Below are positions 1 through 64,000 of a DNA stretch of 64,000 nt, one piece after another. The stretch's first letter is position 1; each line of letters starts with the position of its first letter. A model generated the notes under the pieces. The model was not told the DNA's origin and made no database searches. It was given only the letters and a program-made list of their open reading frames with translations. The stretch is from sequence record PQ657772.1; one strand, 5' to 3'. Both the position numbers and the translations under genes were made by a program.

Positions 1-140
1 TAACGCCTTTGTACTGTCTATATAAATTCAACTGCGTATATTGCCTTTGATCAAGAATTGATCAGAATTATACGCCTTATGCTAAATTGATCCAGTACTT
101 TTTGATCATTTATTGATCGATATTATATAGTTACATTTGT

Positions 141-209
141 GCACCCTATGGGTTAGTGACGTTCTCGTCTTGATGTAAGTATTATGCCAGTACTGGAGGA
201 TATTGTCAA
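141..209 (-). ncRNA. promoter-driven ORF-less two-hairpin element, copy A
   Basis: TTGACA(204-209)-17-CATAAT(181-186), then CATCAAGACGAGAACGTCACTAACCCATAGGGTGC; no RBS or ORF. Confidence 0.5.
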
Positions 210-213
210 TAGA

Positions 214-417
214 TTATTTTAATTTTTTTCTGTCATTGATTAATGCTTTCAGTACTATACTAATAACTTGCAATGATTCATCAATGACAATGAAATTATT
301 CTCTTTCATTAGATGATAGTTACCATTGATTGTATATTCTAACGAGTACTGTTTACGTTTAATTTTTGATAATGTTTCTATTTGTTTTTGTACTGATTTC
401 ATGCTAATCATTGTCAA
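214..417 (-). CDS. hypothetical protein
   Basis: 67-aa ORF; no clear RBS. Confidence 0.4.
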   Translation of the reverse strand: MTMISMKSVQKQIETLSKIKRKQYSLEYTINGNYHLMKENNFIVIDESLQVISIVLKALINDRKKLK

Positions 418-480
418 ACGTCCTGTAACGCATTCTAACGAGATAAACGGTTGAGTACTGGCATTGTATAGGGTAAATGA
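417..480. repeat. dispersed ACGCATTCTAACG-core repeat
   Basis: 417-436 identical to 3414-3433; core shared with 10203-10215. Confidence 0.6.
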
Positions 481-482
481 TT

Positions 483-512
483 ATAGCCCACCAGCGTTAA
501 CCAGTGGGCTAT
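483..512 (-). terminator. intrinsic terminator-like hairpin
   Basis: ATAGCCCAC...GTGGGCTAT inverted repeat just after a stop codon. Confidence 0.6.
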
Positions 513-516
513 AATA

Positions 517-660
517 TTACATCTTGCGGATAATCTTAACAGTATCTTTCACCGATTTACCGTTTTGCTGACATTGCTCGATCATCGCGTATTGTTCTGC
601 GGTCAGATCCTCGCCAGTTTTTGCCAGTACTGCGTCGATGAATGAATCCAGTGCGATCAT
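517..660 (-). CDS. early hypothetical protein (47 aa, MIALDSFIDAV...)
   Basis: hand-translated; GAGAG RBS; own promoter 705-732. Confidence 0.7.
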   Translation of the reverse strand: MIALDSFIDAVLAKTGEDLTAEQYAMIEQCQQNGKSVKDTVKIIRKM

Positions 661-750
661 TTTGTTTCTCTCTTAGGTTAAGTTAACTACTGTTTATAAA
701 ACTTATTATACAGTACTATCAAACGTTGTCAATAGTACTGGTAATATATT

Positions 751-930
751 TTAGCGGTAGTCGTCGTATGCTTTATTCACCTGGCGAATGTAACTTTCAA
801 AGGCTTCGTCTACCGTTTCATACTCCCGAACATAATCACCATAGGAAACTACATACATACCTTTTTGATCTTCAAACGTCATGATGATAGAATCCAGACC
901 AACGATTTCAGTTTTTGCGATGATAGCCAT
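751..930 (-). CDS. early hypothetical protein (59 aa, MAIIAKTEIV...)
   Basis: hand-translated; AAGGA RBS; own promoter 966-994. Confidence 0.75.
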   Translation of the reverse strand: MAIIAKTEIVGLDSIIMTFEDQKGMYVVSYGDYVREYETVDEAFESYIRQVNKAYDDYR

Positions 931-954
931 TTTTTAATTCCTTAGTAGTGTAGT

Positions 955-1016
955 TGATAAAAGTTATTATGTCAGTACTATCAAACTATGTCAATAGTAC
1001 TGTGATAATATTTTTA
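955..1016 (-). promoter_or_regulatory. sigma70 promoter cassette, duplicated at 4349-4410
   Basis: TTGACA-17-CATAAT; 62 bp with 1 mismatch to 4349-4410. Confidence 0.8.
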
Positions 1017-1226
1017 GTTAATGATAGTCAGTGTAAAATTGTAATCACCGCAGCGATATAGCACGTTATTCCCAAATGTCCCAACTAATCGCACATCACA
1101 CAAAACGCCGGTTTTTTCTTTTACTTCCTTGATACTTGTAACTCCTGTAATATCTTTATTAAAGTATTCATGATCTGAAAATAAAACTTGTTTTGCATTT
1201 TTTAATTTCGACCGGATATTAGCCAT
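1014..1226 (-). CDS. early hypothetical protein
   Basis: ORF with RBS behind promoter 1281-1308. Confidence 0.8.
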   Translation of the reverse strand: MANIRSKLKNAKQVLFSDHEYFNKDITGVTSIKEVKEKTGVLCDVRLVGTFGNNVLYRCGDYNFTLTIIN

Positions 1227-1247
1227 TTTGTTTTCTCTCTCTGTTAG

Positions 1248-1308
1248 TGGGGAGAAGTTTTTCTCCCCTTGATGTAAACTATTATACAGTACTATAATCT
1301 ATTGTCAA
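1248..1308 (-). promoter_or_regulatory. early promoter plus 5' stem-loop cassette
   Basis: TTGACA-16-TATAAT, then GGGGAGAA-AAC-TTCTCCCC hairpin at transcript start. Confidence 0.8.
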
Positions 1309-1322
1309 ACTATTTTTTTATA

Positions 1323-1664
1323 TTATTCGAAATCTTCTGGACCGGACTGATAATCATCTTCACCGTATGCACTTTCTAACCGCTCGCCAGTGTGATCATC
1401 AGTTAGTGAGTCATCCTCATAGTTCACGTCTACGCCAGTGATGTAAAACTGGCTATCGTCTGGATCATTGAAATTAATTTTTTGGATGTTTACAATAACT
1501 GTATTGATACCCAGGACACCGCCATCAGCCGTTACAAAGTACTGATATTTTTCACAACCGCCTGAATTGAAACCGTAATTAATTTCAGCCCGACCATCAT
1601 TTAAACGCAGTGCCTGGGCGATGATTTCATTTTCAAAGTTAGATTGAGCAATTGAGATAGTCAT
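1323..1664 (-). CDS. acidic early hypothetical protein
   Basis: ORF, RBS, promoter 1716-1743; D/E-rich C-terminus. Confidence 0.8.
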   Translation of the reverse strand: MTISIAQSNFENEIIAQALRLNDGRAEINYGFNSGGCEKYQYFVTADGGVLGINTVIVNIQKINFNDPDDSQFYITGVDVNYEDDSLTDDHTGERLESAYGEDDYQSGPEDFE

Positions 1665-1746
1665 GATTTGTTTCCTTATTACCAGGGGAAACCGTTTCCC
1701 CTTTCGATGTAAAACATTATACGCTTATCAGGAAGTAATGCAAGTA

Positions 1747-2214
1747 CTATTTCACGTTAATTTCAAAGTACTGCTCTTTGATGTTTTCCTGTTGGTAAAT
1801 CTCGTTTAATGCTTTAAGATCTAAAACCTGTTTACCTGCTGCCTGAATATACTTTTTAAGAGTCGCTAACAGCTTCTCAGGCGTGTTTGTAGTCTTACGT
1901 GTTGGGATCTTATCGTGCCCCATAGCGTAGTACTGCTTACGTGCTATAGTACTGATAACACTGCGGTACGGTTCCATGATCAGCTTGTCTGTGTATTCGT
2001 CGCTATCCCCAAACTTCATACCGTGGATCGCAAAGGTCATCATCATGCGGTCGTTATCGCGGATATTGTGGGGGCAGTCGGCAAGCTCGCGAGTCAGTGA
2101 CATAGTGATCCCCACGTCGCCACCCAGCGGTAAAGGTCGGGCGATAAAGAAACCGTTAGGGAATACTTTCAGGAAGTTTTCTTGAACTGCTGCGACGAAT
2201 TCGATGCTATTCAT
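1747..2214 (-). CDS. early hypothetical protein
   Basis: 155-aa ORF, AAGGA RBS, promoter 2267-2294. Confidence 0.85.
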   Translation of the reverse strand: MNSIEFVAAVQENFLKVFPNGFFIARPLPLGGDVGITMSLTRELADCPHNIRDNDRMMMTFAIHGMKFGDSDEYTDKLIMEPYRSVISTIARKQYYAMGHDKIPTRKTTNTPEKLLATLKKYIQAAGKQVLDLKALNEIYQQENIKEQYFEINVK

Positions 2215-2349
2215 AATTCATTTCCTTAATTAGTGGGGTAAGTTGTTTCCCCTCTCGATGTAAAACATTATACGCTTATTGAGATAGTTTGCAAGTACTT
2301 TTTAAAAATAGTTTTCAGTACTCAATACTCATATAATAGATACACTTAT

Positions 2350-2416
2350 GCACCCTGTGGGCTAGTGAGCTATCTCTCAATGAATATATAATAGCAAAAT
2401 GGCTGACCGGAGTCAA
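2350..2416 (-). ncRNA. promoter-driven ORF-less two-hairpin element, copy B
   Basis: TTGACT-17-TATTAT, then GAGATAGCTC-ACTAG-CCCACAGGGTGC. Confidence 0.5.
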
Positions 2417-2425
2417 CCACTTTTT

Positions 2426-2569
2426 TCATTTATTTTTAGCTTTTAGAATCGCCGCCTTTCGCGTCATGCCTTGCTTGATGTATTCTTGTACTTTCGCTTT
2501 ACGTGCATTCGCTTTATTTGCTTTCGTAAATGCCGAACAACTTTTATAGTTTAAACCTGTTGGATTCAT
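2426..2569 (-). CDS. basic hypothetical protein (47 aa)
   Basis: hand-translated MNPTGLNYK...KAKNK; abuts upstream stop. Confidence 0.65.
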   Translation of the reverse strand: MNPTGLNYKSCSAFTKANKANARKAKVQEYIKQGMTRKAAILKAKNK

Positions 2570-2659
2570 TTAAATCACCATAAAGAATAGATAGGTTACT
2601 AACAACGCCGCGATCAATGCACCGACCAGGGCCGAACTATAGTAAGCTAATGTTTTCAT
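2570..2659 (-). CDS. 29-aa single-TM peptide
   Basis: hand-translated MKTLAYYSSALVGALIAALLVTYLFFMVI; ATGA overlap. Confidence 0.6.
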   Translation of the reverse strand: MKTLAYYSSALVGALIAALLVTYLFFMVI

Positions 2660-2808
2660 TTTTTAGCCTGAAAGTAATGTTTAATTTGAGCGGCGGTCAG
2701 TGCACAATTACGCAGGAAGTTTTCTGTATAACTTTTGCGAGTACTGAAAGAGAATTGACCTTTGCCGTTACCGATAGTAACATCAAACCGAGCGTTGTAT
2801 TGTTTCAT
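2656..2808 (-). CDS. early hypothetical protein
   Basis: start moved to MKQYN (AGGAG RBS); promoter 2859-2886. Confidence 0.75.
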   Translation of the reverse strand: MKQYNARFDVTIGNGKGQFSFSTRKSYTENFLRNCALTAAQIKHYFQAKK

Positions 2809-2889
2809 TTTGATTCTCCTGTTATTGGGGAGAATCATTTCTCCCCTTCATGTAAAACATTATACAGTACTAAAAACTAATTGCAAGTA

Positions 2890-3036
2890 CTATTTTTTAG
2901 ATTTACGCAAACTTTCTACCATCTCAGGAGTAAGGCCCGGCGGGTAGGAAACTACTTCATCAACGAAACGTAAAGGGAATACCCCATCTAAGGTTGAACG
3001 TGCTTTCTTAGTATTACTCTTTTTTGATGCTTTCAT
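2890..3036 (-). CDS. early hypothetical protein (48 aa)
   Basis: hand-translated MKASKKSNTK...; AAGGA RBS; promoter 3088-3115. Confidence 0.65.
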   Translation of the reverse strand: MKASKKSNTKKARSTLDGVFPLRFVDEVVSYPPGLTPEMVESLRKSKK

Positions 3037-3105
3037 TTCATATTCCTTAATTAGTGGGGAGAATCATTTCTCCCCTTCATGTAAAACATTATACGCGTTT
3101 AAAAA

Positions 3106-3315
3106 CTAATTGCAAGTACTATTTGAAAGTAAATGCTCATACGCTACATTAACTACGTTTTCAATAACCGACTGTACAGAAAGATCCCCCACGTCCTGGC
3201 TATAGTAGAAATCGCTTACAGTACTGTCATCGTATGCAAATACTTTACCAGGTACTGCATCAATCACATACATATTAACCTTTAAGATGTCGATCTTATC
3301 CTGTACAGTAAGCAT
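3106..3315 (-). CDS. hypothetical protein
   Basis: ORF directly downstream of 3321-3593. Confidence 0.65.
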   Translation of the reverse strand: MLTVQDKIDILKVNMYVIDAVPGKVFAYDDSTVSDFYYSQDVGDLSVQSVIENVVNVAYEHLLSNSTCN

Positions 3316-3320
3316 ATTAA

Positions 3321-3593
3321 TTAACCTTTTAAGTACTGGCTTAAGTAGTCTTGTTGATCTTCGGTGATTGCAGCCATCTTCCCTAGTACTGGATTGATGA
3401 TATAATCCCCTGTAACGTCCTGTAACGCATTCTCAGGCGGTTTAACGGCTGGGGTAGCCATAGCCATTGCCTGGACTTGTTCGACGCTATAACGCTCATA
3501 TAGGCGGCATTCTTCCGGTGTTAACATAGCATCAATGCGTTTCATTGGTTTAATGATGCTTTCGATCTCATTCAGTACTTGATTAACGTTCAT
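3321..3593 (-). CDS. hypothetical protein containing a translated dispersed repeat
   Basis: GGGGA RBS; 3414-3433 matches intergenic repeat 417-436. Confidence 0.7.
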   Translation of the reverse strand: MNVNQVLNEIESIIKPMKRIDAMLTPEECRLYERYSVEQVQAMAMATPAVKPPENALQDVTGDYIINPVLGKMAAITEDQQDYLSQYLKG

Positions 3594-3644
3594 GGTATAA
3601 TCCCCAATATAAGCGGCCTAAATCGACCGCTAACGATGTTTTGA

Positions 3645-3914
3645 TTAATAGGTGTATGGTTGACGTTCAAACAATGATTGCACGTTGTACGCCCCGCTTA
3701 TGGGCTTTGCTGGTAAATCAATTTTATATTGTTCACGCTTAAAGATAATAAAACGGCAATTGTTTTTAACATCAAAATTGATTGAACGTTCCAGGAGTTT
3801 ACCATCGTGCACAAATACAAGATAACCGCTCGCTACTTGTTTTGTAGTACTGGTTGCAACCATAGACCGCCGAACATGTGTACCTGCGTCGATTAAAGTA
3901 CTGATATTTTTCAT
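3645..3914 (-). CDS. early hypothetical protein
   Basis: GAGGA RBS; promoter 3961-3989. Confidence 0.75.
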   Translation of the reverse strand: MKNISTLIDAGTHVRRSMVATSTTKQVASGYLVFVHDGKLLERSINFDVKNNCRFIIFKREQYKIDLPAKPISGAYNVQSLFERQPYTY

Positions 3915-3994
3915 TATACGTTCCTCTTAAGTTAATTTAATTTCTTTCCCCTATGCAGACACTATATCAAAGTATCTGCATAAAGTAAAGCTAA

Positions 3995-4318
3995 TTAAAG
4001 ATCTTTTTTGCGTTTAACATTCTGTACAGTACAATGCAACGGGATATTAAGATCATTGCACAAACGAGTAAGGGAGGTTTCATCAGTATTAAGCCCGTCT
4101 ACTGATTCCTTTAAGAGATCTAACGCCGTTTGTTGATATGCATCTTCATAGCCATAAGTAAATGATTCAACCGCCAGATCATTCAAACCGTTATCCAGTT
4201 CGACGCTTACATGACAAGAATGATAAGTATTGCCATATGAATCAGTCCAACGTTTACCGTCAACATTGATTGCACGGATTGCAGCCAGGGAAACGGTGTT
4301 AATGATAGTTTTAGCCAT
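3995..4318 (-). CDS. early hypothetical protein
   Basis: AAGGA RBS; promoter 4360-4388. Confidence 0.8.
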   Translation of the reverse strand: MAKTIINTVSLAAIRAINVDGKRWTDSYGNTYHSCHVSVELDNGLNDLAVESFTYGYEDAYQQTALDLLKESVDGLNTDETSLTRLCNDLNIPLHCTVQNVKRKKDL

Positions 4319-4407
4319 TTTAGTATTCCTTAAATTAATATGTTGTCTTGATAAAAGTTATTATGCCAGTACTATCAAACTATGTCAATAGTACTGTGAT
4401 AATATTT

Positions 4408-4551
4408 TTACTTACTTTTTGCTTTCTTGATTGCTTCCACCTGGTCGGCCCATTCTTTACCCCATACTTGTAAATTATAATGGTACTGGCAAAGAGCAAC
4501 GCCCCGCTTTAAACCCGTAATAGATTTCTGACCACATTGACAAGTTTTCAT
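4408..4551 (-). CDS. 47-aa protein with CxC...CxxH (possible Zn-binding)
   Basis: hand-translated MKTCQCGQK...LCQYHY; AAGGA RBS; promoter 4602-4629. Confidence 0.7.
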   Translation of the reverse strand: MKTCQCGQKSITGLKRGVALCQYHYNLQVWGKEWADQVEAIKKAKSK

Positions 4552-4637
4552 TTTAGTTTCCTTGTAGTGGGGAGAACCATTTTCTCCCCTTGATGTAATG
4601 TATTATACTTTATTCGATTTACTTTGCAAGTACTTTT

Positions 4638-4865
4638 TTAATTTAATTCATCAAGGCAAAGGATACGCTCAACGCCCAAATCAGTTAAACTAATCGACGG
4701 CACTTGATAGGTTTCAATGTATGCTACACTTGCCCACTGACCGAACTCATTAACGGCCCAGGTATTCATTGCATTTTGCAATTCCGCACCTTCCTTGTTG
4801 GTAATGACTGCAACTACTTGTTCGTTGCCAGTAGTACCAGATACGCGAGTAATGATAATAGCCAT
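4638..4865 (-). CDS. early hypothetical protein
   Basis: start moved to MAIIITR (AAGGA RBS); promoter 4921-4948. Confidence 0.75.
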   Translation of the reverse strand: MAIIITRVSGTTGNEQVVAVITNKEGAELQNAMNTWAVNEFGQWASVAYIETYQVPSISLTDLGVERILCLDELN

Positions 4866-4974
4866 TGTTTTGATTCCTTTGATTTGGAAGGAGAACCGTT
4901 TCCCCCTCTCGATGTAAAACATTATACGCTAATCTCTTAATCGTGCAAGTACTTTTTATTACTTTTTGCAAAAT

Positions 4975-5075
4975 ACTTTAAACGCTCTCAATCGCGTTCT
5001 TACAGCCTTAACGCCACCAGCTAGGGCAATGCATCAGATAATCAGTTTAATGCGTTAGAATCGTTTCTAGGCGGT
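4975..5075. repeat. dispersed ATTCTAACGCATTAA-core repeat
   Basis: 5047-5061 is the reverse complement of 10207-10221. Confidence 0.6.
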
Positions 5076-5102
5076 GCTGGTGGCCTGGTAAACGATAAAC
5101 AC

Positions 5103-5132
5103 AAAAAAGCCCACCGTTTAAGGTGGGCTAGT
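5103..5132. terminator. intrinsic terminator-like hairpin
   Basis: AAAAAAGCCCACC-GTTTAA-GGTGGGCT. Confidence 0.7.
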
Positions 5133-5150
5133 GATTCAGTACTTTAATTG

Positions 5151-5633
5151 TTATGCTTCAACTTTGCGATGAGATTCGATCCATTCCTCGCGAGTCATAC
5201 CGCTGGCGTTAATCGCGTCCAGTACTACCGCAATGCAGTTACCACGCACCGGAATCAGATATTCTTCCCCGTTGTCCAGTACTACCGCTACGCGTTCCTG
5301 AATCCATTTTTTGGCTTTTACTTCTGGCTTGTCTTCCCCATACTTAACCGCCAGGGCTTTTTGTGCCATCTCTGTAACTACTTCCAGATCCAATCCAACT
5401 ACTGCCGCCTGAATACTTTCGATTGTTGCTTGTAGTTCTGCTTCACGGGCCGCCTTTGCCGCTTCAATTTCTGCCGCTTTATTTGCTTGTAGTTCTTTCG
5501 CAGTACTGTACGCGATGTTAAAATTATTGCGTACCGCTTTCATGGTATCGTTATCCAGTTCAGCCAGGATCTCAGCCGCGACGTTAGTTTCATTTGCTAC
5601 CAGTGCTTTGATGAATGATTTTACATTAGCCAT
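5151..5633 (-). CDS. divergent H-NS-like protein
   Basis: coiled-coil N-half; C-terminal KAKK..VLDNGEE..RGNCIAVVLDAINASGMTREEWI parallels H-NS [34 protein letters not shown] (H-NS sequence recalled from memory). Confidence 0.6.
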   Translation of the reverse strand: MANVKSFIKALVANETNVAAEILAELDNDTMKAVRNNFNIAYSTAKELQANKAAEIEAAKAAREAELQATIESIQAAVVGLDLEVVTEMAQKALAVKYGEDKPEVKAKKWIQERVAVVLDNGEEYLIPVRGNCIAVVLDAINASGMTREEWIESHRKVEA

Positions 5634-5697
5634 TTTATAAATCCTCAATTAAAGTTTAGTTTACGTTTATTAGTGTATCAAAGTTTTCTCGACGTGT

Positions 5698-5732
5698 CCA
5701 GTTTTTCGTTCGACTTACTGGCGGTCTACTTA
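5698..5732 (-). promoter_or_regulatory. conserved 5'-leader RNA motif, copy 1
   Basis: TAAGTAG..CCAGT-AAGnnnnACGAAAA-ACTGG; stem covaries with 8235-8269. Confidence 0.55.
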
Positions 5733-5837
5733 GTGCTCCCCGTCTTGATGTAATACATTCTACGCTTTTCTGCGGTAATGTCAACTACTTTCTTAAAACT
5801 ATTTTCAAAGTATCTCAGTACTACGATACTACAAAAA

Positions 5838-5862
5838 CAAAAAAGCCCACCAGGTGGGCTAT
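5838..5862. terminator. intrinsic terminator-like hairpin
   Basis: AAAAAAGCCCACCAGGTGGGCT. Confidence 0.7.
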
Positions 5863-5866
5863 GTAC

Positions 5867-6097
5867 TTAATCAGTGAGTAAAATATTAAACACTTTACCA
5901 TTTAACGTTATTGGTGCACTGCTACCAGGCACAAGATCCGTTAGTATACCTGCAATCGCTTTATCATTGGCTACCTTTCCAGTGTCCAACAGAACTACAG
6001 TACTGATAAGATTAACGCTCGTTTCAATATCATAATGCACGGCGTTAAGTAGTTGTGTAGTACTGCTTTCGTTAAGTAAAACAATTCGCTTAGTCAT
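5867..6097 (-). CDS. hypothetical protein
   Basis: ORF with GGGG RBS. Confidence 0.75.
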   Translation of the reverse strand: MTKRIVLLNESSTTQLLNAVHYDIETSVNLISTVVLLDTGKVANDKAIAGILTDLVPGSSAPITLNGKVFNILLTD

Positions 6098-6118
6098 GAT
6101 GTTACCCCGTAGTATCTA

Positions 6119-6418
6119 TCAACGGCAATTAATAACGCCGGTATGAGTTACTTTCTCGGTATCCATAACAGTGACCGAACCGCGTTTAGTACTGGCATCA
6201 TAATAAATTGTTGTGCTACCGTTTTCGTCTTCTTCATGGAACGGGCCGTTTTTAAATGCTTCCGGCTGGATCTCTAAATCCTTTAATACAATCTCGCCAG
6301 TTCTTTCATCGGTCATTGCAACAGTGCACTGAATGAATTTTTCACTACTTACATCTAATGACGCATTAACAGCGAAAGAGGAAACAGATAAAGCCAGGGC
6401 GATGATTGCAATTTTCAT
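6119..6418 (-). CDS. exported (signal-peptide) two-Cys protein
   Basis: MKIAIIALALSVSSFAVNA leader; Cys near both ends; promoter 6469-6496. Confidence 0.8.
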   Translation of the reverse strand: MKIAIIALALSVSSFAVNASLDVSSEKFIQCTVAMTDERTGEIVLKDLEIQPEAFKNGPFHEEDENGSTTIYYDASTKRGSVTVMDTEKVTHTGVINCR

Positions 6419-6501
6419 TTGATTATCCTTAGTTACCAGGGGGAACCGCTCCCCTTGCGATGTAAAATATTATACAGTACTAAAAACTATTATCAAGTAC
6501 T

Positions 6502-6738
6502 TTATGATTTTTTATAAAACATTTCAGCCGTGATATTTTTACCCGTTGGTTGTACTTTATCCAGAATTTTTTGATGCCCAGGCCGTCCAAATGAATATGA
6601 TCCGTAAACCGTAAACCAGTAGTTACCCTCAGTGTTTACATGTACAGCACAATAGGGTACACCCCGCGATTCATCACTAGTAAAGTGTACTACCGTTCCC
6701 GTTACATTCGCAGACGTTGATTTGATTTGTTCAAGCAT
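6502..6738 (-). CDS. early hypothetical protein
   Basis: AAGGA RBS; promoter 6786-6813. Confidence 0.8.
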   Translation of the reverse strand: MLEQIKSTSANVTGTVVHFTSDESRGVPYCAVHVNTEGNYWFTVYGSYSFGRPGHQKILDKVQPTGKNITAEMFYKKS

Positions 6739-6846
6739 TTTATTATTCCTTAGTTACCAGGGGAACCGCTCCCCCTATGCAAAACATTATACGCGTTTAA
6801 AAACTAATAGCAAGTATTTTAATAAAAAGTATTTGAAAAATAGTTG

Positions 6847-6930
6847 TTGACAAGTGCATCCAGTACTGGCATAATTATTACATCAAGACGAAACAGTCAC
6901 TAACCCACCGGGTGCCGAGATCCGTCTATT
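6847..6930 (+). ncRNA. promoter-driven ORF-less two-hairpin element, copy C
   Basis: TTGACA-17-CATAAT, then CATCAAGACGAAACAGTCACTAACCCACCGGGTGC; runs into hairpin at ~6957-6977. Confidence 0.55.
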
Positions 6931-6981
6931 AAATGATTCAGTACTGAAAAAGTAACGGGGAGTTATTATCTCCCCGCGTTG

Positions 6982-7203
6982 TTATTTTGTAAGGTATAAA
7001 CAGAAGTCACCTTTATTTGCTACGCCGCCAGTGTAACGCGAGGAATAGTTAGAAACGTCCTGGACTTCTGCTATTACCAGGGTATCATCATTCAATTCGT
7101 CGCAGAAGCAAACGGCTGGATCTTGTACGCCGATTTTGTCGGCATGTTCCCGCATAGATTTAACCAGTGCTTCCAGTTGGGAAAGAGTAGTGATATTAGC
7201 CAT
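6982..7203 (-). CDS. early hypothetical protein
   Basis: start moved to MANIT (GAGGA RBS); promoter 7254-7281. Confidence 0.8.
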   Translation of the reverse strand: MANITTLSQLEALVKSMREHADKIGVQDPAVCFCDELNDDTLVIAEVQDVSNYSSRYTGGVANKGDFCLYLTK

Positions 7204-7291
7204 TTTATTTTCCTCATTACCAGGGAGAACCATTTCTCCCTTTGATGTAAACCATTATACAGTACTGAAAACTAATTGCAAGTACTTTCTA

Positions 7292-7456
7292 TTATTTTTT
7301 TAGATCTTCCAGTACTTCTGCGATAGCATCACAAAAATTATTAATTACATCAGGGTGAATGTCAACATTGTCAAATAAACCGCTTTCAGTTGCATCCCGC
7401 AAAGCATCAGACAATACATCCAGGGCGTTCAATTGAGCGAAGGTAAAAGTATTCAT
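7292..7456 (-). CDS. acidic early hypothetical protein (54 aa)
   Basis: hand-translated MNTFTFAQLN...; GAGGA RBS; promoter 7509-7536. Confidence 0.75.
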   Translation of the reverse strand: MNTFTFAQLNALDVLSDALRDATESGLFDNVDIHPDVINNFCDAIAEVLEDLKK

Positions 7457-7548
7457 TTGTAGTATTCCTCATTAGTAGCTGGAACTATTCCCGCTCTCGA
7501 TATAAAGTATTATACGCTTTTAAACTTAGTTTGCAAGTACTTTTTAAA

Positions 7549-8160
7549 TTAATATTCGATTGATTCCACTACGCCATCAATAACATTGAATTGATACTCG
7601 TTACCCTCAATCAGTGCCGTAATGTTTTCAGTAGTGAATTGATCCTCATATGCATTCTCTAAATCACGGTACAACTTGCGGGACAATTCACGAATAGTTT
7701 CAGTGAGTAGTTCCTCAAGCTCATTAACTAACGTTTCTTGTTTTGCGGTTAAATCAGTGTAAGCCGATTCAATGTACCCGCTTACAGTATTCTCATGCGA
7801 GTAGTGGGAGTGCGAACGTTTTACACTCATCGCCAAATCATCTTCATTCAGCAAGTGACGGATTGAGCGATACTTAGTTAATGCTCTTACCTTGCGTAAA
7901 AACTTCACTGCGTCAACGTGGTCAGTACTGATTGATGCACCGTCACCCTGGGACCAAAAACCACTGAATTGTATTTCAGCGTCATTAATGCCATATTCCG
8001 GTAGTACTGTTTCTTTATAGTATTCAATTTCACTTTCAGAAAAATAATTGTCGTTTGAGTTTTTTTCACGTTCCCGAACCAGTTCGATAGCTGACGTTTT
8101 TTGTTCTGCGTTCAATTCAGAAAAATCCATAACGAAAGTAGTAGTAGTGATAGTTTTCAT
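7549..8160 (-). CDS. hypothetical protein with FSGFWSQGDGA motif
   Basis: 203-aa ORF; GAGGG RBS; promoter 8193-8220. Confidence 0.85.
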   Translation of the reverse strand: MKTITTTTFVMDFSELNAEQKTSAIELVREREKNSNDNYFSESEIEYYKETVLPEYGINDAEIQFSGFWSQGDGASISTDHVDAVKFLRKVRALTKYRSIRHLLNEDDLAMSVKRSHSHYSHENTVSGYIESAYTDLTAKQETLVNELEELLTETIRELSRKLYRDLENAYEDQFTTENITALIEGNEYQFNVIDGVVESIEY

Positions 8161-8234
8161 TTTGTAACCCTCATTCAGTAGTTTATGTAAGTATTATACG
8201 CTTTTAAAAACAATTGTCAAACTATTTTATCAGG

Positions 8235-8269
8235 GGAGTTTTTCGTGTGCCTTACTCCTGGGCTACTTA
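8235..8269 (-). promoter_or_regulatory. conserved 5'-leader RNA motif, copy 2
   Basis: TAAGTAG..GGAGT-AAGnnnnACGAAAA-ACTCC, downstream of promoter 8311-8338. Confidence 0.55.
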
Positions 8270-8384
8270 ACGGGAAGTTACTTATTTCGTTCCCCGTCCT
8301 GATGTAAAACATTATACGCCTTTAAACATAGTTTGCAAGTACTTTTTAAAAATAGTTTTCAGTACTGAATAGTAAAAAAAAGTA

Positions 8385-8460
8385 TTGACAGCATTATCAA
8401 GTACTGGTATAATATACCCCATGACAACAGCTAACCCACCGGGTGCACAATTGTAACTAT
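8385..8460 (+). ncRNA. promoter-driven ORF-less element, copy D
   Basis: TTGACA-17-TATAAT, then ...CTAACCCACCGGGTGCACAATTGTAACTATA (3' extension shared with copy A). Confidence 0.5.
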
Positions 8461-8480
8461 ACTAAACTAATTTTTCTATA

Positions 8481-8557
8481 GATACACTCCCGCACCCTAT
8501 GGGCTACGGCTTATCTGCCAATGAATACATTATGCCAGTACTGACAAAATAAGTCAA
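8481..8557 (-). ncRNA. promoter-driven ORF-less element, copy E (convergent with D)
   Basis: TTGACT-17-CATAAT, then GGCAGATAAGCC-GTAG-CCCATAGGGTGCGGGAGTGTATC. Confidence 0.5.
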
Positions 8558-8587
8558 TACCGGCAATTGTAAAGATTTGTAAACTGC

Positions 8588-8824
8588 TTATACTGCAATC
8601 GCGTCCAGGCTATAATAATAATAAGTGCCGTATTGGTGTACTTTATTACCTTTTATTTCAGTACTGAATGAATCCGAACGGTTTGCATATGATGTTAATT
8701 TAAAGTACTTTGATTTGCTGATACGTTGCCATACACCACAGATCCGCTGTAAGTAAGTAGTTTTATTCGTGGTAGTATCTTTTACGGTTTTAACTTCAGT
8801 CATATACATATTAGTCATTTTCAT
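8588..8824 (-). CDS. early hypothetical protein
   Basis: GGAG RBS; promoter 8871-8898. Confidence 0.8.
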   Translation of the reverse strand: MKMTNMYMTEVKTVKDTTTNKTTYLQRICGVWQRISKSKYFKLTSYANRSDSFSTEIKGNKVHQYGTYYYYSLDAIAV

Positions 8825-8905
8825 TACTCCAGGTTATAGGCGGGAAGAGTTCCCGCTCTCGATGTAAAACATTATACGCCTTTAAACATAGTTTGCAAGT
8901 ACTTT

Positions 8906-9172
8906 TTATTCAAGTACTGCAATCTTTTTAGTACGGTACACGGTCACGCGGTTGCCCTTTCGGTCGAGCTTTATTTCTACCACTCGACGCGATACACTAT
9001 CGGGACTTTTTAAGGCCGCTAACCAGTACTGTAATGATCTGGCGGTACTACGCTTTACAATGGCCCAACGTTCACCACTTGCCGATCCCGCTCCCATATC
9101 TTTAAACGTTGCCCCGTCCTGGCGTGCGGCGATCCGAGCTTGTTCACGCGTCGCAAAATACTTAATATTCAT
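8906..9172 (-). CDS. basic hypothetical protein
   Basis: start moved to MNIKY (AGGG RBS). Confidence 0.75.
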   Translation of the reverse strand: MNIKYFATREQARIAARQDGATFKDMGAGSASGERWAIVKRSTARSLQYWLAALKSPDSVSRRVVEIKLDRKGNRVTVYRTKKIAVLE

Positions 9173-9258
9173 GCTGTTGCCCTTATCGTTGGTGTATGAA
9201 TAAAACACTATTATAAAGTACTATCGCAAAAAAATGATAGTACTTTAAATAAATTCTA

Positions 9259-9498
9259 TTACATTCCAACCATCGCCGCACGGATCGCAGTAGTGCTATA
9301 TTTGAATCCGTCCGGTGTTTTATCTTGTCCAGTCTGTTCTAAAAATAACATCATATGACGGGCCGCATCATTGCGATTAGTGTTGTCGTTAATAAAATCC
9401 AGGGCCAACCGATACAATCCCTCATCGTTATTAATCCACAGGCTTACATTCCAATGAGTTTTGTTTTTGTGACCTAAGAACATTTTTGATTTAGCCAT
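9259..9498 (-). CDS. hypothetical protein with WNVSLWINNDEGLY motif
   Basis: GAGGA RBS; promoter 9552-9579. Confidence 0.85.
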   Translation of the reverse strand: MAKSKMFLGHKNKTHWNVSLWINNDEGLYRLALDFINDNTNRNDAARHMMLFLEQTGQDKTPDGFKYSTTAIRAAMVGM

Positions 9499-9593
9499 TT
9501 TTTTTTAATCCTCTTATATAGTGGGGAACTATTCCCCACCTGATGTAAAACATTATACGCCATTAAACATAGTTTGCAAGTACTTTATTAAAC

Positions 9594-9956
9594 TTATTTG
9601 TAAATTTTGCCACTGTCAGCCCATACCAGGAAACGAGGCATATTATCCCATGCATCTTGTTTTAAGTTTAAGCCGTGCAATTCCTCAGTTGTTGCCATCC
9701 CTGGTACTGGCTTACTACACACCGCGAAATTTTCGCCCATATACTGATAAACCATCGTCAAATCATTTGAGATCATTATATGGATCATTGAATCCAGCAT
9801 CAAAGTAGCGGCGTATTGTTCACGCTTAAGCGGCAACATTGCAATAAGTTCCCGATAAGCTGCAATGTGAATTTTTACAGTTTCAGCCGGAAGACCTTTC
9901 ATCTCATCGCGGAAGTTTACCAGGTTAAGCATGATTTTATTGATTTGAGTCGCCAT
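9594..9956 (-). CDS. early hypothetical protein
   Basis: start moved to MATQI (GAGAG RBS); promoter 10012-10039. Confidence 0.8.
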   Translation of the reverse strand: MATQINKIMLNLVNFRDEMKGLPAETVKIHIAAYRELIAMLPLKREQYAATLMLDSMIHIMISNDLTMVYQYMGENFAVCSKPVPGMATTEELHGLNLKQDAWDNMPRFLVWADSGKIYK

Positions 9957-10070
9957 CGTTTTAATCTCTCTTAATGTGTAGCGGGAAGTGTTCCCGCTCT
10001 CGATGTAAAACATTATACGCTTTTATCAGTACGGTGCAAGTACTTTCTACAAATACTTTTAAAATAGTTT

Positions 10071-10167
10071 TCTTTCTATATAGGAGTACTATTATTCAGT
10101 ACTGAATCAATCCAGGGGAACTATCTTTCTATATAGGAGTACTATTATTCAGTACTGAATCAATCCA
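10071..10167. repeat. perfect 44-bp direct repeat
   Basis: 10071-10114 = 10124-10167, 9-bp spacer; two AGTACT per unit. Confidence 0.95.
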
Positions 10168-10184
10168 CTAAATCATCCCTATAC

Positions 10185-10292
10185 CCCGTAAAACGGCCTC
10201 AGACGCATTCTAACGCATTAATACACATAAGCTATACATTTGCACCATTCCAATCATTCCAGGGCTTTACAGGCCGTTTAAACGCGTTAAAT
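10185..10292. repeat. dispersed ACGCATTCTAACG-core repeat with imperfect inverted ends
   Basis: AACGGCCT...AGGCCGTT ends; core shared with 428-440 and 5047-5061. Confidence 0.6.
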
Positions 10293-10319
10293 TATTTTCA
10301 ATTATTTTGTTTTTAGGTA

Positions 10320-10400
10320 TTGACTTGATCCTGAAAAAGCGTATAATTACTACATAGACGCGAGAAAGCGGATACCCCAGGGGGTGGGAAGATCCGTCCA
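10320..10400 (+). ncRNA. promoter-driven ORF-less element, copy F
   Basis: TTGACT-16-TATAAT; GCGAGAAAGC hairpin; CCCCAGGGGGTGG; GATCCGTC shared with copy C. Confidence 0.45.
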
Positions 10401-10421
10401 AAATTCAAGATATAAAAAAAG

Positions 10422-10501
10422 GATACACTCCCGCACCCTAGCAGGTAAACGCACTTTCTCAGTACTGAAATATAGTACCATAGTCCGGCCCAGGATAGCA
10501 A
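10422..10501 (-). ncRNA. promoter-driven ORF-less element, copy G (convergent with F)
   Basis: TTGCTA-18-TACTAT; GTACTGAGAAAGTGC hairpin; AGGGTGCGGGAGTGTATC shared with copy E. Confidence 0.4.
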
Positions 10502-10535
10502 GCAAATTAATTAAAACTTTTTTGCTTCCAGGGTA

Positions 10536-10612
10536 TTGCTTTATTTTTTCAGTACTGTATAATAGTTCCATCAAGTCGAGAAAGACTCAAGCCCACCGGG
10601 TGCATAGTTACG
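10536..10612 (+). ncRNA. promoter-driven ORF-less element, copy H
   Basis: TTGCTT-16-TATAAT; CATCAAGTCGAGAAAGACTCAAGCCCACCGGGTGC. Confidence 0.55.
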
Positions 10613-10786
10613 CCCAAAATTCAGTACTGAAAAAATTTTTAAAAATATCCGGCCAGGCCGTTGACATTGCCCCCAGTTTATAAGATAATGATTCCAGATT
10701 CAGAAAAATCTAACACCAGATACTGCGGGGAAACTATCCCCACGCGGTAGGGGAACTATTGGAAAAAACAAAATAAAATTTTGATT

Positions 10787-10898
10787 TAGCCGTCTATACT
10801 TCCAGACGTGTAACCATCTAGCCGTTTAGCCGTCCAAACGTCTAGCCATCCAGCCATCCAGAAATCTAGCCGTTTAGCCGTTTAGATGGATAGCCATC
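10787..10898. repeat. degenerate 8-bp-period tandem array (YAGCCRTY)
   Basis: units at 10787, 10811, 10819, 10827, 10843, 10851, 10867, 10875, 10891, all in 8-bp register. Confidence 0.85.
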
Positions 10899-11300
10899 TT
10901 TACTTCCAGACTTCTGGAGGGCTAGACATATCTACGCCCAAAATCCATCCAGGGTAACTACACCCAAAATCCGTCAGTACTATACCATAGATCTATCTTT
11001 TGAAAGGGAGTATTCAGTACTGCCATCATAGCCCTCACTATGTTACCCTAGGAGGATGAAGACCATCATGTAGTACTGAATACTGTTAGAGGGAATCCAC
11101 CAGCTTGTGCTGGTGGCATAATGCTTTAGATTAAAATCAGTACTGACACCATTCTGTTAATATCAGTACTGTTATTACGATTTTCATATGAGGTTCAAAA
11201 AGATGTACCACCACAGGAGGAACTATCTTTTCTGTACTGTCTCACGACAGGAGGTAGAGTAAATGAATTGTTCGCAGCAACTCATCACCCTATGTAGAAC

Positions 11301-11328
11301 ATTATACAGTACTGAATCATAAAGTCAA
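11301..11328 (-). promoter_or_regulatory. sigma70 promoter firing into ORF-free DNA
   Basis: TTGACT-16-TATAAT with CAGTACTG abutting the -10 box. Confidence 0.7.
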
Positions 11329-11801
11329 TAACTTTCTTTCATCTTTCAGTACTGATATTCTTGAGAACTACCCGACTACAAACATCATTATATCCCACAA
11401 ATCATAAACGTCCCAACGTAAATTTCAACTTTCGAAGATCCAACTTTTATTTCATAGGTACTCCAAAATTTTTAGGATCGAGATTTAGGATGGAGTACTA
11501 ACCAACTTTTTGCTGGAGCCTCAAGGGGTAATGGAATTTTACCCCGAAGGGTAAAGGGGTAATTGAAATTAAGGTGAAAGTAATAATTCAGTACTAATCA
11601 TTGCGTGATTACTTTTGATTACATTTGATGTAATTTGCAAAATGGAAAAGGAGCTTGGAAACTACAAAGTACGGCAGACTTCCTCTGCCTACTTAGTGGG
11701 ATATCGCCACCTTCAGTACTGAATACTTTTAGGGCAGTACTGCTACGTTCTTGATTAAACGTGCACATTCCTGTACTCTATTACACTCTGGTACTCAATA
11801 C

Positions 11802-11872
11802 TGATCACTACAATGATTATAAATGATTACTTAAATGTTTATATATGATTACTTATGACTACATATGATTAC
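11802..11872. repeat. helically phased TGATTAC repeats
   Basis: exact or variant copies at 11802, 11814, 11824, 11846, 11856, 11866; also 11606 and 11616. Confidence 0.75.
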
Positions 11873-11995
11873 GGGGTTTAGCCTGGGGAGAATCCTAGTG
11901 ATCGCATTTGTCCAGGCTGAATTTTAACAATTCTTCTAATTGTTAAAGCCTGTCCAATGCTTTCCCTGCGGAGCTTCCCCTGTCTATATGTTGAA

Positions 11996-12202
11996 TTACT
12001 TCCTATATATAAGCATTAACATATAGTAGTACTGATTATGCTGTACATTCTCTTTAATATTATAAGGGTCTATAGCAATCTCGGTACATCTGTTAAATGC
12101 ATATCTATTAAATGCCAGTACTATTATAGATCTAATCCATGCTTGGTCAGTCGGTGGTAGTTTACTTATATAGTACTCTTTATAGTTTTTTATGTTCTGC
12201 AT
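11996..12202 (-). CDS. ~60-aa tandem paralog (KE[YF]Y...LxLI family) 1/21
   Basis: family N- and C-terminal motifs. Confidence 0.8.
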   Translation of the reverse strand: MQNIKNYKEYYISKLPPTDQAWIRSIIVLAFNRYAFNRCTEIAIDPYNIKENVQHNQYYYMLMLIYRK

Positions 12203-12213
12203 AGTATACCTTA

Positions 12214-12405
12214 TTATTTCAAAGTACCATATAGTACTCTTAATAGGAAGTAGTACGTATTAGAGATATCATTACTAGTTAAAACAATCTTTGTACACAT
12301 ATTAAATTCGTATTGAGTCATTGCCAGGGGGATTAAATTGTTAACCCATGCTTGTTCGTTTTCTTTTAGTTTACTTATATAGAAATCTTTATGTTCTTTA
12401 TTCAT
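12214..12405 (-). CDS. ~60-aa tandem paralog 2/21
   Basis: family motifs; close to copy 1. Confidence 0.8.
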   Translation of the reverse strand: MNKEHKDFYISKLKENEQAWVNNLIPLAMTQYEFNMCTKIVLTSNDISNTYYFLLRVLYGTLK

Positions 12406-12607
12406 ATAGGAATAGTATACCTATGATGCCGGAGTACATATTAGTACTGTTATTATTGTCGTTTGCGTTTAAAGTCATTTGAATACAATTATTGTAGCAT
12501 ACTCTGCCGAAATAAGTATCAGTACTTAAAGGTGCTGTAGTCCTTAGAAACATTTGTTCTGTGGGGCTGAGGTGTTTGGAATAGAATTCTTTATGTTCTT
12601 TATTCAT
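12398..12607 (-). CDS. ~60-aa tandem paralog 3/21
   Basis: family motifs; close to copy 6. Confidence 0.8.
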   Translation of the reverse strand: MNKEHKEFYSKHLSPTEQMFLRTTAPLSTDTYFGRVCYNNCIQMTLNANDNNNSTNMYSGIIGILFLYE

Positions 12608-12612
12608 ATTAG

Positions 12613-12798
12613 TTAGTGTCTGTATATAAGTAATAGTAAGAATACGTACTGCACCTGTTCATCTTTAGTATTGAGTACTGTACGTATTGCGTCATGGAAC
12701 AAGAATATAGTACTTGGGTCATTAGAATTTAAGGGGTTTACGGGGACGGCGTGTTTGTAGTTCCCTTTAACAAATTGTATATAGTATTCTCTATGCAT
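12613..12798 (-). CDS. ~60-aa tandem paralog 4/21
   Basis: family motifs. Confidence 0.8.
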   Translation of the reverse strand: MHREYYIQFVKGNYKHAVPVNPLNSNDPSTIFLFHDAIRTVLNTKDEQVQYVFLLLLIYRH

Positions 12799-12799
12799 A

Positions 12800-12988
12800 T
12801 CAGTACCTATATATTAGGGCGAGAATGTAGTACAGTTTATATGTATTATAATCTGGGTTGATAGCACATAGTGTGTGGTAGTGGAATTGTTTGGTATTTT
12901 TCTTATCCTTGATATCTATTGGGTTTAGTGGTATAAGCATTTGGGAGTTTAGTTCCAGATGGTTTAAGTAGAATTCTTTGTTATTCAT
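12800..12988 (-). CDS. ~60-aa tandem paralog 5/21
   Basis: family motifs. Confidence 0.8.
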   Translation of the reverse strand: MNNKEFYLNHLELNSQMLIPLNPIDIKDKKNTKQFHYHTLCAINPDYNTYKLYYILALIYRY

Positions 12989-13187
12989 AGAAGAATATTA
13001 GTCCCATTACGCCTGAGTACTGAATATTTTTGTTATTGTTTTCTAAAGCTTCTAGAGTAATACGTATACAATTATTAAAGCAATCTCTGGCGTGTGGTGA
13101 ATCTAAACGTAAAGGTGATACACTCCTTAGAAACATTTGTTCTGATGCACTGAGGTGTTTGGTGTAAAATTCTTTCTGTTCGTTCAT
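12981..13187 (-). CDS. ~60-aa tandem paralog 6/21
   Basis: family motifs. Confidence 0.8.
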   Translation of the reverse strand: MNEQKEFYTKHLSASEQMFLRSVSPLRLDSPHARDCFNNCIRITLEALENNNKNIQYSGVMGLIFFYE

Positions 13188-13197
13188 ATTGGCCTCT

Positions 13198-13386
13198 TTA
13201 GTACACGAAAGCTAGGTACAGTGTATGATACAGTACTCGATGATAGCTATCAAAATCTAGTATACATGCTTTAGTGCACATAGTAAAGTACACTTTATCG
13301 TTTTGAGCATTGATACCGCGAGGTTTATCTAATAGATTAGTACTGAGGTACATTGGGAAATATTTTGTGTAGTATTCTTTATGCAT
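13198..13386 (-). CDS. ~60-aa tandem paralog 7/21
   Basis: start moved to MHKEYY. Confidence 0.8.
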   Translation of the reverse strand: MHKEYYTKYFPMYLSTNLLDKPRGINAQNDKVYFTMCTKACILDFDSYHRVLYHTLYLAFVY

Positions 13387-13387
13387 A

Positions 13388-13576
13388 TTAGTACCTGAAT
13401 ATAAGTAGGATAGTGTTATATAATTGGTCATAGCTACTACTATTTTCTATACTGCGTTCTATGCAATTATTGAATCCCAGTACTGCCAAATCGTTATCCA
13501 GGGGGACTTTATATCTGGCGTAGTGTTCAAATATACTGGGGAGAAATTGTGTGTAGTATTCTTTGTGGTTGTTCAT
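13388..13576 (-). CDS. ~60-aa tandem paralog 8/21
   Basis: family motifs. Confidence 0.8.
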   Translation of the reverse strand: MNNHKEYYTQFLPSIFEHYARYKVPLDNDLAVLGFNNCIERSIENSSSYDQLYNTILLIFRY

Positions 13577-13577
13577 A

Positions 13578-13769
13578 TTAGTACTTATATATTAGTAAAA
13601 GGATGTGATACAGTACTCGATTATAGTCTTCAATATATATCGAGGATTTAGTGCACTTAATGAAATAGTCTTTTTCGTAGTCTTTTTCTATACTCAATTG
13701 TTTTGTTGGTACAAGGTGTTGGAGATACATTGGGAGTTTCTCTATGTAGTATTCTTTGTGGTTATTCAT
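13578..13769 (-). CDS. ~60-aa tandem paralog 9/21
   Basis: family motifs; close to copy 7. Confidence 0.8.
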   Translation of the reverse strand: MNNHKEYYIEKLPMYLQHLVPTKQLSIEKDYEKDYFIKCTKSSIYIEDYNRVLYHILLLIYKY

Positions 13770-13777
13770 ATTATGTG

Positions 13778-13957
13778 TTATTTCGTGAAAACAAGGGTTA
13801 GTACTGCATAGTACAAGTCATACGTATCTTTAGGGTTAATAGCACCTTTAATACATTCTTTCATTACTTCATTATAGATAATTTTAGTACTGAATGTATT
13901 GGATGTTACTATATCGGAATTAAGATACGAGAGGTAGAATTCTTTATAAGTATTCAT
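13778..13957 (-). CDS. ~60-aa tandem paralog 10/21
   Basis: hand-translated MNTYKEFYLSYL...YYAVLTLVFTK (59 aa, missing from ORF track). Confidence 0.8.
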   Translation of the reverse strand: MNTYKEFYLSYLNSDIVTSNTFSTKIIYNEVMKECIKGAINPKDTYDLYYAVLTLVFTK

Positions 13958-13958
13958 A

Positions 13959-14141
13959 TTAGTACCTGAATGTTAGCATTACTACGTAGTACAGCATATA
14001 TGGATTATCATCGTATATGAGCGTGTACTTAGTACATTGTTGGAACATTATCTTTGCGTGATCTTTGATACCCAATGCAACGTTTGGTATATGGTGTTGT
14101 AGATGCATTGGGATTTTATCTTTGTAGTATTCTTTATACAT
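13959..14141 (-). CDS. ~60-aa tandem paralog 11/21
   Basis: start moved to MYKEYY. Confidence 0.8.
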   Translation of the reverse strand: MYKEYYKDKIPMHLQHHIPNVALGIKDHAKIMFQQCTKYTLIYDDNPYMLYYVVMLTFRY

Positions 14142-14793
14142 AGTTTGAAATATACGTAATGAGGTGATGAAATTTCTTATCAGTACTGATAAGTTCCTGT
14201 ACATGTTTTGTTAGTTTGTACGCGTTTTTATAGAGTCCTGGATTATCGATTACAGTACTGTACATGAATTCTTCTTCCTCGGATAATTCTTTGTGTTCTA
14301 GTTCTTTGAGGAATTGCAGTACTGTATCAGTTTCGTTAGTACGTTGCTTTTGGAAGAAGTGCATGTTATCGTGTATTTTTTCTGAACCCATGCAGTACAT
14401 ATCGCCGATTTGGAATTGTGCAGTACTGATATCATGGGTGCTATTACAATTCCCGAAGAAGTATACATTCCCGAAAGATAGAATTATAGTGCACGGGATA
14501 TTATCCATGTGTATATAGATAGATGCATTCTTTAGTGCTTTTGTGCTGGTATTAGTACTCAATACTTTTAAATCAGTATTATAGATATTAATAAAAGCAA
14601 GAGCTATATTATTTTTCTTCAAGTACGATTTGAGGTTCTTAGATACGAGAACATTTCTGGATTTTTTCTTTTTATTTCGTTTCTTTAGTACATTTGGGTC
14701 GTAAGTATATACTGGTGTAAAAGATTCTGCTTGAATACTGTTGAGGTACTTAAAGTGCTTATGGTATTGTTTGCTGTGTGCATTAAGTTTCAT
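14134..14793 (-). CDS. hypothetical protein, dispersed EExF(Q/M)xS(L/I/T)(I/V) family
   Basis: basic N-terminus; LSEEEEFMYSTVID motif shared with 31638, 46573, 52544. Confidence 0.8.
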   Translation of the reverse strand: MKLNAHSKQYHKHFKYLNSIQAESFTPVYTYDPNVLKKRNKKKKSRNVLVSKNLKSYLKKNNIALAFINIYNTDLKVLSTNTSTKALKNASIYIHMDNIPCTIILSFGNVYFFGNCNSTHDISTAQFQIGDMYCMGSEKIHDNMHFFQKQRTNETDTVLQFLKELEHKELSEEEEFMYSTVIDNPGLYKNAYKLTKHVQELISTDKKFHHLITYISNYV

Positions 14794-14804
14794 TTGGTTT
14801 TCCT

Positions 14805-14984
14805 TTATACAGATGCGAGTGCGAGGATTTCCCTGAAGGGATTATCTTTTGTTAGTGCGTGATGAATGCAGCTATTGAGATTAATATTTTTAGTACTGTT
14901 AGTTGCCAGGTTGTAGTACTTCACGAAGGTGTCGTACATGAAACGGTCTTTAATGCTTATGTGTTCTATATAGTATTCTTGCAT
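14805..14984 (-). CDS. ~60-aa tandem paralog 12/21
   Basis: hand-translated MQEYYIEHI...FREILALASV (59 aa). Confidence 0.8.
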   Translation of the reverse strand: MQEYYIEHISIKDRFMYDTFVKYYNLATNSTKNINLNSCIHHALTKDNPFREILALASV

Positions 14985-14992
14985 ATTATTCC

Positions 14993-15181
14993 TTACATAG
15001 AGATGAGTTTCAGTACATCAATATACATATAACGTTCAGATGACAGTACACGGGTAGTGATAATCTCAATCGATATATTTTTAATTCCATGTGCAGATGA
15101 TTGATGGTGCTGAATAAATGAGTTGTGCATACTTTGTTCTATGTGGTTTAGTTTATTGAAGTAGTACTCAAAAGTGTTCAT
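14993..15181 (-). CDS. ~60-aa tandem paralog 13/21
   Basis: family motifs; close to copy 15. Confidence 0.8.
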   Translation of the reverse strand: MNTFEYYFNKLNHIEQSMHNSFIQHHQSSAHGIKNISIEIITTRVLSSERYMYIDVLKLISM

Positions 15182-15188
15182 GTCTACC

Positions 15189-15368
15189 TTAGATTAAGAT
15201 TAGTTTAAGTACTTCTCTGTACGTGTACTTTTCGTTTTGTGCTTCTACTGTACATGATAGTAGGTATCGTTTTTTATCTCTTTTGTTCCCGACTGTGTAG
15301 TACCTTTGGAATTTATTATAGTTGTATCTATCTTTGTGCTGGAGGTTATAGATATAGAATTCTTGCAT
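15189..15368 (-). CDS. ~60-aa tandem paralog 14/21
   Basis: hand-translated MQEFYIYNL...YTYREVLKLILI (59 aa). Confidence 0.8.
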   Translation of the reverse strand: MQEFYIYNLQHKDRYNYNKFQRYYTVGNKRDKKRYLLSCTVEAQNEKYTYREVLKLILI

Positions 15369-15376
15369 AGAGTACC

Positions 15377-15562
15377 TTATATTGCTATCAGTTTGAGTAC
15401 TTCAATATATGTGCGGTACTCTGCTTTAATTAAATTTGTACACACTGTAAGGGAATTTCTTTGTATAAGTTTATTGCCGCTTTTATACGCATTTCTCCAC
15501 ACATAGAGATGAGATCTTTCAGGCATAGATAGTTTATTTGTATAGTACTCAAATGTATTCAT
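15377..15562 (-). CDS. ~60-aa tandem paralog 15/21
   Basis: family motifs. Confidence 0.8.
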   Translation of the reverse strand: MNTFEYYTNKLSMPERSHLYVWRNAYKSGNKLIQRNSLTVCTNLIKAEYRTYIEVLKLIAI

Positions 15563-15570
15563 ATATTACC

Positions 15571-15753
15571 TCAAATAGAGATTAGTTTAAGTACTTCTCT
15601 GTATGTGTACTTTTCGTTTTGTGCATCTCTTGTGCTTGTATATAGGTATCCTCGACGATATTTGTTGCTCCCGTTCTTGTAGTTGAATTCGAACTTATTG
15701 TAGATGAATCTATCGCCAGGCTGTAATTTACTTAAGTACAATTCAATGCTCAT
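15571..15753 (-). CDS. ~60-aa tandem paralog 16/21
   Basis: start moved to MSIELY; close to copy 14. Confidence 0.8.
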   Translation of the reverse strand: MSIELYLSKLQPGDRFIYNKFEFNYKNGSNKYRRGYLYTSTRDAQNEKYTYREVLKLISI

Positions 15754-15763
15754 AGTATTCTCT

Positions 15764-15949
15764 TTACATATCAATAAGTTTCAGTACTGCTCTGTACGTG
15801 TACTTAGTTGTTAGTGCTTCTTTTATAGCAATACAGAAGTAATGTTGTTTGTCTCTTATACTACCGCGTTTGTAGTACCATACATTGGAGTTGTGGGTGT
15901 ACTTGTCCCTGTCGGATAGATTTAGGTAATAGTATAATATATGATTCAT
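15764..15949 (-). CDS. ~60-aa tandem paralog 17/21
   Basis: family motifs. Confidence 0.8.
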   Translation of the reverse strand: MNHILYYYLNLSDRDKYTHNSNVWYYKRGSIRDKQHYFCIAIKEALTTKYTYRAVLKLIDM

Positions 15950-16158
15950 GGTAATGTAATTAGCCTTATTATGTTAAAGTACTCGGTCCCTGGTACACCT
16001 TGTAGAATATTATCAACTACATTTTCTTGGTGCAGGATTAATACATTCGGTGCGGTTCTTTTAAGGTTTTTTAAAGTACTGTATTCTTGTTTAAGGATGA
16101 ACTGTACATCTTTAGGGAGAATATCTAAGTAGTACTGGTGTATGTTCATAGTTTTCAT
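15946..16158 (-). CDS. ~60-aa tandem paralog 18/21
   Basis: family motifs; close to copy 20. Confidence 0.8.
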   Translation of the reverse strand: MKTMNIHQYYLDILPKDVQFILKQEYSTLKNLKRTAPNVLILHQENVVDNILQGVPGTEYFNIIRLITLP

Positions 16159-16169
16159 ATAGTACTCTT

Positions 16170-16355
16170 TTAGAACTTAAAGATGAGGTTCATGATAGAT
16201 AAGTACTTAGTTTCAGGAAATTGATGTTCTATTGCATAACGTGTCTCCAGTCTGAAGTCAAATTTATAAAAGGGACTATTCATATCCATAGGTTCATTGG
16301 GAAATGAATCTCTGTATTGTTTGTGCAGCTTACTACAGTAGAATTCTTTATACAT
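16170..16355 (-). CDS. ~60-aa tandem paralog 19/21
   Basis: family motifs. Confidence 0.8.
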   Translation of the reverse strand: MYKEFYCSKLHKQYRDSFPNEPMDMNSPFYKFDFRLETRYAIEHQFPETKYLSIMNLIFKF

Positions 16356-16356
16356 A

Positions 16357-16569
16357 TTAGTGCTCGATTAAAAGGGTTAGGATGTAATAGTATTGCATAC
16401 TTTCTACCCCTTGTACAGCATTTCTTATTTTATTATTCCTGTACGAGTTCAAGAGTTTAGGACAATGTTTGAAGTTTATATAATTATTTTGTGTATACAG
16501 TAGGCTTTCTCGTAGACCTTTTGTTGGTAGTGCATCAATGTAGTACTGTTCAATGTTCATAGTGTTCAT
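16357..16569 (-). CDS. ~60-aa tandem paralog 20/21
   Basis: family motifs. Confidence 0.8.
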   Translation of the reverse strand: MNTMNIEQYYIDALPTKGLRESLLYTQNNYINFKHCPKLLNSYRNNKIRNAVQGVESMQYYYILTLLIEH

Positions 16570-16793
16570 AGAGCTACCAGTACTAAGATTTTTGATAATT
16601 GTTTGTTTCTATCCCCGCAGATGTTGTTGTGTAAAATGCTCACTACAAGGGTATCAAGTGCATTGTTCAGCATAAGGTTACATCCAGTACTGTTATGTGT
16701 TTTTAGCTCAATTAGCCACGAACTATCCGCGAGAAACTTCGCGTACTCTAGTTCATTTAGAGTATTAATGTAGTACTTAAGTGCATTTGTCAT
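16566..16793 (-). CDS. ~60-aa tandem paralog 21/21 (divergent, first in operon)
   Basis: KYYINTL...ILVLVAL; AAGGAG RBS. Confidence 0.7.
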   Translation of the reverse strand: MTNALKYYINTLNELEYAKFLADSSWLIELKTHNSTGCNLMLNNALDTLVVSILHNNICGDRNKQLSKILVLVAL

Positions 16794-16818
16794 GTGTAGT
16801 TCTCCTTATATTCCTTCT

Positions 16819-16847
16819 ATAGTACACCAGTACTGAAAGGGTGTCAA
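16819..16847 (-). promoter_or_regulatory. sigma70 promoter of the small-paralog operon
   Basis: TTGACA-17-TACTAT with AGTACT in the spacer. Confidence 0.8.
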
Positions 16848-16864
16848 GGGTTTTCTTTAGGAGG

Positions 16865-16896
16865 TAAATATGATATAATGAATAAAGGAGGGAAAT
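16865..16896 (+). promoter_or_regulatory. TAAATA-N3-TATAAT promoter plus RBS of propeller gene 1
   Basis: TAAATAtgaTATAATGAATAAAGGAGG. Confidence 0.7.
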
Positions 16897-18045
16897 ATGT
16901 TACCTTTTGTTAGAATGTTTGATTATGGGAATGAAGCACCTACCAACTCTGGGCGTTTTAAAATATATTCCAGTGATTCTATGTATCTTCATGATACTTA
17001 TACTGACAAGTTGTATGCATCTTCTGCGACGAATTGGGGTACTGGTACAGGTGTAGCATCGAGTAAATTTATTCTTTGTGCGGAGAATGTTAAACGAGTT
17101 CTATTGGAAGATAACAGTAGTGATTGTCAATTGTATGAAGAGAAAGGTACTGGAAAAGTTTTTATCACTGGTAACACGAAGGCATTCACTGGTGTAACTG
17201 ATAGAAAAACTTTGTGGACGGACTGTACTACGTGGATAACATCAAGTGGTATTAATGTTTCTGATATAAAATACATGAGTAGTTTTTATGATATGAAGGT
17301 GAATTTGATAACAAACGATGGTACATTGTATTGTTGTGGAGCTAACAATATATCGAACATATCATCATTTGGTGATGGCACAAACATTAATTCTTTTAAC
17401 ACATTCAAAAGAGTAGATACTATAACTTCGGTTAAAAAGGCAGTTGGTAACATTTATTTGCGAGAAGATAATACTTTATGGGGTTGTGGTTTTAACTATT
17501 ACTACCAGTTGGGCACGGGTAATCAAACTTCTATTACTGGGGTGACGATGATTTCTTCGGATGTTATAGATTTTAATGTAAGTTATCAGAGTACATTTTT
17601 TATCAAATCGGATAATAATTTGTACGCTTGTGGTAAACAGTTCGGTGCACAATATGGGAACGAATTTGGTACAGGTGGTACTTCCTCTTCTACTGATATA
17701 CAATATAAAACTCCCACATTATTGAGTGCAGGTGTTTATAGTTTATATACTTGTGTTGGTAACATGGCATCACATATAGTTAAAGGTGATGAAGTACTTT
17801 ATGCATCTGGAAGCAACTCGTCTGGTCAATTAGGTGTTGGTAATAATAATAATCAGTACTCCTATACTCCTTCATATACTTCGTTTAATACCTCTTGTAA
17901 TTTGGTACGCACCCCATCTGGTTCACTTATACTTACTGATACTGGAAAATTATATTATTGTGGCCTTGCAATAGTAGTAATGGGTGGTATTTCTGGACAG
18001 AACGTTCTTAATTATACAGAAGTCGATATGTCATTTTTGCAGTAA
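16897..18045 (+). CDS. RCC1/BLIP-II-like beta-propeller protein 1/13
   Basis: MLPFVRMFDYGN tag; LWGCGFNYYYQLGTG and LYASGSNSSGQLGVG repeats. Confidence 0.85.
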   Translation: MLPFVRMFDYGNEAPTNSGRFKIYSSDSMYLHDTYTDKLYASSATNWGTGTGVASSKFILCAENVKRVLLEDNSSDCQLYEEKGTGKVFITGNTKAFTGVTDRKTLWTDCTTWITSSGINVSDIKYMSSFYDMKVNLITNDGTLYCCGANNISNISSFGDGTNINSFNTFKRVDTITSVKKAVGNIYLREDNTLWGCGFNYYYQLGTGNQTSITGVTMISSDVIDFNVSYQSTFFIKSDNNLYACGKQFGAQYGNEFGTGGTSSSTDIQYKTPTLLSAGVYSLYTCVGNMASHIVKGDEVLYASGSNSSGQLGVGNNNNQYSYTPSYTSFNTSCNLVRTPSGSLILTDTGKLYYCGLAIVVMGGISGQNVLNYTEVDMSFLQ

Positions 18046-18053
18046 ATTAATAT

Positions 18054-18112
18054 GCCAGTACTTGATACTGGCTTTTTTGATTAAATATAGTATAATGAAT
18101 AAAGGAGGAAAT
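18054..18112 (+). repeat. terminator-promoter-RBS junction cassette
   Basis: GCCAGTA-CTTGA-TACTGGC + T-tract + TAAATATAGTATAATGAATAAAGGAGG. Confidence 0.85.
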
Positions 18113-19222
18113 ATGTTACCTTTTGTAAGAATGGTTAAGTACGGGAATATTGCACCAGTACCGAAAAAAATAAAGAAAGTTATAGCAGGATATGATAATT
18201 TATATGTACTATATGGTGATGGTTCGCTATATGGTTGTGGAATCAATAACTATCAACAGTTAAATATTAATGGAACTGCTACACAAAATAATTGGGTACT
18301 AATTACCAATGGTGTTAGTAATGCATGGGCTGGTGGATACAATATTTTATATTTGAAAGAAGATAAATTTATAATGCACGGAACTAATGTCTCATTAGGT
18401 TTAGGAAATACTACAATTCCATTAGGTGGAGTAGATGTAACTTCTTCATTCCCAGATATCTCTAATATTAAAATGATATCCATTGGTTTTGATTCAATGC
18501 ACTATGTTAGTGCTGATGGTACAACTGTATATGGAAGAGGTATGAACACAAATGGTTCTGTTGGTTCAGGTAGTACTTACTCACAGAGTACTTTCACTTC
18601 AGTACTGAATAATGGAACTAATCAGGTTATTGATATATTTGGTAACGTTAATAATACAGTGCTTCTAACATCGAATGGTGAGCTTCGAGCATGTGGGACA
18701 AGTGCTTATGGTTCTATAGGAAATGAAACTGGTAAGTGGACATCGTTTGGTTTAAAATTATCTGGCACTAAAATAATGGGTGGTAATGGGTATAGTACGC
18801 TTGCATATACAAATTCGGGAATGTACCACTCAGGGTGGCAGTTAAATGGGGAACTAGGAAATGGTTTAGATACTAACGTACAGGTATATCCATTTCAATT
18901 TAACTCTAAAACGATAGATAGCAAGATAGATAAAATTGCCAAATCATCATCTGGGTCATATGTTAACATGTACTCAACAACAGAAGGAAAGATATATACG
19001 ACAGGTTCGTTTGGTAAAAACGGGTCAACTACTGCATTGAATTTGTTCACCAATACATTAACACTTATAAATTACAATCCAGATACCGCCTCGTTGTATA
19101 CGTGCACAAACTTCAGTGTTGTGTATGATGGTAATGAAACTATTGCTGTAAGTGGTAGTCCTACATATGTACCAGGGGGCGTTGCCGCTAATAGATGGAC
19201 TACAATTCCATTACCCAAGTAA
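18113..19222 (+). CDS. RCC1-like beta-propeller protein 2/13
   Basis: start moved to MLPF; LYGCGINNYQQL and SGWQLNGELGNG repeats. Confidence 0.85.
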   Translation: MLPFVRMVKYGNIAPVPKKIKKVIAGYDNLYVLYGDGSLYGCGINNYQQLNINGTATQNNWVLITNGVSNAWAGGYNILYLKEDKFIMHGTNVSLGLGNTTIPLGGVDVTSSFPDISNIKMISIGFDSMHYVSADGTTVYGRGMNTNGSVGSGSTYSQSTFTSVLNNGTNQVIDIFGNVNNTVLLTSNGELRACGTSAYGSIGNETGKWTSFGLKLSGTKIMGGNGYSTLAYTNSGMYHSGWQLNGELGNGLDTNVQVYPFQFNSKTIDSKIDKIAKSSSGSYVNMYSTTEGKIYTTGSFGKNGSTTALNLFTNTLTLINYNPDTASLYTCTNFSVVYDGNETIAVSGSPTYVPGGVAANRWTTIPLPK

Positions 19223-19228
19223 TACTAT

Positions 19229-19293
19229 GCCAGTACTTGAGTACTGGCTTTTCTTTTTGATTAAATATAGTATAATGAATAAAGGAGGGAAAT
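19229..19293 (+). repeat. terminator-promoter-RBS junction cassette
   Basis: GCCAGTACT-TG-AGTACTGGC + T-tract + TAAATA-N3-TATAAT. Confidence 0.85.
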
Positions 19294-20415
19294 ATGTTAC
19301 CTTTTGTTAGAATGTTTGATTATGGAAATGAAGTACCTGATCCTAGTTCGGGATTTCGAATAATAAGTACAGGAGACGCATTACTATTAATTACTAAGAG
19401 TGGTGATTTGTGGGTGCGTGGTTATAACCGTTATGGCAAGTTAGGTATAGGTAATAACACCACTACCTATGTACTTGATTGGACGAAGGTTAGAAGTGAT
19501 GTGAAGTTTGCGTGTGGTAGTGGATTGGTAACAGTTATCTTTACTAAGGATAATCGTATATTGTACTGTGGTGACAAATGGTTTGAAACGGGTGGTGTTG
19601 GTAGTGCACAGATTTTCACATGGACAGATGTTACGCATCAATTTGGGGTAGTAGATTTGAGTACTGTAAGGGATATGAAAATATCTTATTACGCGATTGG
19701 GTTAGTTACTACTAATAATCAATTATACGCTAAGGGATTTGATAATAACCTATCATTTGGTGGGGTTACTAATAAGGCGACTGCTGTGTTTATTGCGAAT
19801 AATGTACAAGAGTTGTATACGAGTTTAGTTAGTACTATCTACGTTGATACAAGTGGTATATTACATCGTTGTGGCATGAGTGATAACGGTTCGTTGGGTA
19901 ATAATGGTAGTTTAACTTCGTATCTAAGTTATTCACAGCCTGGTATGACGATTAAGGACATTGGAATGATGACTACGAACACTGGGTTATTATATACTGA
20001 TTCTAGTGCACGAACGAGATATTTTATTGCTGGACAGAACTTGAATAAACAGATGGGTAATGCGGCGGCTGCGAGTGCCATTACGAGTACTTACACAGAG
20101 CTTTCTGGTAGTGTTGATAAGTTTTCTTCTTTATGGGAGAATGATGGGATATTGATGACATTTGCTGTGGGTAAGAACACTAATCAGTTATTTTATGCTG
20201 GGACGAATACTTTTCATGCGAGTGGTGGTGAATCTTCATATGCGGATACATATGAGTTAGTTCCGATGGTGTTTAATGACATACAGGAAGTGTTATGTGC
20301 ACAGCGTTTATCGGTGGTACATGATTCTACGAAGTGGTATTACTGTGGTGATGCTAATTCAATGTATGGTTTACCGGACGTAAGTACTTTTACTGAGTTA
20401 CCGTTGCCCTTTTAA
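19294..20415 (+). CDS. RCC1-like beta-propeller protein 3/13
   Basis: tag; LWVRGYNRYGKLGIG. Confidence 0.85.
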   Translation: MLPFVRMFDYGNEVPDPSSGFRIISTGDALLLITKSGDLWVRGYNRYGKLGIGNNTTTYVLDWTKVRSDVKFACGSGLVTVIFTKDNRILYCGDKWFETGGVGSAQIFTWTDVTHQFGVVDLSTVRDMKISYYAIGLVTTNNQLYAKGFDNNLSFGGVTNKATAVFIANNVQELYTSLVSTIYVDTSGILHRCGMSDNGSLGNNGSLTSYLSYSQPGMTIKDIGMMTTNTGLLYTDSSARTRYFIAGQNLNKQMGNAAAASAITSTYTELSGSVDKFSSLWENDGILMTFAVGKNTNQLFYAGTNTFHASGGESSYADTYELVPMVFNDIQEVLCAQRLSVVHDSTKWYYCGDANSMYGLPDVSTFTELPLPF

Positions 20416-20421
20416 TAATAG

Positions 20422-20488
20422 GTCAGTACTGAAATATGTACTGGTATTTTTTGTAAATACTGTATGATTTAATTACGGAGATTTTATT
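20422..20488 (+). repeat. variant terminator-promoter junction
   Basis: CAGTAC..GTACTG hairpin; TAAATActgTATGAT; GGAG RBS. Confidence 0.75.
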
Positions 20489-21670
20489 ATGTTACCTTTT
20501 GTTAGAATGTTTGATTATGGGAACGTCGTTGAGCCACCTGTGGGTACACGTTATACCTGTAGTGACTATAGTGCGACTTATAGTTTAATAAAGGATGGTG
20601 TGTTATATGTATCTGGGATGAATAACTATTATCAGTTAGGTAATAACACTAACGTAACACGTTACAACGAGTGGTTAAAAGTTCCAGAGACTGATAGTGT
20701 TAAGTTTTGTAGTACTGGTTATAGTCAGACAATGTATCTGACTAACAATGGTAGGATAATGATAGCAGGTGAAGATCCTACTTCCAGTGCGACGGCGGTA
20801 AGTGTAAAGGTTTGGACGGATATAACTTCTAGATTTCGTGCAGTTGATACTAAAAAGATTGTTTATATTTCAATAGAACGTTATGGTGTAATGATGATCA
20901 TGGAAGATGGTTCAGTATGGGCGTGTGGTGTTGATAATACTGGTTGGAGTGGACAAGGGAGTAAGACTGTTGGTTTCTTTACTTTCAGACAAATATACAC
21001 CGGAAGTGCAGGAAGTGCAGTTGCTTGTACTGCTGGTACTGGCACTTCGAGGATTCTATTAGTTGATGGTACAATATTGTCCTCTGGTACTAATACATAT
21101 CATCAATGTAATGCTAGTACTGATCTGGCTGTTCTAACATACACTGAATCATTCCCTGGGGTTGATCCTTCATTGATATATCAAGTCAAGATGTGTAATA
21201 ACAACTGTATTATATTCTTGAGTGATAAGAGATATTATGGTACTGGTTGGGGGAGTTTTGGTGCTTTGGGTGATGGTGATATTTCGGGTTCGAATAATAA
21301 ATTCTATGCTGGTACATTGTCAGTTGCTCCTAAAAACATGCGTGCTTATATGTCGTATCTATGTAGTTCTGCTGGGGATTCTAGTATGTACATAGGCGAT
21401 GATAATTTCATATACACCTGCGGTTATCGTGGGAGGAACTTAATAAATGCCACTACAGATATTGGGACGTTCACGAAATGCATTCAAAGTGCACAAGGAT
21501 ACAAGAATGGACTTATATATAGTGGGAATTATTGTGCTGTAGTTTTTGATCCAGATTTGGGTTCAGGAATGACATATGCGGTTTCATCACCAAAAGTGAA
21601 TGCACCAGCACCACAGGCGAGTGTTCCAACATTGGGTATGAGTTCGTTACAAGCTATTATTTTACCATAA
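20489..21670 (+). CDS. RCC1-like beta-propeller protein 4/13
   Basis: tag; LYVSGMNNYYQLGN. Confidence 0.85.
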   Translation: MLPFVRMFDYGNVVEPPVGTRYTCSDYSATYSLIKDGVLYVSGMNNYYQLGNNTNVTRYNEWLKVPETDSVKFCSTGYSQTMYLTNNGRIMIAGEDPTSSATAVSVKVWTDITSRFRAVDTKKIVYISIERYGVMMIMEDGSVWACGVDNTGWSGQGSKTVGFFTFRQIYTGSAGSAVACTAGTGTSRILLVDGTILSSGTNTYHQCNASTDLAVLTYTESFPGVDPSLIYQVKMCNNNCIIFLSDKRYYGTGWGSFGALGDGDISGSNNKFYAGTLSVAPKNMRAYMSYLCSSAGDSSMYIGDDNFIYTCGYRGRNLINATTDIGTFTKCIQSAQGYKNGLIYSGNYCAVVFDPDLGSGMTYAVSSPKVNAPAPQASVPTLGMSSLQAIILP

Positions 21671-21675
21671 CATTA

Positions 21676-21745
21676 TACCAGTACTGAAATACGTACTGGT
21701 ATTTTTTTGTAAATACATTATAATTATTATATGGAGATTTTAGTT
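21676..21745 (+). repeat. variant terminator-promoter junction
   Basis: TACCAGTAC..GTACTGGTA; TAAATAcatTATAAT. Confidence 0.75.
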
Positions 21746-22876
21746 ATGTTACCTTTTGTTAGAATGTTTGATTATGGGAATACAGTGGCTGCTCCCACTG
21801 GTATAAAGGATTTCCAAGCAAATGGAAGCCACTGTATGGCACTAACATATAGTGGTGAGATGTGGGCTTATGGTACAAGTACAAGTGGATCAATGGGAAC
21901 CGGATTCACGGTGGGTGCTGCTGATAAGGGTTGGTACAAGTCTAACATTAGTAATGTTAAATCATTCAGTTCTAATATGCAGACTAGCACAGTGGCTTTG
22001 ACAAATGATGATAGAGTGCTAGTTTGTGGCTCAACTAGATTTGACAAATTCAGTACTCCAGATATTGCATCATCTAACCTTGATTGGTTGGATGTTACTG
22101 ATCATATTCCACAGGAAGTTATTGATGCTGGGATGAAGCAAGTTATTAACCACGCATATTATGTTGCCATTTTTACTGAAAACAATCTATTATATAGTGT
22201 GGCATTATCTTTGGGTAATACTAGTACTATAATAGATAGAACATGGCGAAGAAATACATTTGGTGATATACAAGTTGAACGTGTTGTTTCGTTGACACAA
22301 ACCCCAAGTGGTCCTTTGTGTATAGTTCAAGATGCAGACGGATACCAGTATGGTATTGGATATAATGGTAATAAGATTATTGATAATACTTCCACTAATT
22401 CATATTCTGTATATACCAAAATGGGTACACTTCCTTACAATGAATTTGCCATATCGAATAGCGGGAAATTCAGTTCAGCGGTATTATCAGACGGGAGAAG
22501 TGTTTATAGTGGTACATTTCCAAAGTCATTCAATAATAGTTTTGGTTCATTTTTGAAAGTTGGTGCGGTATCAGATACTGTGTTTGGTTTAGATGCAAAA
22601 AATATGCGTGGTCAATATGGTCAAAATCAATTACCAATTGCGGCGGCTGATAACAATGCAAGTAATGGCGTTGTTAACCTTCGTAATGTTCCAGCGGGAA
22701 CACAAACGAAAGACATTCGATTTATATGCGGAAATGATGTAAAGAACGTTTATATCATATACACAAATGAAGACGGCATTAGCTCATTTTATGGATTGGG
22801 ACCAAACTTTGATCAAAATTCCTCAGCATATGCACAATTCGTCAAAGTGGATTTGCCAGGGGCATTATTAAATTAA
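21746..22876 (+). CDS. RCC1-like beta-propeller protein 5/13
   Basis: start moved to MLPF; MWAYGTSTSGSMGTG. Confidence 0.8.
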   Translation: MLPFVRMFDYGNTVAAPTGIKDFQANGSHCMALTYSGEMWAYGTSTSGSMGTGFTVGAADKGWYKSNISNVKSFSSNMQTSTVALTNDDRVLVCGSTRFDKFSTPDIASSNLDWLDVTDHIPQEVIDAGMKQVINHAYYVAIFTENNLLYSVALSLGNTSTIIDRTWRRNTFGDIQVERVVSLTQTPSGPLCIVQDADGYQYGIGYNGNKIIDNTSTNSYSVYTKMGTLPYNEFAISNSGKFSSAVLSDGRSVYSGTFPKSFNNSFGSFLKVGAVSDTVFGLDAKNMRGQYGQNQLPIAAADNNASNGVVNLRNVPAGTQTKDIRFICGNDVKNVYIIYTNEDGISSFYGLGPNFDQNSSAYAQFVKVDLPGALLN

Positions 22877-22886
22877 GGAGAGAAAT

Positions 22887-23996
22887 ATGTTACCTTTTGT
22901 TAGATTGTTTGATTATGGGAATATCACACCTGGTCCTAAAAATATAATTAAAGTTGGTGCTTCTACACAGGGTCAATTCTTATTGACAGATTCACATGAT
23001 TTATATTACATAGGTAGAAATCAAGGTGGTGAATCTGGAAATGGAAATACCAACACAGTATCCTCATGGATATTAGTAAGTACAGATGTTTCTAATTTTT
23101 TCGTGGGTGATCGTACACTTGTTATTATTAAAAATGATAATACGATATGGTCATCAGGTCAAACGTACTGGTTCACATCTTCCACAACTACTTCTTACAG
23201 TACTGTATTAGTTGATAGAACCAGTTGGTTTACCAATGCCATACCAGTAAGTGAAATTGCTGATATAGTATGTTCGTATGGTTTAATATTTGTACTTAGC
23301 ACTAGTTCAGTACTCTATGGTGCAGGGGCTAATGGATATCGTGGTGCTTTAGGTATTGGTTCATCATCAATTTACACATTAACTCAATGTGCTACTAATG
23401 TGCGTAAAGTAATGACGAATGCAAATGACAGTATGTATATTACATTAGATAATAAGTTATATAGTTCTGGGTGGAATGACCGTGGATTACATGGCACAGG
23501 GAACAGAACACAAGTTAACATTTGGGGACTGCGTAGTTCTGGTGTAATAGATGCAGCTATTGGTGGACATACACTCAATTACTATAATGGTACATCATAT
23601 TTCACATGTGGTACAACTCCAAACTTTCTTAGTTCAGATTCAACTACATTCAAAGCAGTTCCTGTAAGTACTTTACCTAATAATTCACCTTTGTTTATGA
23701 CAAATTCAGAGGCAACAAGCACGGCTACGCAAATTATATTAACTAGTGCATATCAGAAAGGTATTGGGGGAAACCGTGGTTTGGGATTAAACAATTCTCA
23801 AACGGGTGCTATCTATAGTGCTGCTAATTTACAATTACCTGTAGAAGTTAGTGAGATTAGTGATGTTGCTTTTAGTGACGGATTAACATCATTATTAACC
23901 AAAGACGGGAATGTATATAGTACTGGATCGTATTACGCCATTCCAGGTGCAAGTGCAGATGTTGCAGTCTTTACTAAAATTGATTTACCAAAATAA
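22887..23996 (+). CDS. RCC1-like beta-propeller protein 6/13
   Basis: tag; LYGAGANGYRGALGIG; no own promoter (coupled to gene 5). Confidence 0.85.
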   Translation: MLPFVRLFDYGNITPGPKNIIKVGASTQGQFLLTDSHDLYYIGRNQGGESGNGNTNTVSSWILVSTDVSNFFVGDRTLVIIKNDNTIWSSGQTYWFTSSTTTSYSTVLVDRTSWFTNAIPVSEIADIVCSYGLIFVLSTSSVLYGAGANGYRGALGIGSSSIYTLTQCATNVRKVMTNANDSMYITLDNKLYSSGWNDRGLHGTGNRTQVNIWGLRSSGVIDAAIGGHTLNYYNGTSYFTCGTTPNFLSSDSTTFKAVPVSTLPNNSPLFMTNSEATSTATQIILTSAYQKGIGGNRGLGLNNSQTGAIYSAANLQLPVEVSEISDVAFSDGLTSLLTKDGNVYSTGSYYAIPGASADVAVFTKIDLPK

Positions 23997-24002
23997 CATA
24001 AT

Positions 24003-24066
24003 GCCAGTAATCTGTACTGGCTTTTCTTTTTTGTTAAATATAGTATAATGAATAAAGGAGGAATAT
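24003..24066 (+). repeat. terminator-promoter-RBS junction cassette
   Basis: GCCAGTA..TACTGGC; TAAATA-N3-TATAAT. Confidence 0.85.
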
Positions 24067-25246
24067 ATGTTACCTTTTGTTAGATTATTTGATTATGGGA
24101 ATATTGCCCCTGTCAAAGATACTGTTGTTAAAATTAATAGTGATGAAAATTCAATAAGCGTATTATACAGTGATGGGTCATTATATATGCGTGGACGGAA
24201 ACCAATCAGCAAAAATGGGAGTTACTGGTTCATCTTTTTTGGATAGATGGGTTTTATGTCCTTATAGTGTTGATGATTTCTGGAGTTCTCTATATTGTAC
24301 TATAATTAGAACAAAACAAGGGGAATTGTACTATAGTGGGACTAACTCAGTTTTTGGTATATCATCTTCGGTTTCAACATGGACTCGTTGTGAATCATAT
24401 TTTGGATCTATTTCTCCGAGTTCAATAAAAGATATAAAAATAACATCATCAACCGGAACTAACAATTCCATGTTAATACTAACAAGTGACGGGCAGTTAT
24501 ATGGTATAGGCATGAATGGTGCAAGTGAATTGGGTACAGCAACTGCACCAATTACATCTCCACTCTTAATTGACACTAGTGTATCTGCAATTGCATCTAG
24601 TGAAATGAGCAGAAACTTTCACTATATAAAAGATGGTATATATTATCGTTGTGGTGAGAATACTTTTTATCAATTAGGAACCGGTGATAATAAGCCTATT
24701 ACTAGTTTTACTGCATTGAATCTTGGTAGTTCTCATGTAATTGCAGTACAAGCTACACGATGGGTAACACGTTTGATTGTTCAAAGTAGTACATCTGCTT
24801 TGTCTTTAATGGCGGCTGGTTGGAACACACAGTTGACTATAGGTGGTTCTGAAAATACTGGTATAATAAGGTCATCATTTACTACCAATCCCTATACCGA
24901 TATAACAGCAAATTCATTCGATAAACTTTCACCAGTATCCTATGTTAATGCAATAAAATCCAGTACTAACATTATTAATACGAATGGTAAGGGATATAAT
25001 TCTAATGGTGCTGGTTTAGGCCGCAACGCAGTCTCTGGGAATTATGGTTCAATATTACCAATAGAATTCTTTGATGATAGTGTTGACTTATCACATGTTG
25101 AGTGGTTTGGTACGATTGGTAATGGTTCAGTATCGGTAGTTAGTATAGGTGAGGATTTATACTGGACTGGAAACCCTGGGTATTTTACTGAACAAGGTGA
25201 GACTGGATATATATATAAATTCAAAAAGTGCGTTCCTTTTAGATAA
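24067..25246 (+). pseudogene. RCC1-like beta-propeller 7/13, frameshifted (+1 A at 24199-24201)
   Basis: MLPF frame stops at 24246; removing one A gives LYMRGRNQSAKMG and joins ORF 24170-25246 (392 aa); could be a sequencing error. Confidence 0.8.
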
Positions 25247-25250
25247 ACAC

Positions 25251-25316
25251 AATGCCAGTACTCAAGTACTGGCATTCTTTTTGATTAAATATAGTATAAT
25301 GAATAAAGGAGGAAAT
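25251..25316 (+). repeat. terminator-promoter-RBS junction cassette
   Basis: AATGCCAGTACT-CA-AGTACTGGCATT; TAAATA-N3-TATAAT. Confidence 0.85.
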
Positions 25317-26471
25317 ATGTTACCTTTTGTTAGAATGTTTGATTATGGGAATGAAGCACCTGTACCAGTTGGTATAAAGATGGTAAAAGTTTTACAGAAT
25401 AATGTGTTTATTTTATTAGAAGACGGAAGGTTATATGGCAGAGGGCATAATTTTTACTATCAATTAGGTACTGGTAGTAGTTCTCCTACTATAGTTGAAG
25501 AGTGGGTTTTATGTTTAACTGATGTAAAGGAATTTTGGACTACTGGTGATACACAAGGAATATTAGTACGTAAAAATGATGGCACATGGTGGAGTACTGG
25601 TACTCAAATCTATCGTGGTGTTAATACTACTTATCGTGTATGGACAGAAATACTTGGTATTTTTAATAATGTGAATGACACATATAGTAAAATAGTTATA
25701 GGAAACGGCGTTACATTATTATTAACAATAGATAATAAATTATATAAGATGGGTGACAATAACAACGGTGAAGTTTTTACTGGGGCTGTTGGACAAAGAG
25801 TATCAGTACTGACATTGACCCCAGAAGTTGATGTTAAAGATATTGGTGTAACCGCGAATAATGCTTCATTTGTATTATACAATGATGGAACATTAAAGTA
25901 CAGTGGGAATAAATCTAGTATTGGTTCGACTGGTACAACTACCACAACTACCACATTGACTACTGTTACTACTGGAGTATTACAGATAAATTCGGAAAAT
26001 GCATATAGTGCTAATTACGTATTAAAGAGTGATGGGCTATATGTATTCGGTTCACAAATAGATGGACAGTTGGGTGATGGCACTGATGGCACTATTAACA
26101 GTCTTAGAACAATCACAAAGATACCAGCTTCTAGTATTCCTAGTACTGCGATTGATTACATAGGTGGTTCTAATTATGAAGCACACGTTAGAGCAGGTGG
26201 TATATGGTATTTCGCTGGGCGTGGAAACGCTTCTGGAGATGGAATAACGAACTCTAATGTTATTAAAACATGGCGTGCATGTACTAATATAACTGAACCA
26301 GTTCCATATGATAAAATGACACATGGTTATATGATAACATTCATGTTAAAAAACGGTGAATTATATGGTTCAGGGAATGGTAGTAGAACTGCTGGTATGG
26401 GTACAATTCCGTATGAAGAAGAAAATGCCGGAAATACAGGATTATTTAAAAAAATAGTTACACCGAGTTAA
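25317..26471 (+). CDS. RCC1-like beta-propeller protein 8/13
   Basis: start moved to MLPF; LYGRGHNFYYQLGTG and LYVFGSQIDGQLGDG. Confidence 0.85.
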   Translation: MLPFVRMFDYGNEAPVPVGIKMVKVLQNNVFILLEDGRLYGRGHNFYYQLGTGSSSPTIVEEWVLCLTDVKEFWTTGDTQGILVRKNDGTWWSTGTQIYRGVNTTYRVWTEILGIFNNVNDTYSKIVIGNGVTLLLTIDNKLYKMGDNNNGEVFTGAVGQRVSVLTLTPEVDVKDIGVTANNASFVLYNDGTLKYSGNKSSIGSTGTTTTTTTLTTVTTGVLQINSENAYSANYVLKSDGLYVFGSQIDGQLGDGTDGTINSLRTITKIPASSIPSTAIDYIGGSNYEAHVRAGGIWYFAGRGNASGDGITNSNVIKTWRACTNITEPVPYDKMTHGYMITFMLKNGELYGSGNGSRTAGMGTIPYEEENAGNTGLFKKIVTPS

Positions 26472-26477
26472 AATTAA

Positions 26478-26547
26478 AATGCCAGTACTTGAGTACTGGC
26501 ATTTCTTTTTTTGATTAAATATAGTATAATGAATAAAGGAGGAAAAT
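26478..26547 (+). repeat. terminator-promoter-RBS junction cassette
   Basis: same architecture as the other junctions. Confidence 0.85.
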
Positions 26548-27738
26548 ATGTTACCTTTTGTTAGATTGTTTGATTATGGGAATATCACACCTGAACCTCT
26601 TCTAATTAAGAAAATAATACCAACTGATACTGATGTGGTTGTACTTTATACTGACGGTCAACTATACGCACGAGGAAATAATAGTTATGGGAAGTTCGGT
26701 CGCGGAAATAATAATGCAGTAAGGTCGTGGACATTAATTAGAGAAAATGTCAAAGATTGCTGGATGACACAAGGAACTTTGTTAGTTCAAGATAAGGACT
26801 TAAATTATTTTTATTGTGGATATGGTGGTCATATTGGTTTAGAAACTAGTACTACATCATTTTTAAGTTATAACCAATATATTGAAAATTTGTACACACA
26901 AAGTTCAGGTACTTCAATTAAACAGATGTATGCAGGTACTACGTGGTTTACTTTCTTAATGGATAATAATACAATATGGAGTACTGGTTGGAGTGGGGCT
27001 AGACAATTCGCTGATGGTACTGGTAGTACTCAACAAATAACAGATGGATCATTTGTAAAAGCTGTCACGCCTAATGTTGATATTGCACGAATACAGTCAA
27101 CAAATAGCTGTGTAATGTTTTATGATACACAAAATAATTTATATATTGGTGGTAGTACATCAGGTATAAGTACTACTGATACATGGACTCCATACAATCA
27201 ATATACTTTATATCAGCCAAGTACAACATATACAAAAACATTACAATATGTTGTATGTACAATTGGTGCAGTCAGTGCTTTAGTGGAGAATCCAAGTACA
27301 GGAGCACGTCAGTTCCTAGTGGGTGGGAACGCCAATAATGGGGCATGGGGTAATAACACTACGTCTAGTACAGCACGAGCAGTATTAGGAAATAATAGTA
27401 CAACCTTACCACCCGGTACTTTGTATTCAATTCATACTGGATACCCAGCACAATCTAGTATACTAGTTACGAGTTCTGGTGTATATGCAACAGGTTTAAA
27501 TGCGAGTAGTTATGCTGGTTCATTGGGTGTTGGTTCTAATGTTACCATTGGTAAATTTACTGCATGTCCATTGCCGTCAGAAATAACATATTCTATGTAT
27601 GATAAAATAAAAATATATCGAGGGTCGTTACGTACTTTCCTAACTGCTGATATGAAAAATATATATTCAACCGGAACTTATGATGATGGTGGTCCTAGTA
27701 CAAATAGATATGTACTTGACACTCCAAGACAACTATAA
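26548..27738 (+). CDS. RCC1-like beta-propeller protein 9/13
   Basis: tag; LYARGNNSYGKFGRG. Confidence 0.85.
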   Translation: MLPFVRLFDYGNITPEPLLIKKIIPTDTDVVVLYTDGQLYARGNNSYGKFGRGNNNAVRSWTLIRENVKDCWMTQGTLLVQDKDLNYFYCGYGGHIGLETSTTSFLSYNQYIENLYTQSSGTSIKQMYAGTTWFTFLMDNNTIWSTGWSGARQFADGTGSTQQITDGSFVKAVTPNVDIARIQSTNSCVMFYDTQNNLYIGGSTSGISTTDTWTPYNQYTLYQPSTTYTKTLQYVVCTIGAVSALVENPSTGARQFLVGGNANNGAWGNNTTSSTARAVLGNNSTTLPPGTLYSIHTGYPAQSSILVTSSGVYATGLNASSYAGSLGVGSNVTIGKFTACPLPSEITYSMYDKIKIYRGSLRTFLTADMKNIYSTGTYDDGGPSTNRYVLDTPRQL

Positions 27739-27745
27739 CAATAAT

Positions 27746-27812
27746 GCCAGTACTTTGTACTGGCTTTTATTTTTTTTTGATTAAATATAGTATAATGAAT
27801 AAAGGAGGAAAT
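27746..27812 (+). repeat. terminator-promoter-RBS junction cassette
   Basis: same architecture as the other junctions. Confidence 0.85.
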
Positions 27813-29000
27813 ATGTTACCTTTTGCAAGAATGGTTAAGTACGGGAATAAAGTCATTCCATATGTTCCCAATTTTACTAAATTAGTCACCCCAGCAGTTG
27901 GTTATTCATTTACATGCACAATGCTGCTTGATGTAAATGGATCAGTGTGGGCTATGGGTCTTCAGAATGCAGGAATTTTTGGGTTAGGTAATACTACACA
28001 GGTTACTGAATGGACAAAAATATATAACAATGTTAAAGATTTTTGGTGCAGCACGGGGAATGGTTTTTGTCTAATACGAACAAATGATGATAGATTCTTT
28101 TATAGTGGTTTAGATAAATGGCTAGGTAACAATACAACAAATACTGTAACAACATTCACTGAATGTACGAGTTATTTTACACAATTTGGTATTTCAAAAA
28201 TCAAAGAGATATATGTAGGTCTTGATTATGCTTTGATTTTAGGTACTGATAATAGTTTATATTTGTTAGGTGATAATAAAAATTCAAAGTTTGGTTTAAA
28301 CACTGCATCATATTTTAATAAATTTACATTTTTAGTCGATAATGTTAAAAAATTCTGTTCATCCATCACACCATCTAACTGGATTATTAAACTAGATAAT
28401 ACAATATGGCGTACTGGGACAACATCTCATGGAACGTTGGGAAATGGAGTTCAAAACACATATATATTTCCTTGGGTTCAATATAAGGGCACACCTGTTA
28501 CCGAAGCTATAGACGTTTTTTGTAGTGCGAGTTATATTGGTATTATAACTAAAGGTACACCAGAATCATGTCCTATGTATACACTAGGCTATCAAGCTGA
28601 TGGTCAGTTGGGTAATAATACTACAGCAGGGGGTTATAAATTAACGCCAACATTATCGAAAACCGTTCCAGATGATAGTGAATTCATTCGAATTGAAAAC
28701 ATCTCATCCCGTGGTCTGGTATATTATAGCTCTGGTAAAATTTATAGTACTGGTTATAATAACAATGGTCAGTTGGCAAATAATACTAAAATCAATTCTG
28801 GTTCATTTGTTGAAGCAATTTTACCTAATGGTGTTAACTTTAAGAAAAGTGAATCACTTGTAGCTGGGAACGATGCAACGTTGTATATGTACATTAATAA
28901 TAAATTATACTACGCGGGGAAATCTCCTGATAATATTTCAGCAAGTAGTTCGTCTGTCATGAAAGAATTCCCACTTCCAACAATTAATGCCAGTACTTGA
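27813..29000 (+). CDS. RCC1-like beta-propeller protein 10/13
   Basis: start moved to MLPF; IYSTGYNNNGQLAN; stop codon lies in the terminator loop. Confidence 0.85.
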   Translation: MLPFARMVKYGNKVIPYVPNFTKLVTPAVGYSFTCTMLLDVNGSVWAMGLQNAGIFGLGNTTQVTEWTKIYNNVKDFWCSTGNGFCLIRTNDDRFFYSGLDKWLGNNTTNTVTTFTECTSYFTQFGISKIKEIYVGLDYALILGTDNSLYLLGDNKNSKFGLNTASYFNKFTFLVDNVKKFCSSITPSNWIIKLDNTIWRTGTTSHGTLGNGVQNTYIFPWVQYKGTPVTEAIDVFCSASYIGIITKGTPESCPMYTLGYQADGQLGNNTTAGGYKLTPTLSKTVPDDSEFIRIENISSRGLVYYSSGKIYSTGYNNNGQLANNTKINSGSFVEAILPNGVNFKKSESLVAGNDATLYMYINNKLYYAGKSPDNISASSSSVMKEFPLPTINAST

Positions 29001-29051
29001 TACTGGCTTTTCTTTTTGATTAAATATAGTATAATGAATAAAGGAGGAAAT
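28989..29051 (+). repeat. terminator-promoter-RBS junction cassette
   Basis: same architecture as the other junctions. Confidence 0.85.
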
Positions 29052-30401
29052 ATGTTACCTTTTGCGAGAATGGTTAAGTACGGAAATAAAGTTGAAGCCT
29101 CTACTGTGAAGAAATTCGACTCCATTGGTATGGGTCATGATAGGAATGGTGGTGGTAATTGGTTTGGTGCAATATTAGCATCAAATGGAAATTTATATGG
29201 TATTGGTCAAACAAAATATGTTTCTTTTGGTATAACACCAACCAATGGTACAGGAATTGAATTAGTACGAAAAAATGTAAACAATTTTTGGCTACTATCA
29301 AATGGAATAATAGTTAAAGATAATGATGGTTCATATCATTTTTGTGGTGTATATGCAAATGGAATATTCACACATTCAAGTATAACTACAGCACCTTTTA
29401 TAACAAATGGTTTTATAAATGTATCTTCTTATTTTTCTAACGTAGGTGAAGTTGTGGAAATGGTATTCTGTGGTGGATATGATAAAGGTCCAGCAACATC
29501 ATTAACCCCAGCATACACTTCAAAATATAGTTGTATTTTGGCAGCATTGAACACTAATGGTGAAATCTGGTATATGGGTTTGTCGATTCAAGGTTTAATA
29601 AACAACTCCACATCAGATTACTACTTTACTTCTTTTACTAAAGATAATCAATTGACACAAAAAGCAGTTTCATTAAGATGCACAATAGACATGTCACATA
29701 ATAATGTGTATTTTGTTGGTAATAGACCTGTACTTTATGCCAAATTAGAAGATGGTACAATCGTAGGTAAGGGATATAATATACGATATGGTATACAAAA
29801 ACCAGCTAGTACAAACCAAGTGATTAAAACGTGGACTACAGTGGCTGTAATCGGAACAGCAGATGATTTTGATGCAACAAACGAAGGCATGATGTACTGC
29901 TCAAATTCACAACTATATCGCTGTGGTAATGGTGGTGGTTTTTCTTTCTGGAATGGTACAAGTAGTGTGTATTATATGGGCTACAACGTTGGTATGTTTC
30001 TAATCGGTGCGAATGACGTCAACCGTGTAGCGGGTGGTTTTAACGTCCTAACTACAGGGATTAAAGATGATGTAGGTATAAATGTACCAACTTCATCCAG
30101 TACCAAAATACGAATGAACTACTGTGGAACTGTAATTTTTGAACCCGGAACAACATCAATATATAAAGCACATGGTGTTTATAGTGATTACTATGCTAGT
30201 CCTTCATGGCAAGCGGGTGCAGTCGCTTCATTTACATATGAAGACATTGGTATTAAAATCAAAGATGCTATGTATGTTGGTGGTACTCTTGGGTTTACAA
30301 CATATGGATTATTAGTGGTTAGTACTGAAGGTAAGGTATATTGGAGAGGTGTGTACAACGGTGTAACATATCAAACACTCACAGAAATACATTTGTTGTA
30401 A
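29052..30401 (+). CDS. RCC1-like beta-propeller protein 11/13 (most divergent, 449 aa)
   Basis: start moved to MLPF; SNGNLYGIG and TEGKVYWRG blades. Confidence 0.8.
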   Translation: MLPFARMVKYGNKVEASTVKKFDSIGMGHDRNGGGNWFGAILASNGNLYGIGQTKYVSFGITPTNGTGIELVRKNVNNFWLLSNGIIVKDNDGSYHFCGVYANGIFTHSSITTAPFITNGFINVSSYFSNVGEVVEMVFCGGYDKGPATSLTPAYTSKYSCILAALNTNGEIWYMGLSIQGLINNSTSDYYFTSFTKDNQLTQKAVSLRCTIDMSHNNVYFVGNRPVLYAKLEDGTIVGKGYNIRYGIQKPASTNQVIKTWTTVAVIGTADDFDATNEGMMYCSNSQLYRCGNGGGFSFWNGTSSVYYMGYNVGMFLIGANDVNRVAGGFNVLTTGIKDDVGINVPTSSSTKIRMNYCGTVIFEPGTTSIYKAHGVYSDYYASPSWQAGAVASFTYEDIGIKIKDAMYVGGTLGFTTYGLLVVSTEGKVYWRGVYNGVTYQTLTEIHLL

Positions 30402-30407
30402 TATAGT

Positions 30408-30471
30408 GCCAGTACAGAGTACTGGCTTTTCTTTTTGATTAAATATAGTATAAAGAATAAAGGAGGGAATT
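30408..30471 (+). repeat. terminator-promoter-RBS junction cassette
   Basis: GCCAGTAC..GTACTGGC; TAAATAtagTATAAA. Confidence 0.8.
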
Positions 30472-31605
30472 ATGTTACCTTTTGCAAGAATGGTTAAGTA
30501 CGGGAATATAAAAGTAAAGAGTACTATCCAAAAAGTTATCCTTGGTGGTGGTCAATGTGTGGTAACATTACTCAGTGATGGTAGAGTGTATGGACGTGGT
30601 TACAACACTACACATGGGTTAGGTACTGGTACAACAACATTCGTAAGTGATTGGGTATTAATGGGAGATAATATTGTTGATATCCATTCAAATGGTGTTA
30701 CTGGAACATTCCTTATTACCAAAGAAAATAGAATATTGTATTCTGGTTTTGCGACACCAATCAATGGCACAACATCACATTATACACGTTTCACTGATTT
30801 AACATCAACTGTATTTGCTGCGGTGGATGTTAGTAATATTAAAACAATTACGGGAAATGGTAATGTTACAATGGTTCTTTTGAATGATGGTTCACTTTAT
30901 GGGAGTGGTGCAAATACAGGGGTTATAGGTAATGGTAGTAACGTTGCATTATCAACACAAACATATGTGACTAATGATGTGCGTGATGTGAAAACATATC
31001 CATCAATGAACACTATAACAAAAAATAATAATCAAATATTGGCTAGTGGTATTTTATACCAAGGCGTGAACGGTACAAATTCATCAATAAACACGTCTTC
31101 ATATACATTACTGTACACATTACCGAGTTCTGATTGTTTTCAATTTGCATTTGATACATATACATTTGGATATGTTGACCCTAGTACTAACACTTCTTAT
31201 ATAAGAGGTATACCAATAAATGGTTCATTAGGTAATGGCGTTACTAATAATACAGCAGTTACAACATGGGTTACTAAAGTTTGGAATACACCAATTGATA
31301 GTTCTATACCTAATAAATCATATACAACTAACCATGTCTCCTTGTTCAATGATGGAAACTTATGGACAACTGGTGCATCTAGTGTAGGTTATTCCAATGG
31401 TACAAATAGCACAACAGCTAATACATGGACCAGTTCATCTAATTTACCATTCAACACTAATAACATAACAGACTATGCTTTTGGTGGTAGTATTACTGTA
31501 GTGGTAATCGACTACAGGACTATGTACATACTAGCTAACAACGCCATTGCTGGTACTGCTACGACAACTTATAAATTTGAGCCATATAATTCTCCACCAG
31601 TTTAA
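30472..31605 (+). CDS. RCC1-like beta-propeller protein 12/13
   Basis: tag; VYGRGYNTTHGLGTG. Confidence 0.85.
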   Translation: MLPFARMVKYGNIKVKSTIQKVILGGGQCVVTLLSDGRVYGRGYNTTHGLGTGTTTFVSDWVLMGDNIVDIHSNGVTGTFLITKENRILYSGFATPINGTTSHYTRFTDLTSTVFAAVDVSNIKTITGNGNVTMVLLNDGSLYGSGANTGVIGNGSNVALSTQTYVTNDVRDVKTYPSMNTITKNNNQILASGILYQGVNGTNSSINTSSYTLLYTLPSSDCFQFAFDTYTFGYVDPSTNTSYIRGIPINGSLGNGVTNNTAVTTWVTKVWNTPIDSSIPNKSYTTNHVSLFNDGNLWTTGASSVGYSNGTNSTTANTWTSSSNLPFNTNNITDYAFGGSITVVVIDYRTMYILANNAIAGTATTTYKFEPYNSPPV

Positions 31606-31612
31606 TATAATT

Positions 31613-31638
31613 CCAGTACTATGTACTGGCTTTTCTTT
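31613..31638. terminator. terminator between convergent genes
   Basis: CCAGTAC-TAT-GTACTGG + T-tract. Confidence 0.7.
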
Positions 31639-32288
31639 TACATATTATATAATGTGAATGCAGTCACTTTACCAGTTGTTGTTAGTTCATTATAAAGATA
31701 CTCCAAGATTCTCGCACACTCTAAGTATATCTCGATATCATCATGAATAAGTGAGTACTGAAATAGCTGTTCTTCAGATAATTTGTATTGACTTCCTTTT
31801 AATGAATTGAGAATATCTTTCACATCATCAAGTACTGGGTAAAGTACGAAATCTTCATCATATTTTGAAGCAATAAATTCAAATCCACCACCATCAGTAC
31901 TAGATATACCAATCAGTACTTTATCAATCAAGTTAATGTTTATATAACGGTTGTGATTTGGGTGAATTGAAATCTCAAACATAAGAGTACTGTTACAATC
32001 AACATCAATATACAAATATACATCATTGAATTTATAAGTTAAGCAACCGTACTCAAGAAAATCAGAGCAAATAATTGATGAGTTTTTTCTCGTCTCTGCG
32101 TAATGCATCTTGATATTCTTTTCACGCATAAGTAATTCGAACTTTGCACTAAACTTGCCACCAGCAAGATAGTTAGTATTAGGACGTTTGTAACTTGCAA
32201 CTGGTCGGTGGGATGATGTAAAGTATTTTTTTGTGAATCGTTTATGTTTAGTGAAATATTCTTGATAGAACTTACTTCTTTTATTCAT
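31638..32288 (-). CDS. hypothetical protein, dispersed EExF(Q/M)xS(L/I/T)(I/V) family
   Basis: LSEEQLFQYSLIHDD; GAGG RBS; antisense insertion in the propeller array. Confidence 0.8.
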   Translation of the reverse strand: MNKRSKFYQEYFTKHKRFTKKYFTSSHRPVASYKRPNTNYLAGGKFSAKFELLMREKNIKMHYAETRKNSSIICSDFLEYGCLTYKFNDVYLYIDVDCNSTLMFEISIHPNHNRYININLIDKVLIGISSTDGGGFEFIASKYDEDFVLYPVLDDVKDILNSLKGSQYKLSEEQLFQYSLIHDDIEIYLECARILEYLYNELTTTGKVTAFTLYNM

Positions 32289-32365
32289 GAGTACCTCAAT
32301 TAAATCGCTGTAAAATTGTACATTATAAAATGATTAAATAAAGTATAACACAAGGAGATTTTATC

Positions 32366-33490
32366 ATGTTACCTTTCGTATTGTTATTTGATTATGGGAA
32401 CGAAAAACAAGAAAGTTCTTATGATGTTAGTGTATATGGAAACAATAACTACATTTTAAATAAACAAACTGGAAACCTTTTTGCATCCGGTGCTGCGGCA
32501 TTCATGGGTGATAACACAGTTAAGTATTATATTACCCAAATAGAATCAAATGTTCATAGCTGTGAGATAGGTTTCCTATCATCATGGATAATTAAGAAGG
32601 ACAAAACTGTTTTCATTTTAGGAAACAAAAGCAGTATTGGATTAACTGATTCGACAACATCATGGTTCGAAATTACAAACTTATTTTCTGCTGTTCCTGA
32701 AATATGGGACAACCTATTTGAATGTAAAGTTCAATTGGGATATAACTGCATACGTGTTATGACACCACTAGGATCAATATATGCGATTGGTACAAACACT
32801 TATGGTGCATTGGGTACTGGTACTACATCCTCATCCACTTCGTTCGTTAAAAGTGGTGCTGTGGATGCTGTACGCATGGAATCAACAGAACGTTCAGTGT
32901 TCTATCAAAACAGTTCTGGACAATGGTTTGGATGTGGTGATAACACATATGGTATACTAGGTCTAGGAACTACCGCTAGTCGTGTAAACTCATACACCGC
33001 ACCAGTATGGACTAATGCAGAAGCTGTTAGCTTCTCTAACCGTGGAATCATATACAGCCTCAATGGTACTCTATACTCATGTGGTGACAAAGTTAATGGT
33101 CAGCTAGGGGATGGATATACACAAAGCATAGACGCAGCCAGGAGCACACCATACACCATAGGAACCGCATTCCAAATTGGTAAGGCAATAACATCAGCTA
33201 CACAAGCATCAGCCAACGTATTCATTGGTAAAGATAATAAGTTCTATGGTACTGGTAGTATTGCTGCTGGTATAAATGGTAGTACTAGTGCTGCATTAAG
33301 TAAAGTTACTGCGTTATCAGCAGCACTACCACCTGACATTACATACAATGATATTATAACATTCAATACAGGGACCGTAACTTTTATTCAAGCAAAAGGA
33401 CAACTATATTATGTTGGTAGAAGAACTTACATAGATAATAGTTCAGACGTTACCACACAGTTCAGTGTAATTGGTGGCTTAGATAATTAA
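32366..33490 (+). CDS. RCC1-like beta-propeller protein 13/13
   Basis: MLPFVLLFDYGN; WFGCGDNTYGILGLG and LYSCGDKVNGQLGDG. Confidence 0.85.
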   Translation: MLPFVLLFDYGNEKQESSYDVSVYGNNNYILNKQTGNLFASGAAAFMGDNTVKYYITQIESNVHSCEIGFLSSWIIKKDKTVFILGNKSSIGLTDSTTSWFEITNLFSAVPEIWDNLFECKVQLGYNCIRVMTPLGSIYAIGTNTYGALGTGTTSSSTSFVKSGAVDAVRMESTERSVFYQNSSGQWFGCGDNTYGILGLGTTASRVNSYTAPVWTNAEAVSFSNRGIIYSLNGTLYSCGDKVNGQLGDGYTQSIDAARSTPYTIGTAFQIGKAITSATQASANVFIGKDNKFYGTGSIAAGINGSTSAALSKVTALSAALPPDITYNDIITFNTGTVTFIQAKGQLYYVGRRTYIDNSSDVTTQFSVIGGLDN

Positions 33491-33494
33491 AATT

Positions 33495-33525
33495 AATCCA
33501 GTACTATTATAGTACTGGATTTTTT
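33495..33525. terminator. bidirectional terminator
   Basis: AATCCAGTACT-ATTAT-AGTACTGGATT between convergent blocks. Confidence 0.8.
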
Positions 33526-33526
33526 A

Positions 33527-33898
33527 TTATAACATACGTTTTTTACGAATAGTATTGTGGATATTTTTTAAGTAGTTCACACCTTTACACAACCCATAAA
33601 ATACACCAGCACATACACCAAATGCAGGTATCATACATGCAAACATCGTTATCAATTCCCACATCTCCATACCATCTTGATTCGGTCCAAGGTCAAAGAT
33701 AACAACCAAAACCAAACCTGTGATACTTAGCATATAATATGCCATGAAGATAATAAAAGAAACAATACCAACATCAGAGCGAACTGAATTTAGCATATTA
33801 TATACTGGGGTTACACAGAAGTAATACAATAACCAAATCAAAGAACCTAAACTAAACACAATAATAGTAATGATTGAAAATATTTCACGATAACTCAT
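33527..33898 (-). CDS. 3-TM membrane protein paralog
   Basis: three hydrophobic segments, basic C-tail. Confidence 0.8.
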   Translation of the reverse strand: MSYREIFSIITIIVFSLGSLIWLLYYFCVTPVYNMLNSVRSDVGIVSFIIFMAYYMLSITGLVLVVIFDLGPNQDGMEMWELITMFACMIPAFGVCAGVFYGLCKGVNYLKNIHNTIRKKRML

Positions 33899-33899
33899 T

Positions 33900-34262
33900 T
33901 TAGTTCCTCTTACCTAAACGCTCATGGATTTCGGAAATCTTATTATACATCCATGCCAGCAACTCAACGGATGCACAGAGAATAACCACACACAGTGTTA
34001 GTGAACATACCATAATACCAAATGTTATAAAATTCGAACTCGATGTTAATAATGCAACCAGCATTAGAATAAAACCAAAATTGAATGCTGTACTCAACAC
34101 AGTATATGCTGGACTATATCTCCTTTGTATTACATCATATATATTTGATAATGGTCGCTTATGGAAGTACTTCCCAATGCACACGAATGCATTCAGTGAG
34201 AAGATAAATGTATACGCCATTACCATTAATTGACCAATAAAAGAAAATTCAATATTATTCAT
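33900..34262 (-). CDS. 3-TM membrane protein paralog
   Basis: GKYFHKR after TM1; basic tail. Confidence 0.8.
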   Translation of the reverse strand: MNNIEFSFIGQLMVMAYTFIFSLNAFVCIGKYFHKRPLSNIYDVIQRRYSPAYTVLSTAFNFGFILMLVALLTSSSNFITFGIMVCSLTLCVVILCASVELLAWMYNKISEIHERLGKRN

Positions 34263-34263
34263 G

Positions 34264-34635
34264 TTATCCTCGTTTGCGGTATTTGATGCTTTGGTGCATT
34301 CTCTGAAAATGTGGAACTAATACATATTGTACGGTTTGCCAAATTACCATCAGATTATGGACAGCACCACCGAGTAGACCAAACACTACACAGATAATTG
34401 CCAGTACTGGATCACCATCTACCATACCCCATTTGAATATATGTAAAATCCATACAGTGATAAGTAGTAATAAACTAATCCAATACGTAGTAAAAAATCC
34501 CGCATGTAATTCATAATCATCAGCAATTTCATCGTATACGGTTTCCAAGAAGGATACACAGAAGAACTTGCCAATAATAACAATTGTACTAATAAACAAC
34601 ATAGAAGTTAATATAATAAGTGCAATTTCCATCAC
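34264..34635 (-). CDS. 3-TM membrane protein paralog
   Basis: GKFF after TM1; basic tail. Confidence 0.8.
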   Translation of the reverse strand: MMEIALIILTSMLFISTIVIIGKFFCVSFLETVYDEIADDYELHAGFFTTYWISLLLLITVWILHIFKWGMVDGDPVLAIICVVFGLLGGAVHNLMVIWQTVQYVLVPHFQRMHQSIKYRKRG

Positions 34636-34946
34636 ATCCCTCGTTTACGCTTTTGATTGCGTCTAAATTCGGTTAGCCCACGACTAATCGGTGGCATCAG
34701 ACTACATAAAAAAATAACAGTTGTTGGTAATAACATGAAGTCAATCATTGCTGTATTAACAGGTGGATCACATACCAAATAATACAAACAAGTAATACTA
34801 ATTATGGTTGACCCAATAAAAGGAATACAAAATTCTTTTATCTGTTTTTCAACATAATCAAACATCTTCAATACAAATAAAAATCCAACCCAACACATAA
34901 TAAAATAGAATGAATAAAGCGTGTAAATCAATGTTACGATATCCAT
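34632..34946 (-). CDS. 3-TM membrane protein paralog
   Basis: hydrophobic; basic tail. Confidence 0.8.
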   Translation of the reverse strand: MDIVTLIYTLYSFYFIMCWVGFLFVLKMFDYVEKQIKEFCIPFIGSTIISITCLYYLVCDPPVNTAMIDFMLLPTTVIFLCSLMPPISRGLTEFRRNQKRKRGM

Positions 34947-35284
34947 TAGTACCTCGCATCAGGAACTTTAGCACGTAATTTATGAACGGCTGGGATCAAC
35001 AACAAACTTACATATGCAATAGTTGAACCCCAATAGAATACTAATATAATTGGTTCACCATTAGAACGAAAACCTCTACTAATCATTGAGTAGTGAATAA
35101 TAGGCATAAACATCGCCATAAAAAACCATGCGTGTAATTTTAATTGCAGCATGTTATCAGAGATGAATACTGAAATTGGTCGTTTGAAGAACCACATCAG
35201 AAAGTAGAATCCAGCACTAAGAATATAGTACATAGTACTAACTTTCATATACCACGGCAGTAAGTGTAAAAAATATTCCATCAT
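34946..35284 (-). CDS. 3-TM membrane protein paralog
   Basis: WFFKR after TM1; LRAKVP tail. Confidence 0.8.
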   Translation of the reverse strand: MMEYFLHLLPWYMKVSTMYYILSAGFYFLMWFFKRPISVFISDNMLQLKLHAWFFMAMFMPIIHYSMISRGFRSNGEPIILVFYWGSTIAYVSLLLIPAVHKLRAKVPDARY

Positions 35285-35628
35285 TCCTCCGGTATCTTGT
35301 TTCGAAGTTCAATCATAACACAACAAAGTTTAATGGTCAAGTAAAAAACTACACATATCATACCCAATGTACCGTAAACTGCGGAGAATGCTGGCAGTAC
35401 CTTTCCTGTGAGTGTTGCTACAATACATGCTATCAATGTTGATGCAAACAACGATTGATTAATGAAAGAATTCATAAAATCTTCACCATTACGCTTATAG
35501 AATTGTCGTTTAAAATACCATCCTAGAAACATAACTACCCAAAATGTTACATAACCTGTTAGAATAATCCCTGCAATTGAATGTGCAACAGAACTACTCT
35601 TTAAAAACTCAAGATAAGATTCAAACAT
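35281..35628 (-). CDS. 3-TM membrane protein paralog
   Basis: GWYFKR; LRNKIPE tail. Confidence 0.8.
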   Translation of the reverse strand: MFESYLEFLKSSSVAHSIAGIILTGYVTFWVVMFLGWYFKRQFYKRNGEDFMNSFINQSLFASTLIACIVATLTGKVLPAFSAVYGTLGMICVVFYLTIKLCCVMIELRNKIPEE

Positions 35629-35966
35629 TAGAAGTCCCCACGAATTTTTGCTCTACCATTAATGATGAGATTAAACAAGTATATCAGCACCCAAATTAGT
35701 AATCCAAGGAATACAATATATTGTGATATTGAGTTCAACTGTGGATTAGCACAATAAATTAAGTGTGCGATAAGACCAACAATTGCAAACATACCTTGGA
35801 TAATAGTGAAAAGAAGTAGTGAAATGTTTCCATCAGGATACAGTTTGAAAACGATTTTCTTTTTAAAATACCATAGTACTACAACTAGTGCATGATAAAA
35901 GAAAAAACCAAACAGATAAATCAAAGTAATACTAAGCATTGTATCTGAATTAAAAAACTCAAGCAT
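35628..35966 (-). CDS. 3-TM membrane protein paralog
   Basis: LWYFKK..KLYP; GGAG RBS; promoter 35996-36024. Confidence 0.8.
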   Translation of the reverse strand: MLEFFNSDTMLSITLIYLFGFFFYHALVVVLWYFKKKIVFKLYPDGNISLLLFTIIQGMFAIVGLIAHLIYCANPQLNSISQYIVFLGLLIWVLIYLFNLIINGRAKIRGDF

Positions 35967-36033
35967 ATCGTATCTCCGGTGGTGAATATTAAGTTATAGT
36001 ACTACCATAGTGTAGTACTGTCAATACATGTAA

Positions 36034-36804
36034 TTAAATTTTCTCAAGGAACAAGTTTTCGCACTGCTCTTCCCAATCATACGGGTTGTTGTTGTATACT
36101 GCTGAAATCAACAGAGGCATACGCAGTGAAGGAGCACGAAGTGCATCTTCATGTTTCAGCATCCAATTCAGGATTGCTTTGCTACCATTACTATTAACAC
36201 CTTTAGTTGACAGGATGTTGGTCTTGTTCATTACGTTTTCAATGTGAATCATGATATCGCTTTTAGTCTGGATCTGTAAGTCAACATACACAGAGCGAGA
36301 CATAAGAGCAGCATAGTGAGCAGACATTTTGGTTTTAGCTTTAGCATTCAGTGCTAAATCTTTGTTAGTAATGAATACGATACGACCATTAAAATCAAAG
36401 CTGTTAGGGATACCGTTGGTAGTTAAGTACTTAGAGCTAGTCATGTAAGACACAGTACGTTTACCGCTGTCCAGTACTGCTTTGAGCAGGTTCATACCGT
36501 CTTCTGAATCAAAGATGCTGTCCATATCATCCAGTACTAATACGTTAGTGCTGTGACGATTCTTGTACAGAACTTCATACAGAGCAAGAGTAGTCATCTT
36601 ACCACTGATAGTGGCTACGTTCCATTCTGCTGCGTCATGAGCTTTCTGGAGGCGTTGTGACAGGGTGTAAGTCTTACCAACACCAGGTGCACCGCTGACA
36701 ACCATACTTTTTACAGTACTGCTATCATCGAGCAAACACTCAAGAGCAACCATCATGGAGTTGAAGTTTTTCTGGATTTGAATGCTACGGGCTTCTCTGG
36801 TCAT
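36034..36804 (-). CDS. AAA+ / P-loop ATPase
   Basis: Walker A GAPGVGKT, Walker B VLVLDDMD, sensor-like FITN. Confidence 0.85.
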   Translation of the reverse strand: MTREARSIQIQKNFNSMMVALECLLDDSSTVKSMVVSGAPGVGKTYTLSQRLQKAHDAAEWNVATISGKMTTLALYEVLYKNRHSTNVLVLDDMDSIFDSEDGMNLLKAVLDSGKRTVSYMTSSKYLTTNGIPNSFDFNGRIVFITNKDLALNAKAKTKMSAHYAALMSRSVYVDLQIQTKSDIMIHIENVMNKTNILSTKGVNSNGSKAILNWMLKHEDALRAPSLRMPLLISAVYNNNPYDWEEQCENLFLEKI

Positions 36805-36832
36805 TTCGTTATCCTCATCAGTTGATGAAATA

Positions 36833-36868
36833 ATTATAGCAAAAAGGGCTGACCGAAGTCAACCCTTT
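36833..36868 (-). promoter_or_regulatory. terminator/promoter hybrid
   Basis: GGGTTGAC-TTCG-GTCAGCCC-TTTTT hairpin holds -35 TTGACT; TATAAT 18 bp downstream. Confidence 0.8.
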
Positions 36869-36871
36869 CCT

Positions 36872-37387
36872 TTAATAATTATTCATTTCATCTTTGATTT
36901 GTTCTTCAATTTCGTCGAACATATCATTACTAGATTCGTCCTTACTACTTACGTTCTGCATATCTTTAACGTACTGTGGACATTCAACATCAGTAAACTT
37001 ATACCACGTAGGTTTCATCTGGAGCTTCTCAATCAAACGGTCACGAGACATTTTAATCTCTGACTCCGATGGTACGTAGTCATTACAAAACTCAGCCGGG
37101 AAGCCGCTAATGTCGTTTACTTCAGTGTTTTGAATCTTCATACCACGACGCAAACATTCGTTAACAATATCAATATGACGCTTCTGTAAGTACAATAACT
37201 TGTTGTAGAAGAATGTTACATGACCTGAACCTAACAGGTAAGTACTGTTAATTTTGAAATCACGGACTCGCTTACGTGCGTGAACATGTTTTTGTACAGC
37301 ACCAAACACACGTGGGAGTTCACGATATTCAGCCATCAGATGTTGGTCAGCAAGTTCTTTAACGTGTACTAAGTTAATGCGTGTCAT
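36872..37387 (-). CDS. denV: pyrimidine-dimer DNA glycosylase / endonuclease V
   Basis: [35 protein letters not shown]4 DenV-like; extra acidic tail. Confidence 0.95.
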
Positions 37388-37415
37388 GTATTCATCCTCT
37401 CGTTTCGATGAAATG

Positions 37416-37453
37416 ATTATAGCAAAAAGGGCTGACCGAAGTCAACCCTTTTT
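37416..37453 (-). promoter_or_regulatory. terminator/promoter hybrid
   Basis: same as 36833-36868. Confidence 0.8.
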
Positions 37454-37855
37454 TCTTTCAATCAAACATAGTCTACCAGAATGTACCATGCGATGGTGAT
37501 TAGAACAAAGAATCATACACTTTCGAATTTCATCTTTGATAGATTCTCGACTTTTACTGAACATAGAACTTGGTGTATGTTCTTTGGTATTAGGGTCAAG
37601 ATGGTGAAAGTCTAAACATTCTGGATACTTCATCATACAAACACTACAACCATAAAATGATTTAACTCTGGTCATGAAATCTTTATTTTTTCTTTTGATT
37701 TCTTCAAGTGTTTTTACATCAGTTTTTTTATTTCTGGTTCTCTTACTGGTAATATTACTACAACCTTTGCATGTATTTCTATGTTTCCCAGTATCACTTC
37801 TTATACCAAATTCACTAATGTCTTTTTCAATATTACACGTGATACACTTCTTCAT
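37442..37855 (-). CDS. HNH endonuclease with Zn-finger
   Basis: CxxC..CxxC; CSVC..LDFHHLDP..EIRKCMILCSNHHRMVH. Confidence 0.85.
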   Translation of the reverse strand: MKKCITCNIEKDISEFGIRSDTGKHRNTCKGCSNITSKRTRNKKTDVKTLEEIKRKNKDFMTRVKSFYGCSVCMMKYPECLDFHHLDPNTKEHTPSSMFSKSRESIKDEIRKCMILCSNHHRMVHSGRLCLIERKKG

Positions 37856-38139
37856 TGTTTAATCCATTTATTCAACAATGCACCCAACTTCACAATCTCA
37901 TACCCATCCAGATAGCCATAGGAACACTCAGGTGTTTCATAAGTTGAACCATCATGGATACCTTGGCATTGGCTTTTGGAACGTTCAAGCAATCGTTGCA
38001 GTACTGATACGTCATCAAGAACGTAATACAAGTTAGCATATGGGTCCGTCACAATACAGTACTTAAACATGCCAAATGTATCAATCGATTTTTCAACCTT
38101 AGCAAATTGTTTCTTTTCTTTATTATACAGTGCGTACAT
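37852..38139 (-). CDS. hypothetical protein (resembles 40001-40258)
   Basis: start moved to MYALYN (GGAG RBS). Confidence 0.75.
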   Translation of the reverse strand: MYALYNKEKKQFAKVEKSIDTFGMFKYCIVTDPYANLYYVLDDVSVLQRLLERSKSQCQGIHDGSTYETPECSYGYLDGYEIVKLGALLNKWIKQ

Positions 38140-38140
38140 A

Positions 38141-38512
38141 TTAATCTCCATAATCAAGTTTAACTAACTTACCACCCAGATACCCAAAGTTTTCTGGCTT
38201 CGCATCTGAATAGAAGAAGTCAGTACTCAACTCTGAATCCAATGCTAAAGCACACAACTCCACCCAAAATAAACCCCTATGTTGTACTGGCTTACAACGT
38301 TTCTGTACAGTTACTAGTCCAGTACATGATGACCACAACGTAGGGCAGATACCACTATTACTACGCTTGGAGTACTGCATCCACGAACGTTCATTGAGGT
38401 TAGCTATCATCCCTGTTAAGAATAGCTTCCAACTTTTAAAGGTTGGAATCTTGATAGCATATTCCCCAATGAGTATGACAGTTCGTGTTGCACCTTTCAA
38501 ATCTATATTCAT
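38141..38512 (-). CDS. minimal protein-kinase-like protein
   Basis: KGATRTV..YAIKIP (beta3 Lys), NLNER, SDAKPENFG (catalytic loop), KLDYG (DFG-like). Confidence 0.7.
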   Translation of the reverse strand: MNIDLKGATRTVILIGEYAIKIPTFKSWKLFLTGMIANLNERSWMQYSKRSNSGICPTLWSSCTGLVTVQKRCKPVQHRGLFWVELCALALDSELSTDFFYSDAKPENFGYLGGKLVKLDYGD

Positions 38513-38521
38513 ATTTTTTAA

Positions 38522-38773
38522 TTAGAAGAACACAAACCAAGTCCAGAATAAATTCCACACTACAAATAAAAACATAGTGGTTTTATGTAAAATATCAGCA
38601 GTACTGGTCCATCCTCCACCGTGTCCTATTCCATTTATGAATAGAACTAAGAACAAGATACCATTTACTACAATAGTACATAGTAAGTACACAAACACAT
38701 TCCATGCAAGTTCAGGGGATACTAACGTAAATGGTAAAACAATTAGTAGTATTAGAACTAATAAAATTTTCAT
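38522..38773 (-). CDS. small membrane protein
   Basis: hydrophobic; GAGG RBS. Confidence 0.75.
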   Translation of the reverse strand: MKILLVLILLIVLPFTLVSPELAWNVFVYLLCTIVVNGILFLVLFINGIGHGGGWTSTADILHKTTMFLFVVWNLFWTWFVFF

Positions 38774-38801
38774 TTATCGCCTCACTTAATTAACGTGACA
38801 A

Positions 38802-38978
38802 TTAGTACGAATCAGATTCCCAGTACTCGATTGCTTCTTTCAGCAATTCTTTAGCACGTTGTTTTGCAATGCGAGCGGGTAACAGATATGTGTACATTAA
38901 CTGACGCTTCACTTCATTCAGTGAAAGCTGTTCATGGTACAGTGCATCCATCAGTCGATTACGAGTACGTAGTTTCAT
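38802..38978 (-). CDS. hypothetical protein (58 aa)
   Basis: hand-translated MKLRTRNRL...YWESDSY; AAGGA RBS. Confidence 0.7.
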   Translation of the reverse strand: MKLRTRNRLMDALYHEQLSLNEVKRQLMYTYLLPARIAKQRAKELLKEAIEYWESDSY

Positions 38979-38989
38979 ATAAGTTATCC

Positions 38990-39544
38990 TTATTTCAAAG
39001 AATCATAGTAAGCAGTGTCAAAGATTGGAGTCATAATAACATAGTCAATACGGTCAATGTAAGTTGAACTCCACATTTCTGGTTTGTCATAAAATTGACG
39101 CTCGCGTTCATTCATACGAGTCAGTACTTCTTCCAATTTACTACGTGAAGCCATCAATGTATTACGCGATCCATAAGTGAAGTACTCAGTCCATTGATAT
39201 TCATATTCAGTACTGATAGATTGAATAGTACCATCTTTGAAATGAGCTAAGGCATATCCTTTCTCTACAAAGTTATCAGGTGGAAGAACACTATCTGGAT
39301 TAGTTTTCAATGCTTTGGTTAACTTTTCTTTAATTTCAGTTAACGTGCATACTGAACGAATGTTCTTCAGGTTTGATACTTGAAAATCACTGTACTTTCC
39401 AAAGAAAAATACACGCCAATCTTTAGGTTCATTATCAGATACGGTAATATTCGGATGATGGGCGAGTAAACGAAGAAGGCCAGCTTTGTGACCGTTAATG
39501 TAGATCTCATGGATGTGGTTAGCAGTTTTCTTAAAAGTAATCAT
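38990..39544 (-). CDS. hypothetical protein
   Basis: GAGGA RBS; promoter plus 5' hairpin cassette at 39562-39619. Confidence 0.8.
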   Translation of the reverse strand: MITFKKTANHIHEIYINGHKAGLLRLLAHHPNITVSDNEPKDWRVFFFGKYSDFQVSNLKNIRSVCTLTEIKEKLTKALKTNPDSVLPPDNFVEKGYALAHFKDGTIQSISTEYEYQWTEYFTYGSRNTLMASRSKLEEVLTRMNERERQFYDKPEMWSSTYIDRIDYVIMTPIFDTAYYDSLK

Positions 39545-39620
39545 GACAATTCCTCGATTGTGGGGATGAGAAGTTCATCCCCTTGATAAACATTATACAG
39601 TACTGAATGAGTTTGTCAAC

Positions 39621-40001
39621 TCAAAATAAATTCATTTCATGTGCGTATTGTGGTTCAAGATGCGATAAGTTTTTGAAGCTTTCTTTCAACTCAGCATCAT
39701 CTACATACACCGTACCTGGTACATTCCCCATAGTGAAACCTACCCACACAGTCATGTCACCAGTCCCTAAGCGTGGCATTGATAGCGAACCATCAGGTGA
39801 AACATCAAACGCTACACTGAAGTCATCAGTAACAACGTCAGAACCATTTTCGAGAATAATACATCCACTATCTTTAAGCTTCTGAATGTGGATAGCAGCC
39901 TCTACAGCACGTTTGAAGTTATAGTAAGACTCTTTATCCTCAAACATTGATTGTTTAATCAGACGCTTGTTTAGCTCGGTTACTTTGTGCATTTGACGCA
40001 T
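39621..40001 (-). CDS. hypothetical protein
   Basis: ORF coupled to the upstream gene. Confidence 0.75.
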   Translation of the reverse strand: MRQMHKVTELNKRLIKQSMFEDKESYYNFKRAVEAAIHIQKLKDSGCIILENGSDVVTDDFSVAFDVSPDGSLSMPRLGTGDMTVWVGFTMGNVPGTVYVDDAELKESFKNLSHLEPQYAHEMNLF

Positions 40002-40258
40002 TACTTATCCATCTCCCACAGTTGTAGAATTTCATAAGAGCCTGGTGGTGCTGGATTCCTGATCTCAGGGAATTGAGTACTTTTAGGATTTCCACCAGCA
40101 TTAAATTCGTCAAGTAATGATTCCAGTTCGCGACGATCCTGAACAACATAAACACAATCACCTGAACCTTCTTCGAGAATCATTTCACTTCCTGCACAAT
40201 CCCATACTGTTGAGATACATAGAATCTCTTTTGTATTTTTATTACGCAATGCAAACAT
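40001..40258 (-). CDS. hypothetical protein
   Basis: GGGGG RBS. Confidence 0.75.
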   Translation of the reverse strand: MFALRNKNTKEILCISTVWDCAGSEMILEEGSGDCVYVVQDRRELESLLDEFNAGGNPKSTQFPEIRNPAPPGSYEILQLWEMDK

Positions 40259-40266
40259 AGCACCCC

Positions 40267-40635
40267 CTATCGATTTGGCATTTTATCTCGTAATCTAATG
40301 AGATAATCAACCACAGACCATGTTGAAATGAAAGTGATATAAGTACCGAAGAATCCTACCAGAATAAAGGCAACAAGTGTACTCCCATTTGGATCTTCAG
40401 CTTTAATACCGATGATACCATCAAATACAGTGAAAAATGTAGACATACACGTTAAACAGATGTACATCACCAATAAGAATTCATGTTCCAATGATGGATA
40501 TAAACGGTCAAAGAGTTTATAAAATTTAAAGTACAGTAGGAGTATACCAACAAAGGTATAGAAAGTAAACAGTGTTGTTATGATATATGAGATTAAATTT
40601 AAATTATACATCTCAACGCTCCGGTAGATTATCAC
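40267..40635 (-). CDS. 3-TM membrane protein paralog
   Basis: LYFKF..LFDRLYP; LRDKMP tail. Confidence 0.8.
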   Translation of the reverse strand: MIIYRSVEMYNLNLISYIITTLFTFYTFVGILLLYFKFYKLFDRLYPSLEHEFLLVMYICLTCMSTFFTVFDGIIGIKAEDPNGSTLVAFILVGFFGTYITFISTWSVVDYLIRLRDKMPNR

Positions 40636-40960
40636 GTAAGGTTTTAATTCGATTATACAATTTCATTGCTACATTCCCAAATAAACCAGAACCCATTACT
40701 AAAATGTATGCGATGATCATAGTAATAATCACAATAGTACCTAGACTGTAATGTACTGCACTAATACCCATTATTGTTTCTACAATGATGTGAGCAACAG
40801 AAATAATCAAAAGTACTACTACAATTGGATGATTTGGATACATTCGGTTAAACAATGTTTTGTACTTAAAGAAGTACAGTACTCCACCAAATAAGAAGTA
40901 CACAATGTAGATTGATGCAACGGCATAAGCAAACGCATTAGTGTAAAAAATCATTATCAA
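40613..40960 (-). CDS. 3-TM membrane protein paralog
   Basis: YFFKYKTLFNRMYP; LRDNLP tail. Confidence 0.8.
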   Translation of the reverse strand: MIMIFYTNAFAYAVASIYIVYFLFGGVLYFFKYKTLFNRMYPNHPIVVVLLIISVAHIIVETIMGISAVHYSLGTIVIITMIIAYILVMGSGLFGNVAMKLYNRIKTLRDNLPER

Positions 40961-40963
40961 TCC

Positions 40964-41302
40964 TTACTTTTCAGGGATTTTATTACGCCACTCATCGATG
41001 CGATGAAGCAGTTTAAAGAGCAAAAATATCGGAACAGTAGCTATCATAGTAGCAATTGTTAGTAATGTCAACACCGATACGAGATTTAATTCGTCAGTAC
41101 TATATCCACATACCAGTGCTTCAATTATCCCCCACGTACATGCACTGAACATCAAAAATGAAATTGGTGCATCGTAGTATATGCGTTGATACAAGGTCGT
41201 GTATCGGAAGAATGCAATAATGTAACAAAACATGTAATACACCCAAATTAACGATACTACATAAAATGATACCTTATTAATTAATTCAAAATGATGTTCC
41301 AT
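40964..41302 (-). CDS. 3-TM membrane protein paralog
   Basis: AFFRYTTLYQRIY; WRNKIPE tail. Confidence 0.8.
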   Translation of the reverse strand: MEHHFELINKVSFYVVSLIWVYYMFCYIIAFFRYTTLYQRIYYDAPISFLMFSACTWGIIEALVCGYSTDELNLVSVLTLLTIATMIATVPIFLLFKLLHRIDEWRNKIPEK

Positions 41303-41311
41303 TTTTACCCC

Positions 41312-41587
41312 CTACATATATTCTAAGAATAATGTATTAGCTTCGTCTATGTTCTTAAGATAATACATGTAATACAGATTTGGTTGTCCGTCTTTTGAAC
41401 TCAAATCAAAGTACTTTAAACTATGCACCTTCATGACAAAAACAAATAATGACTTAAAACCAATCTCACCGTACTTAATAAACAGTTCATCTAAATGAAT
41501 GTAACTCTTAGTTTCAGATAATTCCTTCACATCAGCTTCAATTTCTTGTAAGCGAAGTTTACCGATTAAGTTTTCAAATGAACGCAT
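41312..41587 (-). CDS. hypothetical protein
   Basis: start moved to MRSF (AAGGA RBS). Confidence 0.7.
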   Translation of the reverse strand: MRSFENLIGKLRLQEIEADVKELSETKSYIHLDELFIKYGEIGFKSLFVFVMKVHSLKYFDLSSKDGQPNLYYMYYLKNIDEANTLFLEYM

Positions 41588-41598
41588 GATGTTGTTCC

Positions 41599-42012
41599 TT
41601 ATGCTGGTACACAATTTTTTATAATGAATACACGTTTCATGAATGAACTTTCATATACGTACTTCAGTTTACCATTTTCACGCATACGATGAAACACATC
41701 TTTACCGCTAGTACTCCATGTTGAACCAGTCTCTGCATCAACATTGTTCATTACACCAGATGTTACATTCACCCCGTACTTGAAGCTAAAGGTACTACCT
41801 TCTTCCACTAGAGGGATTGGTGTACTACGTTCATGTTCCAGTACAAGTTTACTGCCGATGATGTTGTACGAAGTTAGCTTGCATTTTAAAACACCCATCT
41901 CTTGTGCAGTTGGGTAATTCTTCTCAAATAAATCAGATACTTCATTTGCATAACAAACTGAACTAATCATAAGAAGTAATGAACTGATAGAACGGAAAAT
42001 AACTTTTAACAT
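41599..42012 (-). CDS. exported two-Cys protein
   Basis: signal peptide ending VCYA; LKC...KNC; GGAGG RBS. Confidence 0.8.
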   Translation of the reverse strand: MLKVIFRSISSLLLMISSVCYANEVSDLFEKNYPTAQEMGVLKCKLTSYNIIGSKLVLEHERSTPIPLVEEGSTFSFKYGVNVTSGVMNNVDAETGSTWSTSGKDVFHRMRENGKLKYVYESSFMKRVFIIKNCVPA

Positions 42013-42038
42013 GTTTGCCTCCAGTAGTTGATGAAATG

Positions 42039-42075
42039 ATTATAGCAAAAAGGGCCGACCGAAGTCAACCCTTTT
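42039..42075 (-). promoter_or_regulatory. terminator/promoter hybrid
   Basis: TTGACT in TTCG hairpin; TATAAT at 18 bp. Confidence 0.8.
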
Positions 42076-42078
42076 CTT

Positions 42079-42453
42079 TTATATTTTACATGTCATGTCT
42101 GGTTTTGGCTTTTCATTCTTTGGCTTTTCAAATGGATTTGGCTTAGGGGACTTTTTATCTTTGTCATCTTTAGCTTTCTTTTTGTTTTCTTTTTTATCCG
42201 ATTTGTCAGCTTTGTCTTTCTTATCTTTTGAATCTTTGTCAGCTTTAGATTGTGGTTCCTCACATACAGCAGTTTTTGGCTCCGGCATATCACATGAGTT
42301 ATCCACTGGTTTAATGAACTCTTTACAGTTGTAGAAGTATAAACTTTCATTAGTAGTAAGATTGTGGAATCTAAAGGTATTTTCACCATTAGTATATACT
42401 TTCTTAGTACTCTCAATATCATTACACATTGCAACCGTGTCACCGGAATTCAC
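42079..42453 (-). CDS. Lys/Asp-rich protein; possibly the 3' half of a frameshifted gene with 42440-42691
   Basis: GTG start with weak RBS; YFYNC motif then KDK low-complexity tail. Confidence 0.55.
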   Translation of the reverse strand: MNSGDTVAMCNDIESTKKVYTNGENTFRFHNLTTNESLYFYNCKEFIKPVDNSCDMPEPKTAVCEEPQSKADKDSKDKKDKADKSDKKENKKKAKDDKDKKSPKPNPFEKPKNEKPKPDMTCKI

Positions 42454-42691
42454 GCTCGATACCTATTACATCCGACTTACGTTCAGATAGTATTCCAGAC
42501 GTATATCGATCTTTGTTATCAAATGCATTGAACCCTATAGTTTTATTATTGTCATGTACCAATCCTCTAGTGTAAGACTTGGTATAGAACTCACCGTTTC
42601 TAAACTCCTGTCTAGCAATGGAGCACTGGTATTCAGTACTATAAACTATATCAGTAAACAATACAAGTGAAAATAAAACATATTTAAACAT
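42440..42691 (-). CDS. exported protein (possibly the 5' half of a frameshifted gene)
   Basis: signal peptide; YQC and YTSG like 41599-42012; GAGG RBS. Confidence 0.65.
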   Translation of the reverse strand: MFKYVLFSLVLFTDIVYSTEYQCSIARQEFRNGEFYTKSYTRGLVHDNNKTIGFNAFDNKDRYTSGILSERKSDVIGIEREFR

Positions 42692-42730
42692 TGCATTACC
42701 TCTTATAAAACCCTCTACAATATTTACAAA

Positions 42731-42756
42731 AAAAGGTTGACCGAAGTCAACCTTTT
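42731..42756. terminator. TTCG-loop terminator
   Basis: AAAAGGTTGAC-CGAA-GTCAACCTTTT. Confidence 0.85.
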
Positions 42757-42762
42757 AAATGT

Positions 42763-44256
42763 TTATTTTTTATCCTTTCCAACACCACGGTCGTACTCTT
42801 TGAATGAGTTATCAAGTGTAGTTAGTGCATACTCATATGCTTCTGGTGATTCAATGTCAACATCATCTGCACCATTTACTAAATCAGCCCAAGCCTTTTG
42901 AAGTTTACGAGCATTGTTACCAACATTATCTTTAATCCAACTAATATTTTTGTTGATACTTTTACTATCAGCACCTGCTTTTTTACCAATCTCGGATATC
43001 CACATCATTAACTTTTGAAGTTCATGAATTGATTTATCAGTCATTTCAAGATGTTCTTCTTCCATACCGTCAGAATCAGATGAACCAACGTCAATTCCAT
43101 GTTTAGCTAATAGTTTACCAAGTTCAAAGAATGCAGCTTCAGCAGGGAAGTCATAACCTTTGTCTTTATAGTTATTCCATGCACTATCAAACTCGTCAAC
43201 AAAACGGTTAGCATAATCTGGATTTTTAACTAATGCTTTATATACTGCCATTGCATGTTCAAAACCTTCTTTATCTGACCCAAACTCTTCCATCTCAGGA
43301 CGATGAATGTATCCATCCATATCAACGGTATCAGGTAGATCTTCTTGCTCAGGCTCAACATCTTTCTGTTCAACTGCACCTTCTTCATCTTTACGTAGTA
43401 GATATCCATCAGGTGTCACTTTCTCACCATGTTCTGCTTCATACTTTTTCATAGTGTTGAATGCAGCATCCATAGCTGTTACGAAGCGACTTTTCTCACC
43501 TTGTACATAAGATTTAAGTGCACTGTTAACTGCATCTGATACGAGCTTAACCTTATCATCTTTACCTTCTAAACGGTTTTCAAGTTTAGCCAGTACATTC
43601 TTGACTTGCTGGGCATTAGCACGGTCTGCTTTACCAATACTATCAAAAGTTTTAAGAATACCATCAAGACTTGCTTCACCCTGTTCAGGTTCTTTGTAAT
43701 CTTCTTTGTGTGTACCTTCAAGTGCACGCATGATAGTACTGAATACTTCAGTGGGTTCAGTGCTCTTATTACCTTTCATTGCATCAAGTACAGCTTGTGC
43801 TTTACCTTTGAGTTCTTCTTTAGGAACTGCCTGTAGTGCTTTGACAATACCCTGAATCAACTGTGGTTTGTTAGCAAAGATCTTACCTAAGTTATCAGAT
43901 AACTCTTTAACAGGGTTAGCAGCTTTAGGTGCTTCTGCTTTTGGTTCTTCTTTAGGAACTGCTTGTTCTTTCTCAGCACGTTCCATATCAGCAAGGCGTT
44001 GTTTCTGTGTTGCGTTAAGAAGACCTAATGAGTTAACATAACGTAGCTTTTCTAGCTCAGTCATGTTCTCAGTACTCTTAACTTCACCTGCTTCTGCGTT
44101 TGCCTTACCAGCTAAACCTGTCCCTTGATTACGTGAACCACGTGAACCTTGTCCTGCTTGATAACTATTTTTGCGACGATTTCGGTCGGCCCATTTATCC
44201 GAGTGTTGTACTAGTCCACCATTACGATGTTTCATATCCCCATTATCTTGTGGCAT
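42763..44256 (-). CDS. 497-aa charged helical protein (possible internal virion protein)
   Basis: GAGGA RBS; K/E/D-rich; N-half homologous to 45621-46004. Confidence 0.8.
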   Translation of the reverse strand: MPQDNGDMKHRNGGLVQHSDKWADRNRRKNSYQAGQGSRGSRNQGTGLAGKANAEAGEVKSTENMTELEKLRYVNSLGLLNATQKQRLADMERAEKEQAVPKEEPKAEAPKAANPVKELSDNLGKIFANKPQLIQGIVKALQAVPKEELKGKAQAVLDAMKGNKSTEPTEVFSTIMRALEGTHKEDYKEPEQGEASLDGILKTFDSIGKADRANAQQVKNVLAKLENRLEGKDDKVKLVSDAVNSALKSYVQGEKSRFVTAMDAAFNTMKKYEAEHGEKVTPDGYLLRKDEEGAVEQKDVEPEQEDLPDTVDMDGYIHRPEMEEFGSDKEGFEHAMAVYKALVKNPDYANRFVDEFDSAWNNYKDKGYDFPAEAAFFELGKLLAKHGIDVGSSDSDGMEEEHLEMTDKSIHELQKLMMWISEIGKKAGADSKSINKNISWIKDNVGNNARKLQKAWADLVNGADDVDIESPEAYEYALTTLDNSFKEYDRGVGKDKK

Positions 44257-44260
44257 ATTT

Positions 44261-44788
44261 TTAATCCTCTATCCATGTTTGATTGTATAAAATACGACGT
44301 ATTGTTTTTTTACATACACGGTATTTATTACAATTTTCTCGTGCATATTCTATCACATCATTATAATTATCATTATAATCTTTTCTTATTTCTCTTACAA
44401 TTTCCCATGTCAACACAGCAGCACCACGATTAGTTGTTGCGTTACCATGTGAATAAGAATATAGTACGTTTTCAGATGCTGTGTTCCATTCCAAATTCAA
44501 ATAGTGATTGTTACTTCTATTACAATCTTTATGGTTTATGTGAACAACTTTTTTCTTTGTTCTACTTGCCCACTGTAACTGTTTCTGTGTGGGTGGTGGT
44601 AAAAATGCTTCAGCTACTAGTCGATGAATCGCCTTTCTATTTTTCACAGAATTGCGATACAAATCGACCTTCACATACCCATCTTTATTTTTAAATCCAC
44701 AACTTATATATCCAGTTTGTTCGTTTCTTACTCTTCCATGATCAGAAATTGAATAGTCATAATCAGGAATTAATTTCCAACGTTCCAT
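44261..44788 (-). CDS. NUMOD4-HNH homing endonuclease
   Basis: ERWKLIP..YSISDHGRVR; IHRLVAEAF; INHKDCNRSNNHYLNLEW. Confidence 0.9.
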   Translation of the reverse strand: MERWKLIPDYDYSISDHGRVRNEQTGYISCGFKNKDGYVKVDLYRNSVKNRKAIHRLVAEAFLPPPTQKQLQWASRTKKKVVHINHKDCNRSNNHYLNLEWNTASENVLYSYSHGNATTNRGAAVLTWEIVREIRKDYNDNYNDVIEYARENCNKYRVCKKTIRRILYNQTWIED

Positions 44789-44801
44789 GTTTATTTCTTC
44801 C

Positions 44802-44833
44802 ATTATATATAAAGGTTGACCGAAGTCAACCCT
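44802..44833 (-). promoter_or_regulatory. terminator/promoter hybrid
   Basis: TTGACT in TTCG hairpin; TATAAT at 16 bp. Confidence 0.7.
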
Positions 44834-44853
44834 ATTTTCACTGTACTATACTA

Positions 44854-45150
44854 TTAATAGTTACAGTCAGCTTTCGCTGTGAATGTTTTACTTTCTCCGC
44901 GTTGTGTGGTGATTCGTCCGAGTAAAGTAGTTTTGTCAATAGTCATTGTAGTTAGTACTGGAACATTACCTTCAAAGTCAATAGCTTTGAAATTGTAGGT
45001 GGTTTCATTCTCCACTACACTTGGACCAAAGAGTTCATATGTGTTGATTTCAAGTGTGTCACCATCTGAACGCAACAGTGTGCAGTCCAGATTAGGAGTA
45101 GCCAGTACTGGGAAAGCCAAAAACATCATCATTACAATAATTAATTTCAT
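44854..45150 (-). CDS. exported two-Cys protein (own AGGAG RBS inside ORF 44854-45411)
   Basis: MKLIIVMMMFLAFPVLA leader; LDC...ADC. Confidence 0.7.
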   Translation of the reverse strand: MKLIIVMMMFLAFPVLATPNLDCTLLRSDGDTLEINTYELFGPSVVENETTYNFKAIDFEGNVPVLTTMTIDKTTLLGRITTQRGESKTFTAKADCNY

Positions 45151-45411
45151 TTCACTTCTCCTGTTTTTTTTCTTAGGATCAACCAATGACCAAATGAAGA
45201 ATCCGAGAATTACAAGTACCCACAGAATCATGATAAAGAAAGCGAACAGTACAATAGTGTTTGTCAAAAAGAAATACAATAGAATGTTCGACCCAATACT
45301 ACATACAATCAATGCAGCTTCATGTTTAACAACACGAATGGCTGTAATGAGTGCGGGAAGAAATCCGACAAATAACAGTACTAACGCATATAGTGATAAT
45401 GTTTCAGCCAT
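44854..45411 (-). CDS. T4 Imm-like membrane protein reading in-frame into the next gene
   Basis: FLPALITAIR..IWSL pattern; an A8 run at 45164-45171 creates the fusion. Confidence 0.6.
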   Translation of the reverse strand: MAETLSLYALVLLFVGFLPALITAIRVVKHEAALIVCSIGSNILLYFFLTNTIVLFAFFIMILWVLVILGFFIWSLVDPKKKNRRSEMKLIIVMMMFLAFPVLATPNLDCTLLRSDGDTLEINTYELFGPSVVENETTYNFKAIDFEGNVPVLTTMTIDKTTLLGRITTQRGESKTFTAKADCNY

Positions 45412-45419
45412 GATATCCC

Positions 45420-45533
45420 TTATTTGGTTTGTTCAACACTAGGTGTATTGATATAGGTGTCAATTGAATAACATACTGTACCCACTACAACAGCAGCGAT
45501 TAGGGCAGCGATGATGAATTTAGTACCTTGCAT
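45420..45533 (-). CDS. 37-aa single-TM peptide
   Basis: hand-translated MQGTKFIIAALIAAVVVG...; GAGG RBS. Confidence 0.65.
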   Translation of the reverse strand: MQGTKFIIAALIAAVVVGTVCYSIDTYINTPSVEQTK

Positions 45534-45580
45534 AATTTAATACCTCACGTTGTTTGTATTTTGTATCACTTGATGAAAAT

Positions 45581-45617
45581 ATTATACGACAAAGGGCTGA
45601 CTGAAGTCAACCCCTTT
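45581..45617 (-). promoter_or_regulatory. terminator/promoter hybrid
   Basis: TTGACT in hairpin; TATAAT at 18 bp. Confidence 0.75.
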
Positions 45618-45620
45618 TAA

Positions 45621-46004
45621 TTATTTTTTAAACTTATGTTTTTCGCCTTCAATAGAGTTCACGATGTCATCATGAATCTTGCGAAGGTTATGAGTTTTCT
45701 TTAGTGCTTCATGTAGTGCACGGAATGCTGCGTGTACTGTTGCCTTGAAGTGCTCTTTAGGAGTCACTTTAAGTTTCTCAATGATATCACGTACATAAAT
45801 TGGATGATCTTCAAATACACGATTCAATTCATGGCCTAGTGATTCTAAACTGAAAGCTTTTTCGCGTGAAGGACGATCATGTGCAAGACTTTGGTCAGGC
45901 TTTAGTAGACCTAGTGAATCAAGATACTTATGCTTATGTGCATTATCAATTCCAGAAATATCCACATCATGCGATGGATCTTTCTTATTCCATTTATCAA
46001 CCAT
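45621..46004 (-). CDS. paralog of the N-half of 42763-44256
   Basis: KYLDSLGLL vs RYVNSLGLL; PKEHFK vs PKEELK; AAGGAG RBS. Confidence 0.8.
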   Translation of the reverse strand: MVDKWNKKDPSHDVDISGIDNAHKHKYLDSLGLLKPDQSLAHDRPSREKAFSLESLGHELNRVFEDHPIYVRDIIEKLKVTPKEHFKATVHAAFRALHEALKKTHNLRKIHDDIVNSIEGEKHKFKK

Positions 46005-46036
46005 TTCATACTCCTTAAAGAGATAAATTACTTTAA

Positions 46037-46044
46037 TATTTATA
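46037..46044 (-). promoter_or_regulatory. T4-type late promoter consensus TATAAATA
   Basis: exact match ~33 nt upstream of the 46004 start. Confidence 0.55.
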
Positions 46045-46115
46045 CTTCATGTGCTGTTTATTTCAACAGACACTTAAGATTATATCACATATGAAATGGT
46101 TGTTCCAAAGTCAAA

Positions 46116-46559
46116 TCAGTACTGTTTAAGTTCTGAACTGAAGATAAAGGAATCCATATCTTCTAGTGTTAACTTCAAGTTCGGTGTGTACTTTAATATC
46201 ACACATTCAGGTTTCTTAATGGCAGCTTGATAGGCAGCAATTGCCAACTGTTGAAGCTGCTCTGGTGTGTAGTTCATGCGTTCTGCATTGAATACGATGT
46301 TCTTAATATCACCACCTGGCAGCTTCTCAAACTCACACATAACAGCAGCCATCACATCATCAGATGTATTCTTATAAGCCCAATGAGGTAGTTGCATAAC
46401 GTCATAAATCTCGCCATTGTCGTTCATAAGAGAGATCCATTTTTTACCGTCCGATGAACTAAACAGACGACCTTTAATAGCAATGTTCTCTACCAAATTA
46501 ACAAAGGCAAATATGTCTTGCTCATTTAGCTCAATGCTATTAACGTTAATCCAACCCAT
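46116..46559 (-). CDS. hypothetical protein
   Basis: GGAG RBS. Confidence 0.8.
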   Translation of the reverse strand: MGWINVNSIELNEQDIFAFVNLVENIAIKGRLFSSSDGKKWISLMNDNGEIYDVMQLPHWAYKNTSDDVMAAVMCEFEKLPGGDIKNIVFNAERMNYTPEQLQQLAIAAYQAAIKKPECVILKYTPNLKLTLEDMDSFIFSSELKQY

Positions 46560-46572
46560 ACTTCATCTCCAG

Positions 46573-47145
46573 TTATAAATCACGAACGACATTCATTAAA
46601 CACAATTTGGGCTTTATCGCATTCAAAACCCATATGCATTCTTTGTAAGTTGCTATTATAGCATCTAAATGCTCAGTTACAATGCTTTCTTGAAAATATT
46701 CTTCTTCATTGAGCTTTGCTAAATTAGTCACATCACATGTAGGTACTATAGGTCTGGATTGTACACCCATTCCATTATTGATATTGGTAAAATGTAAAAA
46801 ATTGTACTTCACCACACCGTTATCTACACTTATGATACATGTCAAATGTTCTAACTCAGTTAGTTCGGTATTACAAGTGACATGAATGAATCCAGCATTA
46901 TAGGCTCTATAATCATCTACTAATATCTCAAAATCATTACGTTTAAATATAAGTGAAATGAGTTTGTCTTGTGGTTTAACCTTCTGAAATTTTACCGAAT
47001 TTACGTATGATACTTTAATCTTAGATGAAATTATCTTTTTACTAAGTGCAGTTAATTCTTCTTTAGCCTTAAAAGTTAAAGTTATAGGTCTAAATCTAGA
47101 ACTTTTGTTCTTCTTTGATACTTTGAACTTACCTTTTCTATTCAT
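46573..47145 (-). CDS. hypothetical protein, dispersed EExF(Q/M)xS(L/I/T)(I/V) family
   Basis: basic N-terminus; LNEEEYFQESIVTE. Confidence 0.8.
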   Translation of the reverse strand: MNRKGKFKVSKKNKSSRFRPITLTFKAKEELTALSKKIISSKIKVSYVNSVKFQKVKPQDKLISLIFKRNDFEILVDDYRAYNAGFIHVTCNTELTELEHLTCIISVDNGVVKYNFLHFTNINNGMGVQSRPIVPTCDVTNLAKLNEEEYFQESIVTEHLDAIIATYKECIWVLNAIKPKLCLMNVVRDL

Positions 47146-47199
47146 TAATTAAACCCCACATAAAGTAAAAGGGATGGCATATTACCAACCCTATATCTT

Positions 47200-47436
47200 T
47201 TATTTTTTAATAGATTCATAAAGCAGAAACAACCAAATAAACATTGATGAACAAACTACTACTGGGATTAATGTAAATTCAGTAAAGAATAAAAGTATTC
47301 CATAAGTTAGTATGCAACATAAGTTTACGTACATAATTGCTTCTGCATTTTTATTTTTCATTTTATATGCAATGAATGTTGGTGACCACATTACCAAAAA
47401 TGCAAACAACGCACATATGATGATTATAGTTTCCAT
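47200..47436 (-). CDS. T4 Imm-like superinfection-immunity membrane protein
   Basis: WSPTFIAYK..AIMYVNL..IWL; ~80 aa. Confidence 0.6.
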   Translation of the reverse strand: METIIIICALFAFLVMWSPTFIAYKMKNKNAEAIMYVNLCCILTYGILLFFTEFTLIPVVVCSSMFIWLFLLYESIKK

Positions 47437-47506
47437 ATTACACCTCCGTAAAATAATGTTCTGTACTGCTATTATTTACAGAGAATATCTGAAAAATTGA
47501 TCTAGA

Positions 47507-47731
47507 TCAATTTTTAGTCACTTTACAATTTGAATCTTTTTTGTACTGAACAATCACATTGTTCTTAAGGAAGATGATGGTCCCATAGGAACCTTGGGCT
47601 GCAACTTCAACAATATGGTTCTTATATGTTTCAGTATACCCTTCCATCTCGTTGATACACACTACATGATACTTTGGTTTAGCACATACAACAGTACTCA
47701 AGAATAGCAGTACTAGTACTAGATATTTCAT
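47507..47731 (-). CDS. exported two-Cys protein
   Basis: signal peptide; VVC...NCK. Confidence 0.75.
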   Translation of the reverse strand: MKYLVLVLLFLSTVVCAKPKYHVVCINEMEGYTETYKNHIVEVAAQGSYGTIIFLKNNVIVQYKKDSNCKVTKN

Positions 47732-47781
47732 TTTATTACCTTATAAACAAGAACAGGAATCCTTTTACGGATTCCTATAAT

Positions 47782-48075
47782 TTAGTCCTTTAATGTACCA
47801 TTGTGTAAACGATTATACACATCATTGCGACGCAATTCAACAATATCTTCAGCGTACTTCATTGTAAACGCCCATGCTTTTGGATGCACATTAAGCTTCA
47901 TACGAATGCGATTCTTCATCAATTCACCGCTTAGGCGAACAAACTCATGAACACCACGACTTCCGTACTCTGAAATCAAATCATTGATGTACATGTTGCG
48001 AAGGGTTTCGTCTGTACATTCTTTAACCATTTCTACGTCTGCCACGATGCTTGCATTTACTGAAGTACTGATCAT
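47782..48075 (-). CDS. hypothetical protein
   Basis: ORF in operon. Confidence 0.75.
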   Translation of the reverse strand: MISTSVNASIVADVEMVKECTDETLRNMYINDLISEYGSRGVHEFVRLSGELMKNRIRMKLNVHPKAWAFTMKYAEDIVELRRNDVYNRLHNGTLKD

Positions 48076-48086
48076 TTTAAGTTACC

Positions 48087-48353
48087 TTATTTGAATTGGA
48101 CTGTAATTTTATCACCTTCAACTACGAACTTACAGTCGTAGCGACGGGCCATATCCATATACATATGCTCAGAATACCACGGAACATCAATAACTGGATG
48201 CTCTGCGTATTGTAGCACTTCACGGTCACCAACAGTAGTGATGACGAAAGGAATGTTCATCTCTCGCAAAAACAACTCGGCACCTGGTGAACGATTGACA
48301 AACTCAGTGTCGTTACGCAAAGTAAAACCATTGTATTGTAATTTAAGCTTCAT
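48087..48353 (-). CDS. hypothetical protein
   Basis: GAGGA RBS. Confidence 0.75.
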   Translation of the reverse strand: MKLKLQYNGFTLRNDTEFVNRSPGAELFLREMNIPFVITTVGDREVLQYAEHPVIDVPWYSEHMYMDMARRYDCKFVVEGDKITVQFK

Positions 48354-48367
48354 GATTATCCTCTAAG

Positions 48368-48724
48368 TTAATACCATTCTTTTAAACCATCAAGTTCGGC
48401 TATGTGAGTAATTATAACACAGATAACACTCAGGTCAAGCATTATTTGCTCATAATTTAATTTTATTCTATCATCACTGTATGCTCTAAAAACAACATCA
48501 AAGTCAAAGTAGTTATCGTTTTCATCATTCATTGGAATGATTCTATATCTACGTCTACCATCATCATTGAATACAGTCAAACATTGTTTGAATTTCTTCA
48601 TTAACTGTGTAGTCAATGCATTGTAATATGCAACATCATATTGTGTACAACGTGGGTCATTGGGTAGATAAAACGATACAAATTTTTTTAATTCTATTTG
48701 AGTCTTATCCATATACAGCCTCAT
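48368..48724 (-). CDS. hypothetical protein
   Basis: ORF in operon. Confidence 0.75.
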   Translation of the reverse strand: MRLYMDKTQIELKKFVSFYLPNDPRCTQYDVAYYNALTTQLMKKFKQCLTVFNDDGRRRYRIIPMNDENDNYFDFDVVFRAYSDDRIKLNYEQIMLDLSVICVIITHIAELDGLKEWY

Positions 48725-49145
48725 GTATTACTCTTTTACTTTGGCGGTACTCATCCTTTGCTTCTCTCACTGACATGATACGAACCAGATTGGCACTACC
48801 ACAATAGTACTGAACCTGACTACGACCAATGTCAACATGATTATCAGGAACTTCATATACTGATACAGCAAACCCTGCACGATGTAATTTACCCAAGTCC
48901 ATAGTAAAGAACTTAAACAAATCATTCAAACTCTGACAGCCAAATGCCCAGCCACGTTTGATTGAATAGATTCCATCTTCAGTTGGTTCTGGTTGGAATT
49001 GCGAAGGCGTGGTCATGCACAAACGGTCAAATCCATTTTTAGTACTGTATCGTGAAGAGTACCGTGCGAACGGACCTACTGTTTTTGCTGGATCTAAGTT
49101 AGGTTCAATATAACTGAATTTAAGTTCAAAACGATATACGTACAT
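48705..49145 (-). CDS. hypothetical protein, possible ADP-ribosyltransferase-like fold
   Basis: VYR..GP..P.P..D..FGCQS..GF..YEV..G..Q pattern; GGGGA RBS. Confidence 0.6.
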   Translation of the reverse strand: MYVYRFELKFSYIEPNLDPAKTVGPFARYSSRYSTKNGFDRLCMTTPSQFQPEPTEDGIYSIKRGWAFGCQSLNDLFKFFTMDLGKLHRAGFAVSVYEVPDNHVDIGRSQVQYYCGSANLVRIMSVREAKDEYRQSKRVIHEAVYG

Positions 49146-49174
49146 AATTAAAATCCCCAGTATTTGATGAAATA

Positions 49175-49210
49175 ATTATAACAAAAAAGGCTGACCGAAG
49201 TCAACCTTTA
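49175..49210 (-). promoter_or_regulatory. terminator/promoter hybrid
   Basis: TTGACT in TTCG hairpin; TATAAT at 18 bp. Confidence 0.8.
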
Positions 49211-49392
49211 TTTTGAAGTTCTTGAACTAATTGTCGTACTTCTTTGATGTTATGACACTGCTTTACAGTGAAGTAATCATACTTACGACCATAGGTTCTT
49301 GGGTCATCACCTTCCATATACTGCTGCACATCAAAGATTTGTAAGTAGGGATGCTGCATAACACGAATGTTATCACATTGATAAATCAACAT
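49201..49392 (-). CDS. hypothetical protein
   Basis: start moved to MLIYQ (GAGGA RBS). Confidence 0.7.
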   Translation of the reverse strand: MLIYQCDNIRVMQHPYLQIFDVQQYMEGDDPRTYGRKYDYFTVKQCHNIKEVRQLVQELQNKG

Positions 49393-49396
49393 ATGT

Positions 49397-49747
49397 TTAG
49401 TCCTCATATTTACACAAGCCACCGAATGTTGCCTGTTTTGCTGCCTTACGCATCATCACAAGTTTAACATACTGTTCGCCATTACTTTCTTCATATACAT
49501 CAACTTGAAGAAATGCAAGCATATTGGGATCAGTATCATTCGAGTACTGCGTAAAACTAATGTCACCTACAGTATGTTCTTTAACAAAATTATACACTTC
49601 ACCATCGATATAAACGATAGTATGGTCATCGCTATCACCTTGGTAAATGTGTTTAATATCACCTTCAGTACAGACTAGTCCAGGTAATGGTTCTGCATAA
49701 GACATACCACATATAATCATACAAACAAAAAACAAAATTACTTTCAT
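49397..49747 (-). CDS. exported two-Cys protein
   Basis: signal peptide; LVC...GLC; paralog of 50138-50503. Confidence 0.8.
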   Translation of the reverse strand: MKVILFFVCMIICGMSYAEPLPGLVCTEGDIKHIYQGDSDDHTIVYIDGEVYNFVKEHTVGDISFTQYSNDTDPNMLAFLQVDVYEESNGEQYVKLVMMRKAAKQATFGGLCKYED

Positions 49748-50127
49748 GATTTGTTTCCTTTGGATAAAATGGATTTCTTCACTTTGTACTGCTTGTAGTT
49801 ATTATACCAAACATCGATTACATAAATCAAGTACCAAAGTGATGGATATAATGATAGACCAATAAAAACTGAAAAAATACTTGTATTAATAAAACCAATA
49901 CAGTGCAGTGTAAATGCAACGATTAGAATACCAATCGTAATCATACTAGCTGAATATGGTACACTATCAGATGCGAACCATGAATCAACCTTACTAATTA
50001 AAGTATACTTTCCAGTACTAACCGCATAAACAATTGCTACTATACCAAATAATGCCATTGAAATAGTTATTACTGAGTTAATAAGAATCGGAGTAATTAA
50101 TACATAAAGCATTACATCGTTGATCAT
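49744..50127 (-). CDS. 3-TM membrane protein
   Basis: hydrophobic segments, basic tail. Confidence 0.8.
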   Translation of the reverse strand: MINDVMLYVLITPILINSVITISMALFGIVAIVYAVSTGKYTLISKVDSWFASDSVPYSASMITIGILIVAFTLHCIGFINTSIFSVFIGLSLYPSLWYLIYVIDVWYNNYKQYKVKKSILSKGNKS

Positions 50128-50137
50128 TTGTTATACC

Positions 50138-50503
50138 TTAAAGTTCACAATGAATATTCAATTTATCAATATCCTGATCGCGTTTGTTCGACGAATCTTG
50201 ATAAATGACTATGTAAATATCCCCATCCTTTGTCTTGGGGTCCACTATCAATATTACATTTGCTATTATACCAGCATCTGATTTATATGTCGATACCTTT
50301 TTATTCCCAATCAAACTCTCGGCCCTGAAACGGTAAACCTCATTATCTACGACAATATTGTTTCCATTTTGTGGGTCATTAGAAAGTACATGCCATGTTC
50401 CATCGTTTCCCATACAATCAAGGTAAGCAGGTACGGCTGTACTGAACCTTGAATAAAGCATGAATACTACAAACACCATTATCATTCTTATATATTTTTT
50501 CAT
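50138..50503 (-). CDS. exported two-Cys protein
   Basis: start moved to MKKY (GAGG RBS); LDC...IHC. Confidence 0.75.
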   Translation of the reverse strand: MKKYIRMIMVFVVFMLYSRFSTAVPAYLDCMGNDGTWHVLSNDPQNGNNIVVDNEVYRFRAESLIGNKKVSTYKSDAGIIANVILIVDPKTKDGDIYIVIYQDSSNKRDQDIDKLNIHCEL

Positions 50504-50581
50504 TATAACCTCTAACGAGCAATACTTCTGCACATATTATTTGTACAGAAGTATTTAATACTATTAGAGACTTTTTGAACG

Positions 50582-50908
50582 TTACTTCTTACTAGTTAGT
50601 TTATCTTTCAAGATATCAAACCAAATGGAAACTTTACCAGCAAACAATGCATTAATAAACCACACAATACCGACAATGTTCTCAACTAAATTCATAATTG
50701 AAACAAATGGTCCAATTGGTAATACAAAACTTACTAACCATGACAGTACTGAAATAAGTACTACAACAAAGAAGATTCGTGCAATAGGTGAGTCTAGCAT
50801 AAACAACTCACGAAACTCATCACGCTCGGTTTCGTCTTTAATGAAGAATTCGAAAACCATAACCCATAACAGAATTAGAGCAGGAATTGAAATTAGAACT
50901 GATAACAT
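50582..50908 (-). CDS. membrane protein
   Basis: 3 hydrophobic segments; promoter 50956-50983. Confidence 0.8.
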   Translation of the reverse strand: MLSVLISIPALILLWVMVFEFFIKDETERDEFRELFMLDSPIARIFFVVVLISVLSWLVSFVLPIGPFVSIMNLVENIVGIVWFINALFAGKVSIWFDILKDKLTSKK

Positions 50909-50966
50909 GTTTTATATCCTCAAGTTTAAGTGTTAAGTTTCAGACTACAAGAACCATTATACAGTA

Positions 50967-51209
50967 CTACAAACGTTTGTCAACAGGTTTTTCTTCAATA
51001 AGCATAAGATAACTGAAGACGAATAGTAATACAGATGCCATATCAATAACCGTAAAGCTCACGGGAATGATAATAGACACTAGAACGAGTGCCACGTTTA
51101 GCAAGAATACAGTAGTGATATCCACCAGCTTTCGTTTAGTGGCTACTGCTACTAGTGTAGGGTAGAACATAAACAATAATGCAACTACAAAACTCAATAC
51201 TAGATACAT
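50967..51209 (-). CDS. T4 Imm-like membrane protein
   Basis: FYPTLVAV..TVFLLNV; 80 aa. Confidence 0.55.
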   Translation of the reverse strand: MYLVLSFVVALLFMFYPTLVAVATKRKLVDITTVFLLNVALVLVSIIIPVSFTVIDMASVLLFVFSYLMLIEEKPVDKRL

Positions 51210-51862
51210 TTCTTTTTCACCTTAAGAAAATTATAACATAAAACAACCTCAACATCTGGCTCATCATACAAGTACTCAAAGCGTTCTTTACTACGCTTAG
51301 TACCGATGTACTCACCATTCTTATGCCAACGCCACCCACCACTCTCTGGTTGGTCAGACTTCAGTACTGGATGATAGCACATGACAATTTCTTCTGGACC
51401 TTCAATAAGGTTCTTGTACTTCGTCAAAATCTGTTCAAGCGTATCTGCTACACCATAAGACGAGTGCATAAGATAAGACTCAGGACGTGGACGACCACTT
51501 GGTAGAATGTCATCAGTACTATTAAAGATAGCACGGAAGTCTTCTGACGTGTATAAACTTCCATCTTCATGGATCATTGGATACTCATCTACTACATCAT
51601 AATCAGTGAAGTGTTCAATCGCATGTCCTGGTCTGTAACCTGCGAGGATACCTGTATGTTTCGTCTGTACAATAGTCATAACAGATGTACTATTGTTTAC
51701 ATTAGGATCATGAATTTCAGCCCAAAAAGGATGATGAGGATCAAATTTAGCATTAACTAAAGTACAATCACCAATGTAGTCGAAATTAGTTTCTTTAAAG
51801 TTCAAAGAAACACCACGCAATGCCCAATCAGGAGAAGTGATGAAATTAAGATTAACTAACAT
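51200..51862 (-). CDS. hypothetical protein with GGWRWHKxGxYIG motif
   Basis: GAGGA RBS; 220 aa. Confidence 0.85.
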   Translation of the reverse strand: MLVNLNFITSPDWALRGVSLNFKETNFDYIGDCTLVNAKFDPHHPFWAEIHDPNVNNSTSVMTIVQTKHTGILAGYRPGHAIEHFTDYDVVDEYPMIHEDGSLYTSEDFRAIFNSTDDILPSGRPRPESYLMHSSYGVADTLEQILTKYKNLIEGPEEIVMCYHPVLKSDQPESGGWRWHKNGEYIGTKRSKERFEYLYDEPDVEVVLCYNFLKVKKKCI

Positions 51863-51895
51863 AGTATCCTCAGTTGCAGTTGTTTTTTGATGTAG

Positions 51896-52111
51896 TTATT
51901 GTATCAAAGACGTGTCAATTTGTACAACATTTATTGTAACTATTTCGTACATATATTCAATTGCATTGAACTCTGCATACCACTCTACAATCTCACAAGC
52001 AGCATCAACTTGGGTTTTCGCATTAACACGTCTGGCATAGGTACTGCTCATTTTGAATCTACCATATTCATAGACATTGTAGACACCATGACACCACCAC
52101 ATCTTAGTCAT
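51896..52111 (-). CDS. hypothetical protein
   Basis: start moved to MTKMW to limit overlap. Confidence 0.6.
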   Translation of the reverse strand: MTKMWWCHGVYNVYEYGRFKMSSTYARRVNAKTQVDAACEIVEWYAEFNAIEYMYEIVTINVVQIDTSLIQ

Positions 52112-52322
52112 TAATACTAGGCCATACAGTGAATTGTAAGTCTTGGTATTCAAATTTACCAATATCATTCTTCTTACGGAATGATTCTTCAACCTGAATT
52201 TCTGCGTCGTACTGACCATCGGCCTTTACTACGTACTTAAAATATTCTACATGTGAAAAACGATACCCTTCTCCGTCTTGCTTGGATACTTGTACTGACC
52301 CTTCAACTAGATATAAATTCAT
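52104..52322 (-). CDS. hypothetical protein
   Basis: GGAG RBS. Confidence 0.7.
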   Translation of the reverse strand: MNLYLVEGSVQVSKQDGEGYRFSHVEYFKYVVKADGQYDAEIQVEESFRKKNDIGKFEYQDLQFTVWPSIND

Positions 52323-52325
52323 TTG

Positions 52326-52547
52326 TCATTCTCCATCATATTCAGTGAGTATTACACTATGTACTGTTTCAATATAGCGTTGTGTTTTTGATGTGTTGTA
52401 CTTAGTTACTTCATCAAACAATTTAAATAGTGCATGTGTTGGACTTAATGCACGAACAAATACATCAATCTTCTGTACTTCTTTCTTATAACCACGTACA
52501 TTATTAAACTCAGATACATGCTCATACACAATGTAGTAACGATTCAT
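52326..52547 (-). CDS. hypothetical protein
   Basis: ATGA-coupled ORF. Confidence 0.7.
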   Translation of the reverse strand: MNRYYIVYEHVSEFNNVRGYKKEVQKIDVFVRALSPTHALFKLFDEVTKYNTSKTQRYIETVHSVILTEYDGE

Positions 52548-53059
52548 ATATTAAGTAGTTCCATAAATTCATCGATCAAGGAAGTTCTAATGCACATAAC
52601 AAATTCAAAATCAACATCGATAGTATCGAGTAGTTTGAACAACTTTGGTACATTTGGATCATTCAACTGGAAGTTATGAATCAAGCTCTGTTGAAACACA
52701 CTTTCTTCAGTACTGTAATCAATAACAAAATATTCAGCTACACCTGGAGGTGAATAAACATCATATAATATCTGACGTTTATTGTGTGTTTCTGAACCAG
52801 GGCAATATATAAGTTCTATTTCATACGAACCTGCCGAGGATCTATCATAAAACACAATTTCAGTACTGATTATTTCACTACCATCACTTCGTTCATGAAA
52901 ACATACATCGGCATATCGTTTGCCATTTGGCTTCAAAATCTCATGAGTTGTTTTACCATAACATTTATCAGTTTCAATGTGAATTTTGTCTTGATATTCA
53001 GAACGTCTTACATCATTTCCACGATTAAACAATAAGATCAACAACTCATTAATATCCAT
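52544..53059 (-). CDS. hypothetical protein, dispersed EExF(Q/M)xS(L/I/T)(I/V) family
   Basis: STEESVFQQSLIHN. Confidence 0.8.
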   Translation of the reverse strand: MDINELLILLFNRGNDVRRSEYQDKIHIETDKCYGKTTHEILKPNGKRYADVCFHERSDGSEIISTEIVFYDRSSAGSYEIELIYCPGSETHNKRQILYDVYSPPGVAEYFVIDYSTEESVFQQSLIHNFQLNDPNVPKLFKLLDTIDVDFEFVMCIRTSLIDEFMELLNI

Positions 53060-53259
53060 TATTTCGCCTCGATAACCTTAAGGTTAACAAAATCACCTTT
53101 TACTTTCATGCATTTGAATTCAGTGCGAGTTTCATCCCCACTATCGCGAGGCCAATGAGTAGCAGAGTAGCACTGGTCTGGTGTTTTATATACACCTTCA
53201 CCAATAGTACGAGTGATTTCACCATTGGTGAGAACTACTGCGAGATATAAAGTAAACAT
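53059..53259 (-). CDS. small two-Cys protein
   Basis: start moved to MFTLY; DQC...FKC, like 56469-56678. Confidence 0.7.
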   Translation of the reverse strand: MFTLYLAVVLTNGEITRTIGEGVYKTPDQCYSATHWPRDSGDETRTEFKCMKVKGDFVNLKVIEAK

Positions 53260-53269
53260 GATATTCGCC

Positions 53270-53416
53270 TTAGAATAATTTATTAATAATAATAGCACCC
53301 AACGCAAGAACTGCAATAATTACAGATACCCACATTACTGCATTCACTGTACCAGTTAGTTCTTTATCAAACTCCCTGCACTTCTTACGGTACTCTTCCC
53401 ACTCTTTGTTATTCAC
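53270..53416 (-). CDS. 48-aa single-TM protein
   Basis: hand-translated; GTG start overlaps the upstream TGA. Confidence 0.6.
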   Translation of the reverse strand: MNNKEWEEYRKKCREFDKELTGTVNAVMWVSVIIAVLALGAIIINKLF

Positions 53417-53628
53417 ACTGCCGCTCCTAATAGGTCGGTAGCTTTCTTCAGTACTACGTCAATTGTTTCCAGTACTGCACCTTTGTGTTCAATTGATACA
53501 ATATTATTATAAGTATCAAGGTCCAAGTACTCCATATATTCAGTTTTGAATACACGAACATCAGTACTAGTGATTTTAATATCACAACCTTTATCCCAAA
53601 TAACCTGCATCATTTCATTGGTAGTCAT
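53413..53628 (-). CDS. hypothetical protein
   Basis: ORF in operon. Confidence 0.7.
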   Translation of the reverse strand: MTTNEMMQVIWDKGCDIKITSTDVRVFKTEYMEYLDLDTYNNIVSIEHKGAVLETIDVVLKKATDLLGAAV

Positions 53629-53903
53629 TATTCAACCTTATCATAAACAAGTTTGTGTGTGCTTAGTACTTTGTTGAGATGTCCAGGGCATTCATATACA
53701 TACAATCTCTCCTGACGTTTTTCCCAACCACCACAGATACGGCCTGATTGTGTACATACCTCATACTCGTTAATAAAAGACTTACCTGTGAATGTACAAT
53801 CCTGACGAACTAAGTCTTTTGCACTAAACCTGCCGTCATCATTACATGCTGTAAGAAACATTGTACAGAATACAAAGACAACTGTCAATAGTTTTTTAAT
53901 CAT
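53628..53903 (-). CDS. lipoprotein
   Basis: lipobox LTAC after a hydrophobic leader. Confidence 0.8.
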   Translation of the reverse strand: MIKKLLTVVFVFCTMFLTACNDDGRFSAKDLVRQDCTFTGKSFINEYEVCTQSGRICGGWEKRQERLYVYECPGHLNKVLSTHKLVYDKVE

Positions 53904-54268
53904 TTAACATCACCCCAACGGAAACCTTTCATATAATTCAAATTCACCTCAACTAGTTCATGTGTTTTTGTACACCAAATGGAGAGAGTTTTTGTAACAT
54001 CACCAGGTTCAGATTCATAATTTACACAATAACCTTCAATGCGTAGAGTTTTGTTAGTCCAATGTTCCCACTCAATCCAAATTTCATTTGGATAATAAAC
54101 CATATCTTCTTTGAACGTATGGAATTGATCCATTGGTAAATGACCTTTAACTTCAATTACTTCAGCACTTCGTGCCAGTTTTTCAAGCTTGTACTTTATT
54201 TCAGCAAGATATTCTTCATCATTCAGACGAGTTAATAAATCTGTTGCACGGGTTGTATCAAGGCTCAT
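53900..54268 (-). CDS. hypothetical protein
   Basis: GGAG RBS; ATGA overlap. Confidence 0.75.
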   Translation of the reverse strand: MSLDTTRATDLLTRLNDEEYLAEIKYKLEKLARSAEVIEVKGHLPMDQFHTFKEDMVYYPNEIWIEWEHWTNKTLRIEGYCVNYESEPGDVTKTLSIWCTKTHELVEVNLNYMKGFRWGDVK

Positions 54269-54516
54269 TGTTGTACTCCATTAATCACTGAAGTATTGAT
54301 TCGTGTTTTACCGCTGCTGTATCCAGTACTGGTATTTGCATTAGGGCAATAAACTGTATACAAGGTTACGCCAGCACCGTCCTTTTGCATACGATAAATC
54401 TTACATCCTGCTTCTTGTAATTCAATAGGGAGAATAAAATCACTTGTGCGTTCTTTGGTTGAAGCGTCACATGCAGTGAGTAAAAATGCAACGAGTACTG
54501 CTACGATATATTTCAT
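54265..54516 (-). CDS. lipoprotein
   Basis: lipobox LTAC. Confidence 0.8.
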   Translation of the reverse strand: MKYIVAVLVAFLLTACDASTKERTSDFILPIELQEAGCKIYRMQKDGAGVTLYTVYCPNANTSTGYSSGKTRINTSVINGVQQ

Positions 54517-54824
54517 TAACGAACCTCCACTTCTTGAGAAAGAGCATGAGTCAGTGCATTTGAATTCGAACTATTCATTTCACGCTGACATACAAACATA
54601 ATGGCATCTTGTACTGAACCTGCGATTTCATACTCACGGCCTTCAGGATCTGTTACCAGATGTTCAACGATACAACCACCACGCAGTACAGAAGCACCAG
54701 TACTTACACTAATCCTGTAACCTAAAAAATCAAACTGCATACATGCGTCAGTAGGTTTCATCCAATAACCGCTGTTTTGATTCAAATCGATGATTACAAA
54801 ACCTTGAGTGTTAGTTTGAAACAT
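54516..54824 (-). CDS. hypothetical protein
   Basis: GAGGA RBS; promoter 54918-54945. Confidence 0.8.
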   Translation of the reverse strand: MFQTNTQGFVIIDLNQNSGYWMKPTDACMQFDFLGYRISVSTGASVLRGGCIVEHLVTDPEGREYEIAGSVQDAIMFVCQREMNSSNSNALTHALSQEVEVR

Positions 54825-54948
54825 AGTTAATTCCTCATTTAATTTAAAAGGGCGGGAACGCAGTGACGAGTACGATTATGCTGTCTTTCCTTTCACTGCA
54901 TTCCCTTTGATATAAACATTATACAGTACTGATATCTTATGTCAAGTA

Positions 54949-55032
54949 TTAATCACCAAAAATCATCAGATACCCAAACCAACCCACACAGACGACTAAG
55001 CTAACAATACCAAAGACAATCTCTAAAGTCAT
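54949..55032 (-). CDS. 27-aa single-TM peptide
   Basis: hand-translated MTLEIVFGIVSLVVCVGWFGYLMIFGD; AAGGA RBS. Confidence 0.55.
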   Translation of the reverse strand: MTLEIVFGIVSLVVCVGWFGYLMIFGD

Positions 55033-55041
55033 GTTGCATCC

Positions 55042-55242
55042 TTAATCAATGATTTTATATTCACGATGACCATAGAATCCAGCCTCAAGGATGCGATTAC
55101 CATCAGCATCTTCCAAATCCCACCCACGGGATGTTTCGGCAATAATAGTCATGATGTGACCTCTTGGGAAAATTCCACTCAAGGTGGATACATCCTCAAG
55201 TAATTGAACCTTCTTACCAACATTCGAATTTGATTTAAACAT
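55042..55242 (-). CDS. hypothetical protein
   Basis: AAGGG RBS. Confidence 0.75.
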   Translation of the reverse strand: MFKSNSNVGKKVQLLEDVSTLSGIFPRGHIMTIIAETSRGWDLEDADGNRILEAGFYGHREYKIID

Positions 55243-55251
55243 ACTTTACCC

Positions 55252-55434
55252 TTATTCGTTGATTACGTCAAGTACTTTGTCCAGTTTCTTACCAATACTA
55301 TCCTTTGGTTTATCACTATTCTGGAATACATTAGTACTGCAATACTCAGGACGGGTATTAGGGAACTTCTCGTTCATCCAGGAGTGACCATATACACCAA
55401 GAATGATACCTACGATAAGAATGATGATTTGCAT
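55252..55434 (-). CDS. small membrane-anchored protein
   Basis: N-terminal TM; GAGGA RBS. Confidence 0.75.
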   Translation of the reverse strand: MQIIILIVGIILGVYGHSWMNEKFPNTRPEYCSTNVFQNSDKPKDSIGKKLDKVLDVINE

Positions 55435-55448
55435 GATATATCCTCTAA

Positions 55449-56243
55449 TTAAATTACATATGGTTTATAGTAATGAATCTCGTTTGCGATTGCAGTGAAA
55501 ACTTTATTATTAAATCTTTCACCATAATCACGAAGTGATTCACCTTCTTCGCTTTCAATAAAGTAATTATATACTGGTAGACGTGCGGTGTCAACACCTA
55601 TAAATGATTTCATGTAAATTTGTACTAAACGATTCATTCCTTCATTTAAGCATTGCACCTCAAAGTGCTTGATACCTTTGTCTAAATGTTTGAATGCATT
55701 AATGATACCACGTTTAAAATCACTCTGCATAGTACTGAATAGATTCTCAGGGAACACTGTAATAGGTGACATTGATTTAAGAATGTATGTATCTTTAGCA
55801 TTCTTAATATACTCAATGAAGCAGTAGTTAACGTCAGGCTCGATAGAACGATCAGCGTTATGATACCAGTGCTTAAACTCACTGTACTCAGCAAACTTAT
55901 GCTGGCGTAATGCGTTACAATCCTCACACAATGCAGTCATGTTCTCTTTATCATTACCGCCCTGAAGACAGTCCAGTACATTATGGTCTAACGTCATGCG
56001 TACAAGGCGTTTCCCTTTAAGTACATAAGGTCTGAATTTATAACGGTCTTTAGTACTGTGCTTATGTAAAGTGAATACCACATTGGATTCACCACAACAA
56101 TCACATTTAAAGCCATCACGTGACATTACATGAATGAGTTTTCGAGTATTTGGTCCGAACTCAGATTTAGTAATGTTGCCGACAATTTCTGATGGGTCGT
56201 AGTATTTTGAATTCCGGCGAATCAATTCATCTATAGTGCTCAT
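55449..56243 (-). CDS. HNH endonuclease
   Basis: RDGFKCDCCG..MTLDHN..GGNDKENMTALCEDCN; start moved to MSTID. Confidence 0.8.
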   Translation of the reverse strand: MSTIDELIRRNSKYYDPSEIVGNITKSEFGPNTRKLIHVMSRDGFKCDCCGESNVVFTLHKHSTKDRYKFRPYVLKGKRLVRMTLDHNVLDCLQGGNDKENMTALCEDCNALRQHKFAEYSEFKHWYHNADRSIEPDVNYCFIEYIKNAKDTYILKSMSPITVFPENLFSTMQSDFKRGIINAFKHLDKGIKHFEVQCLNEGMNRLVQIYMKSFIGVDTARLPVYNYFIESEEGESLRDYGERFNNKVFTAIANEIHYYKPYVI

Positions 56244-56244
56244 T

Positions 56245-56472
56245 TTATATTTCTCCAGCAAGACACTCAAAAGTGACTTTTTTAACTTCGATAACTCGTA
56301 CCAAATAGTATCCATGAAAGAAATTAAAACCAATCATTTGTGATAATGCATCTGCTTCAGATTTTGCACGGATACATGATAGATATAGTTCTCGTATATC
56401 GCCATCCAACGATGCTTGTTTCTCGTCATTGATAACAATAGAACGAATCTCAAAACGAACACCATAACTCAT
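56245..56472 (-). CDS. hypothetical protein
   Basis: ATGA-coupled ORF. Confidence 0.7.
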   Translation of the reverse strand: MSYGVRFEIRSIVINDEKQASLDGDIRELYLSCIRAKSEADALSQMIGFNFFHGYYLVRVIEVKKVTFECLAGEI

Positions 56473-56678
56473 TCTGTTTGTCCAACAATTAGTTTTTCTT
56501 TAGTATTACTATTGTAACACCACATTAATTCTTCACCAACTGTTCTAAGTGAAACGCTGTTTACTTGTTCATACGTACTGTCACGTACTGCAATGCATTG
56601 ATTCATTGAATTCATTGGGGTGATTTGTACACCAGATTGTGGTGAAAGAGCAATAATTAAAAAGATTACTGAATTCAT
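56469..56678 (-). CDS. small two-Cys protein
   Basis: GAGGA RBS; promoter 56743-56771. Confidence 0.75.
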   Translation of the reverse strand: MNSVIFLIIALSPQSGVQITPMNSMNQCIAVRDSTYEQVNSVSLRTVGEELMWCYNSNTKEKLIVGQTE

Positions 56679-56809
56679 TAGATATTCCTCAATGGTTAAT
56701 CATCCATCTCTTCGAGATGTCTGTTCGCTTCTAATACTACGTATTCTACGCGAATGAATCATAACTGTCAAGGACTTTTAATATTGACGGGATTTGAGGA
56801 AGGGATTTT

Positions 56810-57235
56810 TCTTCCCCCCGCACGGAGGGAAATTTGACGCTGATGGTATCAGAGCTATTGCATTGAAGATTACTCATAACGAGTGCGAAAGCGGGTCATC
56901 CTGTTTCTCTCTACTTCAGTTTCATATGACGGTCTACACTTTTAAACATAGTGTATCTTCATTAAGTATCTATGCAATCAAATACTTAATGTGAGTACTC
57001 AAATTTTGGACGCAACTTTCCTGTACAAAATTCGATAACTCTCCCTTAGATAATTCGTAAGGTGTTATCCTTATATGTCTATCGAGGAACCACCAGCTAT
57101 CCTAACGTGGTTCTTTATACAGCCGCATTGCCGTGAGGGGTTCAAACTATGCCCACATCTAACGGGTTTCTTTTGCTGTTCGCTACAATGAAAAGCTCAT
57201 CTATCCTTTACATTTTCAAGTGAAGTAGGGGAAGA
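56810..57235. ncRNA. candidate large structured non-coding RNA (~430 nt)
   Basis: no credible ORF; TCTTCCCC/GGGGAAGA closing stem; several internal stems; GNRA loops on +. Confidence 0.5.
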
Positions 57236-57305
57236 TTGTCAGTACCAGTACTGTCATTGTGATTGTACATAGATCATTGTATCACCATTAATAAATTTGT
57301 CCCAT

Positions 57306-57333
57306 AAAAAAAGGCTGACCGAAGTCAACCCTT
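57306..57333 (-). terminator. TTCG-loop terminator after the sigma factor (no -10 box)
   Basis: GGGTTGAC-TTCG-GTCAGCCTTTTTTT. Confidence 0.85.
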
Positions 57334-57338
57334 TAATC

Positions 57339-58307
57339 TTAAAAATCTTCGAACTCATAACCTTTTGTCTTAACCATCTTACGCAGTCGTTCCATTGCTT
57401 CAGAGTACTTACGGTGCAATGAAGAACGAGCAGTCATGACCTTACCCTTCTCATCTTCAAAACCACTCTCAATGATTTCTCGTAGCGTTTCTGGTTCAGA
57501 ATAAGAACCAATACCATGTACACGTTCAATCAATTCACGGTCTTTGGCAGATAGGTTACTCATCATTTCTGCAATACTTTGTACCAGTGGGGTACTGACA
57601 GTTTCTACGCCTAAGTTGTAATCAGGTTCAACTGAAGTAACAATGTCAGATAATGTACTTTCTGAATCATTACTCATTTTCATATTCAATGCTACATAAG
57701 TGTTATTGTAAGTTAGACAATTCTTAACGTGTTGAATCTCAATACCAGTCTCTTTTGACACCATCTCAGGAGTTGGGTATTTACCATGTTTCCTTTGATA
57801 CTCTTCTACACAACGTTTCACATAAATGTTATTAACACTCATATAACGTGGGAAATGCACTAGATAATTAGCATCTGCACTTTCGTTATAGATTGTCATG
57901 TACACAGTTGTTGTTGCATATGTAATGAACTTGACATTTTTGGTAGTGTCGAACGTATGAATTGCTCGCATTAAACCTTCAACACCATAAGAAATCTTAT
58001 CTTCAAATGGGATGAAACATGTACACTTACGTGCAACACTTACTACCATTGGATAGTTGTAGCGAACCAAAAGGTCAATGTTCTTTTCAACGTCAATACC
58101 ATCACGCACTGCTTGGATTAACATTTCATTCGTTAGACCTTTAGGTCGGGTTAAGCTGATACCAGTTTTTGGCTTCTCAAACTTGTGACCGTCATGTTCT
58201 TCTTCTTCTTCGACGGAATCAAGAGCCTCTAATACGTTGACTTCTTCACTAGCAAAACACTCATCCAGTACTTCTTCAGAAATTGCATTTAAATCAAGCT
58301 TTTTCAC
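57339..58307 (-). CDS. sigma70-family RNA polymerase sigma factor
   Basis: region 2 EDKISYGVEGLMRAIHTFD..KFITYAT; region 3 PTPEMVSKETG; region 4 LSAKDRELI..TLREI; GTG start, AGGAG RBS. Confidence 0.9.
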   Translation of the reverse strand: MKKLDLNAISEEVLDECFASEEVNVLEALDSVEEEEEHDGHKFEKPKTGISLTRPKGLTNEMLIQAVRDGIDVEKNIDLLVRYNYPMVVSVARKCTCFIPFEDKISYGVEGLMRAIHTFDTTKNVKFITYATTTVYMTIYNESADANYLVHFPRYMSVNNIYVKRCVEEYQRKHGKYPTPEMVSKETGIEIQHVKNCLTYNNTYVALNMKMSNDSESTLSDIVTSVEPDYNLGVETVSTPLVQSIAEMMSNLSAKDRELIERVHGIGSYSEPETLREIIESGFEDEKGKVMTARSSLHRKYSEAMERLRKMVKTKGYEFEDF

Positions 58308-58329
58308 TTACTTCTCCTAATGAATGAAA

Positions 58330-58827
58330 TCAAAAACGGTATACATTAATATTATCATCGGTATAGATATCATGGTTATGAACATCCATGAAGGTATCAA
58401 ATACCTTATCAAGAAGAGTATTATACTCTTCATGTACTGCTGCATCAAGCATGTATTCACCACCACTACCCATAAAGAATGTATAATCATTATGGAGATA
58501 ATCAATCTTCTTGGTAAACTTACCCTTATTAACGATTAAGTGAATGATGTAATCTTTTGACACAAGAACACAGTGACAACTCGCCTTGCGGTCTGGTATC
58601 ACAGTCTCTTGTGAAATCAAGTATCTCAGTACTTTGTTAATTTCACTAACCTCACCGCAAGCACTAAACAGTCGGTCGTGTACATACAATGTTTTTTGTG
58701 AAACTACACCATAACTAAGTTTTGGCTTCAACGGGAATAGGTTCAAAAATGAACGTTGCTCAGTTGATGTCACTTTTGAATCAGTAAGTAATACTCCCAA
58801 GCGTTTATCAATATAAACAGTCGTCAT
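58330..58827 (-). CDS. HslV/proteasome-beta-like Ntn protease
   Basis: MTT start, TDSKVT, GSGG, late D..T. Confidence 0.65.
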   Translation of the reverse strand: MTTVYIDKRLGVLLTDSKVTSTEQRSFLNLFPLKPKLSYGVVSQKTLYVHDRLFSACGEVSEINKVLRYLISQETVIPDRKASCHCVLVSKDYIIHLIVNKGKFTKKIDYLHNDYTFFMGSGGEYMLDAAVHEEYNTLLDKVFDTFMDVHNHDIYTDDNINVYRF

Positions 58828-58828
58828 A

Positions 58829-59248
58829 TTAAACCTTATCTAAAAATTTATCATAGATATAATATTCTTTATCGTTGAATACATTAATTCCAGGATCGAA
58901 GCGTTGAAGTGTATTCATGTATAATGAACTTTTTAAATAAAAATACAATGCAACAAATTCAGATATATGCATATTCTTTTTATTATTACATAAATTCTTT
59001 AGCATTTTAATGCTATCAAAATCATCTTTATCATATCTGTACTGGAAAAAATTGTATCTATTTGAAAGGCACTCATAGATGCGAAGTGCCATTATATCAA
59101 TACATGCTTGAGATTTACAGTACTTATTCAATACAGGGTAATCACCAGTACATAATGCTACGAAGATTTTATGTGCAAGTGTTGCTTTGCCTTCAATCGT
59201 ATAATAGCCAAAAAATTTAATGATTAAGTAATGTATAAATCTAAGCAT
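58829..59248 (-). CDS. hypothetical protein
   Basis: ORF in operon. Confidence 0.7.
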   Translation of the reverse strand: MLRFIHYLIIKFFGYYTIEGKATLAHKIFVALCTGDYPVLNKYCKSQACIDIMALRIYECLSNRYNFFQYRYDKDDFDSIKMLKNLCNNKKNMHISEFVALYFYLKSSLYMNTLQRFDPGINVFNDKEYYIYDKFLDKV

Positions 59249-59253
59249 TGGAT

Positions 59254-59514
59254 TTAGAATTTCTCCGAAATTACAAGTGTATCATCATAGTCATCAGCAA
59301 CGGAGTTCAGTACTTTCAAATTACTTTCACCAGAAATACTTTGTACTTCGTTCAAAAGATAGTTTAGATCAACTTTAGTTACTTTTTCTGAATCAAACAC
59401 ACAGAAAGTCAATTCAGCGTTTGGACAGATCTTCTTCAGATTATCAGCAACAACTTGTTTGAAGTTAAAAGATGGGGAAGCAACCAGGTTAACTGCAACG
59501 AGAATAGATTTCAT
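59254..59514 (-). CDS. hypothetical protein
   Basis: AAGGA RBS; promoter 59554-59582. Confidence 0.75.
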   Translation of the reverse strand: MKSILVAVNLVASPSFNFKQVVADNLKKICPNAELTFCVFDSEKVTKVDLNYLLNEVQSISGESNLKVLNSVADDYDDTLVISEKF

Positions 59515-59588
59515 AATGTTTTCCTTTTTAGCTGATAATTAAATTAGGAGCACATTGTACTCCATGTTATTGGTTAAGTCAAATACTT

Positions 59589-59840
59589 TTAGATACCGAG
59601 TGCCGAATTTAATTCTTTACGCTTATTGTATGAATCAGATTCAATCTTACTTTTCTTGTTGAAAAGGGATTCGATATCCTTATAGATTGCTTCGATAGAT
59701 TTAGTTACTACCCATTCGGATTCCTGAATCATAGCTTGAAGACGTGCGTACTCAACTTTGATAGTACTGCGAAGTTCTTCACAAGCTTCTTCGTTCTTAA
59801 TTAGTGCTTCACTAAGTTCTTTGACCTTATCGATGTTCAT
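59589..59840 (-). CDS. coiled-coil hypothetical protein
   Basis: AAGGA RBS; promoter 59875-59903. Confidence 0.75.
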   Translation of the reverse strand: MNIDKVKELSEALIKNEEACEELRSTIKVEYARLQAMIQESEWVVTKSIEAIYKDIESLFNKKSKIESDSYNKRKELNSALGI

Positions 59841-59899
59841 AAGTTCCTTACCATTTCCCAGTTTTGATGTAATAATTATATATCTCTCAATAACTCACG

Positions 59900-60325
59900 T
59901 CAACTGTTTTCCGTACCTTTCTCTGCCATTTTGGTGATGTGCCATTTGAGTACTGATTTGTGTACCATAAAAAATGTGAATGCAAAGACTGTAATGGCTG
60001 CTGAAGTAACACTATTAGATAAAGACCCAAGTTGGATGTTAGTACCTAAAATAACAATAAATGGATACAACACAATCAATCTACTGTAAGGTTCGTCTCC
60101 AGTATCACGGATAAATCCAAGCCTTTCATGATCAGTATCCATAGTGACAATTGGACAGAACATAAGTGCAGACATAACAGCAATACCAATTTGTGCTACA
60201 TTGGCAATTGTAAACCACAAAGGATTTAAACCATATGAAATGTTGTTTTCAGTACAGTAATATCCAAATGTATTGATTGCACAAACTAAAAATACAAAAA
60301 TACAAATCTTATTGTATCCCCTCAT
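59900..60325 (-). CDS. membrane protein
   Basis: 4 hydrophobic segments. Confidence 0.8.
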   Translation of the reverse strand: MRGYNKICIFVFLVCAINTFGYYCTENNISYGLNPLWFTIANVAQIGIAVMSALMFCPIVTMDTDHERLGFIRDTGDEPYSRLIVLYPFIVILGTNIQLGSLSNSVTSAAITVFAFTFFMVHKSVLKWHITKMAEKGTENS

Positions 60326-60744
60326 TTGTTTAGCTCCGTTAATTTTCGTTTAACTTCAAGATCATAATACTCATCAGCATATGAGTTTTGAACAGTTCTT
60401 GTATATTCCAACATAACAAACATAGAACCACACACCCACAGATAAGTATAGTAATCAAATACAAAAGCATAGATAATACATGGTATTAAAATAAATGTAA
60501 ACACAAAACTATATCTCTTAGTACCGAATACTTTAACAAAAAGCAGACGGCGGCAATCACGTGCAAATGTATGAATACATATAGAAAATATAATCAATGA
60601 ATACCATGAAATGCCCTGAATTACACCTGAAACATTTACAAGTTTATGTCCGTCTGGAAACCCCAGTGCATTAAGCACTGGAGCCATAACCCAACCAATA
60701 ATAGCAATAAGAAATAGATACTTTGCATTGCTAAGTGTGAACAT
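60322..60744 (-). CDS. membrane protein
   Basis: start moved to MFTL (TAATG overlap); 4 TM. Confidence 0.75.
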   Translation of the reverse strand: MFTLSNAKYLFLIAIIGWVMAPVLNALGFPDGHKLVNVSGVIQGISWYSLIIFSICIHTFARDCRRLLFVKVFGTKRYSFVFTFILIPCIIYAFVFDYYTYLWVCGSMFVMLEYTRTVQNSYADEYYDLEVKRKLTELNK

Positions 60745-61202
60745 TATTTCAGTCCCCATGCCTTTTTAATAGCATCCACTGCGTTCTGGTCTACGACTTC
60801 CTGTTTAGTAGCACTGGTTTGTAGTTTATCAATTACATAGTTCTTAGCATCTTTTTCAATCATAAACTTACCATCAACTAAACACCCAAATACTTTAGAG
60901 TTACGTGCTGGATATGTCCCGATTTCATCAAGAGTACGAACTTTCTTATCAACTACAATTGCTTTGATGTAACCAGTTTCCAGTACTGTAGTGATGACAG
61001 TCATTTCGATTGCAATTGGTGACTCTTCCCAGAATGCAATCCACTTGGTGAAGCTGCGGTCCGGTGAATCTTTTGTTGGCTTCAGTTTAATTGCACTGTT
61101 GAAAATGTACTGCTTGAATCCATCTTCAACCACTTCACTGATACTTAGGTAACCTTCGCGTTCTTCTGCGTTGCGTTTGAATTGAGTAGCTAATACGTCC
61201 AT
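60744..61202 (-). CDS. hypothetical protein
   Basis: GAGGA RBS. Confidence 0.8.
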   Translation of the reverse strand: MDVLATQFKRNAEEREGYLSISEVVEDGFKQYIFNSAIKLKPTKDSPDRSFTKWIAFWEESPIAIEMTVITTVLETGYIKAIVVDKKVRTLDEIGTYPARNSKVFGCLVDGKFMIEKDAKNYVIDKLQTSATKQEVVDQNAVDAIKKAWGLK

Positions 61203-61255
61203 CGTTAAATCCTCTTGTCAGTTATTGCGGTACGAAGCTATTATACTGCCATTTA

Positions 61256-61699
61256 CTATTTGGAGTCAACACATTTCAACAAGTATTTTTCTATGTATCT
61301 TATATGTGATGGTGGTAACAGTAAGTTTTCGTATCTAACCCTGTACACACTACAATCACCTAGATGAAAGTGACTGGTAGGATACAAGTCAGTTCTAATA
61401 CTAACACGTTTACGATTATCAGTAAAGTTAATTAATGATTTTGGATTGTTATTAGCATGAGTTCTTACAAAGTATTCAATTTCATTGAGTGCTTTTTCGT
61501 CGTATACATACTTGTCAAACACACCTAGTGTAAAGTACCTTGGATGGTACATATATGAGAATAACAATGCAGGAATATACTTCTTTATCCCTTCGTGTTT
61601 TGCAATAGCTGAAGCATATGCAAAATGTGATGCATCAGAGAAGATGTTAAGAAAAATGAAATATGACACTAATAAACCTAGAATCAGCAAAAGTGTCAT
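61256..61699 (-). CDS. membrane-anchored hypothetical protein
   Basis: N-terminal TM; GAGG RBS. Confidence 0.75.
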   Translation of the reverse strand: MTLLLILGLLVSYFIFLNIFSDASHFAYASAIAKHEGIKKYIPALLFSYMYHPRYFTLGVFDKYVYDEKALNEIEYFVRTHANNNPKSLINFTDNRKRVSIRTDLYPTSHFHLGDCSVYRVRYENLLLPPSHIRYIEKYLLKCVDSK

Positions 61700-62160
61700 T
61701 CAAAACCTCTGTATTTTTCATATACTTCAACACATTCCATGATCTTGTCATCATCGGTCATGTCATAACCCTGAAGAAATTCTTCTTTATCAACCTTAGC
61801 AGCCATCATGTCATCATCCGAGATCCTCGAATCATAGAATGTGTACATATCTTTATAGTACTGCTTGTTGTGCTGTTCATCCTTAACCTTAGCATACCCA
61901 GCACAAAACGATGGCGATTTGACTACATTCCATTTATGCTTTTTGATAGGCTTATCATTAGCATGTTTTTCACGGTATTGCTGGCGGTAACGTTCACGCA
62001 TCTCAGGCATGTATTCTTCAGCAGTACGTTTTGGTTGGGCTTTCCCTGTTCCAATCGTCTTGATTGTTTGACGCTGGTCTTCCGCATGTACTGGTGCAAC
62101 AAAGCAGGAAGTACTGAATACAACAGCAGTGATTACTAGAAAGTGTTTAAACATAATCAA
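61696..62160 (-). CDS. exported protein
   Basis: signal peptide ending PVHA; GGAGG RBS. Confidence 0.75.
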   Translation of the reverse strand: MIMFKHFLVITAVVFSTSCFVAPVHAEDQRQTIKTIGTGKAQPKRTAEEYMPEMRERYRQQYREKHANDKPIKKHKWNVVKSPSFCAGYAKVKDEQHNKQYYKDMYTFYDSRISDDDMMAAKVDKEEFLQGYDMTDDDKIMECVEVYEKYRGFE

Positions 62161-62384
62161 ACCTCTTTTACAATAATGTCGATTTGCACAGGAATAGCAA
62201 TCTCACTGTTGCATGAATAAACATCGGCACAGTACTCAATATCTAGTACTTCATAGTATTTTTCAAAGCCACAGATTGTAAGATTCAACGTAGCACCAAT
62301 AGCTGGCAATACGGGAAAGGATAAAAATGCAATTTTAGAATTAAATTCTTCATTAATATCTTGATATACAGTGGCAGTAATCAT
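62157..62384 (-). CDS. hypothetical protein
   Basis: GGAG RBS; ATGA overlap. Confidence 0.75.
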   Translation of the reverse strand: MITATVYQDINEEFNSKIAFLSFPVLPAIGATLNLTICGFEKYYEVLDIEYCADVYSCNSEIAIPVQIDIIVKEV

Positions 62385-62965
62385 AATGGTAACTCCTGAA
62401 GTGGTTTAATAATACTCAGTACTGGGTGATTTTCAATCATTGGTCGCCCTGGTACACCTGTTAGCACAACTGGAATCGAACTAATGTCTTTTACATAGTT
62501 GAATCCCTCAAATGTGAATTCTTGCTTTTTCTCATTATACAATACCCACAGAATAACGTCAGCTTTTTTCTGTATATTTTTTAACTGTCGAGTACTAACA
62601 CATGGTCCAAAGTCGGTCCACGATTTGTACTTGATACCTTTCACTTCAATTCTTAAGTTGTTTACTTTGATATCACATTCCCCATCACGTCCATCACTTT
62701 GGAACGCTGGATCGATGTTAAGTGCAATACCTGAATAGTTTTCAATTTCATTAAAAAGTACAAATGAAGCATGTTCACATACCATACCAACAAAATGACT
62801 GTGAGCGTGATTAAACCCATACGGCGATTTACTTGCAGGTGCAAGAATTTTATATCGTTCGGATTTCTCAATTGCTTTAGCCATAAAAGAATCAGCTTCA
62901 TCTTTGTATAGCTTAACAGTCATTTTACCATTTTTCAGTACTAAACGTTTTTCTACAACACTCAT
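62381..62965 (-). CDS. PD-(D/E)XK nuclease-like protein
   Basis: GMVCE..DGECDIKVNNLRIEVKG; AGGGG RBS; promoter 62993-63021. Confidence 0.65.
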   Translation of the reverse strand: MSVVEKRLVLKNGKMTVKLYKDEADSFMAKAIEKSERYKILAPASKSPYGFNHAHSHFVGMVCEHASFVLFNEIENYSGIALNIDPAFQSDGRDGECDIKVNNLRIEVKGIKYKSWTDFGPCVSTRQLKNIQKKADVILWVLYNEKKQEFTFEGFNYVKDISSIPVVLTGVPGRPMIENHPVLSIIKPLQELPL

Positions 62966-63044
62966 AAAATCCCCTTATTGATATTCCATTTAAGTATACG
63001 TCAAAAACACAACTCAGTCAAGGTGCTTTTTTACCTATCTAGAA

Positions 63045-63059
63045 TAAATACGTTATAAT
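63045..63059 (+). promoter_or_regulatory. TAAATA-N3-TATAAT promoter
   Basis: same motif as upstream of the propeller genes. Confidence 0.65.
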
Positions 63060-63081
63060 AATTATACCAATGGAGGGATGA

Positions 63082-64000
63082 ATGTCAAGATCGATTGCTG
63101 CTGCTGGACAATATAAGTTCGGTGAATGTGGATATGTAGTCGATGGTGCAATTCTCAACGATGGGACTAAACTCAAAAATGTTCGAATCTATCGTCAGAG
63201 AAGCCATAGATTATATGATTTACTTGATCCTGTAAGTAATGTAATTTATCGTAAAGTACAAATTACAACAAAGGATATACAAGGATATCAATTAAACTAC
63301 AACAAAACTAATGACCAAATCCTAAGTGAAATAAGAAAGAACTCTTTTTTCGTAAGAGGATACTCAGATGCTAAACTTGAATCAGATCCTACTGGGTTTG
63401 TTTATAAGTTTCTTTTGCACAAAACAATTCTAGGTAGTTCACAAACACTATATAATATGTACACCCCTGAATGCGGGATTATAGATAGAGATATAGACAA
63501 CATCCTTATGTTCCCAACGTTCGTAGGTGATGATTTGGTAGGTGGTCGCCTATTCAACGCAGGTTCAGCCATTGATACAACTGGAATGCGTATTACCGTT
63601 ATACTTCCTGACGGAACCGAGTACTTCACAACTGAAATAATTGATGATGTTTTTAGTATTCCAGTTGATCCAATTACTCAATCCGGTAAAGGAACCATCA
63701 TACTCACTTCTGACATATATAATACCAAAACTATTGAATTTGATATACTAGAAAGCGGCGAAGATATTGACTTCGTTACTTCAGTACTTCTATCTCAGTT
63801 TGAGTACACGTCCGATGGTATGTACGTGGCAACTGTACCAGCTACTGTGCATGAACGTGGTGAGTATCTTGCTCTACAAGCATACAGTGGTGATTTATTC
63901 CAAATTGGAGTAGACCTCATTGTAGATCCTAGCGGTAATATTACTGTGTACCAAACTGATGATGCTCCAATCTCATTGAGTATTATTGGTAAAACCTTAC
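63082..64000 (+). CDS. probable virion structural protein (truncated by window end)
   Basis: hand-translated open frame MSRSIAAAGQYKFG...; GGAGG RBS; beta-rich acidic C-part; no stop in window. Confidence 0.7.
   Translation, partial: MSRSIAAAGQYKFGECGYVVDGAILNDGTKLKNVRIYRQRSHRLYDLLDPVSNVIYRKVQITTKDIQGYQLNYNKTNDQILSEIRKNSFFVRGYSDAKLESDPTGFVYKFLLHKTILGSSQTLYNMYTPECGIIDRDIDNILMFPTFVGDDLVGGRLFNAGSAIDTTGMRITVILPDGTEYFTTEIIDDVFSIPVDPITQSGKGTIILTSDIYNTKTIEFDILESGEDIDFVTSVLLSQFEYTSDGMYVATVPATVHERGEYLALQAYSGDLFQIGVDLIVDPSGNITVYQTDDAPISLSIIGKTL

Follow-up and report, generated by a model that had tools for sequence, protein, structure and literature searches.

The intergenic region beside the sigma factor gene

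The window analysed here is the stretch of 64,000 nt with which the 356-kb genome of Escherichia phage EC.P1, an Asteriusvirus-like jumbo phage, begins. Near its right end, a gap at 56.78-57.27 kb separates the gene for a sigma factor from the next small ORF, which ends at position 56678. A first-pass annotation had called this gap ORF-free and the only long non-coding one in the right 50 kb of the window. The gap is real, but it does hold a 66-aa ORF (56794-56994, plus strand), which is not conserved, and the claim to uniqueness is only roughly right, as a second stretch, of 436 nt and without any ORF of at least 60 aa, lies at 62966-63401. The features of the locus that are needed for what follows are listed here in the order of minus-strand transcription.

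57339-58307, minus strand: gene for a phage sigma-70-family factor (Pfam), the upstream neighbour, outside the RNA
57303-57335, minus strand: terminator-like hairpin and U7 that would close the sigma transcript, read from the sequence
57276-57304, minus strand: predicted promoter of the RNA, with the -35-like TGGGACA at 57298-57304 and the extended -10 element TGATACAAT at 57276-57284
56783-57269, minus strand: gene for a large structured ncRNA of ~487 nt (profile HMM, covariance model R1, alignment A3 and covariation)
56743-56771, minus strand: near-consensus sigma-70 promoter for the small downstream genes (TTGACA, 17 nt, TAGAAT; 11 of 12 matches in the promoter scan)

The identity of the sigma gene, as first annotated, is borne out by Pfam matches to Sigma70_r2 (2.6e-09) and Sigma70_r3 (1.8e-11); region 4 was not found in the protein by the same search. 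The terminator-like hairpin behind it went unreported by a simple terminator scan and is overlapped by a weak STnc390-like hairpin-plus-U alignment in the relaxed Rfam search. It is one member of a family of terminator sequences that is repeated across the window, with similar copies at 36.8-49.2 kb; this shared family was all that a self-BLAST of the window returned in the search for further copies of the element. The sigma-70 promoter at the other end is placed just beyond the end of the RNA, and equivalents follow the RNA in other genera.

About 450 nt downstream of the element in the window is an ORF with an HNH-like CxxC...HN...CxxC pattern, which was considered as a nuclease partner. The ORF has neither a Pfam domain nor a homologue at the corresponding locus of phage CBB, and the idea was dropped because the flanking proteins lack Pfam matches and are non-homologous between genera; no gene for a partner protein was found linked to the RNA.

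Nothing in the gap looks like a gene for a protein or for an RNA of a known family. Among 35 homologues the longest ORF switches strand and position, with no frame conserved, and of 519 indel runs, 474 have a length that is not divisible by three. Rfam 15, applied with gathering scores to the whole window, gave no known family that matches the element, and with E values up to 10, applied to the region and to 10 homologous loci, it gave only chance-level matches to snoRNAs and sRNAs. ARAGORN detected no tRNA or tmRNA in the window. These searches agree with the first-pass annotation, which had recognised no tmRNA, RNase P, group I or group II signatures. A tmRNA is further contradicted by the lack of a conserved terminal helix and of a conserved ORF, and for RNase P RNA a CR-V-like ACAGG..AACCCGCUU pairs locally, in P11 and P13 of the fold described below, and not distantly. 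A group II intron has no Rfam match and no long ORF inside or beside the element, and the HEARO or omega RNA of IscB/TnpB systems likewise lacks an Rfam match, the downstream ORF being without a Pfam domain. Plus-strand CTGACGA motifs resemble a hammerhead core; this candidate was rejected for want of both a pairing that would form the flanking stem II and an Rfam match.

A conserved fold and its strand

The core of the element (56774-57230) retains ~70% nucleotide identity across phage genera, including Mimasvirus, Eneladusvirus, Munch-like phages and others, in which the flanking genes are unrelated. Comparison of 35 sequences yielded 16 helices with 91 pairs, to which P6 is added, so that the fold has at least 17 helices, three of which are pseudoknots. 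Its parts are listed from 5' to 3' on the minus strand.

57185-57260, minus strand: 5' domain, in which the long-range helix P1 (57254-57260 with 57185-57191) encloses P1a and P2
About 57237-57256, minus strand: hairpin P1a, inside P1
57201-57228, minus strand: hairpin P2, inside P1
57087-57179, minus strand: most conserved domain, with P3, P4, P5 and the invariant single-stranded segments GCAAAAGAAACCCGU and CACGGCAAUGCGGC
57175-57179 with 57119-57123, minus strand: P3
57162-57165 with 57131-57134, minus strand: P4
57107-57113 with 57087-57093, minus strand: P5
57034-57073, minus strand: P6/P7 pseudoknot, flanking the invariant AUAAGGGAG
57069-57073 with 57058-57062, minus strand: P7, from covariation
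57064-57069 (the P7 loop) with 57034-57039, minus strand: P6, a pseudoknot
56993-57033, minus strand: module M, the hairpin AAUUUUGUAC...GUCCAAAAUU (inverted repeat I1)
56857-56991, minus strand: 3' core, P8 to P14 (P10 included, after P9)
56982-56991 with 56960-56969, minus strand: hairpin P8, whose loop forms P9
56972-56978 with 56857-56863, minus strand: pseudoknot P9
56926-56930 with 56895-56899, minus strand: pseudoknot P11
56914-56918 with 56864-56868, minus strand: P12
56907-56911 with 56887-56891, minus strand: P13
56881-56884 with 56872-56875, minus strand: P14
56784-56853, minus strand: 3' region, with P15, the first CGUCA motif, P16 and the terminal CCCGUCAA
56841-56845 with 56849-56853, minus strand: hairpin P15, followed by the first CGUCA motif
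56814-56819 with 56824-56829, minus strand: P16, a G/C-rich hairpin
56784-56791, minus strand: terminal CCCGUCAA

Across the 35 sequences, 93.3% of the cells in these helices are paired, as compared to 75.1% in shuffled alignments and ~40% after the partners are slid against each other. Changes on both sides were seen in 68 of the 91 pairs, and the covariation score of 0.50 (0.19 when shuffled) was reached by none of 500 shuffles. P3, P11, P12 and P13 are paired in 100% of the cells; P9, P11, P12 and P13 combine 98-100% pairing with compensatory changes in most of their pairs; and in the three helices of the 5' domain both sides have changed in 20 of 21 pairs. Module M can be at either of two sites, being found inside P14 in other paralogues instead of at the site that it takes in the window, and the two versions align locally with a score of 38 against a shuffle maximum of 21. 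The two sites are a hint that the module has a tertiary role. By itself the folding energy of the window copy is unconvincing, as the minus-strand value (z = -1.3) does not set it apart from shuffles; the significance of the fold rests on covariation.

The proposal that the gap encodes an unrecognised large structured phage RNA is thus strongly supported by conservation across genera, covariation, and the lack of both a conserved ORF and an Rfam match, and we regard a conserved structured RNA as virtually certain. All of the stems that had been picked out by eye are present in the sequence, and most of them belong to the comparative fold: CATTAAGTAT/ATACTTAATG is P8, with 10 covarying pairs, GAACCAC/GTGGTTC is P5, with 6, ACTC/GAGT is the covarying P14, and GATAAC/GTTATC is the covarying pseudoknot P6, which occurs in at least six sequence versions. 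The hairpin CTGAT/ATCAG exists as P15, but its register shifts in other copies, which leaves it weakly supported. A proposed pairing of the two ends, TCTTCCCC with GGGGAAGA, can be drawn (I9), but it is missing even in relatives that are 90-93% identical and is therefore probably fortuitous. Neither of two suggested GNRA loops survives the comparison: GC-GAAA-GC is really one strand of the covarying helix P13, and CC-GTGA-GG a junction at helix P4. With them falls the argument for the plus strand that had been based on these loops.

In all likelihood the RNA is read from the minus strand, judging from base pairing and promoter sequence together. On that strand, G·U cells outnumber A·C cells by 181 to 49, and the corresponding sites by 41 to 19; among the pairs predicted by the folds of both strands, the tally of sites is 29 to 10 in favour of the minus strand. 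The same alignment gives an alifold energy of -46.9 for the minus strand and -28.8 for the plus strand, and the mean MFE z over 18 members is -2.5 and -1.3, respectively. Terminators in minus-strand orientation are present in some copies, and P16 includes a G·U on the minus-strand reading only. That the plus strand is the functional RNA seems improbable to us, though several observations speak for it. The window copy folds better in that orientation (z = -2.5, equalled in 1 of 100 shuffles, vs -1.3), 19 of the 60 pair sites favour it, having A·C on the minus strand where the plus strand has G·U, and the neighbouring genes at the loci of phages 7t3 and XaC1 are on the plus strand. They are opposed by the overall excess of G·U cells on the minus strand, by the frequent minus-strand G·U pairs in the strongly covarying helices P12, P13 and P16, which on the plus strand would turn into A·C mismatches, and by the position of the supposed GNRA loops in helices or junctions; the plus strand showed neither a conserved promoter nor a conserved terminator.

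The promoter is the other part of the argument. The extended -10 element that the first-pass annotation had noted on the minus strand is confirmed and is found in nearly all copies, and the inference that had been drawn from it as to strand holds. Upstream of nearly all 35 copies, the minus strand has TGRRACA, 14 nt and TGnTAYAAT, and this arrangement is kept even at loci whose neighbouring genes are read in the opposite direction. The promoter scan reports the window's version as GGGACA-16-TACAAT with an upstream TG, the spacer being 16 nt to the -10 hexamer and 14 nt to the TG. Of the 18 promoters of this class in EC.P1, 17 are on the minus strand; the class also precedes genes for replication and nucleotide metabolism. 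The class resembles the 'divergent RpoD-like' TGAAACG promoters reported for phage CBB (PMC5259590). An independent promoter for the RNA thus appears quite probable from these sequences, and the phage sigma factor might be what reads this phage-specific class. In some paralogues a terminator-like hairpin immediately follows the promoter.

We infer the expression, the stability and both ends of the RNA; the 5' end would be set by the promoter, and the 3' end is placed at the limit of conservation, at the invariant CGUCA motif. Most copies, including that of the window, have no terminator at the 3' end, for which reason the RNA could be the leader of a longer transcript. In 10 of the 35 copies, a minus-oriented hairpin followed by a U-run is inserted between P15 and P16, and these terminator-like inserts covary.

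Copies of the element in jumbo phage genomes

The element is carried by 62 phage records, with 3-5 BLAST places in each. In EC.P1 a profile HMM and a covariance model agree on exactly four copies (E = 1e-27 to 1e-39), all in one orientation, at 57, 169.5, 254.7 and 307 kb of the 356-kb genome; in phage 121Q, with its 348.5 kb, copies are found near 90, 193 and 327 kb. The profile match to the window copy (nhmmer) spans 56779-57236, and the minus-strand hit of the covariance model R1, which was built on the most conserved domain (57087-57179), covers 57073-57233 (E = 2.8e-36). Across genomes, the grouping of copies follows the type of locus and not the genome, with orthologues at similar positions in different genera; of the four EC.P1 copies, two fall in with loci of other phages and not with each other. 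A position-dependent role in cis accounts for this clustering at least as well as a role in trans does.

The clustering also bears on the sigma factor, to which the RNA had been linked as a possible 6S-like regulator, a link that is not supported. What recalls 6S RNA is the presence of an ncRNA beside a sigma factor gene in the window. The other three EC.P1 copies are far from the sigma gene, and the two that cluster with loci of other phages likewise give the link no support. 6S RNA is a rod of ~180 nt, double-stranded for most of its length, whose central bubble resembles an open promoter, whereas the EC.P1 RNA is ~490 nt long, branched and multi-domain, has three pseudoknots, and matches the 6S model (RF00013) neither at the gathering score nor with E up to 10.

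The wider search consisted of one 16-base pattern scan per collection of metagenomes and genomes, and yielded six additional full-length true homologues and a few fragments, the remainder being mostly chance matches. Rak2 and K64-1 (Alcyoneusvirus), which were checked by BLAST alone, gave no match to the element; the family is confined to Rak2-like jumbo phages of enterobacteria. Our literature search found no published description of it; targeted searches within the papers on phages Sharanji and CBB gave none either, the promoter class alone being mentioned, for CBB.

Possible functions of the RNA

The explanation that we favour, while giving it as a whole, its trans-acting role included, slightly less than an even chance, is that the element is a free-standing ncRNA gene of ~490 nt, which would be transcribed on the minus strand from roughly 57269 down to 56783, from its own promoter of the phage-specific class (TGGGACA and the extended -10 TGATACAAT). 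The window RNA, with its compact multi-domain fold, a movable peripheral hairpin module, and several invariant junction and loop sequences, would be one of four diverged paralogues in EC.P1. Made from mid-infection onward as a stable RNA, it would act in trans through its folded shape, perhaps by forming an RNP with a partner from the phage or the host, by catalysis as a ribozyme, or by assembling with itself in the manner of the 'ornate' RNAs ROOL and GOLLD. We hold the trans-acting folded RNA as such with the same reserve, as a reading that falls just short of even.

ROOL and GOLLD are large 'ornate' RNAs that are often found in phages and prophages. The EC.P1 RNA is like them in being several hundred nucleotides long, multi-domain, pseudoknotted, phage-borne and free-standing, with no obligatory neighbouring protein gene and with a variable periphery around an invariant core. 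It is unlike them in that no Rfam model matches it and in its hosts, jumbo myoviruses of Enterobacterales; nor is it beside tRNA arrays (the window has no tRNA), and it is present in 3-5 diverged copies per genome. Membership in either family was rejected, as their covariance models match nothing in the window or in the 10 homologous loci. Another comparison is with Pseudomonas jumbo phage PA5oct, for which four ORF-free transcribed regions of 236-619 nt, ncRNA001-004, have been reported, two of these lncRNAs being highly expressed throughout infection (PMC7318152). PA5oct is related to the clade of EC.P1 and likewise has four such regions, but the PA5oct RNAs were defined by RNA-seq and the EC.P1-type family by covariation, and the two PA5oct RNAs that were compared, ncRNA001 and ncRNA002, are matched by neither the profile HMM nor R1.

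Two alternatives would have the RNA act where it is made. It is unlikely, in our estimate, that each copy is a replication origin, at which a structured pre-primer would form a persistent RNA-DNA hybrid near its 3' end and be processed to prime the leading strand, but much of the distribution of the copies would suit such a role. The four copies of EC.P1 are dispersed round the genome in a single orientation, those of 121Q are dispersed too, and copies group by locus type across genera at similar genome positions. Most have no terminator, and their conservation breaks off abruptly at the 3' end, close to which are an invariant G-run and C-run; the genome has T4-type uvsW, dda and recombination genes. 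The mode of action would parallel that of ColE1 RNA II, and the placement that of the T4 origins oriF and oriG at middle promoters. With these systems the RNA shares a transcript of ~500 nt, a dedicated (middle-type) promoter, the lack of its own terminator and a G-run near the 3' end, and with T4 the presence of several sites per genome. Its promoter class is also common to DNA-synthesis genes (PMC5259590). Yet the structure is far more elaborate than in ColE1 or T4 and is conserved across genera; T4 origin transcripts require no conserved fold, and three pseudoknots and invariant junctions exceed the known needs of an R-loop. A terminator-like hairpin is internal to 10 of 35 copies, no antisense regulator was seen, and the cumulative GC skew lacks an inflection at three of the four copies. 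The skew tracks the direction of transcription, however, and is for that reason uninformative as a test for origins. Somewhat more doubtful is a cis-acting leader, in which the co-transcriptional fold would modify its own RNA polymerase, as in the processive antitermination by the put RNAs of HK022, or control read-through into what lies downstream. The RNA directly follows its promoter, usually lacks a terminator and is co-oriented with long arrays of minus-strand genes; the array downstream of it in the window holds many intrinsic terminators of one sequence family, and dispersed copies would fit one element per transcription block. Against this, the genes next to the 169.5-kb copy, like those next to its 7t3 and XaC1 relatives, run in the opposite direction, some copies have a terminator inside the element, and the downstream genes are unrelated between loci and have strong promoters of their own right after the RNA. 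A riboswitch or leader defined by a shared class of downstream gene was rejected on similar grounds, one paralogue type facing genes on the opposite strand. Known put elements have two stems in about 70 nt; their promoter-proximal position is shared, but they are far simpler and smaller than the EC.P1 RNA.

The remaining readings, a selfish or mobile RNA element (an intron of group I or II, or an IscB/TnpB-like guide RNA), a decayed protein gene, or a site that functions purely at the level of DNA, are together very improbable. Multiple copies, a pseudoknotted core and the HNH-like ORF downstream would suit a mobile element, and the element resembles the group I introns of T4-like phages, which also come in several copies per genome, measure 250-500 nt, and surround a conserved pseudoknotted core with a variable periphery. 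But the EC.P1 element is intergenic: it lies between complete genes, after the sigma stop codon and terminator, with its own promoter, with neighbours that vary by locus and with no exons to join. Its topology also departs from that of group I in helix order, having hairpin-loop pseudoknots (P6/P7 and P8/P9) and a P11 that crosses P12 and P13, and the Rfam group I model (Intron_gpI, RF00028) does not match even at E = 10; nor is there a match to any other intron, to HEARO or to another Rfam family. The downstream protein has neither a Pfam match nor a homologue at the corresponding CBB locus, and recent mobility is contradicted by the clustering of copies by locus type across genera. For a decayed gene there is no conserved reading frame, and compensatory changes together with the G·U bias favour pairing in RNA over a DNA site.

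To our knowledge, few classes of bacterial or phage RNA combine a length of more than about 400 nt with a rich tertiary structure, and almost every large structured RNA that has been characterised is a ribozyme, the core of an RNP or, as found recently, a self-assembling cage. Among them this family stands out by its unusually clean covariation, its three pseudoknots, its movable module, and its 3-5 diverged copies in ~60 jumbo phages. It could be an undescribed class of large 'ornate' pseudoknotted RNA, peculiar to Rak2-like jumbo phages, whose ancient paralogues have been retained at different positions, and represent a new ribozyme or self-assembling machine, the first structured RNA-primed origins described in a jumbo phage, or a new cis-acting antitermination RNA; we put this forward tentatively and lean somewhat against it. 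Any of these roles, whether as a trans-acting machine, an origin primer or an antitermination device, would if true open new jumbo-phage biology. Several of the phages that carry the element (121Q, PBECO4, phAPEC6, G17 and Sharanji) grow on laboratory E. coli, so that the function of the RNA is testable by standard genetics and biochemistry. More than 80% of the content of Rak2-like jumbo-phage genomes is 'hypothetical', and several annotations place spurious small ORFs across the element.

Genomic setting and distribution

The candidate non-coding RNA beside the sigma gene is an RNA-level element, conserved and elaborately folded, that has its own promoter and exists in three to five diverged copies, which group by locus type across genera. 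BLASTN aligns positions 56600-57400 to Escherichia phage EC.P1 (PQ657772.1) with 100% identity and no shift in coordinates; EC.P1 is a jumbo phage of 356,444 bp whose nearest relatives are Asteriusvirus phages, e.g., 121Q and PBECO4. The genes flanking the element on either side are carried by the minus strand.

Features around the element and copies of it in EC.P1
57339-58307, minus: sigma-70-family gene, upstream of the element on that strand; Pfam regions 2 and 3
57303-57335, minus: terminator (hairpin and U7) at the end of the sigma-70-family gene
57304-57276, minus: promoter of the RNA, window copy (-35-like and extended -10)
56771-56743, minus: near-consensus sigma-70 promoter (TTGACA, 17 nt, TAGAAT) for the next genes
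Starting at 56678, minus: small ORFs downstream of the element
55449-56333, minus: 294-aa ORF whose CxxC...HN...CxxC pattern recalls HNH nucleases
56.8-57.2, 169.3-169.8, 254.4-254.9 and 306.7-307.2 kb, same orientation: the EC.P1 copies
36841-36868, 37424-37457, 42047-42074, 42728-42758, 44805-44833, 45591-45621 and 49183-49231: example sites of a terminator family

The core of the element (56774-57230) was found by BLASTN at ~70% identity in 62 phage records from several genera and groups, including Mimasvirus (CBB, GAP32, XbC2), Eneladusvirus (BF, Yen9-04 and the SNUABM phages), the Munch/7t3 group, Kaldavass, Hallingskeid and XaC1. The coding sequence flanking the element has no similarity detectable by BLASTN in those other genera, where the element lies within an intergenic gap of 600-800 bp with differing neighbours. 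The protein encoded downstream of the element in the window, that of the 294-aa ORF, has no Pfam match and is without a homologue at the corresponding CBB locus.

A 16-base pattern taken from an invariant stretch matched the same IMG/VR genomes two to three times each, and with a profile HMM all of those matches proved to be full-length or near-full-length copies of 450-500 nt. When the full EC.P1 genome was scanned with the profile HMM and with a covariance model of the most conserved domain, exactly four copies were found in one orientation (E = 1e-27 to 1e-39); in 121Q three lie on one strand, at about 90, 193 and 327 kb. Paralogues within a genome are 51-75% identical, and in a tree the copies cluster by locus type across genomes and not by genome; much of the paralogy therefore predates the split of the genera. 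Scans of metagenome and bacterial-genome collections yielded only six extra full-length true homologues and a few fragments, and BLAST from a divergent paralogue again returned 62 records from the same host genera. Because these searches added so little, the RNA family looks, on present sequences, to be confined to this jumbo-phage clade; Rak2 and K64-1 gave no BLAST match.

Several loci deserve separate mention. In phage TH47 (MT446416.1) the window matches the sigma-adjacent locus (145869-147342) in three pieces covering 67% of the query, and the RNA core itself is matched best away from that locus, at 49394-49866; in this phage the copy next to the sigma gene may have been disrupted or replaced. 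Contig CAUSEC010000004.1 (212 kb, from a MAG labelled uncultured Enterobacteriaceae) carries a divergent copy of the RNA and, ~1 kb away, a TPP riboswitch at 5385-5481 whose 73.5 bits exceed the gathering score. If this contig is a jumbo-phage genome that was binned as bacterial, as may be the case, the riboswitch would be phage-borne. Within the window, near-identical hairpin and U sequences with 83-96% identity to the sigma-gene terminator are placed along the minus-strand small-gene array (36841-49231) and at 2396-2423. Other stretches of the window without any ORF of at least 60 aa in six frames are 10684-11995 (the largest, 1.3 kb), 418-1013, 8161-8587 and 62966-63401, none of which has an Rfam or tRNA match.

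Comparative structure and coding tests

Helices were sought by RNAalifold on both strands and by a strand-neutral covariation scan, and 16 of them, with 91 pairs, were defined on A3, a minus-strand alignment of 35 homologous copies. The first-pass annotation, which had proposed a large structured RNA here, had named covariation as a check, and the outcome bears it out: standard pairs fill 93.3% of cells as compared to 75.1% in shuffled alignments and 36-44% when partners are slid, 68 of the 91 pairs change on both sides (shuffled mean 48.1), and the covariation score is 0.50 versus 0.19, with none of 500 shuffles reaching the observed value on any of these measures. Helices P3, P11, P12 and P13 contain zero unpaired cells. 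The set includes two pseudoknots: P9, joining the P8 hairpin loop to a strand 110 nt downstream (7 pairs, all covarying, 98% of cells paired), and P11, which crosses P12 and P13. Additional to the set is a third, P6, joining the P7 loop to a downstream strand, for which six or more compensating versions of the sequence occur. All 35 sequences share long single-stranded stretches without any variation. A hairpin module of ~30 nt, M, occupies one of two places depending on the paralogue, either between P7 and P8 or inside P14, and its two positions align with a score of 38 (shuffle maximum 21). Such moves of peripheral elements are typically seen in RNAs that have a defined tertiary fold.

Four of the stems named in the earlier annotation are genuine family helices (P8, P5, P14 and P6). 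The pairing of the ends that it proposed (56810-56817 with 57228-57235) is present in the window sequence but missing from relatives that are 90-93% identical, and of its two "GNRA loops" one is a strand of helix P13 and the other the P4 junction.

The Rfam scan that had also been suggested (Rfam 15, gathering scores) gave no match anywhere in the window and a best E of 0.7 in the element region, and ARAGORN found neither a tRNA nor a tmRNA. Among the 35 homologues the longest ORF switches strand and place, and 474 of 519 indel runs are not divisible by three; by these comparisons the element has no conserved reading frame. In several deposited annotations (loci L008, L010 and L012; WPEC3, WPEC5, SD-*, E9.1 and JP4) the element is overlain, on either strand, by two to six small ORFs called "hypothetical protein"; since no frame is conserved, these are probably false gene calls.

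Strand, promoter and ends of the RNA

Compensatory Watson-Crick changes fit either strand, so other evidence of strand was sought. Just upstream of nearly every copy is a minus-strand -35-like TGAAAC or TGGGACA followed by an extended -10, TGnTATAAT, which the first-pass annotation had rightly recognized in the window. This promoter is kept even beside genes of the opposite strand; 7t3 and the EC.P1 copy at 169.5 kb are examples. Over the 91 pairs, minus-strand G·U cells number 181 against 49 A·C cells (sites, 41 versus 19), and where a pair is predicted from both strands, minus is favoured at 29 sites and plus at 10. For the same alignment RNAalifold gives -46.9 kcal/mol for minus and -28.8 for plus, the mean MFE z-scores of 18 members are -2.5 and -1.3, and ten copies contain covarying inserts of a hairpin and U-run in minus-strand orientation. 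The window copy taken singly points the other way, folding better as plus (z = -2.5 versus -1.3). The functional RNA is very probably the minus strand.

The promoter class is phage-specific. Of the 18 occurrences of its pattern in EC.P1, 17 are on the minus strand, three are at RNA copies and many are in regions of replication and nucleotide-metabolism genes; the TGRRACA/extended -10 class would drive both RNA copies and many replication genes. The CBB genome paper places the same TGAAACG/-10 class ahead of DNA-synthesis genes (PMC5259590). In the sigma-70-family protein Pfam recognizes regions 2 and 3 but no region 4; as a guess only, such a sigma would suit promoters with an extended -10 and the unusual -35-like TGRRACA. 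One paralogue type has, immediately after the promoter and before the conserved RNA begins, a strong terminator-like hairpin and U7 (EC.P1, about 307.26-307.33 kb; likewise 121Q copy c, TH47 and loci of the CBB_b/GAP32_b type), which might be an attenuator, a 5' protective stem or a separate tiny transcript.

The 5' end of the RNA should lie near 57269, ~7 nt beyond the -10; conservation begins at 57265. It ends abruptly at an invariant CGUCA (56784-56791), within 15 nt of the sigma-70 promoter at 56771-56743. The window copy has no terminator, and either processing produces the 3' end or a longer transcript has the RNA as its 5' portion.

Novelty and possible functions

We rate the element as a new RNA class with no Rfam family. 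Literature searches, and term searches of the CBB, Sharanji and PA5oct papers, turned up no account of it. The nearest published analogues are the PA5oct "lncRNAs", of which the two compared, ncRNA001 and ncRNA002, are not homologous to it.

No protein gene is linked to the element, and the 6S-like role suggested earlier does not hold: the RNA differs from 6S in size and shape, the 6S model does not match, and the three further copies in EC.P1 are far from the sigma gene. We tentatively favour a trans-acting folded RNA, which might be an RNP core, a ribozyme or a self-assembling ornate RNA, because the structure has three pseudoknots, invariant junctions and a movable module. It is rather unlikely that the RNA primes replication origins in the manner of ColE1 RNA II or the T4 middle-promoter origins, a role consistent with the dispersed copies, the promoter class of DNA-synthesis genes, the absence of a terminator and the G/C runs close to the 3' end, but without support from GC skew. 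Slightly less likely again is a cis-acting antitermination leader: the position after a promoter and at the head of terminator-rich gene arrays would fit, but some copies face opposite-strand genes, and promoters directly follow the RNA. An intron, a guide RNA, a decayed gene or a pure DNA site are, even taken together, very improbable. The favoured trans-acting role, like its rivals, is open to direct testing in laboratory E. coli phages.
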